Assembly (NCBI GenBank): GCA_963833225.1
Contig: CAWHXD010000019.1
Location: forward strand, 192,001-256,000
Reading direction: 5' to 3'
Length of the DNA: 64,000 bases
Source: an uncultured Chloroflexia bacterium
GTDB taxonomy: Bacteria > Chloroflexota > Limnocylindria > Limnocylindrales > CSP1-4
In this document: in pieces, positions 1 through 64,000 of the stretch
Position numbering within the stretch: position 1 is the first letter of the stretch
Layout: each line of letters begins with the position of its first letter
Position numbers and translations under genes: made by a program
Notes under the pieces: generated by a model
What the model was told of the DNA's origin: nothing
The model's input: only the letters and a program-made list of their open reading frames with translations
Databases searched by the model: none

Positions 1-891
1 GATGCCAACCCGGCCGAGCGCCAGGGCGAGGCATTCGGGATGTACGGCGCGGCACAGACCGGCGGGTTCATGCTCGGACCGGCCGTGGGCGGCGTTGCGG
101 CCTGGATCACCGGCGCCCCGGAGGTGGTGTTCTGGGTGGCCGGCGCGTCGCTCATCGTCTCCGCGGCGCTGGTCTGGTTGCGCGTCCCGGAGCTTCCGCA
201 CGTGCATGAGGACACGGTCCTCGCCGCGGCCGCCGACGATGCGGCGGTGACCACCGGCTGGACTCGACCGACGCGGATCCTCAACGTGCTGCTGGTCGCC
301 GCCATCTTCTTCAACGTCGGGTCCTACTTCGCGGGCGGCAGCTACGAGGTCGTGTGGAGCCTGTACCTGACCTCGCTCGGAGCGGACATCGGTCTGATCG
401 GTCTCACCTTCTTCTCCTTCGGCCTGCCACCGCTGCTGCTGTCACCGTTCATGGGCCGGTTCATCGACCGCGAGGGCGGGTTCGTGGCGCTGGTGGTGGG
501 GATATCGGTCATCTCCCTGTGCGGCTTCGTGTACCCGATCGTGCCCGCGGTGTGGTGGATGGTGGTGATCGGGCTGGTCGAGGGAACGGCGTTCGCCATG
601 GCATCGCCGGCGATCTACCTGCTGGTGGCACGTTCGGCGCCCATCGGCCGCAGCTCCACGGCCCAGGGGCTCCTGGGTGGCGCCGGCACGGTGGGCACGA
701 TCGTGGCGTCGGTGGCGGCCGGGAGGCTGGCCGGGATCGACCTCACGTACCCGTTCTACTCGGTGGGGATCGCGGGGTCCGTCGCCGTCATCGTGGGCCT
801 GGTCCTGGGGCGGCGCCGGCTCTACGTCGCGATGCAGCCGAGGCGCCCGCACTCGCCGGCGGCCGGATCCGTCCCGGAGGCCGGTGCGTGA
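1..891 (+). CDS. MFS transporter (5' truncated by window edge)
   Basis: Frame open from base 1; multiple hydrophobic helices; MFS motif-A-like GRFIDREG. Confidence 0.85.
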   Translation, partial: DANPAERQGEAFGMYGAAQTGGFMLGPAVGGVAAWITGAPEVVFWVAGASLIVSAALVWLRVPELPHVHEDTVLAAAADDAAVTTGWTRPTRILNVLLVAAIFFNVGSYFAGGSYEVVWSLYLTSLGADIGLIGLTFFSFGLPPLLLSPFMGRFIDREGGFVALVVGISVISLCGFVYPIVPAVWWMVVIGLVEGTAFAMASPAIYLLVARSAPIGRSSTAQGLLGGAGTVGTIVASVAAGRLAGIDLTYPFYSVGIAGSVAVIVGLVLGRRRLYVAMQPRRPHSPAAGSVPEAGA

Positions 892-1736
892 CCCCGGGTG
901 CCGGGCGCCCGTGGGTTCGGTCGGTCCTCGACGGCGCCCCACCGGCGCCCGTGGTCCTGGTGCTCGGCGGGTTCCTCACCTCGCCGCCGGTCTACCGGGC
1001 GCTTGATCGAGCCCTGCGTGACCGTGGGGCGGCCGACGTCGTCGTTGGCAACGTGTGGTCGATGGACTGGCTCCTGGCAGCGTCCCGCGGCCTCGGACCC
1101 ATCGTCACGCGCTCGGGGCGGGCACTCCTGGCGGCCGGGCGGAGGTCGGAGATGCTCGCGGGTGGGGCGCCGGTGCTGGTGATCGGGCACTCTGCGGGCG
1201 GGATGTCGGCGCGCCTCCTCACCAGCCGGGCTCCATTCCAAGGTCGACACCTCAACGCGAGCGGACGGATCGGCGCCATCGTGACGCTTGGCACGCCGCA
1301 CGCCGTCCCCATCGCCCCGGGGATCCGGAACCGGTCGGGGTTCGAGGCGGCAGTGTTCGCCAACCGTGAGGTTCCCGCCGCGACCTTCTCGCCGACCACC
1401 GGCTACCTGTCGGTCGCCTCCCGACGCGTCATGGGCCGGGACCGTGGAACGCCGCGTGAACGGCGGGCCTGGCTCGTCTACCGCGCGCTCACGCCGGAGG
1501 CCCCCACGCCGGTGATCGAGGGAGACGGCCTGGTCCCGGTGGCCGCCGCGCTGCTGCCGGGCGCCACGCACCTGGTGCTCGACGACGCGGCGCATGGCCA
1601 GGGCCTGGGCCGCGGCTGGTACGGCTCGGCCCGATTCCTGGACCGCTGGTGGCCGCTTGCGATGGAAACCTGGGAGGGGGCACTGCGGGCACGGGCAGCG
1701 GTGGTCACGGACCTGGACACCGGGTCCGGTCTTTGA
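888..1736 (+). CDS. Alpha/beta hydrolase (lipase/esterase-like)
   Basis: GHSAGG nucleophile elbow, TLGTPH, GDGLVP; GTG start overlaps MFS stop (GTGA). Confidence 0.8.
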   Translation: MTPGAGRPWVRSVLDGAPPAPVVLVLGGFLTSPPVYRALDRALRDRGAADVVVGNVWSMDWLLAASRGLGPIVTRSGRALLAAGRRSEMLAGGAPVLVIGHSAGGMSARLLTSRAPFQGRHLNASGRIGAIVTLGTPHAVPIAPGIRNRSGFEAAVFANREVPAATFSPTTGYLSVASRRVMGRDRGTPRERRAWLVYRALTPEAPTPVIEGDGLVPVAAALLPGATHLVLDDAAHGQGLGRGWYGSARFLDRWWPLAMETWEGALRARAAVVTDLDTGSGL

Positions 1737-1768
1737 CGGATTCGAGGATCCCCGGTAACGTCGTCAGT

Positions 1769-1843
1769 CGCGGGGTGGAGCAGCGGCAGCTCGTCGGGCT
1801 CATAACCCGAAGGTCGGAGGTTCGAATTCTTCCCCCGCAACCA
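1769..1843 (+). tRNA. tRNA-Met (CAT), initiator type
   Basis: CGCGGGG acceptor stem with C1:A72 mismatch, GGG/CCC anticodon stem around CAT, TTCGAAT T-loop, encoded CCA. Confidence 0.95.
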
Positions 1844-1857
1844 ACTCGCTTCACCTA

Positions 1858-1889
1858 GAAACCCCGGGACCCGACCACCCCGGGGTTTC
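1858..1889 (+). terminator. Hairpin terminator after tRNA
   Basis: GAAACCCCGGG...CCCGGGGTTTC perfect inverted repeat followed by T-rich bases. Confidence 0.7.
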
Positions 1890-2150
1890 GTCTTGTCTGG
1901 CCCCGGCGCGAGGCCGGAGACCTGGCGGCGGAGCGATGAGACGGACTGCCGCGATCCAGACCGCCCATACGCTGCGAGCCGCGTGGGCGGACTTCGCAGA
2001 ACTGCTTGTGCTCGGCGCCGCCGACGACTCCGAGACCCTTGCCTCCGCAGGCGTCGTTGCCCGTGGCGTGGCCTCCTCGCCGATGACGACGAACAGCGTC
2101 GCTCGGTGGCCGTCGCGAGATGGTCTCATCCGATCCCCAAATGCCGGCAG

Positions 2151-3435
2151 CTAGCCCCGGGTCATCCGCTCGGCGATCGAGCACCACTCCCAGAGGCGTT
2201 GCGGCTCGCCGCGGCAGGTGCTGATGTCCTTGAGCGTGAACTCGACCGGGCAGCCGTTGGCCTTCGTCACCTTGAGCACCTCGGCGAGGTCCTTCTCTGC
2301 GATCCTCGGGACCCACTGGTCCATGGCGACCATGGCCGGGTTCGGCTTGCGGCTGTAGACGAAGTCGGGCCCGATGTTCTCGGCGGCCTTGTCCACCTTG
2401 GCCCACGCGCTGACGGAGACCTTGCGCACGTTGGGGATGGTGCGGATGCCGTCGATCCGGTTGTGGAGCGGGTCGCAGCAGCCGAACTGTGCGATGCCGA
2501 AGCGCGCGTAGTAGGGCTGGTAGTAGGGAGGGACGAACTCGTTGAACGTGGCGTCCGAGACCGACACCATCAGCTGGCTGCGGCCGCAGATCCAGACGTC
2601 CTTGGCACGGACCCGCTCCGGGTTGAAGCCCGGTGCCGGGATCGCCGTCGTCTGGGCGCCGGTGCAGTGGATGCGGTCCTGGTCGTAGCCGAGGAGCCCC
2701 TTGGCCTCGAGCTGATCGAGCTCGGCCACCCGGACCTCGGATAGCGCTTCGCGATGTTGTGCAGGTGCTCCGGGCGGTCCATGAAGTCGAGCAGGATCGG
2801 CTCGGTGCCCCGGAACTGCTCGATGTCGTCCCACAGGCAGTAGGCAAGCTGGTTGCCCTCAAAGCCGTGCCAGCCCTGCATCCGGACGTCGAGGATCGCA
2901 TCGAGGCACTCGTGCGCCCAGGCCTCGATCTCGGCGGTTGCCGCCTGGTCGAGGCTGAGCTCGGGCTCGTGGAACTTCGCGATGTCCTCGGGATTGGCGA
3001 GCTGGTCCTCGTAGGTGATGACTCTGGACGACGTTGCCGCCGCCCTGGTCAAGCGTGTCCTCGGCGATGTTCAGGCCCCAGCGGTGGTCCGGATGACCTT
3101 GGCGAAGTCCATATACGGGCGAACCACCATGTCCACCCGCAGGTGGTTCCAGCGGTAGAGTCCGGCGGAGGCGCGTCTCCAGGTCCCGGGTGAAGGGGTG
3201 GGTCTCGCCGCATCTGGAGCTCGTCGGCACCCGGGACGTTGCCCGTCAGCTCGTGCCACGGGATCTCGTCGATCATCGCCATGGGCCGCTCGGGGTGGAG
3301 GTCGTTGAGCGCCTGCCACTCGCGGATCCGCTCCGCCTGCACGGGCAGCGCGGCGAGCGCGGCGACCTTGGCGGCGAGCTCGCGGACGACGGCGACGTCC
3401 GCAGCCGGGAGGCCGGTGCTGGTCTGGGTGGTCAT
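2151..3435 (-). CDS. UroD/MtaA-like (corrinoid methyltransferase superfamily) protein, split by several frameshifts
   Basis: Consecutive fragments in different frames (WHEL, RWNHLRVDMVV, FGCCDPLH..RKVSVSAW, YSRKPNP); next to a corrinoid protein. Confidence 0.55.
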
Positions 3436-3453
3436 CGGTCCGATCCCCGTTTC

Positions 3454-4070
3454 CTAGGAGGCCAGCAGGCCGCGGGCGAGGTCAACCGCGGACCCGGCGT
3501 CGGGGGCGTAGCCGTCGGCCCGATCTGGGCGGCGAACTCGGGGGTCACCGGGGCCCCGCCCATGACGACCCGGGGCGCAGCCGGCGGCCCGGACGGCCTC
3601 GACCACCGCGCGCATGTTGGGCATCGTCGTGGTCAGCAGGGCACACGCCGATGAGGTGGGCATCGTGCTCCCGCGCCGCCTCGACGAACTCCGCGGCGGG
3701 ACGTTGACCCCGAGGTCGAAGACCTCGATCCCGCCACCCTTCCACATCATCCCCACCAGGTTCTTGCCGATGTCGTGGAGGTCCCCTCCACCGTGCCGAC
3801 GACGGCGCGGAACTCGGGCTTGACCCCGGCCGCGAGCAGGACGGGCTCCAGGATCCGGTGCCGGCCTTCATCGCCCGGGCGGCGATCAGCATCTCGGGCA
3901 CGAACAGCTCGCCCTCCTGGAACTTGCGGCCCACCACGTCCATCGCCGCGGTCATCGCGTCGAGCACGGTGCGCGGGTCGAGGCCGTCGTCCAGCGCCGC
4001 CTGGGTTGCTCGGCGAGGCGACGCGGTTGCCCGCCTCGACGGCGGCGGTGAGGGCGGCGAGGTCGGCCAT
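3454..4070 (-). CDS. Corrinoid (B12-binding) methyl-carrier protein, frameshifted
   Basis: Cap domain (AMDVVGRKFQEGELFVPEMLIAARAMK); DLHDIGKNLV (DxHxxG) readable at ~3755-3784; ALLTTTM; DGYAPDAGSAV. Confidence 0.85.
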
Positions 4071-4186
4071 GGGTGCGTCTCCTGCGTGCGGCACGCCGTC
4101 GGATCGGCGCACCGGGCCGGACAGATGCTACGCCGGGTCACGCCTCGGTGGCCCGCGGCCGCGGGACGAGCGGCGTGAGCCCGGAC

Positions 4187-4978
4187 CTACTCGCTGAATG
4201 CGGCCCGGAAGGCCTCCAGGGCCACCACCGGGTCGCCCGACGCGGTGGCCTCGAGCCCCACGACACCGGTGTAGCCCTGCGCCTTGAGGGCACGGCGACG
4301 GCCGGCCAGTTGACCTCGCCGGTTCCGGGCTCCATGCGTCCCGGAACATCGGCCACCTGGATCTCGCCGATGTAGTGCCCGACTTGGCGCACAGGTCGAT
4401 TAGATTGCCCTCGCCGATCTGGGCGTGGTACAGGTCGAGCATCATCCGAACGCCGGGGCGGTCGAGCGTGCTCACCAGCGTGAGCGTGTCCTCGGCCTTG
4501 CCGAACGGGGTGCCCAGGTGGTCGACGTAGAGGTTGAGGTTCTCGAGGCAGAACACGACGTCGTTGGCCTCGCCGAGGTCGGCGAGCTCGTTGAGGGTCC
4601 GGTAGGCGTTGAGCCACATCTGCCCGGTGGTCACGTCCTGGGGCCGGAAGGGGAGGCCGTTGCGCGAGCCGTCGAGCTCGGCGCCGTGGACGACCAGCCG
4701 CGGGCAGCCCAACTTCTTGGCCGCCTCGACCGAGAGCCTCGCCGTCCGGACCATCTCCCCGCCGCCCTCGGCGTCGTATAGGTCACCGTGGACATAGCCC
4801 GTCATCGTCGACCATGTGGCGCCGATCGCGGCCACCGCGTCGAGGTCCTTGGTGGTCCAGTCCCACATCTCCACCTGGAATCCAAGGTCATGGATCCGTC
4901 GCACGCGATCGAGGTACGGCAGGTCCGGAACAACATCTCGGTGGTGACTGCCAGCGGGAACATGGGGGTGCCGGCCAT
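4187..4978 (-). CDS. Hydroxypyruvate isomerase (Hyi)/xylose-isomerase-like TIM barrel, frameshifted
   Basis: LENLN..VDH, MLDLYHAQIGEGNL, IQVADVPGRMEPGTGE motifs across two frames. Confidence 0.8.
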
Positions 4979-5123
4979 GTCGCGTGTCCTCTCCTCTGCT
5001 GCACCGGGCCGGCTCGCCCCGGCCTCGGTGGGCTCCGGTCAGGGGGGCGACTGGGCGACCTGTTCACGGTGACGTCTACATTGTGTTCAGGATCGACGAG
5101 CGGGTAAGGTTGCGGGAACATCA

Positions 5124-5137
5124 CTAGAGCGCTCTAG
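5124..5137. promoter_or_regulatory. LacI-family operator, copy 1
   Basis: Perfect palindrome CTAGAGCGCTCTAG with central CG, between divergent genes. Confidence 0.8.
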
Positions 5138-5275
5138 ACACGCACGTTAGAGTATGGCCGATGCCGATGTCAAGCCATGTTCGGCAAGGGAGGGCTGTTT
5201 CGTCGCATTGACCCGTCAGGACTAGTCCGCGTCACACATCCATCCGCGTCCACCATCACCGCTGGAGACAACCAC

Positions 5276-6274
5276 ATGCTTCGCGTAGCCCTGCTGGGTG
5301 CCGGCCGGATCGGCCAGGTCCACGCCCGTTCCATCGTCGAGAGCGGCGCGGCCGAGCTCGCCTGGGTCTGCGATCCCATCGCGACGGCGGCCACGACCCT
5401 TGCCGGGCGGTACGGAGCCAAGGCCAGCCCGGAGCCCGGTGACGCCATCGCCGATCCGTCGGTGGATGCCGTCCTGATCGCGTCCGCCACCGCGACCCAC
5501 ACCGATCTCCTGCGCGAGGCCGTGCTCGCGGGCAAGAAGGTGCTGTGCGAGAAGCCGATCGATCTCGACCTGGCCCGTATCGACGCCACCTGGGCCGCCA
5601 TCGCCGACAAGGCCCCATTCGTGATGCTGGGCTTCAACCGGCGGTTCGACCCGACCTTCGCGGAGATCAGGGCGCGCGTGACCGCCGGGGACATCGGCCC
5701 GCTGCGCGCGCTGCGCGTCACGTCCCGCGACCCGCAGCCCCCGCCCGCTGCCTATCTCGGGGTGTCGGGCGGCATGTTCCGCGACATGACCATCCACGAC
5801 TTCGACATGACCCGCTTCTTCCTGGGCGAGGTGGTCGAGGTGTCCGCGGTGGCGTCCCACAACAACGACCCGGTGTTCGTCGAGGCCGGTGACCACGCGC
5901 AGGCGATCCTCACCCTGCGCAGCCGCGACAACGTCCTCGCCACCATCGTCAACAGCCGCACCTGCGCCTACGGGTATGACCAGCGCCTGGAGGCGTTCGG
6001 CGATGCGGGCTCGCTCGAGGCCGGCAACATGACCGCGACCACCGTCCGGGCGTCGTCCGCCACCCAGACCGGGGCAGCTGGTCCGGTGCTCAACTTCTTC
6101 CTCGAGCGCTACATGCCCGCGTACAAGGCCGAGTTCGCCGAGTTCGTGGCGGCGATCCGGGAGGACCGCGAGCCGGCGGTGGGATTTGCCGACGGCCGGG
6201 CAGCGCTGGTGCTCGCCGAGGCCGCCATCGAGAGCGTCGCCACCGGCAAGGTCGTGGCCGTGACCGGCGGCTGA
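5276..6274 (+). CDS. iolG: Inositol 2-dehydrogenase (Gfo/Idh/MocA family)
   Basis: GAGRIG, CEKP, GFNRRFDP, SGGMFRDMTIHDFD, YGYDQRLE; GGAG RBS. Confidence 0.85.
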   Translation: MLRVALLGAGRIGQVHARSIVESGAAELAWVCDPIATAATTLAGRYGAKASPEPGDAIADPSVDAVLIASATATHTDLLREAVLAGKKVLCEKPIDLDLARIDATWAAIADKAPFVMLGFNRRFDPTFAEIRARVTAGDIGPLRALRVTSRDPQPPPAAYLGVSGGMFRDMTIHDFDMTRFFLGEVVEVSAVASHNNDPVFVEAGDHAQAILTLRSRDNVLATIVNSRTCAYGYDQRLEAFGDAGSLEAGNMTATTVRASSATQTGAAGPVLNFFLERYMPAYKAEFAEFVAAIREDREPAVGFADGRAALVLAEAAIESVATGKVVAVTGG

Positions 6275-6379
6275 CGCGTGGCGTCCGTTGCGGGGACCGG
6301 ACAGCTCTCCGGTCTCCGCCTCCCGCCCAGGGTCGCGTCCCGCGGCCGTCCCGCCCAGACCACGGAGGATCCTGTCGCC

Positions 6380-7183
6380 ATGGCCGAGCGCCTCACCGTC
6401 GCCGACATCCGGGCCCAGAAGGGCAAGCACCAGTTCACCATGGTCCGCACTGAGGACTGGGAGACGCTCGAGGCGGCCGAACGCGCCGGGGTCGAGATGG
6501 TCTCCGTTACGCCCGAGATGATGGTGGACCCGCGATTCCGCGAGATGGCTCCCACCGTGTTCGCGGTTCCGGGCGTGGACTTCTTCGAGCTCGGCACGGC
6601 GGACGACTTCACCCGCTGGGCATTCAGGATGCTCAAGGCCACCGCCGACGCGGTGTACGTGAGCGCCGGACTGCCCACCATCCGTCAACTGGCTGCGGAC
6701 AACATCCCGGTCATCAGCCACGTCGGGTTGATCCCGTCGCGAGCCACCTGGACGGGCGGGTTCAAGGCGGTGGGCAAGACGGCGGACCAGGCGATGCAGG
6801 TCTACCGGGCGGCCAAGGCCCTCGAGGAGGCCGGCGCGTTCGGAGCCGAGATCGAGGTCGTGCCGGCGGAAATGGCCGCGGAGATCAGCAAGCGCACCTC
6901 GCTGTTCATGGTGTCGATGGAGCCGGCACGGGCGGGGACTGCCAGTACCTGTTCGCCGAGGACATGCTGGGCGAGAACCGTGGGCACATTCCGCGCCACG
7001 CCAAGATCTACCGCAACTTCGCCGCCGAATACGACCAGCTCCAGGAGGAGCGCGTGGCGGCGTTCAAGGAGTTCGTGGCGACGTTCACACGGTGCCTACC
7101 CCGACGACAGGCACATTGTGGGCACGGATCCCGCCGAGCTGGAGGCGTTCCGCCGCGCACTGGCGCTGGCGGGCGAGGGCTGA
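6380..7183 (+). CDS. PanB-like (ketopantoate hydroxymethyltransferase family) protein, frameshifted near 3' end
   Basis: HVGLIP..GGFKAVGKT, LEEAGAFGAEIEVVP, PRHAKIYRNF; canonical N-terminal GDS motif not seen. Confidence 0.7.
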   Translation: MAERLTVADIRAQKGKHQFTMVRTEDWETLEAAERAGVEMVSVTPEMMVDPRFREMAPTVFAVPGVDFFELGTADDFTRWAFRMLKATADAVYVSAGLPTIRQLAADNIPVISHVGLIPSRATWTGGFKAVGKTADQAMQVYRAAKALEEAGAFGAEIEVVPAEMAAEISKRTSLFMVSMEPARAGTASTCSPRTCWARTVGTFRATPRSTATSPPNTTSSRRSAWRRSRSSWRRSHGAYPDDRHIVGTDPAELEAFRRALALAGEG

Positions 7184-7253
7184 CGAAGTGCCGGACGGCG
7201 GCCGGGAGGAGATCCGGCCGCCCTCCAACGGGCTCATCCCACGGCGACTGGGT

Positions 7254-8474
7254 TCATCCCACGGCGACGGGCTGAGGTGTGAAGGTCAGCTCCAGGTTGT
7301 TCCAACGTACATGTTCGGCGTGGTCACGTAGCGGCTCGCCTCGCCGACGATCTCATACTCGCCCAGCACGGGAAGCGCTTCCTCGAGCGCGACCTTGAGC
7401 TCCAGGCGTGCCAGCGGCGCACCCAGGCAGCCGTGGACGCCCTCGCCGAACCCGAGGTGTCGGAAGGTGCGGCGGTCGATGCGGAAGTCATCCGCGTCGT
7501 CGAACTGGCGCTCGTCCCGGTTGGCGGAGCCGTAGACGAGGACCACGCGCCCGCCCTTGGGGATCGTGACGCCGTGCAGGGTGACCTCGCGCGAGGTGGT
7601 GCGGCCAGCGTGCTGGAGCGGCGACGACCAGCGGACGGCCTCCTCCACGGCGGCCGGGATGAGTGACGGGTCGTCGAGCAGCAGTCGGCGCTGGTCGGGG
7701 TGCTCCGCGAGCAGCTTGAACACGGACCCGGTGAGCCCGGCGGTGGAACCGACGCCGCCCAGGAACAGGACCCGCATCAGACCCATGCTCGGACTCGGGC
7801 GTGATCTCCACGTCGCAGAACGTGTCCTCGCCGATCGTGGCCTGGACGAGGTGGCTCACGAGGTCTTGGCGCGGGTTGGCGCGTCGCTCGTTGAGCAGCT
7901 TGATGAAGTAGGCGTTGATGCCATCGGTGGCCGCCCGGGACACAGGCGTGAGGTTCGGGTTGTCGGGCTCGCGATCCTTGAGCTCGTGGATCCAGTGCTG
8001 GAGGTCTTCGCGGCCCTCCTCACGCGCCTTGGGCAGGCCCAGCAGGTCGAAGAACACCTCGTTGGGCATCGGCCAGGCAAGCTCCTGGACGATGTCGACC
8101 GTGCCGCGATCACGGAACGCGTCGACGAGCGTTTGGACGACCTCCCGGACACCCTCCTCGCGGGCATTGATCCGGCGGGGGAGCATCGGCGGCTGGACCA
8201 CGCCGCGGATCTGGTCGTGGCGCGGGTTGTCGACGTTCGGCAGGAAGCCGGGGCCGCCCTGGTCGGTCGCCGTGGCGTCGAGGTCGATCCCTTCGTACGA
8301 CAGGAAGGTGTGCGGGTCCAGCGCGGCGGCGCGGACGTCGTCCCATCGGGACAGAGCCCACCAGTTCCACTTCTCGTTGTAGTAGACCGGCGCCTCGTCC
8401 CGCATCCACTGGTAGACGGTGAATGGGTCAGCCTGGAACTCCTTGCTGAACGGGTCGTAGCCGGTAGCGGCCAT
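7254..8474 (-). CDS. Cytochrome P450 #1, frameshifted
   Basis: EEAVR (ExxR), ANRDERQF, FGEGVHGCLGA heme motif; two fragments 7488-8474 and 7286-7786. Confidence 0.9.
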
Positions 8475-8512
8475 CTGCGGTTCCTCGCTGCTCTCGATGG
8501 TTGGGTCGCGGT

Positions 8513-9532
8513 CTACAGATCGAGCACGAGCTGCGGCGTCTTGCTCCGCGAGCAGCAGATCATCATGAACTCGTTGAGCGCGCGCTCATCCTCGTCGAGA
8601 ACCGAGTCCCTGTGATCCGGGATTCCCTCCAGCACGTTGGTCTCGCACGTGCCGCAGGTTCCCTTCCCGCAGGATGACATGACGCCTACGCCCGCTGCCT
8701 CGACCGTCTCGAGGATCGAGCGGCCGGCGGGGACGGTCAGGGTCATGTTGCTGCCCCGCAGGACGACCTCGAACTCCGTGTCGACGGCGTCCGGGTCCGC
8801 CGGCTTGGCTTCGAAGCGTTCCACGTGGAGGCTCCTGGCCGGCCATGATGTGCAGTGGCGTTCGACGTCCGCGATGAGCCGCTCGGGGCCACAGCAGTAC
8901 ACCAAAGTGCCTTCCTGCGGTGCGCCTAGGACCTCGTCGAGGTCCATGCGCCTGGACTCGTCGCTGGCGTGCAGCGACACGCGGTCAGGGTCGTCGACGA
9001 GCTCGTCTACGAACGCCATTCCCGCCCGGGTGTGGCCTCCGTAGTGGAGCCGCCAGTCGGCACCCGCCGCCGCGACCGCCGCGATCATCGGAACGATCGG
9101 GGTCACGCCGATCCCGCCAGCAATGAACAGGTACCGCGGCGACGGTGCGAGGCGGAAGTTGTTGCGCGGGCCGCGAATGCGCACGAGGTCGCCTTCGGTC
9201 AGGCGATCGTGGACGTAGATCGAGCCCCCGCCGCCGTTGTCATCACGCAGGATGCCCAGCCGATAGGTGGACCGGTCCGCGGGGTCACTGCAGAGGGAAT
9301 ACTGGCGGGTTGGCACCCCGTTGCCGATGATCAGGTCGACGTGTGCCCCGGGCTGCCACTCGGGCAGCGGATGCCCGCCCACCTCACGCAGCTCGAGCGT
9401 CACGATGCCGTCGGCGGCGACGGTCTTGGCCGCCACGCGCACGTCCGCCTCGTACTCCCTGGCGACCACGGTGACGGACGTCGGGCCGTCCTGGACCTGT
9501 TCCGGGTGCATGCCAGCATCCGAAGCAACCAT
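8513..9532 (-). CDS. PDR/VanB-family oxidoreductase (FMN/NAD(P)H + C-terminal 2Fe-2S)
   Basis: RQYSLC, GGGS, IAGGIGVTP, YCCGP, SSCGKGTCGTC...ICCS; start codon uncertain. Confidence 0.9.
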   Translation of the reverse strand: MVASDAGMHPEQVQDGPTSVTVVAREYEADVRVAAKTVAADGIVTLELREVGGHPLPEWQPGAHVDLIIGNGVPTRQYSLCSDPADRSTYRLGILRDDNGGGGSIYVHDRLTEGDLVRIRGPRNNFRLAPSPRYLFIAGGIGVTPIVPMIAAVAAAGADWRLHYGGHTRAGMAFVDELVDDPDRVSLHASDESRRMDLDEVLGAPQEGTLVYCCGPERLIADVERHCTSWPARSLHVERFEAKPADPDAVDTEFEVVLRGSNMTLTVPAGRSILETVEAAGVGVMSSCGKGTCGTCETNVLEGIPDHRDSVLDEDERALNEFMMICCSRSKTPQLVLDL

Positions 9533-9537
9533 GATCG

Positions 9538-10770
9538 TCACCGTCCTCCTGCCGGCGAGAACCGCACGGGGAGATTCCACCACACGTACATGTTGGGCGA
9601 GCTCGGGTAGAACGCAGGATCGCCGTCAAGCCCGTACTCGCCGAGCACCGGGAGCGCCTCCTGCAGGGCGATCTTGGTCTCGAGACGCGCGAGTGGCGCG
9701 CCGAGGCAGCCGTGGACCCCTTCCCCGAAGCCGACGTGCTTGACCACGCCGCGGGTCACGTCGAACCGGTCGGGGTCCGGGAACTGGCGCTCGTCGCGGT
9801 TGGCGGCGCCGACGACCAGGACCACGCGGGAGCGGGCCGGGATCGTGACCCCGTGGAGCGTCACATCACGCATCACTGTCCGGGCCGTGAGCTGGAGGGG
9901 CGTCGCCCAGCGCACCGACTCCTCGACGGCCTGCGGGATGAGCGCCGGGTCCTCGAGCAGCCGGCGCCGCTGGTCGGGGTGCTCGGCCAGCAGCTTGAAC
10001 GTGTTGCCGATCAACCCGGCGGTGGACTCCACGCCGCCGAGGAACAGGATGATCATCAGGCCCATCACCTCGGCAGCGGGCCCGATGTGCTCCTCCGTGA
10101 ACGGAACCCCGTTGATCCTGGCGTGGACGATGGTGCTGATGACGTCGTCGCGCGGGTTGTTCCGCCGATCCTGGAGCAGCCGAATGAAGTACTCGCGGAT
10201 GTGCTGGTCGGCCTCGATCGCCTCCGGCGTGAACTCCGGACTGCCCGGGACGCGGCCCTTGAGCGCGTGGACCCAGCGTTCGAGCTGGTCGTGTTCCGCC
10301 TGGTCCTCGTGGGGGATGCCCATGAGCGTGAAGAACACGTCGAACGGTGTGGGCCAGGCAAGCTCCTGGGCCAGGTCAACGGTGCCGCGATCACGCCACT
10401 TGGCGAGGTGGCTTCGGACCACGGTTCGGACCGCCTCCTCATGGGCGCCGACGCGGCGGGGGAGGAACCACGGCTGGACGATGGCCCGGATCTCGTCGTG
10501 GCGCGGGTTATCGATGTTGCCCAGCGACCCGCCGCTCGCCATCTGCTCGCGGAACGTGTTGTCGATGTCCATGCCCTCGGACGACCGGTACAGGTCGGCA
10601 TCGAGGATCGCGGCGCGAACGTCCTCGTGGCGGGTGAGGGCGTACCAGCCCCAACGCTCGCTGTGCCAGACGGGGGCGTCATCGCGCAGCCAGCGGTAAA
10701 CGTCGAAGGCGTCGCGGGGATAGAACTCAGGGTCGAACGGGTTGTATTCCAATGGGGCCCTGACCGTCAT
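9538..10770 (-). CDS. Cytochrome P450 #2
   Basis: LFLGGVEST I-helix, EESVR, FGEGVHGCLGA; clear paralog of P450 #1. Confidence 0.92.
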   Translation of the reverse strand: MTVRAPLEYNPFDPEFYPRDAFDVYRWLRDDAPVWHSERWGWYALTRHEDVRAAILDADLYRSSEGMDIDNTFREQMASGGSLGNIDNPRHDEIRAIVQPWFLPRRVGAHEEAVRTVVRSHLAKWRDRGTVDLAQELAWPTPFDVFFTLMGIPHEDQAEHDQLERWVHALKGRVPGSPEFTPEAIEADQHIREYFIRLLQDRRNNPRDDVISTIVHARINGVPFTEEHIGPAAEVMGLMIILFLGGVESTAGLIGNTFKLLAEHPDQRRRLLEDPALIPQAVEESVRWATPLQLTARTVMRDVTLHGVTIPARSRVVLVVGAANRDERQFPDPDRFDVTRGVVKHVGFGEGVHGCLGAPLARLETKIALQEALPVLGEYGLDGDPAFYPSSPNMYVWWNLPVRFSPAGGR

Positions 10771-10836
10771 CTCGCGTCCTCTGGGTCTCGGCGCTGGCTC
10801 CGGGGTCACGAACGGGGGGCTCGCCGTCCGTCGCCC

Positions 10837-10850
10837 CTAGAGCGCTCTAG
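10837..10850. promoter_or_regulatory. LacI-family operator, copy 2 (upstream of P450 operon)
   Basis: Perfect palindrome CTAGAGCGCTCTAG. Confidence 0.8.
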
Positions 10851-10883
10851 TGCGGGAACGATAGCGAGGTGACGATCGGCCCG

Positions 10884-11957
10884 TCAAGACCCTGCCGATG
10901 GACAGTGACTCGCCGGTCCCCTGCGCGGCCGCCGCCAAGCGTCAGCCGCCGGGGGCGGGCCCGCGGTCTCGCCGATCACCAGGGTCGGCGAGAGCACCTG
11001 GTCGATGGGCTGGAGCCCGGCATCCTCGAGTCGCCCGATCGCGCGCTCCACCACGCGGCGGCCGATGGCGTCCGCGTCCTGTCGGATGGTGGTCAGCTCA
11101 CGCGGCGCGAGCCGGGACAGGCTGCTGCCGTCATAGCCGACGACCGACACGTCGCCGGGGATTGCCAGCCCGCGGTGGCTCAGCGTGTGCATCACGCCCA
11201 GCGCCGTCTCATCGTTGAAGGCGACCACCGCCGTCGGCCGATGGTCGAGCGCGAGCAGCTCCTCCGCGGCGCGCTGGCCGCACGCGGCAGTCCCGTCCCC
11301 GCCAACGACGTGGGACTGGTCGCCGAACCCGTGGCGGGTAATGTGTCTTCGGTACGCGCGCCGGCGGTCCGCGCTGATGGTGCCGTTCCCGCCGTCGACG
11401 TGGGCGATCTCTCGGTGGCCCAGTCCGACGAGGTGGTCGACGGCCAGCCGGAGCGCCTGGTCCTCGTCGGTCCGGATGCTGTCGACGGCCCCGGCCGGGT
11501 GGACCATCCGGCGCCCGGCCAGGACGACGGGGACCGATCCCGCGACACGGTTGATCTCGGCCTCCTCGAGATCCGGGCCCAGCATGAGGATGGCCTCGCA
11601 GCGGTAGTCCAGGAGCGTGTTGACAGCATGCCGCTCGTCGTGGCTGCGCGTCCGGCCGCTGAGAATGACCTCATAGCGAGCCGCCTCCGCGGCGTCGTAG
11701 ATCGGCGCCAGCAGGTCGACGTGGTGGAGCGCGTTCACGCGGTACACAACGCCGAGCAGTCGGGTAGAGGATCTGGCCAGCAGACGGGCGCGGGCGTCGG
11801 GGCGATAGCCAATGCGCTCGGCAACTTCACGGACGCGAGCTCGGGTGGCGTCGCTGGCGCCCGGTGCCTCGCGCATGACGATCGAAACCAGCGCGCGCGA
11901 CACGCCGGCGGATCGCGCCACATCCTCCAGCGTCGGCTTGCGATTCGGATCGGCCAT
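10884..11957 (-). CDS. LacI-family transcriptional regulator
   Basis: TLEDVARSAGVSRALVS HTH, hinge YRPDARARLL, sugar-binding domain (FNDETALG, VVGYD). Confidence 0.92.
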   Translation of the reverse strand: MADPNRKPTLEDVARSAGVSRALVSIVMREAPGASDATRARVREVAERIGYRPDARARLLARSSTRLLGVVYRVNALHHVDLLAPIYDAAEAARYEVILSGRTRSHDERHAVNTLLDYRCEAILMLGPDLEEAEINRVAGSVPVVLAGRRMVHPAGAVDSIRTDEDQALRLAVDHLVGLGHREIAHVDGGNGTISADRRRAYRRHITRHGFGDQSHVVGGDGTAACGQRAAEELLALDHRPTAVVAFNDETALGVMHTLSHRGLAIPGDVSVVGYDGSSLSRLAPRELTTIRQDADAIGRRVVERAIGRLEDAGLQPIDQVLSPTLVIGETAGPPPAADAWRRPRRGPASHCPSAGS

Positions 11958-12025
11958 GGTGCTCGCAATCGGAGAGTTAGGAATGCATCTTGACATGTCG
12001 GCGACGTTTGCCGTAGGGTCCGGGA

Positions 12026-12097
12026 CTAGAGCGCTCCAGTCGCCACTCCCGTCCTGCAGTTCGCCTCGACTGGCAACTCCACTTTAGAGCGCTCTAC
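12026..12097. promoter_or_regulatory. LacI-family operators, copies 3 and 4
   Basis: CTAGAGCGCTCCAG (12026-12039) and TTAGAGCGCTCTAC (12084-12097) between lacI and the ABC operon. Confidence 0.75.
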
Positions 12098-12194
12098 CAA
12101 GCGAGATCGCCCGGGTTCTGTCAGACCCGCGGGATCCGAGAGCGTGCCGCCCGGTCGCCACTTGGCCGGCAGCTGGTTTGGAGGAGCGAGGAGC

Positions 12195-13256
12195 ATGTTG
12201 TCCACAGTCGCCATGGGGACGTCCCGACGCCGCACATTCCTCGGGTTGCTTGCCATCGCGGCCATGGTCTTCGGGGCATGTGGCGGGGACTCCGCCACTG
12301 CCGCCCCAGGTGCCAGCGACGGCGCCGCGGCATCGCAGGCTGCGGTGTCCGGCAACGGCCCGAAGATCTTCGTCGTCGGCGGTAAGCCCGATGATCCGTT
12401 CTGGTCCAAGGTCAAGAAGGGCGTCGATGACCAGGCCAAGGTCGTCGAGGCCTATGGCGGATCGGTCACGTGGCTTGGCCCGGCGAACTATGACAACCTC
12501 GGCCCGGATGCGGCGAAGCTGATCCAGAACGCCCTGAGCCAGGATCCGGATGGCGTGATCGGTCCGGACTGGGTGCCCGAGGCCATGGATCCGGCATTCA
12601 AGGCCGTGGTCGACGCAGGCGTCCCGCTCATCGTCTACAACGCGGGCGGCATCGAGAAGGCCACCGAGCTCGGTGCCCTCAACTTCGTGGGCAACGACGA
12701 GTACGTCGCGGGCGTGGGCGGTGGCGAGTACTTCGCCAAGAATGGGGTCAAGAACGTCCTGTGTGTCAACACGCTGCCCGGAACGACCAACATCGAGGCC
12801 CGCTGCAAGGGCATCGCCGACGGCATGGCGGCGAACGGCGGCACGTCGTCTCAGCTGCCCCTGCCTTCCAACCAGTTCGGCGACCAGACCGCTGTCGCCC
12901 AGGCAATCAAGGCCTCGCTGCTCCAGGATCCGTCCATTGACGGCGTGGTCACCGTCTCCGCGGCTGATGGCACGGCCGCCGCAAGCGGAATCGAGCAGGC
13001 TGGCATCACCGACAAGGTCAAACTTGGCTCGTTCGACTTCGACCCGACCGGCCTCGACCGCATCAAGGCGGGAACGCAGCTGATGGCCATCGACCAGCAG
13101 CCGTACCTGCAGGGCTCGATCTCGGTCGCGCTCCTGAGCTCGTACATCATGTTTGGCAACGACCTGCCCACCCGCCCCGTGGCCACCGGCCCGGGCATCA
13201 TTGACGCGAGCAACATCGACGCGACGCTTGCCGGCGCTCTTGCGGGCGCCCGCTAG
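12195..13256 (+). CDS. Sugar/inositol ABC transporter substrate-binding lipoprotein
   Basis: Lipobox-like VFGAC, DPFWSKVKKG, IDQQPYLQG; strong RBS. Confidence 0.88.
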   Translation: MLSTVAMGTSRRRTFLGLLAIAAMVFGACGGDSATAAPGASDGAAASQAAVSGNGPKIFVVGGKPDDPFWSKVKKGVDDQAKVVEAYGGSVTWLGPANYDNLGPDAAKLIQNALSQDPDGVIGPDWVPEAMDPAFKAVVDAGVPLIVYNAGGIEKATELGALNFVGNDEYVAGVGGGEYFAKNGVKNVLCVNTLPGTTNIEARCKGIADGMAANGGTSSQLPLPSNQFGDQTAVAQAIKASLLQDPSIDGVVTVSAADGTAAASGIEQAGITDKVKLGSFDFDPTGLDRIKAGTQLMAIDQQPYLQGSISVALLSSYIMFGNDLPTRPVATGPGIIDASNIDATLAGALAGAR

Positions 13257-13352
13257 GTCCGTCCTCTCGCCAGTGTCGGGCCCGGTTCCGCCGGGCCCGA
13301 CAGGTTCCACTCCCGCCCGCGGCACCGGCGCGGGATGCAGCAGGTGGACGCG

Positions 13353-14414
13353 ATGACAAGGCAGGTGCAGCAGGACTCGGAAACCGGTCAGGTCGAGACC
13401 ACGGCGTCCCCGGGTTGGTCCATTGGCACCTTTGTCAGACGGCCCGAGATGGGCGCGCTGATCGGCATGGTGCTCGTGTTCGTGTTCTTTGCCGTGTTCG
13501 GCGGCAAACAGTTCCTCACCCCCGGCGGAGTCGCAAGCTGGCTCAACGTTGCAGGCGAGCTCGGAATGATCGCCCTCCCCGTCGGGCTGCTGATGATTGC
13601 CGGCGAGCTCGACCTCTCCGTTGGTTCGGTTGTGGCCGCGAGCTCCATGACCCTCGCCATCGTGTCCGGGTTCTGGGGTCTGCCGATGCCAGTGGGGATC
13701 ATCCTGGCCCTCGCGTTCGGTGTCGTGGTGGGCTTGATCAACGGCGTCATCGTCACGAGGACGCGGGTGCCCTCCCTCATCGTCACGTTGGGGATGAACC
13801 TCGCCGTCGTTGGCTTGACGCTCGGGTTCTCCCGACTCCTGACGAACAACGTGAGCGTGCCGCTCGCCGCCGGCGAGCCGTGGAAGTCGATGCTCGGCCA
13901 GTTCCTGTTCGGCCAGTTCGAGGTCGCCATCCTGTGGTGGATCGGCGTCGTGATCGTGGTCGGGTGGCTCACCCACATCGCCAAGTACGGCAACTGGATC
14001 TTCGCGATCGGCGGCGATCTTGAGAGCGCCCGCGCCACGGGCATCCCGGTCAACCGGGTCAAGATCGCCCTCTACGTTGCGACCGCCGCCGCGTCGGCGT
14101 CCGTGGGCATCATGTCCACGGTGCTCTACAACAGCGCCCAGGTCGCGAAGGGCCAGGCGTTCGTGTTCAACTCGATCATCGCGGTGGTCATCGGCGGCGT
14201 GCTCCTGACCGGCGGCTACGGATCGGTGTTCGGGATCTTGATGGGCACCCTGACGTTTGCCATCGTCAACCAGGGCATCTACTTCACCGGCTGGAACGCC
14301 GACTGGGCGAGCCTGATCCTGGGGGTGCTGCTCCTGGCTGCCGTGCTCATGAACAACACGTTCCGCAAGATGGCGCTGTCGTACAGTCCCACCGCCAAGA
14401 GGAAGAAGGCGTGA
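13353..14414 (+). CDS. Sugar ABC transporter permease (RbsC-like)
   Basis: GELDLSVGS, IFAIGGD, IAVVIGGVLLTGGYGS. Confidence 0.9.
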   Translation: MTRQVQQDSETGQVETTASPGWSIGTFVRRPEMGALIGMVLVFVFFAVFGGKQFLTPGGVASWLNVAGELGMIALPVGLLMIAGELDLSVGSVVAASSMTLAIVSGFWGLPMPVGIILALAFGVVVGLINGVIVTRTRVPSLIVTLGMNLAVVGLTLGFSRLLTNNVSVPLAAGEPWKSMLGQFLFGQFEVAILWWIGVVIVVGWLTHIAKYGNWIFAIGGDLESARATGIPVNRVKIALYVATAAASASVGIMSTVLYNSAQVAKGQAFVFNSIIAVVIGGVLLTGGYGSVFGILMGTLTFAIVNQGIYFTGWNADWASLILGVLLLAAVLMNNTFRKMALSYSPTAKRKKA

Positions 14415-15232
14415 CCGTGGACGCCCCACTGCTCCGGCTCACCGACATCAACATGTCATTCGGGGCTACGCAGGTCCTGATGGACGTCAACCTCGAGGTC
14501 CGGCGGGGCGAGGTCCTGTGCCTGCTGGGCGATAACGGCGCCGGCAAGTCGACGCTGATCAAGATCATGTCCGGGGTCTACCAGCCAAGGTCGGGCATGA
14601 TCGAGATCGACGGCAAGCCGGTGGTGTTCGGCAGCCCGCGCGACACGGCGAGGCATGGAATTGCCACAGTCCACCAGTTCGGCGGGACGTTCCCGCTGAT
14701 GACCATCGGGCGCTCCTTCTTCGTGGGTGCAGAGCCCGAGAAGGGCTGGGGTCCGTTCAAGCGCTTCGACCGCGGGTTTGCCAACGACGTGGCCGTTCGG
14801 GAGATGCGCCAGTTCGGGATCACCCGCGTCAGTGACGGCGACCGCCTGGTCGGCGGCCTCTCGGGCGGCGAGCGGCAGGCGCTCGCGATCGGGCGCGCGG
14901 TCTACTTCGGCGCGAACGTGCTCATCCTCGACGAGCCAACGGCCGCGCTTGGTGTGAAGGAGGCGGCCCACGTTCTCCGGATGGTCATGCAGGCGCGCCA
15001 GAAGGGCATCGCAGTCGTGTTCATCACCCACCAGGTCACCCATGCGATGACGGTCGGCGATCACTTTGCAGTCCTGATCCGCGGGGTCAAGGTGGCCGAT
15101 TTCCGCAAGGGCGAGAAGACCCGAGAGGAGATCACTGATCTGATGGCCGGCGGCGAGGCGATGGCCGAGCTGGAAGCCGAGCTCGAGGTCTACCAACAAG
15201 CCCACGCAGGGCATGGACCGCAGGCCGTCTGA
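14411..15232 (+). CDS. Sugar ABC transporter ATP-binding protein
   Basis: GDNGAGKST, LSGGERQ, ILDEPT. Confidence 0.92.
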   Translation: MTVDAPLLRLTDINMSFGATQVLMDVNLEVRRGEVLCLLGDNGAGKSTLIKIMSGVYQPRSGMIEIDGKPVVFGSPRDTARHGIATVHQFGGTFPLMTIGRSFFVGAEPEKGWGPFKRFDRGFANDVAVREMRQFGITRVSDGDRLVGGLSGGERQALAIGRAVYFGANVLILDEPTAALGVKEAAHVLRMVMQARQKGIAVVFITHQVTHAMTVGDHFAVLIRGVKVADFRKGEKTREEITDLMAGGEAMAELEAELEVYQQAHAGHGPQAV

Positions 15233-15346
15233 CCTCACAACCACTCGATCGGCACCAGTGACCCGCGTGCCCCGAACCGGCTTGCCCGAATCCCTCGGCC
15301 CGGGGCGTACCCGCAGCGGGGCGCCGTGAATCCTCAGGGCCCGATC

Positions 15347-16636
15347 ATGCCCCCGGCACCTGGTGCCGGCGGACGCCGCCCCGCGACCATCCTGGACGTT
15401 GCCGAACGGGCAGGAGTGTCCTCGTCGACCGTCAGCCGGCTCCTGGGCGGACAGACCGTCACCCCGCGGCCGCGGACCGCCGAAGCTGTCGCCCGTGCCG
15501 TTCGCGAGCTGGCATACCGCGCGGACCTGGTGGCCCGGTCGATGCGCACGCGGACGACGTCAGTCGTGGGGGTGGTCATCGACAACCTGCTCGACCCGGT
15601 GTTCCCAGGGCTGGTGCAGGCCACGAGCGAGGCGCTCGAGCGCGCCGGCTACGCGACCGTCCTGGGAACGGCGGGCGGGGGCCCTGGGCAGGCTGCCCTT
15701 GAGGTCGAGCTGATGCTCCGGCAGCGAGTCGATGGCCTCATCATCGCCTGCAGCTGGCCGCCCGACTTCCTCGGGTCCCAGTTGGCGCGGTTCTCGCTGC
15801 CGGTGGTCCTGACGAACACCGACGGGTCGGGCGGCTCCGTGCCGCAGTTCGGGACGGACAATCGCGCCGGAGGGCGGCTGGCGATCGAGCACCTGATCGC
15901 ACTGGGTCACCGGCGGCTTGCCTACGTCGGCGGGCCATCGTCAGCCCCGTTTCACGAGATCCGCCTCGCGGGCATGCGGGCCGCGCTCGCCGACGCGGGA
16001 CTCGGTCTCGATGCGCTGACCGTTGTTGCAGGCGATGGGACCCGTATTGGTGGCCAAGCGGCCGTCCTTGCCTTGCTGGCGGCGCGGACCGGCGTGACCG
16101 CGATTGCCTGCTACAACGACGTCACGGCGATCGGTGTGCTGCGCGGCCTCGATGAGGCCGGAATTCTCGTGCCACGCGACATGAGCGTGATCGGCTTTGA
16201 CGATATTGACGTGGCCGCCTGGCTGCAGCCGGCGCTCACGACCGTCCGCCAGGAGACCCGCATGATGGGTCGCCTCGCTGCCGAGCGCCTGATCGCGCTG
16301 ATGCGCGCGAGCGACGGGGAGGGACATCCGCCGCCGCTGCGACTGCCGATGACCCTGCAGGTCCGGGAGTCGACGGCCGCGCCGCCGATCCTTCGGCCGA
16401 CGGGAGCAGAGCGCTCGCGGTTAGTCGATCCGGGTGTAGGCGACGATCTGCATGCCGCCGTGCAGCTCGCCCAGGGCCGGTTGCAGCGCCTGGTGGACCT
16501 CGCTCACGCGCCATGCGACGGCGTTGTCCGCGGTCTCCCAGCGGAAGATCATCTGGTAGCGGGTGGGGCTGTCGGCCTCACGCAGGAGCGAGCACTCGAT
16601 CAGGCCGGGCATCTCGAGGACGGGCGGCCGGTATGA
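15347..16636 (+). CDS. LacI-family regulator #2 (true end probably ~16420)
   Basis: TILDVAERAGVSSSTVSR, CYNDVTAIG, IGFDD, VRESTA; read-through tail overlaps the convergent gene. Confidence 0.85.
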   Translation: MPPAPGAGGRRPATILDVAERAGVSSSTVSRLLGGQTVTPRPRTAEAVARAVRELAYRADLVARSMRTRTTSVVGVVIDNLLDPVFPGLVQATSEALERAGYATVLGTAGGGPGQAALEVELMLRQRVDGLIIACSWPPDFLGSQLARFSLPVVLTNTDGSGGSVPQFGTDNRAGGRLAIEHLIALGHRRLAYVGGPSSAPFHEIRLAGMRAALADAGLGLDALTVVAGDGTRIGGQAAVLALLAARTGVTAIACYNDVTAIGVLRGLDEAGILVPRDMSVIGFDDIDVAAWLQPALTTVRQETRMMGRLAAERLIALMRASDGEGHPPPLRLPMTLQVRESTAAPPILRPTGAERSRLVDPGVGDDLHAAVQLAQGRLQRLVDLAHAPCDGVVRGLPAEDHLVAGGAVGLTQERALDQAGHLEDGRPV

Positions 16637-16708
16637 CTCGGCGAAGAAGCGCTCGAAGTCGGCCGTCCGGTCGGGGTGGACGTCGAAGGTGATGTGCCGC
16701 TCGATCAT
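16421..16708 (-). CDS. Antibiotic biosynthesis monooxygenase (ABM)-like protein
   Basis: ~95 aa; MPGLIECSLLR...WETADNAVAWRVSEVH pattern. Confidence 0.65.
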   Translation of the reverse strand: MIERHITFDVHPDRTADFERFFAESYRPPVLEMPGLIECSLLREADSPTRYQMIFRWETADNAVAWRVSEVHQALQPALGELHGGMQIVAYTRID

Positions 16709-16728
16709 GCTTGGGCTCCACGCGCGGT

Positions 16729-16745
16729 AATTGGCCTGACCAGTT
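16729..16745. promoter_or_regulatory. Putative FadR/GntR operator
   Basis: AATTGGCCTGACCAGTT resembles the FadR-subfamily TGGTCnGACCA palindrome; upstream of the gntR gene. Confidence 0.55.
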
Positions 16746-16809
16746 GACGACATTATCGAAGCGGGCCTAGCATCCCGTCAATGCGGATGGGCACAGCGGC
16801 AGGCGACCG

Positions 16810-17628
16810 GTGGTGACGGACGGACGGGCGTCGACCGCGTCCCTCGCCGCCACGCCCCCGGGCCTCGCCACCACGCCCGACCCCGCCTGGCCGGTGTTCG
16901 CGGTCGTCAACCGCAGCACGCTTTCCGAGGAGATTGCCGCCCGGTTGATCGACCTGATCAGCGCCGAGCAGCTCCACCCCGGCGACAAGCTGCCCGCCGA
17001 GCGTGAGCTCGCCGCCATGATGCAGGTCAGCCGGCCGGTGCTCCGCGAGGCCCTGCGCGCGCTCGCGATCATGAAGGTCGTCGAGATCCGGCAGGGTGCC
17101 GGCACCTACATCACCTCACTCGAGCCGAGGCACATGGTCTCCCACCTCGACTTCGTGTTCTCCAAGGACCCGGTCGCGCTGGCCCAGGTGATCGAGACCC
17201 GGCGGGTCGTGGAGGTGGGCAACGCGCGCCTCGCCGGCGAGCGCATCGACGACACGGGCCTGGAGCGCCTGGACAGCCTACTGATCCAGCTGCGTGGCGC
17301 GATCGGCGACGCCGACCGCTTCAGCACCCTCGACATCGAGTTCCACGACGCCGTCTGCGATGCGGCCGGCAACTTCCTGCTCGCCCAGTTCATGCGGATC
17401 ATCAACACGCTGGCCAAGGTCAGCCGCGAACGGACCGGGGCGACACGGGCGACTCGCGAACGGGCCCTCGCGGACCATGTTGCGATCGTCGCTGCGCTGA
17501 GGGCAGGCAACCCGGAGGCGGCGGCCACGGCGATGGGGGGCCACCTCGATCACATCGAGGAGGCGCTGGCGCGCGTGACCGGGATCCCGGAAACCATCGG
17601 TGCCGCGAAGACCGGGCGCGGCCGATGA
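16810..17628 (+). CDS. GntR/FadR-family regulator
   Basis: PGDKLPAERELA..VSRPVLREAL..RQGAGTY; FCD domain DIEFH. Confidence 0.92.
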   Translation: MVTDGRASTASLAATPPGLATTPDPAWPVFAVVNRSTLSEEIAARLIDLISAEQLHPGDKLPAERELAAMMQVSRPVLREALRALAIMKVVEIRQGAGTYITSLEPRHMVSHLDFVFSKDPVALAQVIETRRVVEVGNARLAGERIDDTGLERLDSLLIQLRGAIGDADRFSTLDIEFHDAVCDAAGNFLLAQFMRIINTLAKVSRERTGATRATRERALADHVAIVAALRAGNPEAAATAMGGHLDHIEEALARVTGIPETIGAAKTGRGR

Positions 17629-18074
17629 ACATCGCCGGCAGCCATCGGTTCGACGCCGCCCGCGAGGCCGTCTTTGCGGCCATCTGCGACCCGGCGACGC
17701 TGCTGGCGGTCATTCCCGGTTGCGAGGCGGTGGAGCGCGTGGCCACGGACGAGTACGAGGGCCGGATCGCGCTCCGCCTTCCGGGTGCCGTCGGCATGTA
17801 CCGGACGCGCGTGCGCCTCGTCGACACGCAGCCACCCGAGCGATCCGGCCTCGACGGCCGGGTGGAGGGGGCCATGGGATCGATTGTCGGCCGCGCCGAC
17901 TTCGTGCTGCAGGACACCGAACCGGGCACCGCCATGGAGTACCGTGGCACCGCCCGCATCGACGGCCCGCTGGCGAGGCTGGACTCCCGCTTTGCCGAGC
18001 GCCTGGCGCAATCGCTGATCAGCCAGGGACTGCGCGCCCTGGACGCACGGCTCGCTACGGAGGGACACGAGTGA
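17625..18074 (+). CDS. CoxG/SRPBCC-family protein
   Basis: DPATLLAVIPGCE motif; position in Mo-hydroxylase operon. Confidence 0.8.
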   Translation: MNIAGSHRFDAAREAVFAAICDPATLLAVIPGCEAVERVATDEYEGRIALRLPGAVGMYRTRVRLVDTQPPERSGLDGRVEGAMGSIVGRADFVLQDTEPGTAMEYRGTARIDGPLARLDSRFAERLAQSLISQGLRALDARLATEGHE

Positions 18075-18920
18075 CTGTCGCCGACTACGACCTGCCCACC
18101 TCCGTTCCGGACGCGCTGGACCTGCTCGCGGCGCACGGCCCGGAGCTCCTGGTCATCGCGGGTGGCACGGTCGCCATGCCGCTCATCAACGAGGGGATCT
18201 CGCTGCCGCGCCGGGTGATGGGCCTGCGGCGCGCCGGTCTGGACCGCGTCGCGCGCGTCGGGGATGAGCTGCACCTCGGCGCCACCGCCACGCTGAGCCG
18301 CATCCAGCGGCGGGAGGACCTCCCGATGCTCGCGCAGGCCGCCGGGCGGCACGGCATCGTGGTCCGTACGCAACATGGGCACGGTCGGCGGCAACCTGTT
18401 CACCCCGCCACCCGGCGGTGACGTCGCCACCGCGTTGCTGGCCCTCGATGCCCGGGTCGTCGCGACCGGGCCGGGCGGGCCGCGGGCCGTGCCGCTGGCC
18501 GGCTTCTGGACCGGCTTCATGACGACCGTCCTCGCCGCGGACGAGCTCGTGACCGAGATCGTGGTGCCCGTCGACGCCGGCCGGACCGCCTTCGTCAAGT
18601 TCGGACGCCGGGCGGCCAACACGCCGGCCGTCGTGATGGTCGCCGTGCACGCGACGTTCGAGGGCGACACCGTCACCGGCGCCCGGATCGCGCTGGGGGC
18701 CGCGGGACCGCACCCGTTGCGCATGGCGCGCGCCGAGGCGGCGATCACCGGCACCGCCCTCGACGAGGACGCGATCACGGGCGCCGCGTCGCTCGCCGCC
18801 GAGGACGCGGATCCTGAGGACGATGCGATCGCGAGCGCCTGGTACCGGCGACGGATGGTTGGCGTGTTCGTGCGACGCGCGTTGCTGCAGCTGGCCGAGC
18901 CGGCCGGAAGGGGTGCGTAG
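18071..18920 (+). CDS. Molybdenum hydroxylase FAD-binding subunit (CoxM-like), frameshift ~18350
   Basis: IAGGT, NMGTVGGNL, ASAWYRRRM. Confidence 0.85.
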
Positions 18921-19403
18921 ATGGCCTCCGTCATCGTCGCGTTCGAGCTCTCCGGGCAGCCGGTGGAGGTGATGGTCAGCCCGCTGGCGACCCTCCAGCA
19001 GGTGCTCCGGACACAGCTGGGCCACGCCTCGGTCAAGGACGGCTGCCGTCAGGGCGGCTGTGGCAGCTGCACCGTGCTCATCGACGGCGAGCCGATGCTG
19101 TCGTGCCTGCTCCCGGTGCAGGACGTGGCCGGTCGTCGCGTGACCACCCTGGAGGGACTGACCCCATCCGAGGGCCTCCACCCGATCCAGCGGGCGTTCC
19201 TCGACGCCAACGGCTTCCAGTGCGGCTACTGCACCCCGGGCATGGAGCTGCTCGCCAAGGCCCTCCTGGACCACAACCCGTCGCCCACGCGCGACGAGAT
19301 CACCGAGGCCCTCTCGGGCAACATCTGCCGCTGCACGGGCTACGGCCCGATCGTGGGCGCCATCGAGGCGGCCGCCGCCGCCGGGCAGGAGACGGGACGA
19401 TGA
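18921..19403 (+). CDS. Molybdenum hydroxylase 2Fe-2S subunit (CoxS-like)
   Basis: GCRQGGCGSC, FQCGYCTPG, NICRCTGY. Confidence 0.93.
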   Translation: MASVIVAFELSGQPVEVMVSPLATLQQVLRTQLGHASVKDGCRQGGCGSCTVLIDGEPMLSCLLPVQDVAGRRVTTLEGLTPSEGLHPIQRAFLDANGFQCGYCTPGMELLAKALLDHNPSPTRDEITEALSGNICRCTGYGPIVGAIEAAAAAGQETGR

Positions 19404-20746
19404 CCGCCGATCTCAACGTCGTCGGGCAGTCGGTCGAGCGCAACGACGGCATCGGCTTCGTCACGGGGCGCGCCCGGTACAGCACGGACCTCGTGTTCCC
19501 CCGGATGCTCCACCTCAAGATGGTCCGCAGCCCGCTCCACCACGCGCTCGTCAAGGGCGTCGACCTGTCCGAGGCCGAGCGGGTCCCGGGCTTCGTGCGT
19601 GCGCTGACCCACGAGGACGTGCCCCACAACGTGTACACGATCCTCGGGCTGATCGGCGTCGAGCCAGAGGAGGAGTTCGTCCTCGCGGTGGACCGCGTCC
19701 GGTACATGGGCGAGCCGATCGTCGCGATCCTCGCCGAGACGGAGGCGGCGGCCTACGAGGCCGTGGCGAAGGTCCGGCTCGACCTCGAGGAGCTGCCCGC
19801 GGTCTTCGACATGGACGAGGCCCTGGCCCCGGGCGCCCCGATCGTCACCCACTGGGGCACCAACACCTTCACCTACGACAGCGGGGCCAGCCGCAAGGTG
19901 CGCCTGGGCGACGTGGAGGCGGGGTTCGCACAGGCAGACCACATCGTGGAGGGCGAGTACCGGACCAGCCCCATCGAGCACGCTCCCACCGAGACCACGG
20001 GCTGCGTCGCGGTCCCGGAGCCCAACGGGCGGTTCACGGTCTACACCAACACCCAGGCGCTGTACTTCAGCCTCGACAACACGTCGATCATCCTCGAGCT
20101 CCCCGGCAACCGGCTGCGGTTCATCGGCGGCATGGTCGGCGGCGGGTTCGGCGGCAAGGTGGACGTGATCGTGGAGCCGCTCGCGACGCTGGGCGCGATG
20201 AAGACGGGGCGCCCGGTGCGCTACGTCTACAACCGGTCCGAGGAGATGCAGGTCAGCTCCACGCGCAGCGCCTGGACGATCCGGATCAAGGACGGGGTCA
20301 TGGCCGACGGCACGATCGTCGCCCGCCAGGTGGTGAGCTACGCGGACTGCGGGGCGTACAGCCGCCAGACGCCGTACGCGCTGACCAAGCACGCGGCGAA
20401 CGCGGCAGGCCCGTACGCCATCCCCAACGTGTCGATCGACGCCTACTGCGTCTACACCAACCGCACGCCCTCCTCGGCGATGCGCGGCTTCGGGGTGACC
20501 ATGGGCTCGTTCGCGATCGAGGTCCAGATGGACAAGATCGCGGAGCGAGTGGGCCTGGACCCATGGACGGTCCGGTTCCGCAACGCGATCCACAACGGGG
20601 ACATCAAGCCGCACCGCAAGCCGGCCGCGGACGTGGCCATGGTGGAGACGATGCAGGCCGCCGCGGCCCTCGTCGGGCACGAGCTGCCGGCTGAGCTGCG
20701 GGCGATGACCTCGGACCCGCGCGCGGGGCAGGAAGGAGGTCGCTGA
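19400..20746 (+). CDS. Xanthine dehydrogenase-family Mo subunit, N-terminal half
   Basis: VRSPLHHA, VGGGFGGK, AMRGFG. Confidence 0.9.
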   Translation: MTADLNVVGQSVERNDGIGFVTGRARYSTDLVFPRMLHLKMVRSPLHHALVKGVDLSEAERVPGFVRALTHEDVPHNVYTILGLIGVEPEEEFVLAVDRVRYMGEPIVAILAETEAAAYEAVAKVRLDLEELPAVFDMDEALAPGAPIVTHWGTNTFTYDSGASRKVRLGDVEAGFAQADHIVEGEYRTSPIEHAPTETTGCVAVPEPNGRFTVYTNTQALYFSLDNTSIILELPGNRLRFIGGMVGGGFGGKVDVIVEPLATLGAMKTGRPVRYVYNRSEEMQVSSTRSAWTIRIKDGVMADGTIVARQVVSYADCGAYSRQTPYALTKHAANAAGPYAIPNVSIDAYCVYTNRTPSSAMRGFGVTMGSFAIEVQMDKIAERVGLDPWTVRFRNAIHNGDIKPHRKPAADVAMVETMQAAAALVGHELPAELRAMTSDPRAGQEGGR

Positions 20747-20747
20747 C

Positions 20748-21764
20748 ATGGCGAAGCTGCGCGGCACCGGGATCGCGGCCGTCAACTACCCCACCGGCAT
20801 GAACCTGGGCGGTGACCCCACCCAGGCGCTGGTCCACGCGACGACCAGTGGGTCGTTCAACGTGTCCCTGTCGTCGGTGGACCTCGGGCAGGGGCTCAAG
20901 ACGGTGGTCGCCCAGATCGCCGCCGAGACGCTCGGGGTCGCCTACGACCAGATCGTGATCGACACCGCCGACACCGACACCGGTCCGCACTGCATGGGGA
21001 CCTTCGCCAGCCGCGGCACCCACCGCGTGGGCAACGCCGTGAAGATGGCGGCCGAGGAGGCCCGCGACGCGGTGCTCCAGCTCGCGTCGGAGGAGCTGGA
21101 GGTCTCGGTCGCCGACCTCGTGCTCGACGGGAAGGGCAACGTGGAGGTCGCCGGATCGCCGACCAAGCGGCTGGGGATCGCGGACCTCGCCTCGCGGGCC
21201 CAGTTCCAGTACGGCCGCACCATCTCCGGGCGCGGTGCGTACATGAAGCCCAAGAGCGACGTGGATCCCGAGACCGGTGCCATGGATCCGGACTCGACGC
21301 AGGCCTGGGCGTGCACCGTGGCCGAGGTGGAGGTCGACACGGAGACCGGCGAGATCGCCGTGCTGAGCATCCGCAGCGCCTACGAGGTGGGCCGCCAGGT
21401 GAACCCGGCGCTGGTCCGGGGGCAGATCACGGGCGGGTCGTGGATGGGCATGTCCCACGCGCTGTACGAGACCACGGAGCCCTCCTACCCGGCCCGGGAC
21501 CACCGCCCCAGGGACTTCGCGGAGTACCTGATGCCGGGGGCCCAGGAGCTCCCGGAGATCGAGTCGGTGGTGCTCGAGGTCCCGTCCGCCAACGGCCCGT
21601 ACGGGGTCAAGGGCGTGGGGGAGATGACCGCCAACTCGCCGATCCCGGCCATCGTCAACGCCATCTACAACGCCTGCGGCGTGCGCGTGGACCACCTGCC
21701 GGTCCGTCCCGAGGACATCCTGCGCGGGCTGGATGCGCTCGCCACGGGGAAGGGAGCAGCATGA
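20748..21764 (+). CDS. Xanthine dehydrogenase-family Mo subunit, C-terminal half
   Basis: DLGQG, GTFASRGT, GQITGG, VKGVGE; own RBS (GGAGG). Confidence 0.9.
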   Translation: MAKLRGTGIAAVNYPTGMNLGGDPTQALVHATTSGSFNVSLSSVDLGQGLKTVVAQIAAETLGVAYDQIVIDTADTDTGPHCMGTFASRGTHRVGNAVKMAAEEARDAVLQLASEELEVSVADLVLDGKGNVEVAGSPTKRLGIADLASRAQFQYGRTISGRGAYMKPKSDVDPETGAMDPDSTQAWACTVAEVEVDTETGEIAVLSIRSAYEVGRQVNPALVRGQITGGSWMGMSHALYETTEPSYPARDHRPRDFAEYLMPGAQELPEIESVVLEVPSANGPYGVKGVGEMTANSPIPAIVNAIYNACGVRVDHLPVRPEDILRGLDALATGKGAA

Positions 21765-22171
21765 GCCAGATCACCACCTGGGACGAGTTCCCGACGGTCG
21801 AATACGTCAAGGGCGTCCACCGCCAGGCCGTCTCGGGCGAGAAGGTCATGCTGACCCGGATCGTCTACCGCGGCGGCGTGGTCATCCCCGAGCACAGCCA
21901 CGAGGCGGAGCAGATCATGCTCGTGGAGGCGGGCCGGCTGTGGGCCAAGGTTGCCGACGAGGAGCGGGAGGTGGGACCGGGCTCGCTGCTCATCATTCCC
22001 TCCAACTGGATCCACGCCTTCCGCCAGCTGGGTGACGAGGACGTCGTGTTCTACGAGGCGTTCGCGCCGATCCGGCTCGAGTACCTGGTCGGCTTCAAGG
22101 GCCCGGATCCGTCGCTCGGGATGATGCACGCCTCGTTCGACGCCACCGGCGAATCGGAGCGAAAGGTCTAG
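21761..22171 (+). CDS. Cupin-domain protein
   Basis: HSHEAEQ...IPSNWIH cupin metal motifs. Confidence 0.85.
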   Translation: MSQITTWDEFPTVEYVKGVHRQAVSGEKVMLTRIVYRGGVVIPEHSHEAEQIMLVEAGRLWAKVADEEREVGPGSLLIIPSNWIHAFRQLGDEDVVFYEAFAPIRLEYLVGFKGPDPSLGMMHASFDATGESERKV

Positions 22172-22247
22172 CATCCGCGGCCCGGACCTCAGCCGGATCG
22201 ACGCCCGCTCGGGTGCCCGGCCAGCGCCGACCACAATGATGTAGGCG

Positions 22248-22276
22248 TTGACATAGTGTGTATCACACACTATGAT
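22248..22276 (+). promoter_or_regulatory. Sigma70 promoter with embedded PadR-type operator
   Basis: TTGACA-17bp-TATGAT; perfect inverted repeat CATAGTGTGT-atc-ACACACTATG (22252-22274). Confidence 0.85.
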
Positions 22277-22283
22277 GCCGGCC

Positions 22284-22628
22284 ATGGGCTTTGACGAGAT
22301 CCTCTCCGGCAGCCAGCAAGAGCTTCGACGCGGCACGGTCGTGCTGGCCTGCCTGCTGCTGCTGCGCGAGCCCGGCTACGGCTACGCGCTGATGGAGGAG
22401 CTGCGGGAGCACGGCTTCGCGGTGGACGCGAACACCCTGTACCCGCTGCTCCGCCGGCTCGAGGGCCAGGGGATGCTCGTCAGCGAGTGGAACACCCAGG
22501 AGGCCAGGCCCCGGAAGTTCTACCGGATCAGCCCTGATGGAGAGCGGCTCGCCGCCGCGCTTGTCGCCGATTGGGATCGGATCGACGCGTCGGTCCGCCG
22601 ACTTGGCCAAGGAGGCCGAACCTCATGA
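22284..22628 (+). CDS. PadR-family regulator
   Basis: YGYAL, NTLYPLLRRLE, RPRKFYRI. Confidence 0.9.
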   Translation: MGFDEILSGSQQELRRGTVVLACLLLLREPGYGYALMEELREHGFAVDANTLYPLLRRLEGQGMLVSEWNTQEARPRKFYRISPDGERLAAALVADWDRIDASVRRLGQGGRTS

Positions 22629-23578
22629 GCACCCTTGCTGATCGCTATGTCTGGGGCGTCCTGCGGGGCGTTCCCACCGCGCAGCGGGCCGAGCTGGAGC
22701 CGGAGATCCGCGCCCTCGTCGCAGATGCCGTCGAGGCGAGGGTGGCTGGGGGCACCCCGTCGGACACCGCCGAGCGCGCCGCCCTGACGGAGCTCGGTGA
22801 TCCCGAGATCCTCGCGGCCCGCTACACGGACCGGTCCCTCGATGCTGATCGGCCCGCGCTACTACCCGGACTGGAAGCGCCTGCTCACCCTGCTCCTCTC
22901 GATCGTCGTGCCCATCGCGATCGTCGCGGTGACGGGGGCCGCGTTCCTTGGTGGGCAGCCCGCCACGGAGCTGGTGGGTGTGGCGATCTCGGCCGGCGTT
23001 GGCGTTGCCATCCAGCTCACGTTCTGGGTGACCCTGGTCTTCGCGCTGCTGGAGCGGTCCGGAACCCCGCCGGCGGGCGTGGCGTGGACCCCGGATCGCC
23101 TGCCCGAGCTGCCCGCGTCCAAGGGCGACAGCCCGGTGGAGATGGGCGTGGCCGTGGTCGCCATGATCGTTGGCGCCGTTGCCATCGTGTGGCAGCAGGG
23201 GGCGAGGCCGATCATGATCGACGGCGCCGTCATACCCCGTGTTCGATCGCCGCCCTGTGGTCGTTCTGGATGCCGTACTTCCTCGCGCTGCTCGGCGTCG
23301 AGCTTGTGATGCCGATCGCCCGCTGGCGCCTCGGCGGCTGGACGTGGTGGCTGGCGGTCGTGAACCTCGGCACCAACATCGCGTTCGCCATCCCGGCGCT
23401 GTGGCTACTCCAGAACGGGATGTTGTTCGACCCCGGTCTCGAGGCTGCCATGCTGGGCCTGGGCGTCGGGTCCGCGCTTGCGCCGGCGGGCGCGGTGCTG
23501 ACCGTGGTCGTGGCCGCGTCGAGCGCCTGGGACGCGATCAACGGGTTCCGCAAGGCGTGGATGCAGTCCCGCGGATGA
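22625..23578 (+). CDS. Membrane protein with N-terminal HAAS/permease-prefix domain, frameshifted
   Basis: ERAALTELGDPEILAARY, LIGPRYY, multiple TMs; usual PadR partner. Confidence 0.7.
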   Translation: MSTLADRYVWGVLRGVPTAQRAELEPEIRALVADAVEARVAGGTPSDTAERAALTELGDPEILAARYTDRSLDADRPALLPGLEAPAHPAPLDRRAHRDRRGDGGRVPWWAARHGAGGCGDLGRRWRCHPAHVLGDPGLRAAGAVRNPAGGRGVDPGSPARAARVQGRQPGGDGRGRGRHDRWRRCHRVAAGGEADHDRRRRHTPCSIAALWSFWMPYFLALLGVELVMPIARWRLGGWTWWLAVVNLGTNIAFAIPALWLLQNGMLFDPGLEAAMLGLGVGSALAPAGAVLTVVVAASSAWDAINGFRKAWMQSRG

Positions 23579-24238
23579 CGAGCGCCGGGCCGCCAACCAT
23601 CCTCGTCGAGCCGCCGATCGCCGACCTCGCAGGGCGCGCCCGGGCCCTCGCCCGCCGTGAGCCCCGACGCCGGCGGCTGCTGGGGATCGTCGGGCCGCCC
23701 GGCGCCGGCAAGTCCACGCTGGCCGATGCGGTGGTCGCGCGCCCTCGGGGACCTGGCGATGCTCGTCCCGATGGACGGCTTCCACCTGCCCAACGAGACG
23801 CTGGTCCAGCTCGGGCTGCGAGAGCGAAAGGGCGCACCGGCCACCTTTGACGCCGAGGGCTACGCGTCGCTGCTCGCCCGGCTCCGCGCCGCGGACGAGC
23901 CTGTCGTGACGGCGCCCGAGTTCCGGCGTGACCTGGACCGTGCGATCGAAGACGCCATCGTCGTCCCGCGCGGGGTCCCGCTGGTCGTGACGGAGGGCAA
24001 CTACCTGCTGCTCGAGGATGGCCCCTGGGGCCGCATCCGGCCGCTGCTCGACGAGGCCTGGTACCTGGCGGGCGACGAGGGCCGGGTCGAGCGGCTGATC
24101 GCCCGCCACGTGGCCCACGGCAAGGAGCCCGGGCACGCGCGGGATTGGGTGCTTCGCAGCGACGAGGCCAACGCGCGGGTCATCGAGGCGACCCGGGACC
24201 GCGCGGATCTCGTCGTGCTCGGCCTGCCGCCAGGCTGA
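23575..24238 (+). CDS. P-loop nucleoside/sugar kinase (YggC/FrcK-like), frameshift ~23740
   Basis: GPPGAGKST, PMDGFH, RKGAPATFD, TEGNYLLL. Confidence 0.8.
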
Positions 24239-24295
24239 CGGCGGATCGCCCGCCGGCCACGTGTCGCGCCCGCACGGGGCCCAGCGGTCGCCGGG

Positions 24296-24799
24296 CTACC
24301 CCGCCCGGACCTCGGCGCTGACCTTGACCTCGCCCGCCTTCTCGAACGTGAGCGTGATCTCGATCTTCTCGCCCACCTTCAGCTCCCGCGCGAGACCGAT
24401 GAGCATCACGTGGTAGCCGCCGGGCTTGAGCTCGACCGTGCCGCCGGCGGGGATCTCCAGGCGGTCGACCTTCTGCATGCCCATGACCGGGCTTGAGCCC
24501 ATCCCGCTCGCGTCCATCGACCCGGCGGGCATCGCGGAGCTCATGTCCACGGTCTCGTGGACCTCGACGGCCGACGCGACGTCACTGCTGCCGCCGATCA
24601 GCGCGTCCGCCGTGGCACCGGTGTTCTTGATGACCATGTACGCGGCGCCGGATCCGGCCACCAGCGGCGATGGCCGGGACCAGGCATCGGCGACCGTGAT
24701 GCCACCACTCGCACCGGAGCAGGCGGCAACGAGCAGGGCGATGATCGCGACGGGGACCAGTCGCGCCATCACCTGGCGATGGCGGTTGCGGGGTTGCAT
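24296..24799 (-). CDS. Copper chaperone PCu(A)C lipoprotein
   Basis: LVAAC lipobox, VHET..M-rich loop, LKPGGYHVM. Confidence 0.88.
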   Translation of the reverse strand: MQPRNRHRQVMARLVPVAIIALLVAACSGASGGITVADAWSRPSPLVAGSGAAYMVIKNTGATADALIGGSSDVASAVEVHETVDMSSAMPAGSMDASGMGSSPVMGMQKVDRLEIPAGGTVELKPGGYHVMLIGLARELKVGEKIEITLTFEKAGEVKVSAEVRAG

Positions 24800-24832
24800 C
24801 GGGGGTTCCTTTCTGGAGGGATGTGGCCTGGA

Positions 24833-25477
24833 TCAGGCGCCGGCCACGTCGCGGATGAGCTTCGTGACGAGATCGACCGGCGCGCCGAAGAACACGTGAT
24901 GGCGCAGCTGCCCCTCGCGGTCGACGAGGTAGCTGTCGGTGGAGTGGGCCATCGCGTAGCCGTTGGCCGAGTCCGAGGGCAGCCGCGCGTAGGTGACGCC
25001 CCAGGCCGCGGCGGCAGCGGCGATCTCGTCCGCGGTCCCGGTGAGCCCGATGTAGCCCATCCCGTAGGAGTCGACGTACTGCTTCATCGCCGCCGCGTCG
25101 TCCCGGGCAGGATCGACGGTCACGAACACCACGGTGGCGTCCACGCCGGAAGCCTTGATCGCGGCCCGGAGATCCGCGAGCGTCGTGGGGCAGACGTCGG
25201 GGCAATGGGTGTAGCCGAAGTACACGAACACCGAGTGACGACGCAGGCTCGCGAGGTCGAACGGCCGGCCATCCTGGTCGGTGAGGTGCAGGGCAGGCGC
25301 CGGACGCGGCGGGTCGTAGGCGGTGTCGCGGTTGCCCAGCGGCGCCTGGGTCACCGCCTCCACCCAGACGGGCGAGACGGTGCCGCCGGGCGTCGCCACG
25401 CATGCCGAGACGATGACGGCGACGAAGGCCAGGATCGCGATGATCCGTGCGCACCGTGCGCCCCGCGGGTTCGACAC
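24833..25477 (-). CDS. SCO1/SenC-family protein
   Basis: FGYTHCPDVCP and distal His (MAHS). Confidence 0.9.
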   Translation of the reverse strand: MSNPRGARCARIIAILAFVAVIVSACVATPGGTVSPVWVEAVTQAPLGNRDTAYDPPRPAPALHLTDQDGRPFDLASLRRHSVFVYFGYTHCPDVCPTTLADLRAAIKASGVDATVVFVTVDPARDDAAAMKQYVDSYGMGYIGLTGTADEIAAAAAAWGVTYARLPSDSANGYAMAHSTDSYLVDREGQLRHHVFFGAPVDLVTKLIRDVAGA

Positions 25478-25479
25478 GG

Positions 25480-26274
25480 TCAGTCCCAGCGGAAGCGGCG
25501 GGCGGCGAGGACCGCGAACGCGACGGCCCACGCGGCGAGCAGGACGAGTGGCTCGGTGGCGTCGCCGGGGCCGCCGAGCCCGATCGTGAGCACCTGCGTG
25601 AGCGTCGCCGGGGGCAGCCCGGACGCGAGGGTGGCCACGGGGCCGGGAAGACGGTCGAGCGGGAGCACGATGCCGCCCAGCACGAGGGACACCAGGAACA
25701 GCAGGTTGGTCAGCGCGAGCGTCGCCTCGGCGCGAAGGGTGCCGGCCATGAAGAGGCCGAGGCCGGCGAACGCCACGGTGCCGGCCACGAGCCCGACAGC
25801 GACCAGCGGCAGGGACACGCCGGGGCCGGCCGTCCAGCCGAGGAGCAGGGCGATCACGAGGAGCAGCACGACCTGGATCGCCTCCACGACGATCACCGCG
25901 GCCGTCTTGGACGCGACCACCGCCGAGGCGCCGGCGGGCGACCCACCGAGGCGCTTGATGACCCCGTAGGCGCGCTCGAACCCGGTGGCGATCGCCAGCG
26001 AGACCATCGACGCGGCGATCACGGCGAGCGCGATGGACCCCGGCAGCATCCGGTCAACGGGGCTCCCGGCCTCGGTTCCACCCCCCGTGTCGAACGCGCT
26101 GAACACGAGCAGCACCCCGGCCGGGATCACGAACGTGACCAGCAGGCTCTCGGCGCGCCTCGCCGCGAGACGGAGCTCGTTCAACGTGAGCGCGAGCGCC
26201 ATCCGGAGCCATGACGCCGGCTGTGCCGGTGTCCCGCTGCCCGGGAGCCGGCCGGACGTGTCCATCGCGCTCAT
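25480..26274 (-). CDS. ABC-2 type transporter permease
   Basis: LAIATGFERAYGVIKRLGGSP, about 6 TMs. Confidence 0.85.
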   Translation of the reverse strand: MSAMDTSGRLPGSGTPAQPASWLRMALALTLNELRLAARRAESLLVTFVIPAGVLLVFSAFDTGGGTEAGSPVDRMLPGSIALAVIAASMVSLAIATGFERAYGVIKRLGGSPAGASAVVASKTAAVIVVEAIQVVLLLVIALLLGWTAGPGVSLPLVAVGLVAGTVAFAGLGLFMAGTLRAEATLALTNLLFLVSLVLGGIVLPLDRLPGPVATLASGLPPATLTQVLTIGLGGPGDATEPLVLLAAWAVAFAVLAARRFRWD

Positions 26275-27251
26275 GCCGCACCCTCGCCTTGCGCGGCCAC
26301 GTCTTCACCGACCAGCTCCAGGTAGCGTTCCTCGAGGCTGGCCGCGCCGAGACGCAACTCCGTGATGAGCAGCCCGCGCTCCGCGCACCAGCCAGCCAGC
26401 GTCGTCACGAGCTGCGGATCGGGGTCGGCCGCAAGACCGGTCAGCTCGTACTCGAAGCCGGCGCCATCCGGCACCAGGGTCGCCTTCCCGGACGGGTCGA
26501 CCGCTCGCACGAGCGCCACGCCATCGCCATCGGCAAGCGGTGCCGAGAGCCGGAAGCGGACGCGGGCGGTGCCGGTCCCGGTGAGCTCGGCCGGTGTCCC
26601 GTAGGCGACGACCCGGCCGCGGTCGAGGATCGCGACATGGTCCGCAAGCCGCTCCACGTCACCCAGCTCGTGGGTGGTGAGCAGGATCGTGGTGCCGGCG
26701 GCGCGCAGCGCGGCGATCCGCTCCCGGGTCGCCTGCTTGGCCGCCGGGTCCATGCCCGCGGTGGGCTCGTCGAGCACCAGCAGCTCGGGCCGGCCGAGGA
26801 GGGCAAGCGCAAGCCCCAGGCGCTGCTTCTCACCGCCCGAGAGGCGGCGGTAGCGGGTGCCGGCCGCGCGGTCGAGATCCACGGCGCGGAGCAACGCGTC
26901 GGGGTCCTCCGCGTCCCGGAAGAACCGGGCGTAGAGGTGTAGGACCTCGCGCGGCGTGGAGCGGTTGTCGACCCCGCCTTCCTGGAGCATCAGGCCGATC
27001 CTCGGGCGCAGCGCCCGGCCGTCTCGTGCCGGGTCCAGACCCAGCACCCGGACCGACCCGCCGTCGGCACGCCGGTACCCCTCCAGGATCTCGACGGTGG
27101 TCGTCTTGCCGGCGCCATTGGGCCCGAGCAGGGCCAGCAGCTCACCCTGCCGGACGTGGAACGAGACGTTCTCGAGGACGTCTCGCTGCCCGTACGCCTT
27201 GCGGACGCCGTCCACGGCGATGGCCATCGCCGGGTCCACGATCCTCGTCAC
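26271..27251 (-). CDS. ABC transporter ATP-binding protein
   Basis: GPNGAGKTT, LSGGEKQR, LDEPT. Confidence 0.92.
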   Translation of the reverse strand: MTRIVDPAMAIAVDGVRKAYGQRDVLENVSFHVRQGELLALLGPNGAGKTTTVEILEGYRRADGGSVRVLGLDPARDGRALRPRIGLMLQEGGVDNRSTPREVLHLYARFFRDAEDPDALLRAVDLDRAAGTRYRRLSGGEKQRLGLALALLGRPELLVLDEPTAGMDPAAKQATRERIAALRAAGTTILLTTHELGDVERLADHVAILDRGRVVAYGTPAELTGTGTARVRFRLSAPLADGDGVALVRAVDPSGKATLVPDGAGFEYELTGLAADPDPQLVTTLAGWCAERGLLITELRLGAASLEERYLELVGEDVAAQGEGAA

Positions 27252-27751
27252 GGCCGGATCTTGGCGTACTGGGTATCGAAGTCGGAGGGTTGGACCTCGC
27301 CGATCTGGATCCCCCGCACCACCCCGTCCTTGTCGATGAAGTACGTCTGGGGCGGTGCCACGACGCGGTAGGCCGCCGCGAGCGAGCCGTCCGGGTCATC
27401 GACCGTGGGCCATGTTGCCGCCTGGTCATCGAGGAACCGCTGTGCCAGCGCGGGCTCGTCCTTGTACAGCACGCCGATGATCTTGAGCCCGTCGCTGGGT
27501 CCCAGCGCCGCGAGGCGCTCCTTGAACAGCGGGAACTCCTGCCGGCACGGCATGCACCAGGACGCCCAGAAGTTGATGATCACCGGCGTTCCGCGCAGTG
27601 CGGCGAGGTCAACCGTCGACCCGTCGATCGCGGTCCCCACCACCGGTGGCGCCTGCTGGCCGGTCCGGGCGCCCGAGGGCTGGCCGGGTCCGCAGGCCGT
27701 GACCACGAGCAGCACGACCATGAGCGGGGCGAGGAGGCGGCTTCGGATCAC
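27248..27751 (-). CDS. TlpA/ResA-like thiol-disulfide oxidoreductase lipoprotein
   Basis: NFWASWCMPC; VVTAC lipobox. Confidence 0.88.
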   Translation of the reverse strand: MIRSRLLAPLMVVLLVVTACGPGQPSGARTGQQAPPVVGTAIDGSTVDLAALRGTPVIINFWASWCMPCRQEFPLFKERLAALGPSDGLKIIGVLYKDEPALAQRFLDDQAATWPTVDDPDGSLAAAYRVVAPPQTYFIDKDGVVRGIQIGEVQPSDFDTQYAKIRP

Positions 27752-27836
27752 TCCTTGATCGTAGGTCACAACCGCGGGACGCGCGGCCCGCACCGCGTGA
27801 TCGGCGAAGCGTGACCAGCTGGCCCCGGAGCTACAC

Positions 27837-28652
27837 CTACGGCGTGCCGCCGCTGGCGCCCGGAGCCGCCGAGGCACCGGGGGCCGCGCTGGCCGTGGCC
27901 GACGCGTCGGGCGATCCGCCCATGAGGCCGGACGAGAAGAGCAGCGCGAACGCCACCAGGATCGCGAGCACCGCGAAGGTTCCGCTGGGCCAGGCCGGGG
28001 CCCCGCCAAGATCGAGGTGCCCGCTGGTATCGGCCGCCTCGGTCGCGGTGTACTCCCTGCGGGCGTCCCTCAACCAGCCGAGCATCGTGATCGCGACCGC
28101 CGCGATGCCGAGCAGCAGGGCCCAGCCGCCCACGACCATCCCGGCCACGAGCATGGTGAGCGCGACGGAGATCAGCAGCGGGCGAAAGGACGGCGGCGGG
28201 ATATGGACGCCAACGGGTGGCGTGCCGGCCGGTGCCGGCAGGGCACCGCGGGCCACCGCGGCGCCGCCCACACCGGCCACCGCGGCGTGGTCGAAGTTCC
28301 GCATCTCCTCGCGCCCCCAGTAGAGCAGCGTGACCACCAGGATGATCACGCCAACCCCGAGCCAGATCCCGCCCGCCACCATGCCGAACACGAGGAAGAA
28401 CAGCCCGGCCGCCGCGAGCAGCGGTGCGAACGAGGGGCCGGGCAGGTGGATCCCGGCGGGCGTGGCCGGTGGCAGGCGCCGCTTGCCGCGTCGCGTCGGA
28501 CCGGCCGTTGCGAAGCGGTACACGGTCCACGACAGGTACAGGAACACGAGGGCCGCCAGCCCGAACGGGATCAGCGCGATCAGGGCGCCCCAGTCCGGGA
28601 CGATGAACTGCTTGCTGAAGTCAACGATGCCGTTGACGAGCTCCTCGATCAT
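27837..28652 (-). CDS. Cytochrome c oxidase subunit IV (CtaF)-like membrane protein with internal duplication
   Basis: Two copies of [IV]H[LI]PxPSFxPLL plus 2 TMs; downstream of subunit III. Confidence 0.5.
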   Translation of the reverse strand: MIEELVNGIVDFSKQFIVPDWGALIALIPFGLAALVFLYLSWTVYRFATAGPTRRGKRRLPPATPAGIHLPGPSFAPLLAAAGLFFLVFGMVAGGIWLGVGVIILVVTLLYWGREEMRNFDHAAVAGVGGAAVARGALPAPAGTPPVGVHIPPPSFRPLLISVALTMLVAGMVVGGWALLLGIAAVAITMLGWLRDARREYTATEAADTSGHLDLGGAPAWPSGTFAVLAILVAFALLFSSGLMGGSPDASATASAAPGASAAPGASGGTP

Positions 28653-28662
28653 CGCTGGCGCA

Positions 28663-28845
28663 TCAGCTCCGCTGCAGGCCGGCGATCAGGACGTAGGCCA
28701 TGATGGCCGTCGCCACGCCGAGGGCGATCAGCATCGTGAATCCGGCGTAGTCGAAGATCCCGCCAAGGACGGTCGGGGCCGCCCAGTAGAAGCCCGCGAT
28801 GGCCAGGAACACCAGCCCGACCAGGGCCGCGCGCCGGGGGTTCAT
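28663..28845 (-). CDS. Small 2-TM protein, probable oxidase accessory subunit
   Basis: 60 aa, GGGAG RBS, DYAGFTMLIAL resembles the CtaF N-terminal half. Confidence 0.55.
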   Translation of the reverse strand: MNPRRAALVGLVFLAIAGFYWAAPTVLGGIFDYAGFTMLIALGVATAIMAYVLIAGLQRS

Positions 28846-28864
28846 CTGACAGCTCCCTTCCGCG

Positions 28865-29542
28865 CTACAGCAGGTACAGGATCGAGAACAGCAGGATCCA
28901 GACGACGTCCACGAAGTGCCAGTAGAGCGAGGTCGCCTCGACCATGTCGTGGTGCCTGGCGCTGAACTGGCCCGCCATCCCACGGTACACGACCACCCCG
29001 AGCATCAGGACGCCGCCGAACACGTGGGCGCCGTGGAAGCCCGTGAGGGTGAAGTACGTGGTGCCGAAGGTGGTCGCCCCCATCGTGAGGCCCTCGTGCA
29101 TCAGCACGCTGTAGTCGTAGGCCTGCATCAGCAGGAAGGTGATGCCCATCACCAGGGTCACGGCGAACGCGCGCACGAACCCTGTCCGGTCACCCCGCTG
29201 GATCGCCCACACGCCGATCTGGCAGGTGACCGAGGACAGGACGAGGACGATCGTCGCCGGCAGGATGACGTTGAGCGCACCGGACTCGGTCACGAACTGG
29301 AACGGGTTGAGGAGCCCCTGGTAGGCGGTGGGGGGCCAGGTCGGCGTGGTCACCCCGTTGATGACCTCGGTGTAGCCCGCCCGGATCGAGAAGTAGGCCG
29401 CGAACAGGCCCGCGAAGAACATCACCTCGCTGGTGATGAACAGCAGCATCCCGAGGACCGGGTTCCCGAGCCCCCCGGAGCCATGGGCATCCGCGGCGTG
29501 GATGTCGCCGGGCGCGGCGAGGGTGGTGGCGTCGGCCGTCAT
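28865..29542 (-). CDS. ctaE: Cytochrome c oxidase subunit III
   Basis: LFITSEVMFFAGLF, TGFHGAHV, YWHFVDVVW. Confidence 0.93.
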   Translation of the reverse strand: MTADATTLAAPGDIHAADAHGSGGLGNPVLGMLLFITSEVMFFAGLFAAYFSIRAGYTEVINGVTTPTWPPTAYQGLLNPFQFVTESGALNVILPATIVLVLSSVTCQIGVWAIQRGDRTGFVRAFAVTLVMGITFLLMQAYDYSVLMHEGLTMGATTFGTTYFTLTGFHGAHVFGGVLMLGVVVYRGMAGQFSARHHDMVEATSLYWHFVDVVWILLFSILYLL

Positions 29543-29555
29543 CGTCCCTCCTCCG

Positions 29556-31193
29556 TCAGTGGGCCGTCGTCCGGCCGTGCCGGGCGTCAAAGACCGGGCG
29601 CTCCGAGCGGATCTCGGGCAGGCGGTCGAAGTTGTAGGGCGGCGGCGGCGACGAGGTCGCCCATTCGAGGGTGTTTCCCTGCCACGGGTCGTCGCCCGCG
29701 ATCTTGCCGCCGCGCAGCGAGATCAGCACGTTCCACAGGAACGGCAGCACGCTGAAGGCGATGATGAAGCCCCCGATCGTGGCCGCCAGGTTGAGCTCGG
29801 TCCAGCCCGCGTTCGACGCGTACTGCGCGATGCGCCGGGGCATGCCGGCGAGGCCCAGCTGGTGCATCGGGAAGAAGGTCAGGTTGAAGCCGATGAACAT
29901 GATCACGAAGTGGATCTTGCCCAGCGACTCGTTGAGCATCCGCCCGGTCATCTTGGGGAACCAGTAGTAGAGGCCGGCGAACACCCCGAACACGGAGCCG
30001 CCGAACAGCACGTAGTGCAGGTGCGCCACCACCCAGTAGGTGTCGTGGAGCGCAAAGTCCACGGGCACGGCCGCCGAGAAGGCACCGTTGAGCCCGCCGA
30101 TCAGGAACATGGTGAGGAACCCGACCGCGAACAGCAGCGGCGTCGAGAAGGTCAGCTTGCCGCGCCACAGGGTCGCGATCCAGTTGAACATCTTCACGCC
30201 CGTTGGCACCGCGATCAGGAACGTCATCAGGCTGAAGAACGGCAGGAACACCGCACCCGTCGTGAACATGTGGTGCGCCCACACGGAGAAGCCCAGGGCG
30301 CCGATCCCGACCGTGGCGAACACGAAGGCCTTGTACCCGAACAGGGGCTTGAGCGAGAACACCGGCAGGACCTCGCTGATGATCCCCATCGCGGGCAGGA
30401 TCATGATGTAGACCGCCGGGTGCGAGTAGAACCAGAACACGTTCTGGTACAGGACGGCGTTGCCGCCGTTGGCGGGATCGAAGAAGTGGCCGCCGTAGTT
30501 GCGGTCGATGAACAGCATGATCAGGGCGCTGGTCAGGACCGGCGTCGCCATCAGGACCAGCACGCTGGTCACCAGGATGGTCCACACCATGATCGGCATC
30601 CGGAACAGGGTCATGCCCGGCGCGCGCATCTTGAAGATCGTGACCATGAAGTTGATCGCGCCCAGGATGGAGCTGGTTCCGATCAGGGTCAGGCCCATGA
30701 TCCAGAGGTCCGTGCCGGTGCCGCTGTACTGCGCGCCGGACAGCGGCGGGTACTCGGTCCAGCCCGAGGCCGCCGCCCCACCCGAGGCCAGGAAGCCCGA
30801 GGCCATCAGGGCGCCGCCCAGCGGGAGCAGCCAGAAGGAGAGGGCGTTGATCCTCGGGAAGGCCATGTCCGGGGCGCCGATCATGAGCGGGACGGCGTAG
30901 TTCCCGAAGCCGGCCAGGATCGGGATGATGAACAGGAACAGCATGAACGAGGCGTGCATCGTGAACGCCTGGTTGTAGAACTCCGCGCTGACCAGCCCGC
31001 CCATCGTGGTCGCGTCGGCCGGGATCGCAAGCTGGAGCCGCACGACCAGCGCCAGGGTCCCCCCGGCCAGGAAGAACACGAACGAGTTGATCAGGTACAT
31101 GATCCCGATCTTCTTGTGATCGGTCGTCGTGAGCCACTCGTAGAGGCCGCCGCGAACGGCGGGAGCAGCTGGGTTGAGGGTCGTGGTGGCCAT
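29556..31193 (-). CDS. ctaD: Cytochrome c oxidase subunit I
   Basis: TTDHKKIG, WFYSHPAVY, WAHHMF, VAHLHY. Confidence 0.96.
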   Translation of the reverse strand: MATTTLNPAAPAVRGGLYEWLTTTDHKKIGIMYLINSFVFFLAGGTLALVVRLQLAIPADATTMGGLVSAEFYNQAFTMHASFMLFLFIIPILAGFGNYAVPLMIGAPDMAFPRINALSFWLLPLGGALMASGFLASGGAAASGWTEYPPLSGAQYSGTGTDLWIMGLTLIGTSSILGAINFMVTIFKMRAPGMTLFRMPIMVWTILVTSVLVLMATPVLTSALIMLFIDRNYGGHFFDPANGGNAVLYQNVFWFYSHPAVYIMILPAMGIISEVLPVFSLKPLFGYKAFVFATVGIGALGFSVWAHHMFTTGAVFLPFFSLMTFLIAVPTGVKMFNWIATLWRGKLTFSTPLLFAVGFLTMFLIGGLNGAFSAAVPVDFALHDTYWVVAHLHYVLFGGSVFGVFAGLYYWFPKMTGRMLNESLGKIHFVIMFIGFNLTFFPMHQLGLAGMPRRIAQYASNAGWTELNLAATIGGFIIAFSVLPFLWNVLISLRGGKIAGDDPWQGNTLEWATSSPPPPYNFDRLPEIRSERPVFDARHGRTTAH

Positions 31194-31207
31194 CCCTGCG
31201 TGCTCCC

Positions 31208-32341
31208 TTACTGCACCGTGAGGGTGCCGGTCATGTTCGCGTGGATTGTGCACACGAACGGATAGGTGCCCGCCGCGAGTGCAGGAACCGCGTAGGTGAT
31301 CTCCTGGCCGCCGTCGATCACCTTGCCCTCGAAGACCACGGCGCCCGAGGCGTCCTTGATCTCGATGTCGTGGGTGACGCCCGCGACGTCGAGGTTCGCG
31401 AAGTGGATCGAGAATGGCGTGTTGGCCGGCGCGGACAGGGCCTTGGTGGTGAACTCGACGTTCTGCGCGGCCGCCTCGATCGTCGGCCCGGCGGCCTCGC
31501 CGGACGGGGCGGGCGTCGGGGTCGCGCTGGCCGCGGCGATCTCCTTGGCGAGCCACGCCTGGAAGTCGGCTTCGGGCAGCGCATGGACCTCGAACACCAT
31601 CGAGCCGTGGAAGGGTCCGCACAGCTCGGCGCACTGCCCGCGGTAGGTGCCGGGCTCGTCCACCGTGAAGTCGAAGGCGTTGGTCTTGCCCGGCACGACG
31701 TCCCGCTTGAACAGGAACTTGGGGACATAGAACGCGTGGATGACGTCAGCGCTGGTCAGGGTGATGTGGACCGGCTTGCCGACCGGCAGCACGAGACCGC
31801 CGTCCTCGCCCACGGGCAGCAGCTGGCTGAACAGGATCTTGGCGTTCGGCCCGTCGGGCCCGTCGAGGTAGTCGAACCGCCACTGGAAGCGCGCGGCGAC
31901 CGCACGCACGTTGAGGTCCGTGGGGGTCTTGGCCTCGACCGTGTTGAGGGTCTGCCAGGTCAGGGCGAACAGGAACAGGACGATCGCGGTGGGGATCGCC
32001 GTCCAGATCACCTCGACCAGGTTGTTGCCGTGCGTCTGGGCCGGGAGGGTGTCGTCCTCCGGCTTGCGGCGGTAGCGGAAGACCGTGAACACGATCGTCG
32101 CCTCCACCAGCACGAAGATCACGGCGGCGATGGCGAACACGATGTCGTAGAGCTGCTTGGTCGCACTGCCCCGATCGGTGGCCGGTGTCCCGTTGTCGAC
32201 CGGGAAGAAGCTGTTCCAGGCGCTCTGGGGCGTGACGCCGGCAGCAGCCAGCACGCCGATCACGATGACCGTGATCGCGACGATGATCAGGACCGCGACG
32301 AGTGTTCCGGACCCCGTCCTGGGCCGGGAGGGCATCGACAT
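31208..32341 (-). CDS. ctaC: Cytochrome c oxidase subunit II with extra C-terminal cupredoxin domain
   Basis: DVIHAF, CAELCGPFHGSM (CuA); C-terminal H..CTIHANM. Confidence 0.93.
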   Translation of the reverse strand: MSMPSRPRTGSGTLVAVLIIVAITVIVIGVLAAAGVTPQSAWNSFFPVDNGTPATDRGSATKQLYDIVFAIAAVIFVLVEATIVFTVFRYRRKPEDDTLPAQTHGNNLVEVIWTAIPTAIVLFLFALTWQTLNTVEAKTPTDLNVRAVAARFQWRFDYLDGPDGPNAKILFSQLLPVGEDGGLVLPVGKPVHITLTSADVIHAFYVPKFLFKRDVVPGKTNAFDFTVDEPGTYRGQCAELCGPFHGSMVFEVHALPEADFQAWLAKEIAAASATPTPAPSGEAAGPTIEAAAQNVEFTTKALSAPANTPFSIHFANLDVAGVTHDIEIKDASGAVVFEGKVIDGGQEITYAVPALAAGTYPFVCTIHANMTGTLTVQ

Positions 32342-32551
32342 CAAGGTTCCTCGTTGATGTGACGTGCGGGAGCCGTTGGCAGCCGGTCGATGGGCAGAAG
32401 CGGTGTGTCCGGGGACGCGCGCCGCCCGATCGGGGGCGCCGGACGCGGGCATCATACCGGAAGGTCACGGAATCGGGGGGCCGATTGCGGCGTGCGACCC
32501 TGCCGAATGTCACATCGCCGCTCTCGAGGGGATTCGGGCGAGAATGGGCAA

Positions 32552-33607
32552 GTGACCGTGCGCCGCTCCGTTCACCACCTGCTCCGCGCCATGCCGGCCG
32601 CCATCGCGGCCGCCGTCGTCGTCGCGGGACCCGTGCTCGCCCACGGTGGATTGGTGCCGGCCGCGGCCCCCGACGCGGCATCCCTGCTCCTGGGCTGGTC
32701 GGGCGATCCGCTGGTCTGGCTGCCCGCGATCACCGCGCTCGTCCTGTGGTGGATCGGCATCCGGCGGGTCAACGCCGCCCACCCGACGAACCCGGTCCCG
32801 CGGTCACGGACCGTGTCCTGGACGCTGGGGGTGATCGCCATCCTGTTCGCGCTCGACTCCGGCATCGAGCACTACGACACCACGCTGTTCTCCGTCCACA
32901 TGATCCAGCACATGCTCCTGACGCTGGTGGCACCGCCGCTCCTGCTGCATGCCGGCCCCATCACGCTCCTCCTCCGGGCCTCGTCGGCGGAGACCCGGCG
33001 ACGCTGGATCTTCCCCTTCCTCCATGCGCGGGTCATCAAGGTGCTGGCGTTCCCCATGGTCGCGTGGGTGCTGTTCGCCGGGGTCATGTGGATCAGCCAC
33101 TTCTCGCCCCTGTTCGACGCCGCCCTCGAGAACGTGTGGATCCACCGCCTCGAGCACGCCCTGTACCTGAGCTCGGCGCTCCTGTTCTGGTGGCCGGTGA
33201 TCGGCCCGGATCCGTCCCCGTGGCCCCTGGGGCCAGCCGCGCGGGTGCTGTACGTCGGGCTGCAGATGCCGCAGAACACGTTCCTCGCCCTCGCGGTCTA
33301 CGCCTCCCCCGTGCCGCTCTACGCCCACTACCTGACCACCGGGCGGACGTGGGGGCCGACACCGCTCGAGGACCAGCAGATGGCGGGCGCGATCATGTGG
33401 GTCGGCGGCGACATGTGCTTCCTGGCGATGGTGGCCGTGCTGATGTTCCTCTGGATGCGGGACGACGAGCGACGGACGGTCGGGGAGGACCGGCGGCTCG
33501 CGGCCGAGGAGGCGGCGATCCGCGAGCGCGCCGTCGCGCTGGCGTCGCGGCGTGCCGCGGAGTTGGATCCCGCGGAGTTGGGTGCTGCGGAGCAACCGGA
33601 GGGCTAG
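32552..33607 (+). CDS. ctaG: Cytochrome c oxidase assembly factor (caa3 CtaG family)
   Basis: FSVHMIQHMLL, EHALYL..LLFWWP, EDQQMAGAIMW. Confidence 0.85.
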   Translation: MTVRRSVHHLLRAMPAAIAAAVVVAGPVLAHGGLVPAAAPDAASLLLGWSGDPLVWLPAITALVLWWIGIRRVNAAHPTNPVPRSRTVSWTLGVIAILFALDSGIEHYDTTLFSVHMIQHMLLTLVAPPLLLHAGPITLLLRASSAETRRRWIFPFLHARVIKVLAFPMVAWVLFAGVMWISHFSPLFDAALENVWIHRLEHALYLSSALLFWWPVIGPDPSPWPLGPAARVLYVGLQMPQNTFLALAVYASPVPLYAHYLTTGRTWGPTPLEDQQMAGAIMWVGGDMCFLAMVAVLMFLWMRDDERRTVGEDRRLAAEEAAIRERAVALASRRAAELDPAELGAAEQPEG

Positions 33608-33628
33608 GCTCTCGACTCGCGGATCGCG

Positions 33629-33782
33629 GATCGCCCTCACCGGTCCCGTGATCGCCCTCACCGGACCCGTGATCGCCATCTGCATCAGGATCGGCCCTTC
33701 CACGTTGAGTCCGGGACCCGAAACCCGGGTTTCATCGCGAGACCCCCTCGTGAGAGCGACGGATCTGATCCAGATCGCAATC
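33629..33782. repeat. Intergenic 21-bp tandem repeat plus long imperfect inverted repeat
   Basis: GATCGCCCTCACCGG(T/A)CCCGT x2+; arms 33671-33692 and 33762-33782. Confidence 0.55.
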
Positions 33783-33794
33783 AGCGCGAAGCAG

Positions 33795-34802
33795 CTACCC
33801 CTCGGGCGGGATCGGCGCCTCGAGATAGGCGAGGTAGCGGTCCGGGTCGACGTTGCCGCCGGAGACCACGCCCACGATCGGGCCATCGAGCGCGGTCAGG
33901 CCGGCCTCCGCCGAGTGGAAGCGCATCGCCGCCACCGGGAGGGCACCAGAGGGCTCCACCACGAGGCGTGCCTCCTCGGCCGCGAGCCGGACCGCCGCGG
34001 CGATCTCCGCCTCGCTGACCGTCACGATCATGTCCATCTGCGCCGAGAGGTGGGCGAAGTTGAGGCGCCCGATCGACTGGGTTCGGGTGCCATCGGCGAT
34101 CGTGCGGCTGACCCGCTCGGCGGACCAGCCGACGATGTGACCGGCCGCAAGCGATTCCTGCGCGTCCGCGGCGAGCTCGGGTTCCACGCCGATGATCCGG
34201 GCCCTGGGCACGAGCGCCGTCAGGGCGGCCGCGACGCCACTCGCCAGCCCCCCGCCGCCGACCGGCACCAGCACCGCCGCCACGTCGGGCATGGCCTCGG
34301 CGATCTCCAGGCCCGCGGTGCCCTGGCCGGCGACGATCAGGGGATCGTCGTAGGGCGGGATGATCGCGAGACCGCGCGCCGCGGCGATCCGCTCCGCGAC
34401 CAGCCGCCGCTCCTCGGACGCGGTGCCGACGATCACGACCTCCGCTCCATCCTGCTCCACCCGGGCTCGCTTGAGCGCAGGCGCGTCCGACGGCATGACG
34501 ATCACCGCCGGCACGCCCAGCAACGCCGCGGCGCGGGCGACCCCCTGGGCGTGGTTGCCCGACGAGTAGGTGATCAGGCCTCGTGCGCGCTCCTCGGGTG
34601 CGAGCGCCGCTGCCGCCACGTACGCCCCGCGCAGCTTGAATGCGCCGATCGGCTGGAGGGACTCCGCCTTGAGCCACTGGCGGCGCTCCGGACGGCCGAA
34701 CGGGACCAGCGGGGTGCGCAGCGTGATCCCGCGCAGGATCTCCGCGGCGGCGCGGATGTCAGCGATGGTGACCAGGGTCGGGGCAGGATGCTCGTCGGTC
34801 AT
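33795..34802 (-). CDS. Threonine/serine dehydratase (PLP)
   Basis: KAESLQPIGAFKLRGA, SSGNHAQG, PVGGGGL, SGGN. Confidence 0.92.
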   Translation of the reverse strand: MTDEHPAPTLVTIADIRAAAEILRGITLRTPLVPFGRPERRQWLKAESLQPIGAFKLRGAYVAAAALAPEERARGLITYSSGNHAQGVARAAALLGVPAVIVMPSDAPALKRARVEQDGAEVVIVGTASEERRLVAERIAAARGLAIIPPYDDPLIVAGQGTAGLEIAEAMPDVAAVLVPVGGGGLASGVAAALTALVPRARIIGVEPELAADAQESLAAGHIVGWSAERVSRTIADGTRTQSIGRLNFAHLSAQMDMIVTVSEAEIAAAVRLAAEEARLVVEPSGALPVAAMRFHSAEAGLTALDGPIVGVVSGGNVDPDRYLAYLEAPIPPEG

Positions 34803-34815
34803 CGGGGCTCGTCGG

Positions 34816-35163
34816 TCAGCGCCGGCGGACGGTCGTTCGCGAGCACTCGATGCACAGCGCCGTCCACGGCAGCGCCTCGAGCCGCTCGGGCGGGATGGGG
34901 CGCCCACACGCGGTACAGGCGCCGTACGTGCCCTCGTCGAGCCGCGCGAGGGCGGCGTCGATGTCGGCGAGGTGCCCGCGGTTGTGATCCCGGAGCGCGA
35001 GGTCCCGCTGCTGCTCGAAGACATGGCTTGCCGCCGCCGCCTGCGATCCGTAGGTCATGGGACCCGGCGCCTCGATCTCGTTCTCGCTGAGCTCCGTGAG
35101 CACGCGCTCGCGCTCCGCCGTCAGGGCGGCGCGGGCGTCGGTCGGCGTCGGCTCGGGATCCAT
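34816..35163 (-). CDS. DksA/TraR C4 zinc-finger protein
   Basis: GTYGACTACGRPIPPERLEALPWTALCIEC. Confidence 0.88.
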   Translation of the reverse strand: MDPEPTPTDARAALTAERERVLTELSENEIEAPGPMTYGSQAAAASHVFEQQRDLALRDHNRGHLADIDAALARLDEGTYGACTACGRPIPPERLEALPWTALCIECSRTTVRRR

Positions 35164-35310
35164 GGTCTGCCGATCCTACCCGCGCGCGCACAGACCCGTG
35201 AGGGCCGTTCGGCCGATCCGCGTAAGTCGCAGATAAGTGGCTCGGGCCAGACTCCCGTCCTGACTCGTCGGGCAACGTCGCCCGCGCGTCGAGCACAGGA
35301 GGATGAGAAC

Positions 35311-35412
35311 GTGTCCAGGAAGGTGAGGCGGGCGTTCGTGCGCGCGCTGCCCGCGGTGATGGCGATGCTGCCGGCGGTCGCGCTGATCGTCGACGGGGCG
35401 AAGCGATGGTGA
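35311..35412 (+). CDS. Small peptide A, 33 aa (MSRKVRRAFVRALPAVMAMLPAVALIVDGAKRW)
   Basis: AGGAGGA RBS 7 nt before GTG; C-terminus shared with peptide B. Confidence 0.75.
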   Translation: MSRKVRRAFVRALPAVMAMLPAVALIVDGAKRW

Positions 35413-35558
35413 CCATGCGGGCCGGCGAAGGCCCCAGCGGGTACGCCCGGCGCTGGTAGCCCAGCCGCGTCCGAGCGAGCCGCAGCCTGGTGCTCGAGCG
35501 TCGGGGCAGACACCTTCCGGGCAGGGCCGCGTTTCCGGATGTCCCGCATCATGGGCGG

Positions 35559-36134
35559 ATGCATCGCCCCTGGTCGGCCGCGGCCGGCATCATCGTGTTC
35601 GTCGGACTCGGGCTGCTTGCGGTCGTCACCGTCGCGTGCGATGCGGGGTCGGCGGACGCCACTCCGCCTATCACCCCGGGGACCAGCTCGGCGCCCAGGG
35701 AGCTCAACATCGTCGCCAGGGACTTCGCCTATGCCCCCGCGACCGTGGACCTTGTCCCGGGCGAGACGGTGATCCTCCACGTGGTCAACGGCGGCCTCGT
35801 GACCCACGAGGCCATCCTCGGTGACCTGGAGACGCAGCTTGCCTGGGAGAGCGCGGAGTCGCCGTTTGCCAACCCACCGCCGGGCCCGACGCCGGTGGTG
35901 CCGGCGCCCCCGGGCTTCGACGGCGTCCGGGCGGTGGTCGAGTCCGGGCAGCGGATCGACGTCGTGTGGACGGTCCCGGCCAGCGCGGCGGGCGACCCGA
36001 ACGGCTGGTACGTCGGCTGCCACATCCCCGGCCACTGGGCGAAGGGCATGGTGGTGCCCGTCCGGTTCGTGGACCCGGCCGGCAATCCGCTCGCCTCCAC
36101 CCCACCCCTCCCGGCAGGTCTCACCGGGGGCTGA
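35559..36134 (+). CDS. Cupredoxin (type-1 copper) lipoprotein
   Basis: THE...CHIPGHWAKGM ligand set; VTVAC lipobox-like. Confidence 0.8.
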   Translation: MHRPWSAAAGIIVFVGLGLLAVVTVACDAGSADATPPITPGTSSAPRELNIVARDFAYAPATVDLVPGETVILHVVNGGLVTHEAILGDLETQLAWESAESPFANPPPGPTPVVPAPPGFDGVRAVVESGQRIDVVWTVPASAAGDPNGWYVGCHIPGHWAKGMVVPVRFVDPAGNPLASTPPLPAGLTGG

Positions 36135-36273
36135 TCCCGGGCCATTGGTCACCCGCGGATGTGCCGCCGATGCACGCCGGATCCCGATCCGGGGGTGTAG
36201 GCTAGCCCGCGGTGCGTGGACCGCCGCGCGCCCCATGGCCGCGCAATAACAGCATCAGGAGAGCCTCAGAAAC

Positions 36274-36561
<288 letters not shown>

Positions 36562-36630
36562 GGCAGCGCCTCTGTCGGACGCCCTGAGGCCGGTCAGCGG
36601 CCGCGGACGCCCGTCCATCGTCACGCACCG

Positions 36631-36660
36631 ACAGCCCCGCATCGCTGCGGGGCTGTTTCG
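36631..36660 (+). terminator. Hairpin terminator after ferredoxin
   Basis: ACAGCCCCGCA-tcgc-TGCGGGGCTGT followed by TT. Confidence 0.7.
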
Positions 36661-36738
36661 CGTGCGCCGCCCGTCACTGCCGAGCGGGCGCGACGGCCTC
36701 CCGCGGCCAGAGCGGCAGGTCCCCGTAGACTGGGCTCC

Positions 36739-37596
36739 ATGCGCATCGTGTCGCTCCTGCCGGACGCCACCGAGATCCTGCTCGCCCTCGGTCTCGAGGA
36801 TGAGCTGGTGGGCGTCACGCACCGCTGCGACGTGCCCACGATCGCCGGTGAGCCGGCCGTGTTGACACGCCCGGGATCGGCCGGGGGCGATGCGCTCGAC
36901 GCCGCGGGGCTGGTCGACGCGGACCCGGAGCTGATCATCGTGGGCGCCGGTTGGGATGGCGCCGTGACCGCCCGTCTCGTCGAGGCAGCATTCGCCGATA
37001 CGGAGGCGGCGCCAAGCGTGATGACGCACGCCCCGTCGACCGTCGAGGGGGTGCTCAACGCCATCGTCGGCATTGGAGCGATGACCGAGGCCGAGGATGA
37101 AGCCCTCGGCGTCGTCGAGGGCCTCCGCGAGCGCCTCCGGGAGCTCCAGGGCATCGTGCTGAGTCGTCGGGACGGCGGCTTCCGGCCGCCGAGGATCGTG
37201 CTGCTCGGAGCGGTGGACCCGCCCCGGACGGTCGGGCGCTGGATCCCGGACCAGGTGCGGCTCGCCGGTGGCTGGGAGCTGCTCGGGCAGGCGGGCGGGG
37301 CGGGCGAGGCCACCACCTGGCAGGCCGTGGCCGACATGGACCCCGAGGTGCTCGTCGTGCTCCCGGGTGGCCTGCCGCTGGCGGAGGCCGCGCGAGCCTG
37401 GGAGGCTTCTGCACGACCGCCGGGCTGGGGCGAGCTGAGCGCGGTGCAGGCGGGTCGGGCGTTTGTCGTCGACGGCGGTCCGTTCGTGCTCGCGGGGCCG
37501 CGGGTGGTCGACGGCATCGAGATCCTGGCCGAGCTGCTCGACCCGGCGGCGTTTGACGGGATGTCGCCGCCCACGACGTGGCTCCCGGCGTCCTGA
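36739..37596 (+). CDS. BtuF-like (cobalamin/Fe-siderophore) binding-fold protein, no signal peptide
   Basis: MRIVSLLPDATEIL..LVGVTHRCD, GPRVVDGIE. Confidence 0.75.
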   Translation: MRIVSLLPDATEILLALGLEDELVGVTHRCDVPTIAGEPAVLTRPGSAGGDALDAAGLVDADPELIIVGAGWDGAVTARLVEAAFADTEAAPSVMTHAPSTVEGVLNAIVGIGAMTEAEDEALGVVEGLRERLRELQGIVLSRRDGGFRPPRIVLLGAVDPPRTVGRWIPDQVRLAGGWELLGQAGGAGEATTWQAVADMDPEVLVVLPGGLPLAEAARAWEASARPPGWGELSAVQAGRAFVVDGGPFVLAGPRVVDGIEILAELLDPAAFDGMSPPTTWLPAS

Positions 37597-37608
37597 GCGC
37601 CCCGCGCC

Positions 37609-38442
37609 GTGGCCTACCGTCAGCATTTCGACTGCCTGTGGTGTGGAACCGCGTGGGCAACGCGAGGGCCGGACGACATCGAGGGCTGGGCACAGCTGTG
37701 TCCGGCCTGCATGGGCAAGGCCGGCGACAACGCGTTCCTGCGGGCCCGGCTCCGGTCGGGCCTGGCTGCGAGGGCCGCCGCCGGCGGTGGCAAGGGCGGC
37801 GTTCGCGTCGCTGCCGCTCGGGCCGCCCGTCGACCGGTACCGCCGCCGGCGTTCCCCGACGACTGGTTCCTGCGCCGGGGAGCCTTCGCGCACGGGCCGG
37901 TCCACGACGCCGCCTGGGCGGCTGAGCTGGACATGGTGACCCGCTGGCTCGACGACCTCCCGCTTGCCGGCCGGATCGTGGAGCTCGCCGCGGGCACCGG
38001 GTTCTTCTCGCCGCTGCTTGCCGAACGGGGCGAGCTGTTCGCGTTCGAGGCCGACGGCGAGGCGCTGGGCCTCGCGCGCGACCGGCTCGTCGCGCACCGG
38101 CTGCGTGCCCATCTGCATGTCGCGGACCCGTGGGCGACGTTCCCCCCGGGTGCGGATCCCACGCCGGCCGATGCGCTTGTCGTCGCGTTCCAGCTGGGTC
38201 GCGTGCGGGGAGCCGGGCTGGACGCCGCGGCGGGCTCGCTCCGGGAACGGCTGGGCCGGCCTGGCCGGCTGGCGGTCATCGACCTTCGCCCCGATCCCGC
38301 GGGCGGTCCGCCGCCGGGCACCACGTGGTCATGGCACGATCCGTCGCTGGTCGAGGCATCGATGTTGCGGGCGGGCTTCACCCAGGTCGAGATCACGACG
38401 ACCGGCCGGTTCTTCCTCACCCTCGACGCCGTCGCGCGCTGA
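37609..38442 (+). CDS. Class I SAM methyltransferase with N-terminal CxxC..CxxC domain
   Basis: CLWC...CPAC, then VELAAGTG. Confidence 0.65.
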   Translation: MAYRQHFDCLWCGTAWATRGPDDIEGWAQLCPACMGKAGDNAFLRARLRSGLAARAAAGGGKGGVRVAAARAARRPVPPPAFPDDWFLRRGAFAHGPVHDAAWAAELDMVTRWLDDLPLAGRIVELAAGTGFFSPLLAERGELFAFEADGEALGLARDRLVAHRLRAHLHVADPWATFPPGADPTPADALVVAFQLGRVRGAGLDAAAGSLRERLGRPGRLAVIDLRPDPAGGPPPGTTWSWHDPSLVEASMLRAGFTQVEITTTGRFFLTLDAVAR

Positions 38443-38503
38443 ACAGGCTCGCGGACCCTGTCGGGGCGGGAACGGACCAATCGCGGTGGTATCCTCCGGC
38501 CCG

Positions 38504-39361
38504 ATGTCGCCCCTTTCCAGCCGCACCATCGCGACCGTCGGTTCCGGGGTCATGGCGGAGGCCATGATCGCGGGGCTGTTGCGTGGCCACCTCGTCGAGC
38601 CCGGGCAGGTCGTCGCCAGCCACCCGCGAGCGGAACGGCGGACCGCGCTCGCGGAGACGCACGGGATCCGCGTCGTTGCCTCCAACCCGGAGGCGGTCGA
38701 CGGAGCCGACGTGGTCATCCTCGCCGTCAAGCCGCAGATGCTCGCGCGGGTCGGCCGGGAGATCGGGCCGCGCTTGCGCACGGGTCAGCTGGTGGTCTCG
38801 GTGCTCGCCGGGCCGACGACCCACGCCCTGGTCACGGTCCTGGGTCACGACCAGGTCGTTCGCGCGATGCCCAACACCCCCGCCCGGATCGGCAGCGGGA
38901 TGACGGTCTGGTATGCCACGCCAGCCACGACCGCGGAGCAGCGGAGCCAGGCGAAGGCCCTGCTGGCCGCCCTCGGGGCTGAGCTCGAGGTCGAGGACGA
39001 GAAGTGGGTCGCCATGGCCACGGCGATCTCGGGCACTGGCCCCGCCTACGTGTTCCTCGTCATGGAGGCGCTGATCGACGCGGCCGTCCACCTGGGCTTC
39101 CCGCGCCACATTGCACACGACATCGTGATCGAGACCCTGGAAGGCAGCACCCGGTTCGCCAAGCAGTCCGGCGATCACCCCGCCGTCCTGCGCAACATGG
39201 TCACGTCGCCGGCCGGGACCAGTGCCGCCGCCATCCACGAGCTGGAGTCGGGCCGCCTGCGCACGGTCCTCTCCGAGGCCGTGTGGGCCGCCTTCCGCCG
39301 CACGGTGGAGCTGGGCGACCAGATGGAGGCGCAGCTGGCCAAGGACAACGCCCCGCGCTGA
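38504..39361 (+). CDS. proC: Pyrroline-5-carboxylate reductase
   Basis: GSGVMA, LAVKPQ, RAMPNTP, SGTGPAY, VTSPAGTS. Confidence 0.93.
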   Translation: MSPLSSRTIATVGSGVMAEAMIAGLLRGHLVEPGQVVASHPRAERRTALAETHGIRVVASNPEAVDGADVVILAVKPQMLARVGREIGPRLRTGQLVVSVLAGPTTHALVTVLGHDQVVRAMPNTPARIGSGMTVWYATPATTAEQRSQAKALLAALGAELEVEDEKWVAMATAISGTGPAYVFLVMEALIDAAVHLGFPRHIAHDIVIETLEGSTRFAKQSGDHPAVLRNMVTSPAGTSAAAIHELESGRLRTVLSEAVWAAFRRTVELGDQMEAQLAKDNAPR

Positions 39362-39479
39362 ATGGATACCAACCCGGCCGGCGCCGGCCGTCGCACGGCG
39401 CGCGACCCCGACGAGCTCCGGCTCCTCGCCGGATCATCCGGCGGCCTGATCACCTCGACCTCCATGACCGGAGGCCACG

Positions 39480-40457
39480 ATGGCGTCTGAGTCCGCCGCC
39501 AGCAGGGTCGCCGAGCGCGCCATGCGGTCCACCCTGCTCGCTCTCTCGCATCGCCGGGTGCTGGGCCGGCTGGCGACCCGGGTGCCGATCACCCGGCCGA
39601 TGGTGCGGCGCTTCATCTGTGCGGAGACGCTCGAGGACGCGCTGCCGGCGATCCGCACGCTGCGCGACGAGGGGCTGGGAACCACGGTTGACGTGCTGGG
39701 CGAGTCCGTGACGGTCGAGGCGGACGCGCGGGCCGCTGCCGAGCGGTACCGGACGGTCCTCGACGCGCTTGCCCTGAGTGGGCTGGACCGGAACGTGTCG
39801 CTCAAGCCAACCCAGATGGGCCTCGCCATCGACGTCGGGCTTGCCCGTGAGACGATCGGGGGCATCGTGGAGAGGGCCGTGGAGCTGGGCGCGTTCATCC
39901 GCATCGACATGGAGGACCACACCACCACGGACCGGACGCTCGACCTGTGGCGGGACGTGCGCCCGACAGGGTGGCGCGACGGTGGCGCCGACGTGGGGGT
40001 GGTCATCCAGGCGGCGCTCCGCCGGAGTGACGCCGACGTGGAGGCGATCATCGCCGAGGGCGGGAGGGTCCGGCTGTGCAAGGGGGCCTACAACGAGCCC
40101 GCCAGCGTCGCCTACGCCGACAAGGCCGACGTGGACGGGGCCTACGAGCGCCTGATGCTCCGGCTCCTTCGGGCGGGCCGCTACCCGGCTATCGCGACCC
40201 ACGACGTTCGCCTGATCAGGCGCGCCATCGCGGTCGCCGAGGCGGAGGGCATCGCCCGGGACAGCTTCGAGTTCCAGATGCTGTACGGCGTGCGCCGCGA
40301 TCTCCAGGAGCAGCTGGCAGGAGCCGGCTGGCGTGTCCGGACCTACGTGCCCTTCGGCTCCCAGTGGTATCCGTACTTCATGCGCCGGCTTGCCGAGCGC
40401 CCGGCGAACGTCTCGTTCATCCTGCGCAACCTGTGGCGCGAGCGCGGCCGGGCCTGA
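39480..40457 (+). CDS. Proline dehydrogenase (monofunctional)
   Basis: IDMED, RLCKGAY, ATHD, FQMLYG, YFMRRLAERPAN. Confidence 0.93.
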   Translation: MASESAASRVAERAMRSTLLALSHRRVLGRLATRVPITRPMVRRFICAETLEDALPAIRTLRDEGLGTTVDVLGESVTVEADARAAAERYRTVLDALALSGLDRNVSLKPTQMGLAIDVGLARETIGGIVERAVELGAFIRIDMEDHTTTDRTLDLWRDVRPTGWRDGGADVGVVIQAALRRSDADVEAIIAEGGRVRLCKGAYNEPASVAYADKADVDGAYERLMLRLLRAGRYPAIATHDVRLIRRAIAVAEAEGIARDSFEFQMLYGVRRDLQEQLAGAGWRVRTYVPFGSQWYPYFMRRLAERPANVSFILRNLWRERGRA

Positions 40458-40477
40458 TCAGGACCCCGGGAATCCAA

Positions 40478-40505
40478 GAGCCGCCAGGTGGGCCCCTGGC
40501 GGCTC
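40478..40505. terminator. Hairpin between convergent proDH and peptide B
   Basis: GAGCCGCCAGG / CCTGGCGGCTC 11-bp stem. Confidence 0.65.
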
Positions 40506-40538
40506 AGGCCCCGGCGGTGGGGACGGGACAGGAGGCGA

Positions 40539-40634
40539 CTACCAGCGCTTGGCGCCGTCGATGATGAAGCCGAAGGCGGCCATCGAGCCGAGGAACAGGA
40601 TCGCGCGGTTGGCGATGTACTTCATCTTGAGCAT
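40539..40634 (-). CDS. Small peptide B, 31 aa (MLKMKYIANRAILFLGSMAAFGFIIDGAKRW)
   Basis: AAAGGA RBS 6 nt before ATG; C-terminus shared with peptide A. Confidence 0.75.
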   Translation of the reverse strand: MLKMKYIANRAILFLGSMAAFGFIIDGAKRW

Positions 40635-40844
40635 TTCAGTTCCTTTGTTCGAAGCTTGGTAGGGCACTGTCCCTATCGAGGCTTCGACCCTAGCCGGTGC
40701 TCCCGGACCATGGCGATGACCCACTCGTACTGGGACCCCCCCTGACCCTCGAGCCACGTTGACGGCGGGCAACGGTCAGCGCGGGCCGTGGCAGCGGCCC
40801 GGGGCCGGTCCCGACGGGTCTCGGCAGGCCCGGCCAGGCGAGGT

Positions 40845-42296
40845 TCAGGCAGGTCCGTCCGGGACGGCGAACCAGAACGTGCTGCCCTCGCCGGGCACCG
40901 ACGTGACCCGGAGGTCACCGCCATGGGCGCGCACGATCTGGCGGGCGATCGGCAGCCCGAGGCCCGTGCCCCGTGGGCCGTCGGGCACGGTGTCCGAGGC
41001 CTGCCGGAACGGCTCGAAGATGCGGTCGAGGTCCGCCTCGGGGATGCCCCTGCCCGTGTCCGCCACGGCGACCCGCACCTCGCCGTCCGGCCGGTCGACG
41101 GTGACCCTGACCCGGCCTCCCGGGCTGAACTTCACGGCGTTGGACAACAGGTTGATCACGACCTGAACCAGGCGCTCGGCATCACCGTTGATCTCCGGCA
41201 GGTCGCTGGCAACCTCCAGCTCGAGGCGCACCCCACTCACCTCGAACAGGGCCGATGTCGCGGCCGTGGCGCGCCGGACCACGTCCTCGACACGGATCGG
41301 GGCCATGCGCCACTCGAGACGGCCTGCCTCGATCTTGGCCAGGTCGAGGAGATCATTGATCAGGCCGGTGAGCCGCTCACCCTCGTCCACGATGATCCCG
41401 AGGTTGTCGCCCACCTGGCGGACGGCGCGGTCGACCCTGGGCTCGGTGCGGTCCACCACCGGGAACACGACCTCGTCGAGGCGCTTCCGGTTGAGGCGGG
41501 CGAAGCCGACCACCGACGTCAGCGGCGTCCGCAGCTCGTGCGAGACGTTGGCCAGGAAGCGGCTCTTCGCCTCGTTCGCGAGCTCGGCGGCGGCGCGTGC
41601 CTCCTGGGCCTCCGTCGTCGCCGCGAGCAGCTCCGAGGTGCGTTCGGCGACGCGGGCCTCGAGGACCCGATTCTGGGCCTCGAGCTCGGCGTGGAGCCTG
41701 GCGGACTCGATGCCGCCGGCAAGCAGCGAGGCGACCGTGAACAGGAGCGGGCCGTCGTCGGGCTCCAGGGGTTCGCCGCCTCGACGATCGGGGACGATCA
41801 GGACGCCAAGCGTCCCGCCCGCGGTGACCAGCGGGGTGCCGACGAGCCCGGTGGACCCGAGGACGGCGGCCAGCCGCCGGTTCGTCTCGTCGGCATCGGC
41901 GGCGGCATCGCGAACGTGGAGCGGGCCCTCGGCGCGGGCAAGCAGCGCGGGCGCGGCCGCCGGATGCTCGATGGGCACCGCGAGGTCAGCGAGGAGCATC
42001 GAGATGCCGGGCGGTCCGCCGGCAACCTGCCAGCCCCCGATGCTCCGGGTCACGGGGTCGAGGAGGCCGAGGACGCCGCGCTCGAAGGCCAGCCTGTTCA
42101 CGATCTCCGGGAGCGCCACCTCCGTGAGCCGGGCTGGATCGCGGATGGACGCGATGGCGATGCCAAGGGCGTTGATGGTCGCGAGCTCCGAGAGCCGCCG
42201 GCGAAGCCGGTCCTCGAGGGCCGCCGAGCGACCGGCGGCACCGGTGGCGCGGTTCGCCGAGGAGGCGGCTTCCGCTCGGTCCGGCCGGAAGCTCAG
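40845..42296 (-). CDS. GAF-domain sensor histidine kinase (cytoplasmic)
   Basis: FLANVSHELRTPL, NLLSNAVKF, DTGRGI, GTGLGL; frame open upstream to a CTG at 42296. Confidence 0.88.
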   Translation of the reverse strand: MSFRPDRAEAASSANRATGAAGRSAALEDRLRRRLSELATINALGIAIASIRDPARLTEVALPEIVNRLAFERGVLGLLDPVTRSIGGWQVAGGPPGISMLLADLAVPIEHPAAAPALLARAEGPLHVRDAAADADETNRRLAAVLGSTGLVGTPLVTAGGTLGVLIVPDRRGGEPLEPDDGPLLFTVASLLAGGIESARLHAELEAQNRVLEARVAERTSELLAATTEAQEARAAAELANEAKSRFLANVSHELRTPLTSVVGFARLNRKRLDEVVFPVVDRTEPRVDRAVRQVGDNLGIIVDEGERLTGLINDLLDLAKIEAGRLEWRMAPIRVEDVVRRATAATSALFEVSGVRLELEVASDLPEINGDAERLVQVVINLLSNAVKFSPGGRVRVTVDRPDGEVRVAVADTGRGIPEADLDRIFEPFRQASDTVPDGPRGTGLGLPIARQIVRAHGGDLRVTSVPGEGSTFWFAVPDGPA

Positions 42297-43102
42297 GAGG
42301 AGCTCCCCGTTGCGGACCCGTGTCCCGCCTCGATGCCCATGGCGCGCCCGATGGCCGGCCCCGCGAGCGCGGCGATCGCCGTGACGACCTTGAGATCCGC
42401 GGACCGGAACGGCCCGCCGGTGGCCGTGGCGCCGACCACGCCGAGGATGACATCACCGGCCCGGAGCGCCGCCACGACGAGGCTGCCTCCGGCGCGCTCG
42501 GCGTCCGTGGCACGCGGATCCGTGGCGGCATCCTCCACCAGCTCCGTGCCGCCGCTGGCGGCGGTGGCGCCGACGATGCCGGCTCCGATGCGGGCGTCGG
42601 TCAGCGGGCACCCCTGGCCGTCGGAGCCCGGGGCCGCCTCCAGCACGCTCCCGTTCGCGAGCAGGAGGAACCCACGCGCGTCGTGGGGGAGCCTGGAGAG
42701 CTCCGCCACCGCGGCGGCCACCACCGGTTCGACGGCGTTGGAGCCGCCGATCGCCGCCGCGAGGTCGTAGATCAGCGACAGCTCCCGGTAGCGCTCCAGC
42801 GCCTCGTTGGCCAGCGACCGCTTGTCGCGTTCGCGAGCGGCGGCGTAGGCGAGGACGGCCGCGATCCCCCGCGCCGACCGCCCGCCTTCCACCCAGCCCA
42901 GCAGCTGGCCGTCGACGACGACCTCGCCCCGCGCTTCCGCCTCGCTCCCCGTCGGGCCGGTCCCGTCCGGACCGCCGCGCTGGAGGATCACGCCGCCCTC
43001 GGCATCACGGATCGTCAGGGCCGCGTCGACGGACGCAAGCAGCGCGGACACCATCGGCGCCACGTGGCGGTGCCGCACGATCAGGCGGCGCAGCTCGCTC
43101 AT
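42293..43102 (-). CDS. GAF-domain protein
   Basis: Coiled coil ERYRELSLIYDL followed by GAF (GAGIVG..FRSADLKVV). Confidence 0.75.
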   Translation of the reverse strand: MSELRRLIVRHRHVAPMVSALLASVDAALTIRDAEGGVILQRGGPDGTGPTGSEAEARGEVVVDGQLLGWVEGGRSARGIAAVLAYAAARERDKRSLANEALERYRELSLIYDLAAAIGGSNAVEPVVAAAVAELSRLPHDARGFLLLANGSVLEAAPGSDGQGCPLTDARIGAGIVGATAASGGTELVEDAATDPRATDAERAGGSLVVAALRAGDVILGVVGATATGGPFRSADLKVVTAIAALAGPAIGRAMGIEAGHGSATGSSS

Positions 43103-43479
43103 GCGAGGCCCAGGACGCCGCGGGCGAGCGCGAGCAGCGCGTCCGGGTCGAATGGCTTGGTGAGGTAGTCGTCCGCGCCTGCGGCGAGACCTGCCTCCCG
43201 GTCCATCGCCTGGCCCTTCGCGGTCAGCAGGACGATGTGGGCGCCCGAGGTGGCCGGGTCGGCGCGGACCGCCCGGCACACGTCGAGCCCGTTCCGCCCC
43301 GGCATCATCAGGTCGAGGAACACGAGGTCGGGCCGCTGGGCCGCGATGGCGGCCACGGCCTCATCGCCGTCGGCTGCCGTGTACAGCTCCACGTCCTCGT
43401 CGAGCAGGTCCTCGAGCGTCTGCTCGATGAGCAGGCGGATGTGCTGCTCGTCATCCACGATCAGGATCGTCCGGGCCAT
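43099..43479 (-). CDS. Single-domain response regulator
   Basis: ILIVDDE, FLDLMMP, LLTAKG, YLTKPF. Confidence 0.92.
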   Translation of the reverse strand: MARTILIVDDEQHIRLLIEQTLEDLLDEDVELYTAADGDEAVAAIAAQRPDLVFLDLMMPGRNGLDVCRAVRADPATSGAHIVLLTAKGQAMDREAGLAAGADDYLTKPFDPDALLALARGVLGLA

Positions 43480-43565
43480 TGACCCTCCTCGGTCGGTTGG
43501 GCGCCCACGATGCCCGAATGGGATCGTGCGCGCAAGACCGGGCCGCGCTCGGGCATCATGCGCAG

Positions 43566-44372
43566 ATGCCGAATGACGCCGCAGCTCCTGTCCATGCCAT
43601 CCCGCCGCGTCCCGATCTGCGGCGCCGCGTCCTGGCCGGCGAGCCCACGATCGGGTTGTTCGTGAACCTTGGATCCATCGTCTCGGCGGAGATCGTGGCC
43701 CGGGCCGGATACGACTGGGCGCTGATCGATCTCGAGCACGGGATGGCGACCGAGGCCGACCTGCTCGCCCAGCTGATGGCCGTCCAGGCGACCCCCACGG
43801 CGGCCGTCGTGCGGGTCGTCTCGAGCGAGCGGATGCGCGTTGGCAGGATCCTGGACCTGGGGGCGGACGGCCTGATGATCCCGCGGCTCGAGACGGCACG
43901 GGCGATGCGCGAGACCGTGTCCTGGATGCGGTATCCGCCCGACGGGATCCGGGGCGTGGCCGCGGGTACGCGGGGTGCCGGGTACTCGACCGTGCCGCAC
44001 GCCCAGATCCGGAACGTCAGCGAGCGGGTGCTCGGCGTGTTCCAGGTCGAGTCGCGGGCGGCCGTCGCGGCCGTCGACGAGCTGGCGGCCATGGATGGGG
44101 TCGACGTGCTGTTCGTGGGCCCGGCCGACCTCAGCCACGAGATGGGGATCCCGGGCGAGTTCGGCCACCCGGCCTTCGTCGAAGCGCTCGACCGCGTGGC
44201 GGCGGTCGCGCGGGCGAACGGCAAGGCGGCCGGGATGCTGGTCCGGAACGCGTCCGAGGTGCGGGCCTACCTGGATCGTGGCTACGGGTTCATCGGCATC
44301 GGATCCGACTCCGGCCTGGTCATGAGCGGGGCGCGCCAGCAGCTGGCGGAGGCCCGGGCCGCGCTGGGCTGA
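43566..44372 (+). CDS. HpcH/HpaI aldolase family
   Basis: IDLEHG, RYPPDGIRG, FVGPADLS. Confidence 0.9.
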   Translation: MPNDAAAPVHAIPPRPDLRRRVLAGEPTIGLFVNLGSIVSAEIVARAGYDWALIDLEHGMATEADLLAQLMAVQATPTAAVVRVVSSERMRVGRILDLGADGLMIPRLETARAMRETVSWMRYPPDGIRGVAAGTRGAGYSTVPHAQIRNVSERVLGVFQVESRAAVAAVDELAAMDGVDVLFVGPADLSHEMGIPGEFGHPAFVEALDRVAAVARANGKAAGMLVRNASEVRAYLDRGYGFIGIGSDSGLVMSGARQQLAEARAALG

Positions 44373-44400
44373 CCGCCGCTCCGGCCGACCCCGATAGGGC

Positions 44401-45414
44401 CTACTCCTCGTGGAGGAGGGGCGCCGGCAGGGGGAGCGGCGACCGGGCGCCCCGGGTGGGCATCTGCGACAGGAGGACCCCCGCGAAGATGAGCGCGCCC
44501 CCGACCCACTGGATGGGCCCCAGCCGCTCGCCGAGCAGGAGCGACGCCGCCATGATCGTCCACAGTGGCTCAACCGTGGAGATCAGCGACGCCTGCGCCG
44601 CCCCCACTCGCTGGGCCCCGGCATAGAACCCCTGGACCGCGAGGAAGCCGGCAACCACCGCGACCCCGGCGATGCCCGGCCACGCCTCGCCCGGGATGGT
44701 CGCGGGCAGGACGGGGTGCGCCGTCACAACGCACATGGCCCAGTACACGGCCGCGGTCGTGGTCAGCATCACGGCCACCGCGACGGCCGCGTTCGCTCCC
44801 TCGTCAGAATCGTGACCGGTGCGATCGGAGCGCTCGCCGGAGAGCCGCGCGGCGAGGATGATCCAGCCGGAGTAGAGGAGCGGCGCGGCGATCACCAGGA
44901 GCAGGGCGCCCGGAGGCGGCGCGGTGGTCGCGTTGATGCCGCCCACCGCGAGCACGACGCCCGCAACCGCGATGCCCAGGGCGGTCCACGCCCGGCGGCC
45001 CTCCAGCGGGCGCCCCAGCTTCAGGGCCAGCACGGCGACGACCGGCGGGTAGATGTAGACGATGAGCGCCGCGAGCGAGAGGTCCACCTCGGCGATGCCC
45101 GCGTAGTAGGTGGCGGTGTTGGATACGTACCAGACGCCCAGGCCCATGGTCGTGAGCAGCGTCCGTCGTGACACCCGGCGAAGCGACCGCCGGGCGGTCG
45201 GGTTGGCGAGCAGGACGAGCCAGGACAGCCCGCCGGCAATCGCGAACCGCCAGGCCATGAGGGTGAGCCAGTCGACGCCGGTCGCATAGACCGGGCGCGC
45301 GAACAGGCCGCCGGAGCCGAAGGCGACGGCGGACATGATGACGAGGGCGATGCCGGTCAGGCGAGCTCGGTCCAACCTGCGGAGGGTACCGAAGGTGAGG
45401 ACGGTCGTCGTCAC
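44401..45414 (-). CDS. DMT/EamA transporter
   Basis: About 10 TMs; ASLISTVEP, LLGERL. Confidence 0.88.
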   Translation of the reverse strand: MTTTVLTFGTLRRLDRARLTGIALVIMSAVAFGSGGLFARPVYATGVDWLTLMAWRFAIAGGLSWLVLLANPTARRSLRRVSRRTLLTTMGLGVWYVSNTATYYAGIAEVDLSLAALIVYIYPPVVAVLALKLGRPLEGRRAWTALGIAVAGVVLAVGGINATTAPPPGALLLVIAAPLLYSGWIILAARLSGERSDRTGHDSDEGANAAVAVAVMLTTTAAVYWAMCVVTAHPVLPATIPGEAWPGIAGVAVVAGFLAVQGFYAGAQRVGAAQASLISTVEPLWTIMAASLLLGERLGPIQWVGGALIFAGVLLSQMPTRGARSPLPLPAPLLHEE

Positions 45415-45507
45415 GGGTCGGCGGGACTCCAATTCGGGGCCGTCCGGACGCCCGCAGCCGGGCCCTCTTCCGGGGCGCGCTCACGCGGGTGCGCGTACAC
45501 TGGCCAC

Positions 45508-46020
45508 GTGGCTGACCTCACTGAGCGCGCTGTTGTCGCGCGTGTTCCCGCCCTGGCATCCCAACCCCTCACCGTCGTCGGTCGGCGGCAACCCGTGTCC
45601 GTGCCGCCCGGCACGACGCTCGGGGCATGCCTGCTCGCGATCCAGCGTGGTGGCACCGGCGATTCGGTGTTCGTGACCGACGCGGAAGGGCGCCTCGCCG
45701 GCGTCCTCACCGAGCGCGACATCTTCGGTCGCCTGGTCGGCCCCGACGTCGCGGCCGGCGTTGACATCGACGTCCCGGTCGAGGAGTTCATGACCACCAG
45801 CCCGCGAACCCTGCGGCTGGAGCACACCGTGCGCGATGCGCTGGAGCTGATGCAGACGGGCCGGTACCGGAACATCCCCGTGGTCGACGAGGACCGGCGC
45901 CTGGTGGGCGTCGTCCGCCAGGTCGACATCCTCAAGTTCCTCGCGGAATCGTTCCCGGAGGAGCTGCTCAACCTCCCACCCCGACCCCACCAGCAAATCG
46001 AGCAGGCCGAAGGCGGATGA
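45508..46020 (+). CDS. CBS-pair protein
   Basis: GVLTERDI, FMTTSP, YRNIPVVD. Confidence 0.85.
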   Translation: MADLTERAVVARVPALASQPLTVVGRRQPVSVPPGTTLGACLLAIQRGGTGDSVFVTDAEGRLAGVLTERDIFGRLVGPDVAAGVDIDVPVEEFMTTSPRTLRLEHTVRDALELMQTGRYRNIPVVDEDRRLVGVVRQVDILKFLAESFPEELLNLPPRPHQQIEQAEGG

Positions 46021-47912
46021 CCAACACGGACCAATTCGAACACACCGTCCAGGAGCTCGATCGGGTCACGATCCGCTTCGCCGGTGACTCCGGCGACGGG
46101 ATGCAGCTCACGGGGACCCAGTTCACCCGGACGGCGGCCGTCTTCGGCAACGACATCAGCACCTTCCCGGACTATCCCGCGGAGATCCGCGCCCCCGCCG
46201 GCTCACTGCCCGGCGTGTCCGGCTTCCAGATCAGCTTCTCCGCGTCGGACATCCACACCCCGGGCGACGCGCCGGACGTGCTGGTGGCGATGAACCCGGC
46301 GGCGCTCAAGACCAACGTGGTGGACCTGCCGCCGGGCGGCGCGGTCATCGTCAACAGCGACGCCTTCACGACCGGCAACCTGTCGAAGGCGGCCTTCGCG
46401 TCCAACCCGCTGACCGACGACTCGTTGAAGGCGTACCGCGTATTCCCGGTCCCGATCAGCACGCTCAACGCGAACGCGCTCTCCGGCCTGGAGATGACCA
46501 GCAAGCAGATGGACCTGACGAAGAACTTCTTCGCCCTGGGCCTCATGTTCTGGCTCTACGAGCGGTCGATGGACCCGACCCTCAACTGGATCGAGGAGAA
46601 GTTCTCGAGCCGTCCGGTCATCGCCGAGGCCAACGGCCGCGCCCTCAAGGCCGGCTATGCCTTTGGCGAGACGACCGAGATGTTCCACCAGACCTACCGG
46701 GTTCCCAAGGCCAAGCTGCCGCCCGGGACGTACCGCAACATCACCGGCAATGAGGCCACGGCGCTCGGCTTCCTTGCCGCGTCACGAGCAGCAAAGCGCG
46801 ACCTGTTCTACGGCTCCTACCCCATCACCCCGGCCTCGGACATCCTTCACCAGCTGGCGAGCTACAAGAGCTTCGGTGTCCGCACCTTCCAGGCCGAGGA
46901 CGAGATCGCCGCGATCGGGGCAACCATCGGCGCGGCCTACGGGGGTGCCCTGGCGCTGACCGGCACGTCCGGGCCGGGCGTGGCCCTCAAGACGGAGGCG
47001 ATGGGCCTCGCGGTCATGACCGAGCTGCCGCTGGTGATCGTCAACGTCCAGCGGGCCGGACCCTCCACCGGCCTGCCGACGAAGGTGGAGCAGGCGGACC
47101 TGTTCCAGGCCATCTTCGGCCGCAACGGCGAGTGCCCGATGCCGGTGGTCGCGCCGGCCACACCCGGTGAGTGCTTCACGATGGCGGTCGAAGCCGCGCG
47201 CATCGCGCTCAAGTACATGACCCCGGTGCTGTACCTGTCGGATGCGTTCGTGGGCAACGGCGCCGAGCCGTGGCGCGTGCCGTCGGTGGACGACCTGCCG
47301 GACATCTCCGTCCCCAACGCCGTCAAGGGGGAGACCACGTTCCTGCCCTACGGGCGGGATCCCGAGACGCTGAGCCGCCCATGGGCGATCCCGGGGACCG
47401 AGGGCCTCGAGCACCGCATCGGCGGGCTGGAGAAGCTCGACGGCCTGGGCACGGTCAACTACGACGGCGAGAACCACCACCGGATGACGGTGTTCCGCCG
47501 CGACAAGGTCGCCGGCGTCGCCAACGACATCCCCGAGCTCGAGGTCTTCGGGCCCGAGTCCGGCGATCTCCTGATCGTCGGCTGGGGTTCAACCTACGGG
47601 GCCCTGCGCAGCGCCGCCGAGCAGCTCCGGGACGCGGGGAAGTCCGTCGCCCACGCGCACCTCCGCTACCTCTTCCCCTTCCCGGCCAACACGGGTGACG
47701 TGCTTCGTCGCTACCGGGCGGTGCTGGTCCCCGAGCTCAACCTCGGCCAGCTCAGCTTCGTCCTTCGGGGCACGTATCTCGTGGATGCCGTCAGCTACGG
47801 CCGCGTCCGAGGCAAGCCGTTCCGGATCTCCGAGATCGTGGACGAGGCCAACCGGCTCCTGGGCTCGATGGCTGGCGGGAGCGCCGCCCCGAGCCCCGGA
47901 GAGTCCCGATGA
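46017..47912 (+). CDS. korA: 2-oxoacid:ferredoxin oxidoreductase alpha subunit
   Basis: AGDSGDGMQL, YPITPAS, EDEIAA, QRAGPSTGLPT. Confidence 0.9.
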   Translation: MTNTDQFEHTVQELDRVTIRFAGDSGDGMQLTGTQFTRTAAVFGNDISTFPDYPAEIRAPAGSLPGVSGFQISFSASDIHTPGDAPDVLVAMNPAALKTNVVDLPPGGAVIVNSDAFTTGNLSKAAFASNPLTDDSLKAYRVFPVPISTLNANALSGLEMTSKQMDLTKNFFALGLMFWLYERSMDPTLNWIEEKFSSRPVIAEANGRALKAGYAFGETTEMFHQTYRVPKAKLPPGTYRNITGNEATALGFLAASRAAKRDLFYGSYPITPASDILHQLASYKSFGVRTFQAEDEIAAIGATIGAAYGGALALTGTSGPGVALKTEAMGLAVMTELPLVIVNVQRAGPSTGLPTKVEQADLFQAIFGRNGECPMPVVAPATPGECFTMAVEAARIALKYMTPVLYLSDAFVGNGAEPWRVPSVDDLPDISVPNAVKGETTFLPYGRDPETLSRPWAIPGTEGLEHRIGGLEKLDGLGTVNYDGENHHRMTVFRRDKVAGVANDIPELEVFGPESGDLLIVGWGSTYGALRSAAEQLRDAGKSVAHAHLRYLFPFPANTGDVLRRYRAVLVPELNLGQLSFVLRGTYLVDAVSYGRVRGKPFRISEIVDEANRLLGSMAGGSAAPSPGESR

Positions 47913-48940
47913 CCGAAGTTCTCGATCCCGCGCCGATCAAGCTCACCCGCAAGGACTTCGTCTCGGAGTCGGAGGTCCGGTGGTGCCCCGGCTGCGGGGA
48001 CTACTCCATCCTGGCCCAGACCCAGAAGGTGATGCCGGACTTTGGGGTGCCGCGGGAGAACATCGTGTTCATCTCCGGCATCGGGTGCTCCGGCCGGCTG
48101 CCGTACTACATGAACACGTACGGCTTCCACAGCATCCACGGCCGTGCCGCCACCCTCGCCACCGGCCTCCGGATCGCGCGCCCGGACCTGATGGTATGGG
48201 TGATCACCGGGGACGGTGACGCCCTGTCCATCGGTGGCAACCACTTCCTGCACTCCATGCGCAGGAACGTGGATTTCACCATGGTCATGCACAACAACCG
48301 GATCTACGGCCTGACCAAGGGTCAGGCGTCACCAACCTCGGAGATCGGCAAGCGGACCAAGTCCACGCCCATGGGCTCGACGGACCGGCCGATCATGCCG
48401 CTCACGATCGCGCTGGCCGCCGAGGCCACCTTCGTCGCCCGGACGGTCGACAACCACACGGAGCACTTGCAGCACACGCTGGAGGCCGCCGGCCGGCACC
48501 ACGGGGCCGCCTTCGTGGAGGTGCTCCAGAACTGCAACATCTTCAACGACGGCGCCTGGCGGGAGTTCACCGATCGAGAGGTCCGGGACGACCGGATGCT
48601 GGTCCTCGAGCACGGCAAGCCGCTGGTGTTCGGCAAGGAGCGCAACAAGGGCATCCGCCTCAACGGGCTGCACCCCGAGGTGGTGACCATCGGCGAGGAT
48701 GGAGTCACCGAGGCGGACCTCGCGGTCCACGACCAGTACGCCGAGGACCCGTATCTCGCCCTGATCCTGTCGCGGATGTTCTGGCCAGAGTTCCCGGTGC
48801 CGGTGGGCGTGTTCCGGCAGGTGGAGCGCGCGACCGTGTCGGAGCTGATCGAAGCCCAGATCGAGCAGGCGAAGGCCAAGTCAGGCGAGGGCGACCTTGC
48901 CCAGCTTCTCCTGTCCGGCGAGACATGGACGGTGGAGTGA
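47909..48940 (+). CDS. korB: 2-oxoacid:ferredoxin oxidoreductase beta subunit
   Basis: WCPGCGD, GIGCS, GDGDALSIGGNH, YGLTKGQASPT. Confidence 0.9.
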   Translation: MTEVLDPAPIKLTRKDFVSESEVRWCPGCGDYSILAQTQKVMPDFGVPRENIVFISGIGCSGRLPYYMNTYGFHSIHGRAATLATGLRIARPDLMVWVITGDGDALSIGGNHFLHSMRRNVDFTMVMHNNRIYGLTKGQASPTSEIGKRTKSTPMGSTDRPIMPLTIALAAEATFVARTVDNHTEHLQHTLEAAGRHHGAAFVEVLQNCNIFNDGAWREFTDREVRDDRMLVLEHGKPLVFGKERNKGIRLNGLHPEVVTIGEDGVTEADLAVHDQYAEDPYLALILSRMFWPEFPVPVGVFRQVERATVSELIEAQIEQAKAKSGEGDLAQLLLSGETWTVE

Positions 48941-48942
48941 CG

Positions 48943-49443
48943 ATGATCTGTCCCAACTGCCGGTTCGAGAACTTCGCCGGCGACGACACGTGCGCCAACT
49001 GCGGCGCGGACCTGTCGACGATCGACACCCCCCAGCAGGCGCTCGACTACCAGGACACCGTGCTTGGCGAGCATCTCGACGCGCTCGGCCTCGCCGAATT
49101 CCAGACCGTCGCGCCCACGCTCGGCGTGGCGCAGGCGATCCGCCAGATGCATAGCACCGGGACGGACTGCCTGCTGGTGGTGGACGGGGACCAGCTGGTG
49201 GGCATCTTCACGGATCGTGACGCCATCACGAAGGCCGCCGACAAGCGCCTGCAGCTGTTCCACGTCCAGGACTTCATGACCCCGGACCCGGTGGTGCTGC
49301 GGCACGAGGACACGCTGGCGATCGCGATCCACAAGATGGCCGTGGGCGAGTTCCGGCACATCCCGATCGTCGACGACGGCAGGCCGATCGGCCTGGTGGC
49401 GGCGCCCGACCTGTTCCGGCACCTGGTCGCAGCGCTCGGGTGA
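48943..49443 (+). CDS. Zinc-ribbon + CBS-pair protein
   Basis: CPNC...CANCG, GIFTDRD, FRHIPIVD. Confidence 0.85.
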   Translation: MICPNCRFENFAGDDTCANCGADLSTIDTPQQALDYQDTVLGEHLDALGLAEFQTVAPTLGVAQAIRQMHSTGTDCLLVVDGDQLVGIFTDRDAITKAADKRLQLFHVQDFMTPDPVVLRHEDTLAIAIHKMAVGEFRHIPIVDDGRPIGLVAAPDLFRHLVAALG

Positions 49444-49856
49444 CGGGGGACCTCCTCCGCCCGCGCGCCCGAATCGCGATCCTCGCCGACGACCTCATCT
49501 GGTCCACGCGCCTCGCCGACGGCGTCCGTCGCCTTGGCGGCCAGCCGATCAGCGTGCGCTCCCTCGACGCCCTGGCCGGGGCCCTCCCGGCGGCAGACGG
49601 GTGTGTCGTGGACCTCACGGCCCGCGCCTACGACGGGCTGGCCGCGCTCGGGGCGTCACGGCACGCTGGGGTGCCGTCGATCGCCGTGGGGCAGCATGAC
49701 GACGCCGCCATGCGCCGGTCCGCGCTGGACGCGGGCGCGGCACGCGTCTACGCCTACCGCGCCCTGTTCGAGCAGGGAGACCGTCTGCTGGGCGGCTGGA
49801 TCGAAGCGCTTGGTGCAGATGCGGCCGGGCCACCCCCCGCCGGGGCAGAGGCGTGA
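49440..49856 (+). CDS. Receiver-fold-like hypothetical protein
   Basis: ILADDLIWSTRL..VVDL..GQH..AGA pattern; GTGA-coupled on both sides. Confidence 0.55.
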   Translation: MTGDLLRPRARIAILADDLIWSTRLADGVRRLGGQPISVRSLDALAGALPAADGCVVDLTARAYDGLAALGASRHAGVPSIAVGQHDDAAMRRSALDAGAARVYAYRALFEQGDRLLGGWIEALGADAAGPPPAGAEA

Positions 49857-51016
49857 CGCGCGGCATCCCCGCGGACCGGTATCCGGAGCGGCTGGCAAGG
49901 GCGCGCCGCGAGGCGGCAACGGCCGGCCTCGATGCGCTGCTCATTGGCGTGGGCGCGGACCTGCGGTATCTCGCCGGCTACGAGGCGCTGCCGCTCGAGC
50001 GGCTCACGCTGCTCGTGCTGCCAACCGGCGAGGGTGCCCCGGCCATGCTGGTCGCCCCGCGGCTGGAGGCGAGCCCGGCCCGCGGGTGCGCCGCGGTGGT
50101 CGCGGGCGCCGTGGCGGTGTCGACCTGGGAGGAGACCGAGGACCCGATGCGGCTCGTCGCAGCCCACCTTGGGAGCGCCACCGGCCGACCGGTGGCGAGC
50201 CTGTCGGTCGCGGTGTCGGACGGGCTGCGGGCCGCGTTCGTGCTCGGACTCCAGCGGGCGCTCCCCGGCGCCCGGTTCTCGCTGACCTCCGCGGTCCTGC
50301 GGGCGCTCCGGATGCGCAAGGACACCGACGAGGTCGCCCTGCTCCGCCTCGCCGCCCAGGCTGCCGACCGTGTGGTTGCCGCCGTGTCGGGTGGGCGGCT
50401 CGTCGGACGAACGGAGGCGGACGTCGCCCGCGAGGTCCGGGACCGGCTCGTGGCCGAGGGGCACGACCAGGCCGAGTTCTGGATCGTGGCCTCCGGTCCC
50501 AACAGCGCCTCCCCGCATCACGACCCCGGTGAGCGGCTGATCGGCGCCGGCGAGCCGATCGTGATCGACATCGGGGGCACCCTGCGCGGTTACGGTTCCG
50601 ACATCACTCGGACGATCTGGGTGGCGGGTCCGTCGGACATCGGTCCCGACGACGGCTTCCGGACCCTGTACGCGGTGCTCCAGGCGGCGCAGGCCGCTGC
50701 GACGGCCGCCGTCCGTCCCGGTGTCGCCTGCGAGGTCATCGACGAGGAGGCGCGCCGGCGGATCACGGAAGCAGGATACGGGCCGCGGTTCATCCACCGG
50801 ACCGGGCACGGCATCGGGCTGGAGGGGCACGAGGATCCCTACCTGGTGGCCGGCAATCGCGAGCTCCTCGCCACCGGGATGGCGTTCAGCGTGGAGCCCG
50901 GGATCTACATCGAGGACCGGTACGGCGCGCGGATCGAGGACATCGTGATCTGCGGGGACGAGGGCCCGATCGTGCTCAACGAGCTGCCGCGGGACCTGCT
51001 CGTCGTGCCGGGCTGA
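49853..51016 (+). CDS. Xaa-Pro peptidase (M24)
   Basis: SPHH, DIGG, SDITRT, HRTGHGIGLEGHE, VEPGIY, RIEDI. Confidence 0.92.
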   Translation: MTRGIPADRYPERLARARREAATAGLDALLIGVGADLRYLAGYEALPLERLTLLVLPTGEGAPAMLVAPRLEASPARGCAAVVAGAVAVSTWEETEDPMRLVAAHLGSATGRPVASLSVAVSDGLRAAFVLGLQRALPGARFSLTSAVLRALRMRKDTDEVALLRLAAQAADRVVAAVSGGRLVGRTEADVAREVRDRLVAEGHDQAEFWIVASGPNSASPHHDPGERLIGAGEPIVIDIGGTLRGYGSDITRTIWVAGPSDIGPDDGFRTLYAVLQAAQAAATAAVRPGVACEVIDEEARRRITEAGYGPRFIHRTGHGIGLEGHEDPYLVAGNRELLATGMAFSVEPGIYIEDRYGARIEDIVICGDEGPIVLNELPRDLLVVPG

Positions 51017-51139
51017 CGATGACGGTGATCAGCGGCCCGGGGTATCATCCGCCGATCGGCCGAGCCCCCGGTCGACGCCAGAGCCTCTGTTCATGACCTT
51101 CCCTCCCGAGCGGGTCGGCAACCCGCGGTTTGACGGCTG

Positions 51140-51880
51140 ATGAGCCGTCGCAACCGGCACGCCAGGCATCAGCACCAGGCCCCAGCCCCGCGACCTCGTC
51201 CCACGAGTCCGGCCGGAGATCGGTCCGGCGCGCCCGCCGAGGGCCCCTCGGATGTGCGGCCCGAGGCGCGCGTGGAGCTGCGCGCGGACCAGCGCGTGGA
51301 GCTGCGCGCGGACCAGCGCGCGGATCCGCGTGGCGAGGCACCCGCCCAGGACGTTGCCTCCCTGGAGGCGGCTCCCCAGCCAGCCGCACAACGGGACGGC
51401 GTCGCGCTGGGTGACAACGGGCTCAAGCCGGACACGCATGGTCCGGCGATCGTGATGCGCGAGCGGCGCCGGGATCCGCAACCGCGACCGGCCGCCACCG
51501 GCCCCGCCGTCGCGGCCGCGGCGGCCCTGGCCGCGCCCGCCGGTCCGCCGGTGGACGTCGGCCGTGACGGTCAGGGTCGCGGCGACGCGGAGATCGCGCG
51601 CCCGACGTGCACCGTCGCCCAGCTGCGCCGGTTCATCAAGAGTCGCCCGTGGATCCCCCTCCACGAGCTCCGCCGCCGCTTCGGGATCTCCGGTGGGGAT
51701 GACGATGTCAGCCCCATGCGCGTGGGCGACCACCAGCTGTTCATCGGCCTGCCCCTGCCCGAGAGCCGCCTCGTGGCGGAGCTGCTCGCCGGGGGCGACG
51801 TGGGGTACGAGCTGAGCCTGGATCCGGGCGCGCCGATCGTGGTCGGGGTGTATCCGATGCGCCCGGTGCCCAGGGGCTGA
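51140..51880 (+). CDS. Hypothetical protein: disordered N-terminus, compact C-terminal domain
   Basis: Fills gap between genes; RVELRADQ x2 repeat; C-terminal QLRRFIKSRPWIPLHELRRRFG; start uncertain. Confidence 0.55.
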   Translation: MSRRNRHARHQHQAPAPRPRPTSPAGDRSGAPAEGPSDVRPEARVELRADQRVELRADQRADPRGEAPAQDVASLEAAPQPAAQRDGVALGDNGLKPDTHGPAIVMRERRRDPQPRPAATGPAVAAAAALAAPAGPPVDVGRDGQGRGDAEIARPTCTVAQLRRFIKSRPWIPLHELRRRFGISGGDDDVSPMRVGDHQLFIGLPLPESRLVAELLAGGDVGYELSLDPGAPIVVGVYPMRPVPRG

Positions 51881-51884
51881 CGGG

Positions 51885-53714
51885 TCAGGCCGGGGCGTCG
51901 TACGCCTTGGCGAGCGGCTCCACGGTGGGCGCCTTGGTCCGCAGGTCGCGCAGGGCCGCCTGGTCCATGCTTGCGAGCCGCGGCAGGTCCGGTTGGTTGC
52001 TCCGCAGCAACCGCTCGGTGAGCGTGGACAGCAGCAGCTTGCTGACCTCCGGGACCTCCATCACGGCCCGCAGCGCGTCGGCCGGGACCTCCAGCAGCGT
52101 GCTGTCGCGGGTGGTCACCACGTCGGCCGTGCGGGGTGACCCGGTGAGGGCGGCGATCTCGCCGAAGAAGTCGCCGGCGCCCATCGTCGACAGACCCCGG
52201 TATCCGCCCTCGGTATCCGGGATGCCCGCCGCCGCCTCGCCGTCGAGGATGAAGTAGGCCGTGGTGGCCTTGTCGCCCTGGGCGACGAGCCGGGTGCCCG
52301 CTGCCACATCACGCACCTGCGCCTGGCGCACGAACGCGGCACGCTGCGGATCCGACAGGCGGGTGAAGGTGGCGAGCCGTCCGACCAGCAGGCCGAAGTC
52401 CGCCATCGTCGCCGGTCGCACCAGCGCCGGGGCCGCGACCTCGCTCGGGGCAACTCGCAGGGCCGTGAGGGCTCGCCGCCACTCCACCGCCGGACGCCCG
52501 ACGCCCGGGGCGACGAGGGAGGCCAGGGCGACGACCACGAGGATTGCCGATGAGAGCACCAGCATGAGCCGGACGTCGATGAAGTCCGCCAGCCCGGCCC
52601 CCGCCATGCCGGCGAGGAAGATGACGTCGCGCATCACGAACAGGGCAGAGAACACGCGGCCGCGGAGCTCGCGCGGCGTGTGCCGCTGGAGAAGCGTCTG
52701 GCGGGCAACCCCCGCGGGCGAGTTGAAGAAGCCGCTCATCATCACGAACACGATCGCGACCCCGATGACCGGCGAGAACGCGTACAGGGCGCCCGCGATG
52801 CCCATGCCCATCGTGCCCACGAAGACCCACAGCCCGATCTGCAGGCGACCGGCATACCTGGCCATGAACAGCCAGCCGATCACGAAGCCAACGGAGGTCA
52901 GGCCCTCCTGGATGCCGTACTCGAACGCCGTGGCGCCAAGGACCTTGATGGCCATCGGCAGCAGCAGGACGTTCCACAGGCCGAACGCGAAGAACACCGG
53001 CGCGCTCAGCAGGAACAGCGACCGCAGCATCGGGATCTCGGCGATGGTCCGGACCCCGATCTTGAGGTTGGCGATGACCACGCCGACCGAGGTCTCCTCG
53101 TCGGGCTTGTCCATCTTGATCCGCACCCGCATCAGGGAGATGCAGGCGGCCGAGAACACGAAGGTCAGCGAGTCGATCCAGAACGCCAGCCGGATGTCGA
53201 TGGCGGCCAGGAGGCCGGCGCCCGCGAAGCCGATGGCCGTCGAGCCGAACGAGGCGATCTGGAGGAACGCGTTGGCCGCGGTCAGCTCCTCGTCGCTCGC
53301 GATCTCCGGGATCAGGGCCTCGTAGGCAGGGTCGAAGAACTGCTTCACGCCCGCGTTGACGAGGATGGCCGCGAACAGCAGCGTGATGTCCAGCCCGAAC
53401 AGGAACGGGACCATCGCGACGACGACGCCCTGCAGCAGGTTGCTCGCCATCATCACCCTGCGCCGGTCCCAGCGGTCGACGAACACGCCGGCGATCAGCC
53501 CCACGGTGAGGCTCGGCACCGCGGTGGCCATGAGGGTGAGGCCGACGGCCAGGGCCGACCCGGTCTGGTCGAAGACATAGATGGCGGCCGCGAGATCGGT
53601 CAGCGACGAGCCGGCGGTGGAGACCAGCCGGGCCAGCCACATCAGGACGAAGTCGCGGCGCTTGAACACCGCCGTCGATGAGATCGCTGCCGGCGAGGCG
53701 GACTGTTCGCTCAT
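51885..53714 (-). CDS. MFS transporter (DHA3-like) fused to C-terminal cNMP-binding domain
   Basis: GVFVDRWDRRR motif A; GDFFGEIAAL..PRTADV. Confidence 0.88.
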   Translation of the reverse strand: MSEQSASPAAISSTAVFKRRDFVLMWLARLVSTAGSSLTDLAAAIYVFDQTGSALAVGLTLMATAVPSLTVGLIAGVFVDRWDRRRVMMASNLLQGVVVAMVPFLFGLDITLLFAAILVNAGVKQFFDPAYEALIPEIASDEELTAANAFLQIASFGSTAIGFAGAGLLAAIDIRLAFWIDSLTFVFSAACISLMRVRIKMDKPDEETSVGVVIANLKIGVRTIAEIPMLRSLFLLSAPVFFAFGLWNVLLLPMAIKVLGATAFEYGIQEGLTSVGFVIGWLFMARYAGRLQIGLWVFVGTMGMGIAGALYAFSPVIGVAIVFVMMSGFFNSPAGVARQTLLQRHTPRELRGRVFSALFVMRDVIFLAGMAGAGLADFIDVRLMLVLSSAILVVVALASLVAPGVGRPAVEWRRALTALRVAPSEVAAPALVRPATMADFGLLVGRLATFTRLSDPQRAAFVRQAQVRDVAAGTRLVAQGDKATTAYFILDGEAAAGIPDTEGGYRGLSTMGAGDFFGEIAALTGSPRTADVVTTRDSTLLEVPADALRAVMEVPEVSKLLLSTLTERLLRSNQPDLPRLASMDQAALRDLRTKAPTVEPLAKAYDAPA

Positions 53715-53922
53715 GCCGAGCGTCCCCGTCGCGCCCGCTGCACCAGTGCTCCTCCCGCCGTTGCCGCTCACGTGAGCCGGCGTCGCGGACGATCGAAGCC
53801 CGGGACGCGTGGCCTGGCGCGCAGTGTACGACGGGGCTTCCGACGATTCGCCCCGGTTCCGCACGGGCGACCCGGGATGGCGCGGGCGGTGCGGGTGTCA
53901 CGCGGTCTCACCCGGGCGGCTG

Positions 53923-54498
53923 TCAGATCCCCGACATCCGGCCCCCGGACAACCGGACCCCCTCCAGGGCCAGGAGCTCGCGCTTGAGCTCCAGGGCCGC
54001 CTCGCGACCACCCCATGCCGCCACCCCGTACCCGCCCAGGCTGCCGTCACCGGCGATCACCCGGTGGCAGGGGACCAGGAGGCCGACCGGGTTGCGGCCA
54101 ACGGCGCCGCCCACGGCCCGTGCAGCCCCCGGGCGCCCGATCCGTCGCGCGATCTCGCCGTAGCTCGCCGTGGTCCCGCGCGGGATCGCCCGGACCGCGT
54201 CGAGGACGAGCCGGTCCCAGGCGGGGCGGTCGGCGATGTCGATCGGCAGTGCGGCCAGGTCGACGGGCTCGCCGGCCAGCATCTCGCGCACCCTGTCGGC
54301 GGCCTCGCCGGCCAGGCTCCCGGCCACGGGCCCCGCTCGCTCCGGATCCACCACCAGCCCTCGCCGGCGGAGGCCCGCTTCGAACGAGTCCCTCGGCCCA
54401 AGCAGCTCCACGGCCGCCACGCCCCGGTCGGTCGCGGCGACGCGCACCGGCCCGTGCTCCCAAGGCATGTGAACCGCGCTGACGAATGCATAGAACAT
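53923..54498 (-). CDS. ogt: Methylated-DNA-protein-cysteine methyltransferase
   Basis: SYGEIA, ARAVG, PCHRV; start uncertain (54498 or 54468). Confidence 0.9.
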   Translation of the reverse strand: MFYAFVSAVHMPWEHGPVRVAATDRGVAAVELLGPRDSFEAGLRRRGLVVDPERAGPVAGSLAGEAADRVREMLAGEPVDLAALPIDIADRPAWDRLVLDAVRAIPRGTTASYGEIARRIGRPGAARAVGGAVGRNPVGLLVPCHRVIAGDGSLGGYGVAAWGGREAALELKRELLALEGVRLSGGRMSGI

Positions 54499-54514
54499 AT
54501 TCACGATGCAATAG

Positions 54515-54543
54515 TTGCATACAGCGCTGGGTAGTGGCACACT
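54515..54543 (+). promoter_or_regulatory. Putative promoter of the lysine operon
   Basis: TTGCAT-17bp-CACACT with upstream TG. Confidence 0.5.
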
Positions 54544-54552
54544 CCGCAGGCC

Positions 54553-54636
54553 ATGTCACACCTCAACCTCGTCACCTTCGACGCCAAGAAGAAGCCTTGG
54601 TGGCCCAGCCGGGAGGCTCGGGCCCAGGGGCTCTGA
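54553..54636 (+). CDS. Putative leader peptide MSHLNLVTFDAKKKPWWPSREARAQGL
   Basis: AAG AAG AAG at 54586-54594 directly upstream of dap/lys genes; overlaps alternative hairpins. Confidence 0.65.
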   Translation: MSHLNLVTFDAKKKPWWPSREARAQGL

Positions 54637-54657
54637 CGGCGCGCGAGCGACGACGAA

Positions 54658-54683
54658 CGGAGCCTCCGGGACCGGAGGCTCCG
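54658..54683 (+). promoter_or_regulatory. Attenuator-like hairpin (3:4)
   Basis: CGGAGCCTCCG-ggac-CGGAGGCTCCG; 5' arm also complementary to GGAGGCTC in the leader; no U-tract. Confidence 0.6.
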
Positions 54684-54778
54684 AAGGGGCCGCGAACACC
54701 ACGTCGGTGATCGCGGCTCTTGTGATTCTCGGACCTCCGGACCCGCGGCTCCCACCTGCGGAAAGGATGTCATCACCC

Positions 54779-55549
54779 ATGGAGCTTCTGATCTACGGGC
54801 CCGGCCGGCTCGGTGGGGCGATCGCGGGCGCTGCCGGAGATGACGGTTGGACGGCGATCCTGGTCGGCCGCCTTGCGCCCGGGGCGACCCGGGCGCCCGC
54901 ACCCCGCGCCGACGTCGTCGTCGAGGCGTCGGTGGGGACCGCGGTCGTGGACAACCTCGGTCACGCGCTCGCCGCCGGCAACCGGCGCCTCGTGCTCGCG
55001 GCCAGCGCCTGGGACGCGGACATCGCCCGCGTCCGCTCGCTGCTCCTCGAGCACGGCGCCGCGGCGGTGGTCGCGCCCAACCTGGCGCTTGGCGCCGCGC
55101 TGTTCCTGCGACTGGCCGAGCACGCCGCGGCCATGTATGCCCGGGCGGGCTTCGAGCCGTCCATCGTCGAGTGGCACCGCCGTGGCAAGGCCGATCGCCC
55201 GTCGGGGACGGCACGGGCGATCGCGCGCCGGGTCACCGCCGTGGACGCGCGCTGGGCCACGCCCGACGCCGAGGGCGACGCTCGTCCGGCGCTCGAGGTC
55301 ATCGGTGTGCGGGCCGGCTCGGCCCCCGGGACCCACCTCGTGACCTTCGACGGTCCGGGGGAAAGCGTGGAGCTGCGACTCACCGCCCGGGACCGGCAGG
55401 CCTACGCCGATGGTGCCCTCGCCGCCGCGCGCTGGCTCGTCCGCGAGGATCGCGGTCCTGGACTGCATCCCTTCGACGCGGTCGTGGACGACCTTCTCGC
55501 GACCGGGCCCGCCCGTTCCAGCGCCATCGCCTCCGCCTGGCCGCTCTGA
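54779..55549 (+). CDS. dapB: 4-hydroxy-tetrahydrodipicolinate reductase
   Basis: GPGRLG, APNLALG, EWHRRGKADRPSGTA, GTHLV. Confidence 0.82.
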   Translation: MELLIYGPGRLGGAIAGAAGDDGWTAILVGRLAPGATRAPAPRADVVVEASVGTAVVDNLGHALAAGNRRLVLAASAWDADIARVRSLLLEHGAAAVVAPNLALGAALFLRLAEHAAAMYARAGFEPSIVEWHRRGKADRPSGTARAIARRVTAVDARWATPDAEGDARPALEVIGVRAGSAPGTHLVTFDGPGESVELRLTARDRQAYADGALAAARWLVREDRGPGLHPFDAVVDDLLATGPARSSAIASAWPL

Positions 55550-55583
55550 CCAGCCGGCCCAATCCACCTCCAGGAGACCCGAC

Positions 55584-56565
55584 ATGACTCGCCTCGCCAG
55601 ATCCACCGTAGACCGCACGCCCCGGCTCCGGGGTGCCTTCACGGCCCTCGTGACGCCGTTCACCGACGACGGCACGCTCGATGAGGCCGCGTACCGTGCG
55701 CCTGGTCGCGTGGCAGGTCATGGCCGGCATCGACGGCCTCGTCCCCGTCGGCACCACCGGCGAGTCGCCGACGCTGACCGCCGCCGAGCGTGATCGGTGC
55801 ATCGAGATCGCCGTGCAGACCGCTGCCGAGCGCTCCGGCGACCGGTTCGTGCCCGTGATCGCGGGGACGGGCTCCAACGACACGCGGGCCTCGATCGACG
55901 CCACCCGCCGGGCCGCGGCGCTGGGCGCCGATGCCGCGCTCGTCGTCACGCCCTACTACAACAAGCCCGACCAGCGGATGCTCGATGCCCATTTCCGCGC
56001 GATCGCCGACGATGGCGACCTCCCGATCGTCGTGTACAACGTGCCCGGCCGCACGGGCGCCAACGTCGAGGCCGACACGTTCCTGCGGCTCGCGGAGCAC
56101 CCGCGGGTGATCGCCGTCAAGGAGGCCAGCGCCAACATCGAGCAGATCGCCGTGATCTGCCGCGACCGTCCGCGCGACGTGGCGGTGCTCTCCGGCGACG
56201 ACGCGGCCACGCTGGCGATCCTCGCGATGGGTGGCGACGGTGTGATCTCGGTCGCGAGCAACCAGGTCCCGGGCGAGGTTTCGGCCATGGTCCGGTCCTG
56301 GCACGCGGGCGACCCCGCGATCACGCGCCGGATCCACGACCGGTTTCTGCCGCTGTTCCGGGCCAACTTCCAGGGCGCTCCCAACCCGGTCCCGGCCAAG
56401 GCCGCCCTGCTGGCGATGGGCCTGCTCGACCGTGACGCTACCCGGGCGCCGTTGCTGCCGCTGGCCGACGCGCCCAGGGACCGGCTCGTCGCGCTGCTCC
56501 GGGCGCTTGGGCTGGTGGCCGGTGGCGGACGGCAGGCGGGCGTTGCCGGCGAGGTGGCCGCATGA
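55584..56565 (+). CDS. dapA: 4-hydroxy-tetrahydrodipicolinate synthase, frameshift ~55695
   Basis: TALVTPF, GTTGES, PYYNKP, YNVPGRTG, VKEAS. Confidence 0.9.
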
Positions 56566-57347
56566 CCGCCGCCCCGGTCACGATCGCCGCGTCGATCCTC
56601 GACGACCTCGACGGCGGGCGCCGACGTGCCGCCCTCCCCGACCCGGACGCACCTGGCGGCTGGCGCACGGATCCCGAGGTCAAGGCCGCCATCCTCGCCT
56701 GCTTCCACGACCGGGAGACCGTCGCGTGGGACCTCGGTGACGTGCTTCGCTTCCGGGACCGCGCCGGGCTCCCGGTCAAGGACCTGCTCGCCGGTCCGTG
56801 GCGCGTGGTGCCCGGTGGGACCTCGGTCCGGGCCGGCGCGTACCTCGCCCCGGGTGTCGTCATCATGCCGCCCTCGTTCGTGAACGTCGGCGCCTGGATC
56901 GGCGAGGACACCATGGTCGACTCGCACGTGCTGGTCGGCTCGTGTGCCCAGATCGGCGCAGGGGTCCACCTCTCGGCGGGCGTCACGATCGGCGGCGTGC
57001 TGGAGCCCGCCGGCGCGCGGCCGGTCATCGTGGAGGACGGCGCCTTCGTCGGGGCCGGGTCGGCGCTGCTCGAGGGCGTGCTCGTGGGGGCCGGCGCGGT
57101 CATCGGGGCCGGCGTGACCCTGACCGGGACCTCTCGCGTCTACGACCTCGTGCGCGGGCGGGTCCTGGCCGGCACGCCGGAGGCGCCCCTCGCGATCCCC
57201 CCGGGCGCCGTGATCGTGCCCGGGTCGCGCGCGCTCGAGGGCGAGTTCGCCGCCGCCAGCGGCCTGTCCGTGTCGGTGGCCCTGCTGGTCAAGGACCGGG
57301 ATGCCGGCACCGACGCCCGGGTCTCGCTCGAGGACGCGCTGCGATGA
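56562..57347 (+). CDS. dapD: Tetrahydrodipicolinate N-succinyltransferase
   Basis: MPPSFVNVGA, VGSCAQIG, GGVLEP hexapeptide repeats. Confidence 0.88.
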   Translation: MTAAPVTIAASILDDLDGGRRRAALPDPDAPGGWRTDPEVKAAILACFHDRETVAWDLGDVLRFRDRAGLPVKDLLAGPWRVVPGGTSVRAGAYLAPGVVIMPPSFVNVGAWIGEDTMVDSHVLVGSCAQIGAGVHLSAGVTIGGVLEPAGARPVIVEDGAFVGAGSALLEGVLVGAGAVIGAGVTLTGTSRVYDLVRGRVLAGTPEAPLAIPPGAVIVPGSRALEGEFAAASGLSVSVALLVKDRDAGTDARVSLEDALR

Positions 57348-58681
57348 GCCTGGTCCGCGATCCGGGACCGCCGCCGGCCCGCAACGAGATCCTCCGGGGT
57401 GGGCGCCTGGGCGGGCAGGATCCGGCGGCGCTCGCGGCACGCTTCGGGACGCCGTTCTACGCCTACGACCTCGACGTCGTGACGCGCCAGGTCGAGGCGC
57501 TCCGGGGGGCTCTCCCGCCGGACTTCGACCTCGCCTATGCGGTCAAGGCCAATCCCAACCTCGCCATCGTCCGGCATCTGGCGAGCCTCGGGCTGGGTGC
57601 CGACGTCGCCTCGGGCGGCGAGCTCCGGCACGCGCTCCGGGCAGGCGTCGAGCCGGCGAAGATCGTGCTCACCGGACCCGGCAAGCGCGACGAGGAGCTG
57701 CGGGCGGCCGTCGAGGCCGCGGTGCGGGTCGTGACCGTGGAGTCGCCGGGTGAGCTGCGGCGCCTGGCGTCCATCGCCGAAGCGCTGGGGCGGCGGCAGC
57801 CGGTGCTGCTCCGGGCCGCCGTGTCCGGGGCGGCGCGGCTGGAGCGCGTCCGGCTCGTGGGCGCCGACGGCGCGGGCAAGTTCGGCATGGACCAGGCGGA
57901 CCTGCGGGCCGCCGCGACCGAGGCGGTGGCTTCGCCGTGGCTGGAGCTGCTGGGGCTGCACGCGTTCGGCGCGTCCAACGTCACCGACGCCGCGGCCCTC
58001 GCCGGGCACGTCGAAGCGACGATCGACGCGGCGCTCGAGCTGGCCGCGTCGGCCGGGTTCGTGCTGCGGCTCGTCGATGCCGGCGGCGGCCTGGGCATCC
58101 CGTACGAGCACGACGGCGAGGCGCTCGACCTGGGTGGGCTCGGCCGGAGGCTGGCAGCGGCCGCCACGCGGCTCAACGCGTCGCCGTCCGGTCGTCGCGC
58201 CCGTGTCCTGCTGGAGCCGGGACGGTTCCTGGTGGGTGCGGCCGGTGCCTACGTCGCGCGCGTCGTCGACCGCAAGATCGTCGGGGGCCATCACGTGGTG
58301 ATCGTCGACGGGGGCATCCACCACGTCCTGCGGCCCGTGCTCGTCGGGCAGGAGCATCGGCTGCGCGTGCTCAGCGGTCAGGCCTCCTGGGCGCCGACCT
58401 CGGCCACCACGCAGCGGTTCCCGGTCACCGTCGCCGGCCCGCTGTGCTCCGGCCTGGACGTGTTCGCCCGGGAGACCGTGATGGCGCTCCCGGACGTGGG
58501 CGACCTCGTGGGCGTCCTCGACGTGGGGGCGTACGGGGCCACGGAGTCGATGCCGTTCTTCCTGTCGCATCCGCTCCCCGCGGAAGTGGCGCTTCGGAGC
58601 GGCGAGGCGTGGGCCGCGCGGCCGCGCGTGGACCCTGAGGCATGGCTTGCCGCGCAGGTGGGGGAACCGCCGACAGGCTGA
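57344..58681 (+). CDS. lysA: Diaminopimelate decarboxylase
   Basis: [29 protein letters not shown]; operon context. Confidence 0.78.
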
Positions 58682-58703
58682 ATGCCACTCGAGCAGGGCG
58701 CGG

Positions 58704-58721
58704 TATACTCCCCCCTAGTAT
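58704..58721 (+). promoter_or_regulatory. CsoR-type operator overlapping -10 box and start codon of copA
   Basis: ATACT-CCCCCCT-AGTAT (inverted repeat around a C-tract); TATACT -10. Confidence 0.65.
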
Positions 58722-61416
58722 GACGACACCGCCTTCCAGTCCCCAGCCTATCGAGATCATCCTGCCCATCGAGGGCATGACCTGCGCCTCGTGCGTCAAC
58801 CGGATTGAGCGCTTTCTCAACAAGACGCCCGGCGTCAGCGGGGCCGCGGTGAACCTCGCCACCGAGAAGGCGACGGTCGCTGTCGATCCCGCCCTCGTCG
58901 GCCGCGACGAGCTGGTCAAGGCCGTCGAGGCCGCCGGCTACGAGGTCCGCGCCGAGGCCGCCGCCGACGGTGCCGCGACCACCGAATCGCTCGATGCCGA
59001 GCTGTCGGCCGAGGACCTCGAGCGTGAGCGTGCCCAGCGGCACACGCTGTTCCAGGCCGGCGTCGCCATCGCCGCCGCGGTCGTGTTCATGGCTGCCATG
59101 TTCACGCCCCAGACGCGGATCGCGATGGTGGACATCAACAAGCTGATCCTGTGGCCGGCGACCTTCATCCAGTTCTGGGCGGGCGCCCGGTTCTACCGGG
59201 CGGCGTGGCGCGCGGGCCGGCACGGCGGAGCGACCATGGACACGCTCGTCGCCGTCGGCACCAGCGCCGCCTGGGGCTACTCGGTGTTCGTCACCATGTG
59301 GCCGGAGATCATCCACGCCGCGGGCCTGTACCCGGAGACGTACTTCGACTCGGCCACGATCATCCTGGGCCTGATCCTGCTCGGAAAGTGGCTGGAGGCG
59401 CGGGCCAAGGGCCGCACGACCGGCGCGATCCGCCGCCTCGTCGGGCTGCAAGCCACCACCGCCCGCCGGATCCGCGACGGGATCGAGGAGGACGTGGAGC
59501 TCGCGATCGTCGTGCCCGGCGACCTGCTGCGCGTCCGCCCCGGTGACAAGGTCCCGGTCGACGGCGTCGTGGTCGAGGGGAGCTCGGCGGTTGACGAGTC
59601 GATGCTCACCGGCGAGCCGATCCCGGCCACCAAGGGGGCCGGTGACGAGGTCATCGGCGCGACCATCAACACGACCGGGTCGTTCGTGATGCGCGCCACC
59701 CGCGTCGGGCGGGACACGGCTCTCGCGAGGATCGTGGACCTGGTCCAGCGGGCCCAGGGCTCCAAGGCCCCGATCCAGCGCATGGCCGACCGGATCAGCG
59801 AGATCTTCGTCCCGGCCGTGTTGGTCACTGCCGCGGCCACGTTCGTGATCTGGCTGGTGTTCGGTCCCGAGCCCCGGTTCACCCTTGCGCTAACGGCCTT
59901 CATCGGCGTCGTGATCATCGCCTGCCCGTGCGCGATGGGCCTGGCCACGCCGACCGCGATCATGGTCGGGACCGGCAAGGGCGCCGAGGCGGGCATCCTG
60001 GTCCGGGGCGGCGAGGCGCTGGAGGCCGCGGGGCGCATCGACACCGTCGTCATGGACAAGACCGGCACGCTGACGCTCGGTCGGCCCGCCGTCACCCGCG
60101 TGGTCCCGGCGCCCGGTTTCGACGAGGCCCGGGTCCTGGACCTCGCCGCGAGCCTCGAGACCGGGTCCGAGCACCCGCTGGGCGAGGCGATCGTCCGCAG
60201 GGCGCGCGAGACGGAGCTGGGGTTCGCGAGGGTCGACCAGTTCGAGGCCGTGGTCGGACGGGGCGTCAGCGGTTCGATCGATGGCGTCGGGGTGCTCGTC
60301 GGCAGCCGGCGCATGCTCGAGGAGCGCAGCGCGGACCTGGCCGCCCTCGTGGGCGACGCGGAGGCGATCGCGGCCGACGGGGGGACCGTCGTCTACGTCG
60401 CGATCGACGGGGTGGCCGCGGGGCTGGTTGCGATCACGGATCCCGTCAAGGCCGAATCGGCCGAGGCCGTGCGGGAGCTGCGGGCGTCGGGTCTCGCGGT
60501 CTGGCTCCTGACCGGTGACGCGCGCGCCACCGCCCAGGCCGTGGGCCGCCAGGTTGGGATCGAGGCCGACCACGTCATCGCCGAGGTCCTCCCGGGCGAC
60601 AAGGACGCGGTCGTCGAGCGTCTCCAGGGCGAAGGCCACCGGGTCGCCATGGTGGGCGACGGCATCAACGACGCGCCGGCCCTGGCCCGCGCCGACCTCG
60701 GCGTGGCCATCGGCACCGGCGCCGACGTCGCGATCGAGGCGTCCGACATCACCCTCGTGGGTGGCGACCCGCGCCTCGTGGGCTCCGCCATCGCGCTGTC
60801 CAAGGCGACGATCCGGGTCATTCGCCAGAACCTGTTCTGGGCGTTCGCCTACAACGTGCTGCTCATCCCGATCGCCATGGGCGCGCTCTACCCGACCCTT
60901 GGGATCACGCTCAACCCCGCGCTCGCCGCCGCCGCGATGGCCCTGTCCAGCGTGAGCGTCGTGACCAACTCGTTGCGCCTGCGGGGCGTCGACGTGCGGC
61001 CCGGCCACGTGACCAGGCTCCGCCAGGGGCCGATCGGGCTGGTGCGGGACGGCGCGTTCCTGGTGGTCGTTGCGGCCATCGGCCTGGCGCTGGCGGGCGG
61101 TGTCCTGGCTGCGGATCGTGTGGTTGACGGGGCGCTGCCCACGGTCGAGATCGTCGCCCGGGACACGGGGTTCCAGCCCGACACCTGGACCGTGACGGCC
61201 GGTCAGTGGACGGTGCTCGAGCTGCACAACGAGGGAACGGTGGTCCGCGACTGGGTGGTGGATGGCGTCCCGAACGTCGAGCTGATTGCCCGTCCGGGCC
61301 AGACCGCAACGCTGCGGTTCGTGCTGGACACGCCGGGGGAGTACGCGGTCGGGAGCTCGGTCGGCGGTCATGCCGGCGGCGGCCCGGCAGGCACGCTGGT
61401 CGTCCGGGCGCCGTAG
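58720..61416 (+). CDS. copA: Cu(I) P1B ATPase with C-terminal cupredoxin-like extension
   Basis: [39 protein letters not shown]. Confidence 0.92.
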
Positions 61417-61440
61417 CCGCGCTCGTCCTAGACTCGAGCC

Positions 61441-61956
61441 ATGACCGACGAGCAGGCCACGCCCACCCGATCCCGGATCGAGGTTCCGCCCGATCCGCGT
61501 GATCTGGCCGGCGACTTCCCGCACCGCTTCGCGGTCACCATCCGGTTCGGCGACACGGACGCGATGGGTCACACCAACAACTCGCGGTTCCTCACCTTTT
61601 GCGAGTCGGCGCGGATCGACTACTGGGAGGCCGCGACCGGCGGGCCGTTCGCGCTCGTCACCCACGGCGCGCAGGAGTCGCTGATCCTGGCCGAGATCCG
61701 CGTCACCTATCGCAGCCCGTCGTACTTCGGCGAGCCGCTGGTCGTGGAGTCGCGGCTGGGGCGCCTCGGCCGGACGTCGTTCACGCTTGAGCACCGGGTG
61801 ACCGCCCAACCGTCGGCGCGGGGCGGGGCGCGCCTGGTGGCCACCGCGGAGGACGTGCTGGTCCTGTACGACTACGCGACCGCGCGCCCCCGGGTGATCC
61901 CCGATGCGCTGATCGCGTGCCTCGAAGCGTACGAGGGCAAACCGCTCCGCCCTTGA
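61441..61956 (+). CDS. Acyl-CoA thioesterase (4HBT/YbgC-like)
   Basis: DTDAMGHTNN. Confidence 0.85.
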   Translation: MTDEQATPTRSRIEVPPDPRDLAGDFPHRFAVTIRFGDTDAMGHTNNSRFLTFCESARIDYWEAATGGPFALVTHGAQESLILAEIRVTYRSPSYFGEPLVVESRLGRLGRTSFTLEHRVTAQPSARGGARLVATAEDVLVLYDYATARPRVIPDALIACLEAYEGKPLRP

Positions 61957-61975
61957 GACGGCGGCGTGGCGCCGG

Positions 61976-62113
61976 GTTCAGGCGCTCGGCGCTTACCGGC
62001 GCGCGTTCAGCGCTCGGCGCCCGCCGGCGCGTTCAGGCGCCCGGCGCCCGCCGGCGCGTTCAGGCGCCCGGCGCCCGCCGGCGCGTTCAGGCGCTCGGCG
62101 CCCGAACCGGCGC
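61976..62113. repeat. ~27-bp tandem repeat, ~5 copies
   Basis: GTTCAGGCGCCCGGCGCCCGCCGGCGC units. Confidence 0.85.
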
Positions 62114-62221
62114 GTCGCGGGACAGACTGGGCGTCTGGCGCCCTGCTCGTCGCGCGATACCGGTCTCCAGCGGACAGATGGGTCGCCCGGCGCCCGTCCC
62201 GTCGCAGCGTGCAACCGTTGA

Positions 62222-62377
62222 GGCGCCCGGCGCCCGGCGCCCGGCGCCCGGCGCCAGGTGTGAGGTGTGAGGTGCCCGGCGCCAGGTGCCCGGCGCCCGG
62301 CGCCAGGTGTGAGGTGTGAGGCGCGAGGCGCGAGGTGCCCGGCGCGAGGCGCGAGGCGCCCGGTGCTCAGCGCCCGG
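62222..62377. repeat. Heptamer tandem array, ~22 variant units
   Basis: GGCGCCC / GGCGCCA / GGTGTGA / GGTGCCC / GGCGCGA in a 7-nt register. Confidence 0.85.
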
Positions 62378-62402
62378 ACCCGGCGGCCGAGCCGCCCCGG
62401 CC

Positions 62403-63668
62403 CTAACCCTGGTAGCGGCGGAAGATCGCGACCGCGTTCTGGCCCCCGAAGCCGAAGCCGTTGATGGCCACGGTGTCCAGCTTGGCCTTGCGCGCGACGA
62501 GCGGCACGTAGTCGAGGTCGCACTCCGGGTCCGGCGTATGGAGGTTCGCGGTGGGCGAGATGACCTGGTCACGGATACCGCCAAGAGCGGCCAGCGCCGA
62601 CGCGATCCCGGCGGCCCCCACGAGGTGCCCGATCATCGACTTGGGGGAGCTGATGGCGCGGGTGGAGGCCGCGGATCCGTAGGCCGCTTTGATGGCTCGC
62701 GTCTCGGTGGCGTCGTTGAGCGAGGTGGAGGTGCCGTGCGCGACGATCCAGTCGATCTCGTCCGGCGCCACGCCCGAGTTGCGCAACGCGTTGGCCATCG
62801 CCCTTGCCTGGCCGCGGCCGGTGGGATCGGGCGCCGAGATATGGAACGCGTCTGCCGTGAGCGCCCCGCCCAGCACCTCGGCGATCGGCGTGGCGCCGCG
62901 GTTCAGCGCGTGCTCCAGGGACTCGACCACGACCACCCCGGCGCCCTCGCCCAGCACGAACCCGTCGCGGGTGGCGTCGAACGGCCGCGAGGCGGTCTCC
63001 GGCGAGTCGTTCCGCTTGGACAGCGCGGTCATGTTCGAGAGCGCCGCGACCCCCATCGGCACGATCGGTGCCTCGGATCCGCCGGTGAGCACCACGTCGG
63101 CCTCGCCGGTGTCGATCAGCCGAAGCGCGTCGTGGAAGGCGATGACGGACGTGGCGCAGGCGGCGACCTGGGTCATGACGGGACCGGTCAGGCCCCACTC
63201 CATCGACAGCAGGCAGCTCGCCATGGACCCCGACAGCGCGGGCACCGCAAACGCCGACACGAACCGCGGCCCCTTGGTGTCATGGACGTGCGTGCCCTCG
63301 ATGATCGACTCGATCCCGCCGCCCCCGGTGTTGACCACGACCCCGACGCGGTCCCGCTGCTCGGGCGTCATGGCCGCGAAATCGATCCCGGAGTTGGCGA
63401 CGGCCTCCTTGCCCGCGCCCATCGCAAGGTGGATGAACCGGCTCATCCGCCGGGCCATCTTGCCGTCCATGACGGTGCGGGGCTCGAAGTCGAGGACCTC
63501 GGCCGCGATCTGGACCTCGAACTCGGACGCGTCGAACGAGGTGATCCGCCGGGTGCCGGTCACGGCGCGCTGGAGGTTGCCCCAGTAGGTCTCGAAGTCG
63601 TTGCCGATCGGCATCACCGCGCCGAGACCCGTGATGACGGCGCGGCGAGCGGGGTCGGACGAGGGCAC
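62403..63668 (-). CDS. fabF: 3-oxoacyl-ACP synthase II
   Basis: AACATS, SRPFD, AHGTST, KSMIGHLVGAAG, NGFGFGGQN. Confidence 0.92.
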   Translation of the reverse strand: MPSSDPARRAVITGLGAVMPIGNDFETYWGNLQRAVTGTRRITSFDASEFEVQIAAEVLDFEPRTVMDGKMARRMSRFIHLAMGAGKEAVANSGIDFAAMTPEQRDRVGVVVNTGGGGIESIIEGTHVHDTKGPRFVSAFAVPALSGSMASCLLSMEWGLTGPVMTQVAACATSVIAFHDALRLIDTGEADVVLTGGSEAPIVPMGVAALSNMTALSKRNDSPETASRPFDATRDGFVLGEGAGVVVVESLEHALNRGATPIAEVLGGALTADAFHISAPDPTGRGQARAMANALRNSGVAPDEIDWIVAHGTSTSLNDATETRAIKAAYGSAASTRAISSPKSMIGHLVGAAGIASALAALGGIRDQVISPTANLHTPDPECDLDYVPLVARKAKLDTVAINGFGFGGQNAVAIFRRYQG

Positions 63669-63777
63669 GGTTCACACCTTCCTGGATCTCACGGGCGCGG
63701 TCGGGGGTCGTCGGGATTGTAGCGAAGGGCGGAACCCGGTTCCCGCGGGGAGCCGGGTTGGGGTCGGTGCCGGGTGC

Positions 63778-64000
63778 CTAGCGGCCGTCCCAGCGCTTGA
63801 AGATGATGGCCCCGTTGTGGCCGCCCAGGCCGATGTTGTTGGATAGCGCGTGGCGGATCGGCATCTCGATCGTCTCCGGTACGACCCACAGATCGCACTC
63901 GGGATCGAAGTCCCGGTAGTTGATGGTGCCGGGTGCGCGCTGGTCGGCCACCGTCATGACCGTTGCGAAGGCCTCGAACCCGCCGGCAGCGCCCATCATG
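63778..64000 (-). CDS. Second beta-ketoacyl-ACP synthase (3' end only)
   Basis: MGAAGGFEA, PGTIN, SNNIGLGGHN. Confidence 0.8.
   Translation of the reverse strand, partial: MMGAAGGFEAFATVMTVADQRAPGTINYRDFDPECDLWVVPETIEMPIRHALSNNIGLGGHNGAIIFKRWDGR

Follow-up and report, generated by a model that had tools for sequence, protein, structure and literature searches.

A conserved operator-linked gene cluster in a soil Chloroflexia bacterium as a candidate regulon for catabolism of an O-methylated cyclitol

Background

Three-component corrinoid-dependent O-demethylase and methyltransferase systems, which consist of a methyltransferase I (MT I), a corrinoid protein, a methyltransferase II (MT II) and an activase, include MtoABCD, MtgB/MtgC, CmuAB and, for aromatic substrates, the O-demethylases of acetogens and of Desulfitobacterium. 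The rhizobial moc locus serves the catabolism of rhizopine (3-O-methyl-scyllo-inosamine), and in it an oxygenase of the Rieske type is proposed to take off the O-methyl group together with a reductase. For a carbohydrate, a P450 route has been described in the CYP236A enzymes, 6-O-methyl-D-galactose demethylases of marine Bacteroidota (PMC6292453, PMC9400963, PMC10033563), for which O-demethylation with release of formaldehyde is reported as established (PMC6292453).

Here we analyse a cluster from an uncultured soil Chloroflexia bacterium (assembly of 3.89 Mb in 20 contigs), contained in a stretch of 64,000 nucleotides that we call the window. All nine components named in an initial annotation of this DNA were found at 2151-15232 and had been placed correctly. 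We give a rough probability of 0.55 to the reading that they form a LacI-repressed catabolic regulon for an O-methylated cyclitol with two demethylation routes, one probably using P450 oxygenases and the other a B12 protein with an undescribed methyltransferase family.

Gene content of the locus

The features are as follows.

2151-3435, minus strand: MT1-like gene (UroD superfamily, ~429 aa), in ~4 frame pieces in the assembly
3454-4070, minus strand: corrinoid protein CP (~207 aa), PF02607 and PF02310 in two different frames
4128-4904, minus strand: xylose-isomerase-like TIM barrel (PF01261, 55 bits); the open frame continues to 5063
5124-5137: operator O1, CTAGAGCGCTCTAG, between the divergent TIM-CP-MT1 and iolG-panB-like units
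5177-6274, plus strand: iolG, inositol 2-dehydrogenase (TIGR04380, 381.2 bits, cut-off 355)
6278-7183, plus strand: PanB-like protein, divergent member of the ketopantoate hydroxymethyltransferase family (PF02548, 86.7 bits)
7286-8474, minus strand: P450b, paralogue of P450a (tblastn with P450a), with a frameshift near 7787
8513-9583, minus strand: flavin/NAD/[2Fe-2S] reductase (FAD_binding_6, NAD_binding_1, C-terminal Fer2)
9538-10809, minus strand: P450a, intact, 423 aa (PF00067, 82 bits)
10837-10850: operator O2, CTAGAGCGCTCTAG, exact
10884-11996, minus strand: LacI1 repressor, divergent from the ABC operon (PF00356 and PF13377)
12026-12039 and 12084-12097: operators O3 (1 mismatch) and O4 (2 mismatches), in the LacI1/SBP intergenic region
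12144-15232, plus strand: CUT2 ABC importer (PF13407, PF02653, PF00005), with binding protein (SBP) 12144-13256, permease 13335-14414 and single-domain ATPase 14411-15232
15326-16636, plus strand: LacI2, second LacI-family regulator (LacI and Peripla_BP_3), downstream of the ATPase; its reading frame is probably over-extended at the 3' end

Comparison with described systems

The resemblance to the MT I/MT II systems lies in a small CP of B12-binding_2 plus B12-binding architecture with the DxHxxG motif (here GDLHDIGKN), in an adjacent partner of UroD-superfamily TIM-barrel type that is predicted to dock on it, in a pterin-binding methyl-THF methyltransferase in the clusters of relatives, and in genes for a RACo-type activase and an MTHFR-like protein that lie outside the cluster. 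Unlike those systems, the locus has an MT I candidate whose family finds no sequence match in Pfam, NCBIfam or the PDB, a carbohydrate context (LacI, CUT2 ABC and iol) in place of an aromatic or amine one, and co-regulated P450s; its proposed substrate would be an aliphatic methyl ether. No precedent for corrinoid-enzyme cleavage of such ethers was found in the literature searched, and the corrinoid demethylation predicted here would be of a new form.

As in the CYP236A systems, a P450 stands among genes for carbohydrate utilisation and has a redox partner of its own, and the proposed chemistry is likewise hydroxylation of an O-methyl group with formaldehyde release. The locus differs in that the redox partner is a single flavin-[2Fe-2S] protein of PDR/VanB type, and in that one regulon combines two P450 paralogues with a PanB-like gene and a corrinoid module.

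A Gfo/Idh/MocA dehydrogenase, a MocB-like CUT2 binding protein, a TIM barrel of MocC/IolE type and an oxygenase system with reductase (here P450, not Rieske type) are likewise features of moc. Unlike in moc, the SBP reaches only 174.8 bits (E 2.1e-51) with the rhizopine SBP model, its best NCBIfam match, whose equivalog cut-off is 420; no aminotransferase or MocR-type regulator was found in a Pfam scan of positions 1-19000, and a corrinoid module is added. An iolG above its curated cut-off recalls the canonical iol operons, but it is the only iol gene in the cluster, in this genome alone, and it is joined by demethylation modules that iol operons do not have.

A shared operator and a conserved unit

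The palindrome CTAGAGCGCTCTAG occurs four times in the window, where 0.05 occurrences would be expected and none of 100 shuffles reached four, and at up to two mismatches these are the only sites in the assembly: 5124 and 10837 are exact, 12026 has one mismatch and 12084 two. The claim of the initial annotation that the clustered genes have a single operator in common is borne out by these counts. On the minus strand O2 follows closely on a promoter-like site (10887-10858) and precedes the start of P450a by 27 nt. The operator scan of the window found none ahead of LacI2.

Three other genomes (G018, L019 and L020) carry the operator core TAGAGCGCTCTA before the P450 unit, before the PanB-like gene and between LacI and SBP, where it is paired in G018 and L020 and single in L019; it was absent from all remaining loci compared at that stage. 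LacI1 orthologues, 61-64% identical, occupy the equivalent position in all three, and a LacI2-like gene also follows the ATPase in G018 (37% identity). The core of P450(s), reductase, PanB-like gene, LacI1, SBP, permease, ATPase, CP and MT1-like gene is present in all four Chloroflexia genomes. Identity to the G018 orthologues is 92% for the TIM barrel and 81% for P450a. A common operator retained across four genomes in three different gene orders marks these genes as one co-regulated conserved unit, and the cluster is real. The CP-MT1 pair itself lies behind an operator-bearing region in each case, as TIM-CP-MT1 here, P450-CP-MT1 in G018 and SBP-permease-ATPase-CP-MT1 in L019 and L020. The co-occurrence proposed in the initial annotation holds for this core but not for iolG, which is missing from the other three clusters. 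Since iolG is inside the cluster only here, and the region 5247-6290 is 99.2% identical to a gene copy at C5:190942-191985, it is a recent addition.

Frameshifts in the assembly

About 12 frame breaks fall within 2151-4070 (~4 in the MT1-like gene, at least 7 in the CP gene) and one in P450b, and the remaining cluster genes are intact, a distribution that would suit a decaying cluster in which these three are true pseudogenes. Several observations make decay very improbable. Each frame piece has ~70-95% protein identity to G018 (by tblastn against the intact orthologue, the MT1-like gene gives 81%, 71% and 69% in three frames, and the CP pieces match closely frame by frame), and the nucleotide identity of 82% is no lower than the 80-87% of intact neighbours. 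The differences are nearly all 1-bp deletions, and the paralogous copy on C8, 85% identical, is broken in like manner. Near-identical short-read contigs (0-1 other letters), of a depth of just 2-3.5, supply the missing bases at 2739, 3081, 3160 and 3163. These restore four inferred deletions in the MT1-like gene, and the frameshifts tested there are therefore assembly artefacts; the P450b break near 7787 lies outside the coverage of these contigs.

The corrinoid protein and its partner family

The MT1-like family comprises at least 1808 proteins. Its description as UroD/MtaA-like stands as a remote superfamily kinship, with hhalign matching it to URO-D-like proteins encoded in this genome at 93% probability (E 3.3e-7, 205 columns), but not as a Pfam assignment, there being no match whatever. 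In the alignment MtaA-like proteins have an H-x-C motif where the family has GCC, and the ESM Atlas clusters closest to the family carry the name URO-D. In the cysteine cluster C321 and C322 are invariant, and C259 and C397 occur in at least 90% of rows. The best NCBIfam matches of the intact G018 CP, none of which reaches its cut-off, are MtgC and MtbC-type corrinoid proteins.

Complex prediction for the MT1-like protein with CP gave a score of 0.73 (runs 0.73, 0.74 and 0.71) against 0.01 for the best control, with contact agreement of at least 71% and partner pLDDT of at least 83; 116 of 157 solved complexes attain the mark used for this score, as do 2 of 215 mismatched pairs. The MT1-like protein is thus predicted to dock on CP, through an interface that includes invariant C322 on one side and residues 102 and 105 beside the DxHxxG loop, T149 and 176-178 on the other. 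A CP gene adjoins all three MT1-like copies of this genome, and 9 of 15 loci of at least 57% identity have one within 200 nt; in the broader family (40-48% identity) a CP neighbour was found by tblastn in 1 of 64 loci, and a Pfam scan of 11 distant loci showed 7 without a corrinoid-related neighbour, and one beside hemA.

Next to MT1/CP there is a pterin-binding methyl-THF:corrinoid methyltransferase in G018, L019 and L014, and a URO-D/MtaA-like gene in L103 and L030; since these provide the other methyltransferase, the role of MT1 falls by elimination to the MT1-like protein, which we propose to be the substrate:corrinoid methyltransferase. Further C1 genes are grouped at C19:324-338 kb, namely RACo, an MTHFR-like gene, Pterin_bind, DUF1638, URO-D and three MTTB genes with CP.

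CP, the MT1-like protein and the pterin-binding methyltransferase could instead be parts of a split MetH- or core-MetE-like system, in which the MT1-like protein would hand the methyl group of methyl-corrinoid on to homocysteine or another thiol, or they could methylate a sugar, with no demethylase involved. The UroD/MetE-type fold signal with its conserved cysteines and the adjacent pterin-binding methyltransferase would agree with this, and a bacterial methylcobalamin-dependent core-MetE is described in PMC7005905. We nevertheless consider it improbable. Each genome has three paralogues, every one within a LacI-type cluster that serves sugar or cyclitol catabolism and includes an ABC importer, which argues for substrate-specific entry enzymes and not for a housekeeping methionine synthase; the CP-MT1 pair follows importer genes on the same strand in L019 and L020, and neither Meth_synt nor S-methyl_trans was matched in Pfam.

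Substrate class

The best solved relative of the SBP is 4RU1 (E 4.9e-36; next match 6e-15), which PMC10747050 describes as a verified myo-inositol transporter protein, and besides the rhizopine model its one other NCBIfam match is a weak one to TorT (E 8.6e-6). On C8 the paralogous MT1/CP pair, 85% identical, comes last in a run of same-strand genes (SBP, ATPase, IolE-like, IolG/chiro-inositol-dehydrogenase-like, TIM, CP and MT1), next to which lie IolD (884 bits, cut-off 715), IolA (603, 448.5) and IolB (284, 205). A CUT2 ABC importer, a TIM barrel, a Gfo/Idh/MocA dehydrogenase and MT1 are found together in L017 and L021 as well. Genome-wide, IolD is found three times and IolB twice above cut-off, IolA is likewise above its own, and the IolE-like genes are below theirs. 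These binding-protein matches, the iolG under the operator and the C8 cluster support an inositol-type substrate as far as homology can indicate, and a methylated cyclitol, one of the two classes proposed in the initial annotation, is the best-fitting class. As for the exact compound, a methyl-inositol (pinitol, ononitol or sequoyitol, for example) would seem to fit best.

A methylated sugar, for instance an O-methyl hexose or an O-methyl deoxyhexose derived from polysaccharides of plants or microbes, would leave uptake and double demethylation unchanged. It is suggested by another MT1-like paralogue of this genome (L103) that lies with L-fucose isomerase, FucU and RhaM, by distant family members beside GH2, GH94 and GHL10 genes, by the cluster core without iolG in three of the four genomes and by a ketose epimerase as the weak best match of the TIM barrel; the sole proven carbohydrate P450 demethylase, as presented in PMC6292453, works on methyl-galactose. 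We regard this as unlikely, given that the ribose, arabinose and glucose binders matched by the SBP are ~20 orders weaker in E-value than the myo-inositol binder, that rhizopine SBP and TorT are its only NCBIfam matches, and that iolG has been recruited behind the operator here. In a C-terminal tree, moreover, the window's MT1-like protein falls in a 17-row Chloroflexia clade together with the C8 copy that is linked to iol genes, and the copy linked to fucose genes belongs to the other group, of 7 rows.

P450s, reductase, PanB-like and TIM-barrel proteins

P450b matches P450a by tblastn in two frames (47% over 241 aa and 67% over 174 aa) and retains the heme loop FGEGVHGCLG. The best solved relatives of P450a are of CYP125-ancestor, CYP130 and CYP107 types (E 5e-61 to 7e-44), with no named O-demethylase among them, and its best 60 solved P450s do not include 6G5O or 6G5Q, the structures of CYP236A2. 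The initial annotation's appeal to CYP236-type P450s finds no support in this comparison; of its broader interpretation, the conserved unit and the cyclitol class are supported, and iolG co-occurrence and likeness to CYP236 are not. The reductase has FAD_binding_6 at 90-157 (weak, E 0.0034), NAD_binding_1 at 167-255 and Fer2 at 289-360, the order of phthalate dioxygenase reductase and VanB, with PaaE as best NCBIfam match (83.5 bits, below cut-off).

PanB chemistry is the transfer of a hydroxymethyl group to a position beside a keto group. The PanB-like protein matches PF02548 over profile positions 94-200 of 259 only and scores 58.7 bits with TIGR00222 against a cut-off of 207.55; aligned to 1m3u, it has Y for K112 and S for E114 and retains the equivalents of E181 and H136. 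Its gene accompanies the P450 unit in all four clusters, and in three of these it has a separate operator, which is circumstantial evidence for a role in C1 handling.

The same association, together with PanB chemistry and P450s that lack a close characterised relative, would accommodate another scheme, in which the P450s could be hydroxylases acting on something other than an O-methyl group (a C-methyl group or the ring), a PanB-type (retro-)aldol hydroxymethyl transfer would follow, and the corrinoid module alone would demethylate. We hold this to be distinctly unlikely, as two demethylation systems in one regulon are the simplest reading of a P450 pair and methyl-transfer genes grouped about a single importer, and the PanB-like protein is without the K112 and E114 equivalents.

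For the TIM barrel the initial label Hyi-like was loose: the PF01261 fold is confirmed, but the Hyi model gives just 25 bits (cut-off 353), and the other NCBIfam matches are also weak (D-psicose 3-epimerase 34 bits, IolO 18). By homology it may be a sugar or inosose isomerase, epimerase or dehydratase.

Proposed pathway and fate of the methyl group

On the two-route reading, a LacI repressor would bind CTAGAGCGCTCTAG before three transcription units, and the CUT2 importer with its inositol-type binding protein would take up the methylated compound. In the first route the reductase would pass electrons to P450a and P450b, which would hydroxylate the O-methyl group so that formaldehyde or a hydroxymethyl equivalent leaves, and the PanB-like protein would probably couple this C1 unit to folate. 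The freed inositol would be oxidised by IolG and enter the iol pathway, encoded in several copies in the genome, while the TIM-barrel enzyme might isomerise, epimerise or dehydrate an intermediate. On the initial annotation's conjecture, the two routes might divide between oxic and anoxic conditions.

In the second route the MT1-like protein, of putative UroD/MtaA fold, would use its conserved cysteine cluster to move the methyl group onto Co(I) of the adjacent CP, from which it would probably flow to tetrahydrofolate by way of the pterin-binding methyltransferase. The gene for the latter lies within the cluster in G018 and L019, and ~130 kb away in this genome, next to RACo and the MTHFR-like gene.

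Organization and regulation of the gene cluster

The source assembly (G000) comprises 3.89 Mb in 20 contigs, with 71% G+C, and is rated 86% complete. Gene order was taken from GC3-guided ORF calls combined with Pfam and NCBIfam scans, by which every component listed in the initial annotation was recovered; the label of Hyi-like isomerase, given there to the TIM barrel, was dropped (25 bits vs a cut-off of 353).

Features of the cluster (window positions, strand, assignment)
1769-1843, +, tRNA-Met (CAT), left border of the cluster (Rfam)
2151-3435, -, MT1-like, the proposed substrate:corrinoid methyltransferase (MT I)
3454-4070, -, corrinoid protein (CP)
4128-4904, -, xylose-isomerase-like TIM barrel
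5124, operator O1
5177-6274, +, iolG (TIGR04380)
6278-7183, +, PanB-like
7286-8474, -, P450b
8513-9583, -, flavin/NAD/[2Fe-2S] reductase
9538-10809, -, P450a
10837, operator O2
10884-11996, -, LacI1
12026 and 12084, operators O3 and O4
12144-15232, +, substrate-binding protein (SBP), permease and ATPase of the importer
15326-16636, +, LacI2

The operator shared by these genes, CTAGAGCGCTCTAG, occurs at four sites with two mismatches or fewer against 0.05 expected, a count reached by none of 100 shuffled sequences, and a scan of all 20 contigs returned these four sites alone. All of them are intergenic and on the promoter side, O2 directly downstream of one promoter-like site in the promoter scan; terminators showed no enrichment in the cluster scan. 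As expected for a LacI-family regulon, the sequence is palindromic around a central CG and recurs in the promoter regions near a LacI gene. The operator is real, a predicted LacI-type site common to the transcription units of the cluster.

Among the loci compared, the operator core TAGAGCGCTCTA was present in exactly G000 and three relatives with an orthologous cluster (G018, L019 and L020), in which it precedes both the P450 unit and the PanB-like gene and has one or two copies between LacI1 and SBP. A close orthologue of P450a was found in only one of the 40 relatives searched, G018, whose stretch consists of loci L011 and L012; L013, which duplicates this location, was not counted again. 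The cluster core is present in all three relatives, with proteins 52-87% identical, and the closest related loci are from uncultured Chloroflexia or Chloroflexi MAGs. Common to all four clusters are the P450(s), reductase, PanB-like protein, LacI1, SBP, permease, ATPase, CP and MT1-like, while the surroundings of the corrinoid genes vary: TIM-CP-MT1 in the window, P450-CP-MT1-AraC-pterin methyltransferase-formate/nitrite transporter in G018, and SBP-permease-ATPase-CP-MT1 in L019 and L020. Co-regulation thus outlasts gene rearrangements, which argues for one function. The conserved core is an importer, a corrinoid module, a P450 module and a PanB-like gene under one operator. A search for PanB-like orthologues in 301 genomes of the class (G000 included) found only that of G000, a count that is a floor as a stricter first look was used.

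iolG as a recent addition

The co-occurrence that the initial annotation expected holds for the importer, P450, corrinoid and PanB-like core in all four genomes, but not for iolG, which is absent from the other three clusters. The gene scores 381.2 bits against the TIGR04380 equivalog cut-off of 355 and is a predicted inositol 2-dehydrogenase. Almost the whole of it, window positions 5247-6290, is 99.2% identical, without gaps, to positions 190942-191985 of contig C5 of the same assembly (L101:10962-12083). This copy and the absence from the relatives argue that iolG joined the cluster recently, in the position between O1 and the PanB-like gene. The near identity would be explained by a recent duplication or transfer, or by a contig of another population. 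The C5 copy adjoins a SulP transporter outside any iol cluster, and the G+C of C5 is 0.678 against about 0.71.

Frameshifts in the corrinoid genes

Several cluster genes are broken in the assembly, with P450b split near 7787, at least seven frame changes in the CP gene and about four in MT1-like. When positions 2151-4090 are compared with the orthologous DNA of G018, nearly all differences are 1-bp deletions in the window, the frame pieces of both genes stay highly similar in protein, and nucleotide identity is 82%, with intact neighbours at 80-87%. At 2739, 3081, 3160 and 3163, all positions previously inferred as deletions, an additional base is present in short-read contigs from public metagenomes with 0-1 other letters, and more diverged short-read records have additional bases at 3161, 3163, 3642 (CG) and 3694; the depth of these contigs is just 2-3.5, and the split of P450b near 7787 lies outside all of them. 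The frameshifts are therefore assembly errors at the positions that could be checked, and on these three lines of evidence (single-base deletions, conserved frame pieces and restored bases) we reject the reading of MT1-like as a pseudogene and consider it unlikely for CP. A paralogue of the pair on contig C8, 85% identical, has similar breaks, and it is possible that paralogues were confused at the consensus stage. Split frames are seen in the relatives too, affecting two cluster genes in G018 (P450b, reductase) and four in L020 (reductase, SBP, permease, CP), and indel errors thus seem common in these MAGs.

MT1-like belongs to a large undescribed family

The initial annotation named the gene at 2151-3435 UroD/MtaA-like. 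Membership at the level of a Pfam family did not stand: the gathering score of URO-D/MtaA (PF01208) was reached by none of 25 family members, one of which has an E-value of 0.26, and other Pfam matches were noise. MT1-like matched no NCBIfam model, and a profile of the 25 sequences (A1) matched no PDB sequence at E <= 10. Comparison of profiles suggests a possible remote relationship. An hhalign run against the six URO-D-family proteins encoded by G000 gave 93% probability (E 3.3e-7, 205 columns). In it, the invariant C322 of MT1-like is matched to the H-x-C cysteine (HSCG/HTCG), a zinc ligand in URO-D/MtaA-type proteins, but the His position is Gly in MT1-like. The nearest ESM Atlas clusters have likewise been automatically named URO-D. 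Invariant or near-invariant residues include H141, H258, C259, C321, C322, H326 and C397, and considering the roles of the metal-site residues of MtaA and MtaB, these His and Cys residues would be compatible with a similar metal site.

The family is large. With the intact 429-residue protein of G018 as query, at least 1808 of 7999 scored candidates matched at E <= 1e-5; the top 120 all lack Pfam domains, and their names, if any, are "hypothetical". A tree of the C-terminal 169 residues pairs the window protein with that of G018 (support 99/95), within a clade of four that also holds L020 and another comparison locus, L014 (98/94). The C8 copy, which is linked to iol genes, falls in the same 17-member Chloroflexia clade as the window gene, and a third, fucose-linked copy falls in the other group. 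MT1-like represents a large undescribed family, which most likely acts as a substrate:corrinoid methyltransferase.

Predicted pairing of MT1-like with the corrinoid protein

The corrinoid protein of the initial annotation is borne out by its domains and motifs. The window gene encodes the B12-binding_2 and B12-binding domains in two different frames, and the intact protein of G018 has both (95.6 and 69.5 bits). The DxHxxG motif is read as GDLHDIGKN, and D98, H100 and G103, together with S145 and L147 (SxL) and G174 and G175 (GG), are invariant in all 12 sequences aligned. Scores against the equivalog models MtgC, MtbC and MtaC were all below cut-off.

A CP gene lies within 200 nt of MT1-like in nine of the 15 loci with a protein at least 57% identical; in two of the other six the match is at the very start of a contig, such that an upstream CP gene would fall beyond it. 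All three MT1-like copies of G000 adjoin a CP. The predicted complex of the two proteins scores 0.73 (runs of 0.73, 0.74 and 0.71) against 0.01 for the best control, with contact agreement of at least 71% and partner pLDDT of at least 83; of 157 solved complexes 116 reach the mark set for this score, as do 2 of 215 mismatched pairs, reference counts that hold roughly, our own alignments having been used. In the predicted interface, the MT1-like residues C322, W346 and 367-369 lie against the face of CP that carries the cobalamin. Gene neighbourhood and modelling together thus predict that MT1-like partners CP both genetically and physically, as an MT I would. In G018, L019 and L014 the pair has a pterin-binding methyl-THF:corrinoid methyltransferase as neighbour, and in two further loci (L103, L030) a URO-D/MtaA-like gene, which leaves the substrate-specific entry role for MT1-like.

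The pairing thins out with distance, which speaks against it. At 48% identity or less, L030 alone of 64 loci has a CP neighbour by tblastn and Pfam, and in a Pfam scan of 11 distant loci seven had no corrinoid-related neighbour and four had one: an adenosyltransferase with FecCD transport (L037), DUF1638 (L068), MTTB with URO-D (L059), and URO-D with CP (L030). In L079, a Verrucomicrobia MAG, a distant MT1-like gene lies beside hemA (glutamyl-tRNA reductase) and a cytochrome c assembly gene (9992-12596), the sole tetrapyrrole-type context among the 11.

The G000 cluster is without a pterin methyltransferase. One sits at 332-333 kb of the same contig, C19, beside an MTHFR-like gene that is 73% identical to the one in the G018 cluster. 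The surrounding region (C19:324000-338000, L104) is a methyl-transfer hub with three MTTB genes, a CP, the activase RACo, an MTHFR-like gene with DUF5981, the pterin-binding methyltransferase, DUF1638 and a URO-D/MtaA-like gene.

Substrate class

The best solved relative of SBP is 4ru1 (E 4.9e-36; the next is at 5.8e-15), described as the binding component of a myo-inositol transporter that has been verified (PMC10747050). The best NCBIfam match of SBP, the rhizopine-binding model NF052284, reaches 174.8 bits against a cut-off of 420. On C8, the MT1/CP paralogues are the last genes of a run on one strand consisting of SBP, ATPase, IolE-like, dehydrogenase, TIM barrel, CP and MT1, in which the dehydrogenase best matches inositol / D-chiro-inositol dehydrogenase (372 bits vs a cut-off of 540), and IolD, IolA and IolB, all above their cut-offs, adjoin it. 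This iol supercluster (C8:584000-618000; L102, L113) also contains CUT2 ABC, LacI, transketolase-like and transaldolase-like genes. Two comparison loci, L017 and L021, repeat the combination of CUT2 ABC, TIM barrel, Gfo/Idh/MocA and MT1, and the G000 genome carries several iol gene sets. A third MT1/CP/URO-D set is found with FucI, FucU and RhaM (C19:416000-426000, L103), which suggests methylated deoxyhexoses as another substrate, so that the family probably covers methylated sugars too. LacI, LarA-like and amidohydrolase genes are also present in that cluster.

P450s, reductase and the PanB-like protein

The heme loop FGEGVHGCLG is conserved in P450a and P450b alike. Among solved structures, they come closest to generic enzymes (a CYP125 ancestor, CYP130, CYP107 and CYP124), none of them a known O-demethylase. 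Assignment to CYP236 would call for more than 40% identity to its members and conserved G6Me-binding residues; CYP236A2 (6G5O, 6G5Q) does not rank in the top 60 of the 374 solved P450 sequences matched at E <= 1e-20. O-demethylation by these P450s is thus inferred from context only. P450 demethylation of a methyl sugar is itself established (PMC6292453). The reductase has the domain order of the phthalate dioxygenase reductase / VanB type, with flavin- and NAD-binding domains followed by a C-terminal plant-type [2Fe-2S] domain: FAD_binding_6 (90-157, a weak match at E 0.0034), NAD_binding_1 (167-255) and Fer2 (289-360), and reached no equivalog model at cut-off.

The PanB-like assignment stands at the level of the Pfam family (86.7 bits vs 28.7 for PF02548, profile positions 94-200 of 259), but not at that of the PanB equivalog (58.7 bits vs the 207.55 cut-off of TIGR00222). 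In an alignment to E. coli PanB (1m3u), whose catalytic or metal residues include K112, E114, D84, E181 and H136, the equivalents of K112 and E114 are lost (Tyr and Ser) and D84 is Gly with an Asp two residues on, while those of E181 and H136 are retained. The gene is fixed beside the P450 unit in all four clusters, and in G018 it is divergent from an MTHFR-like gene with an operator nearby. A folate-linked C1 role would fit this arrangement.

A candidate pathway for carbohydrate-ether demethylation

The initial interpretation is supported in part: the conserved one-operator core stands, iolG falls out as a core member, and the "UroD-like" gene becomes a representative of a large undescribed family. 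We lean, by a narrow margin of confidence, towards a regulon combining an importer with corrinoid and P450 demethylation. On a more specific reading, the MT1-like family would be the first among corrinoid-dependent methyltransferases to cleave the aliphatic O-methyl ethers of cyclitols and sugars. The methyl group would pass to the dedicated CP and then to tetrahydrofolate, by which soil Chloroflexia would retain, as methyl-THF, the methyl carbon of methyl-inositols from plants, such as pinitol and ononitol. Two P450 demethylases would work beside MT1-like, and their product, formaldehyde or a hydroxymethyl group, would be transferred to folate by the PanB-like protein, bringing the two routes together in the folate C1 pool; the paralogues in the fucose/rhamnose and iol clusters would extend the chemistry to other methylated carbohydrates. 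We put the probability of this whole reading, convergence on folate included, at roughly one in three.

Known substrates of corrinoid methyltransferases include methanol, amines, quaternary amines, thiols, aryl ethers and chloromethane. A literature search, with subscription journals largely outside its coverage, returned no paper on corrinoid or cobalamin in connection with pinitol, methyl-inositol or methyl-sugar demethylation. In one study, the bacteria degrade pinitol without demethylation and a fungus demethylates it via P450s (PMC9788770). The data speak neither for nor against the split into oxic and anoxic routes proposed in the initial annotation; cobalamin-linked demethylation of glycine betaine is reported for cosmopolitan marine bacteria (PMC12478193). 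If the reading is true, B12-dependent, methyl-conserving demethylation of carbohydrate ethers would add a substrate class to the corrinoid methyltransferases, provide a function name for a large orphan protein family, and tie soil corrinoid demand to the turnover of plant-derived carbon. The presence of oxygenase and corrinoid routes under one operator would also offer a compact system in which to compare two solutions to the same chemical problem.

Sequence records and flanking regions

Six DNA records with sequence of 2151-8600 hold just 5-12% of the sampled words each, so no statement on habitat is supported, and no RNA record was listed with this stretch. An Rfam scan of positions 1-20000 returned the tRNA-Met alone, with no cobalamin riboswitch at gathering score. 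On the left, 900-1700 is coding-like by GC3 and has no Pfam match in the frame tested. On the right, 16421-19403 has no operator site; it holds an ABM monooxygenase (16421-16753, - strand), 3' of LacI2 and overlapping the 3' end of its ORF, a GntR/FCD regulator (16810-17628) downstream of LacI2, and subunits of the xanthine dehydrogenase/CO dehydrogenase type (FAD_binding_5, and a 2Fe-2S subunit at 18921-19403).
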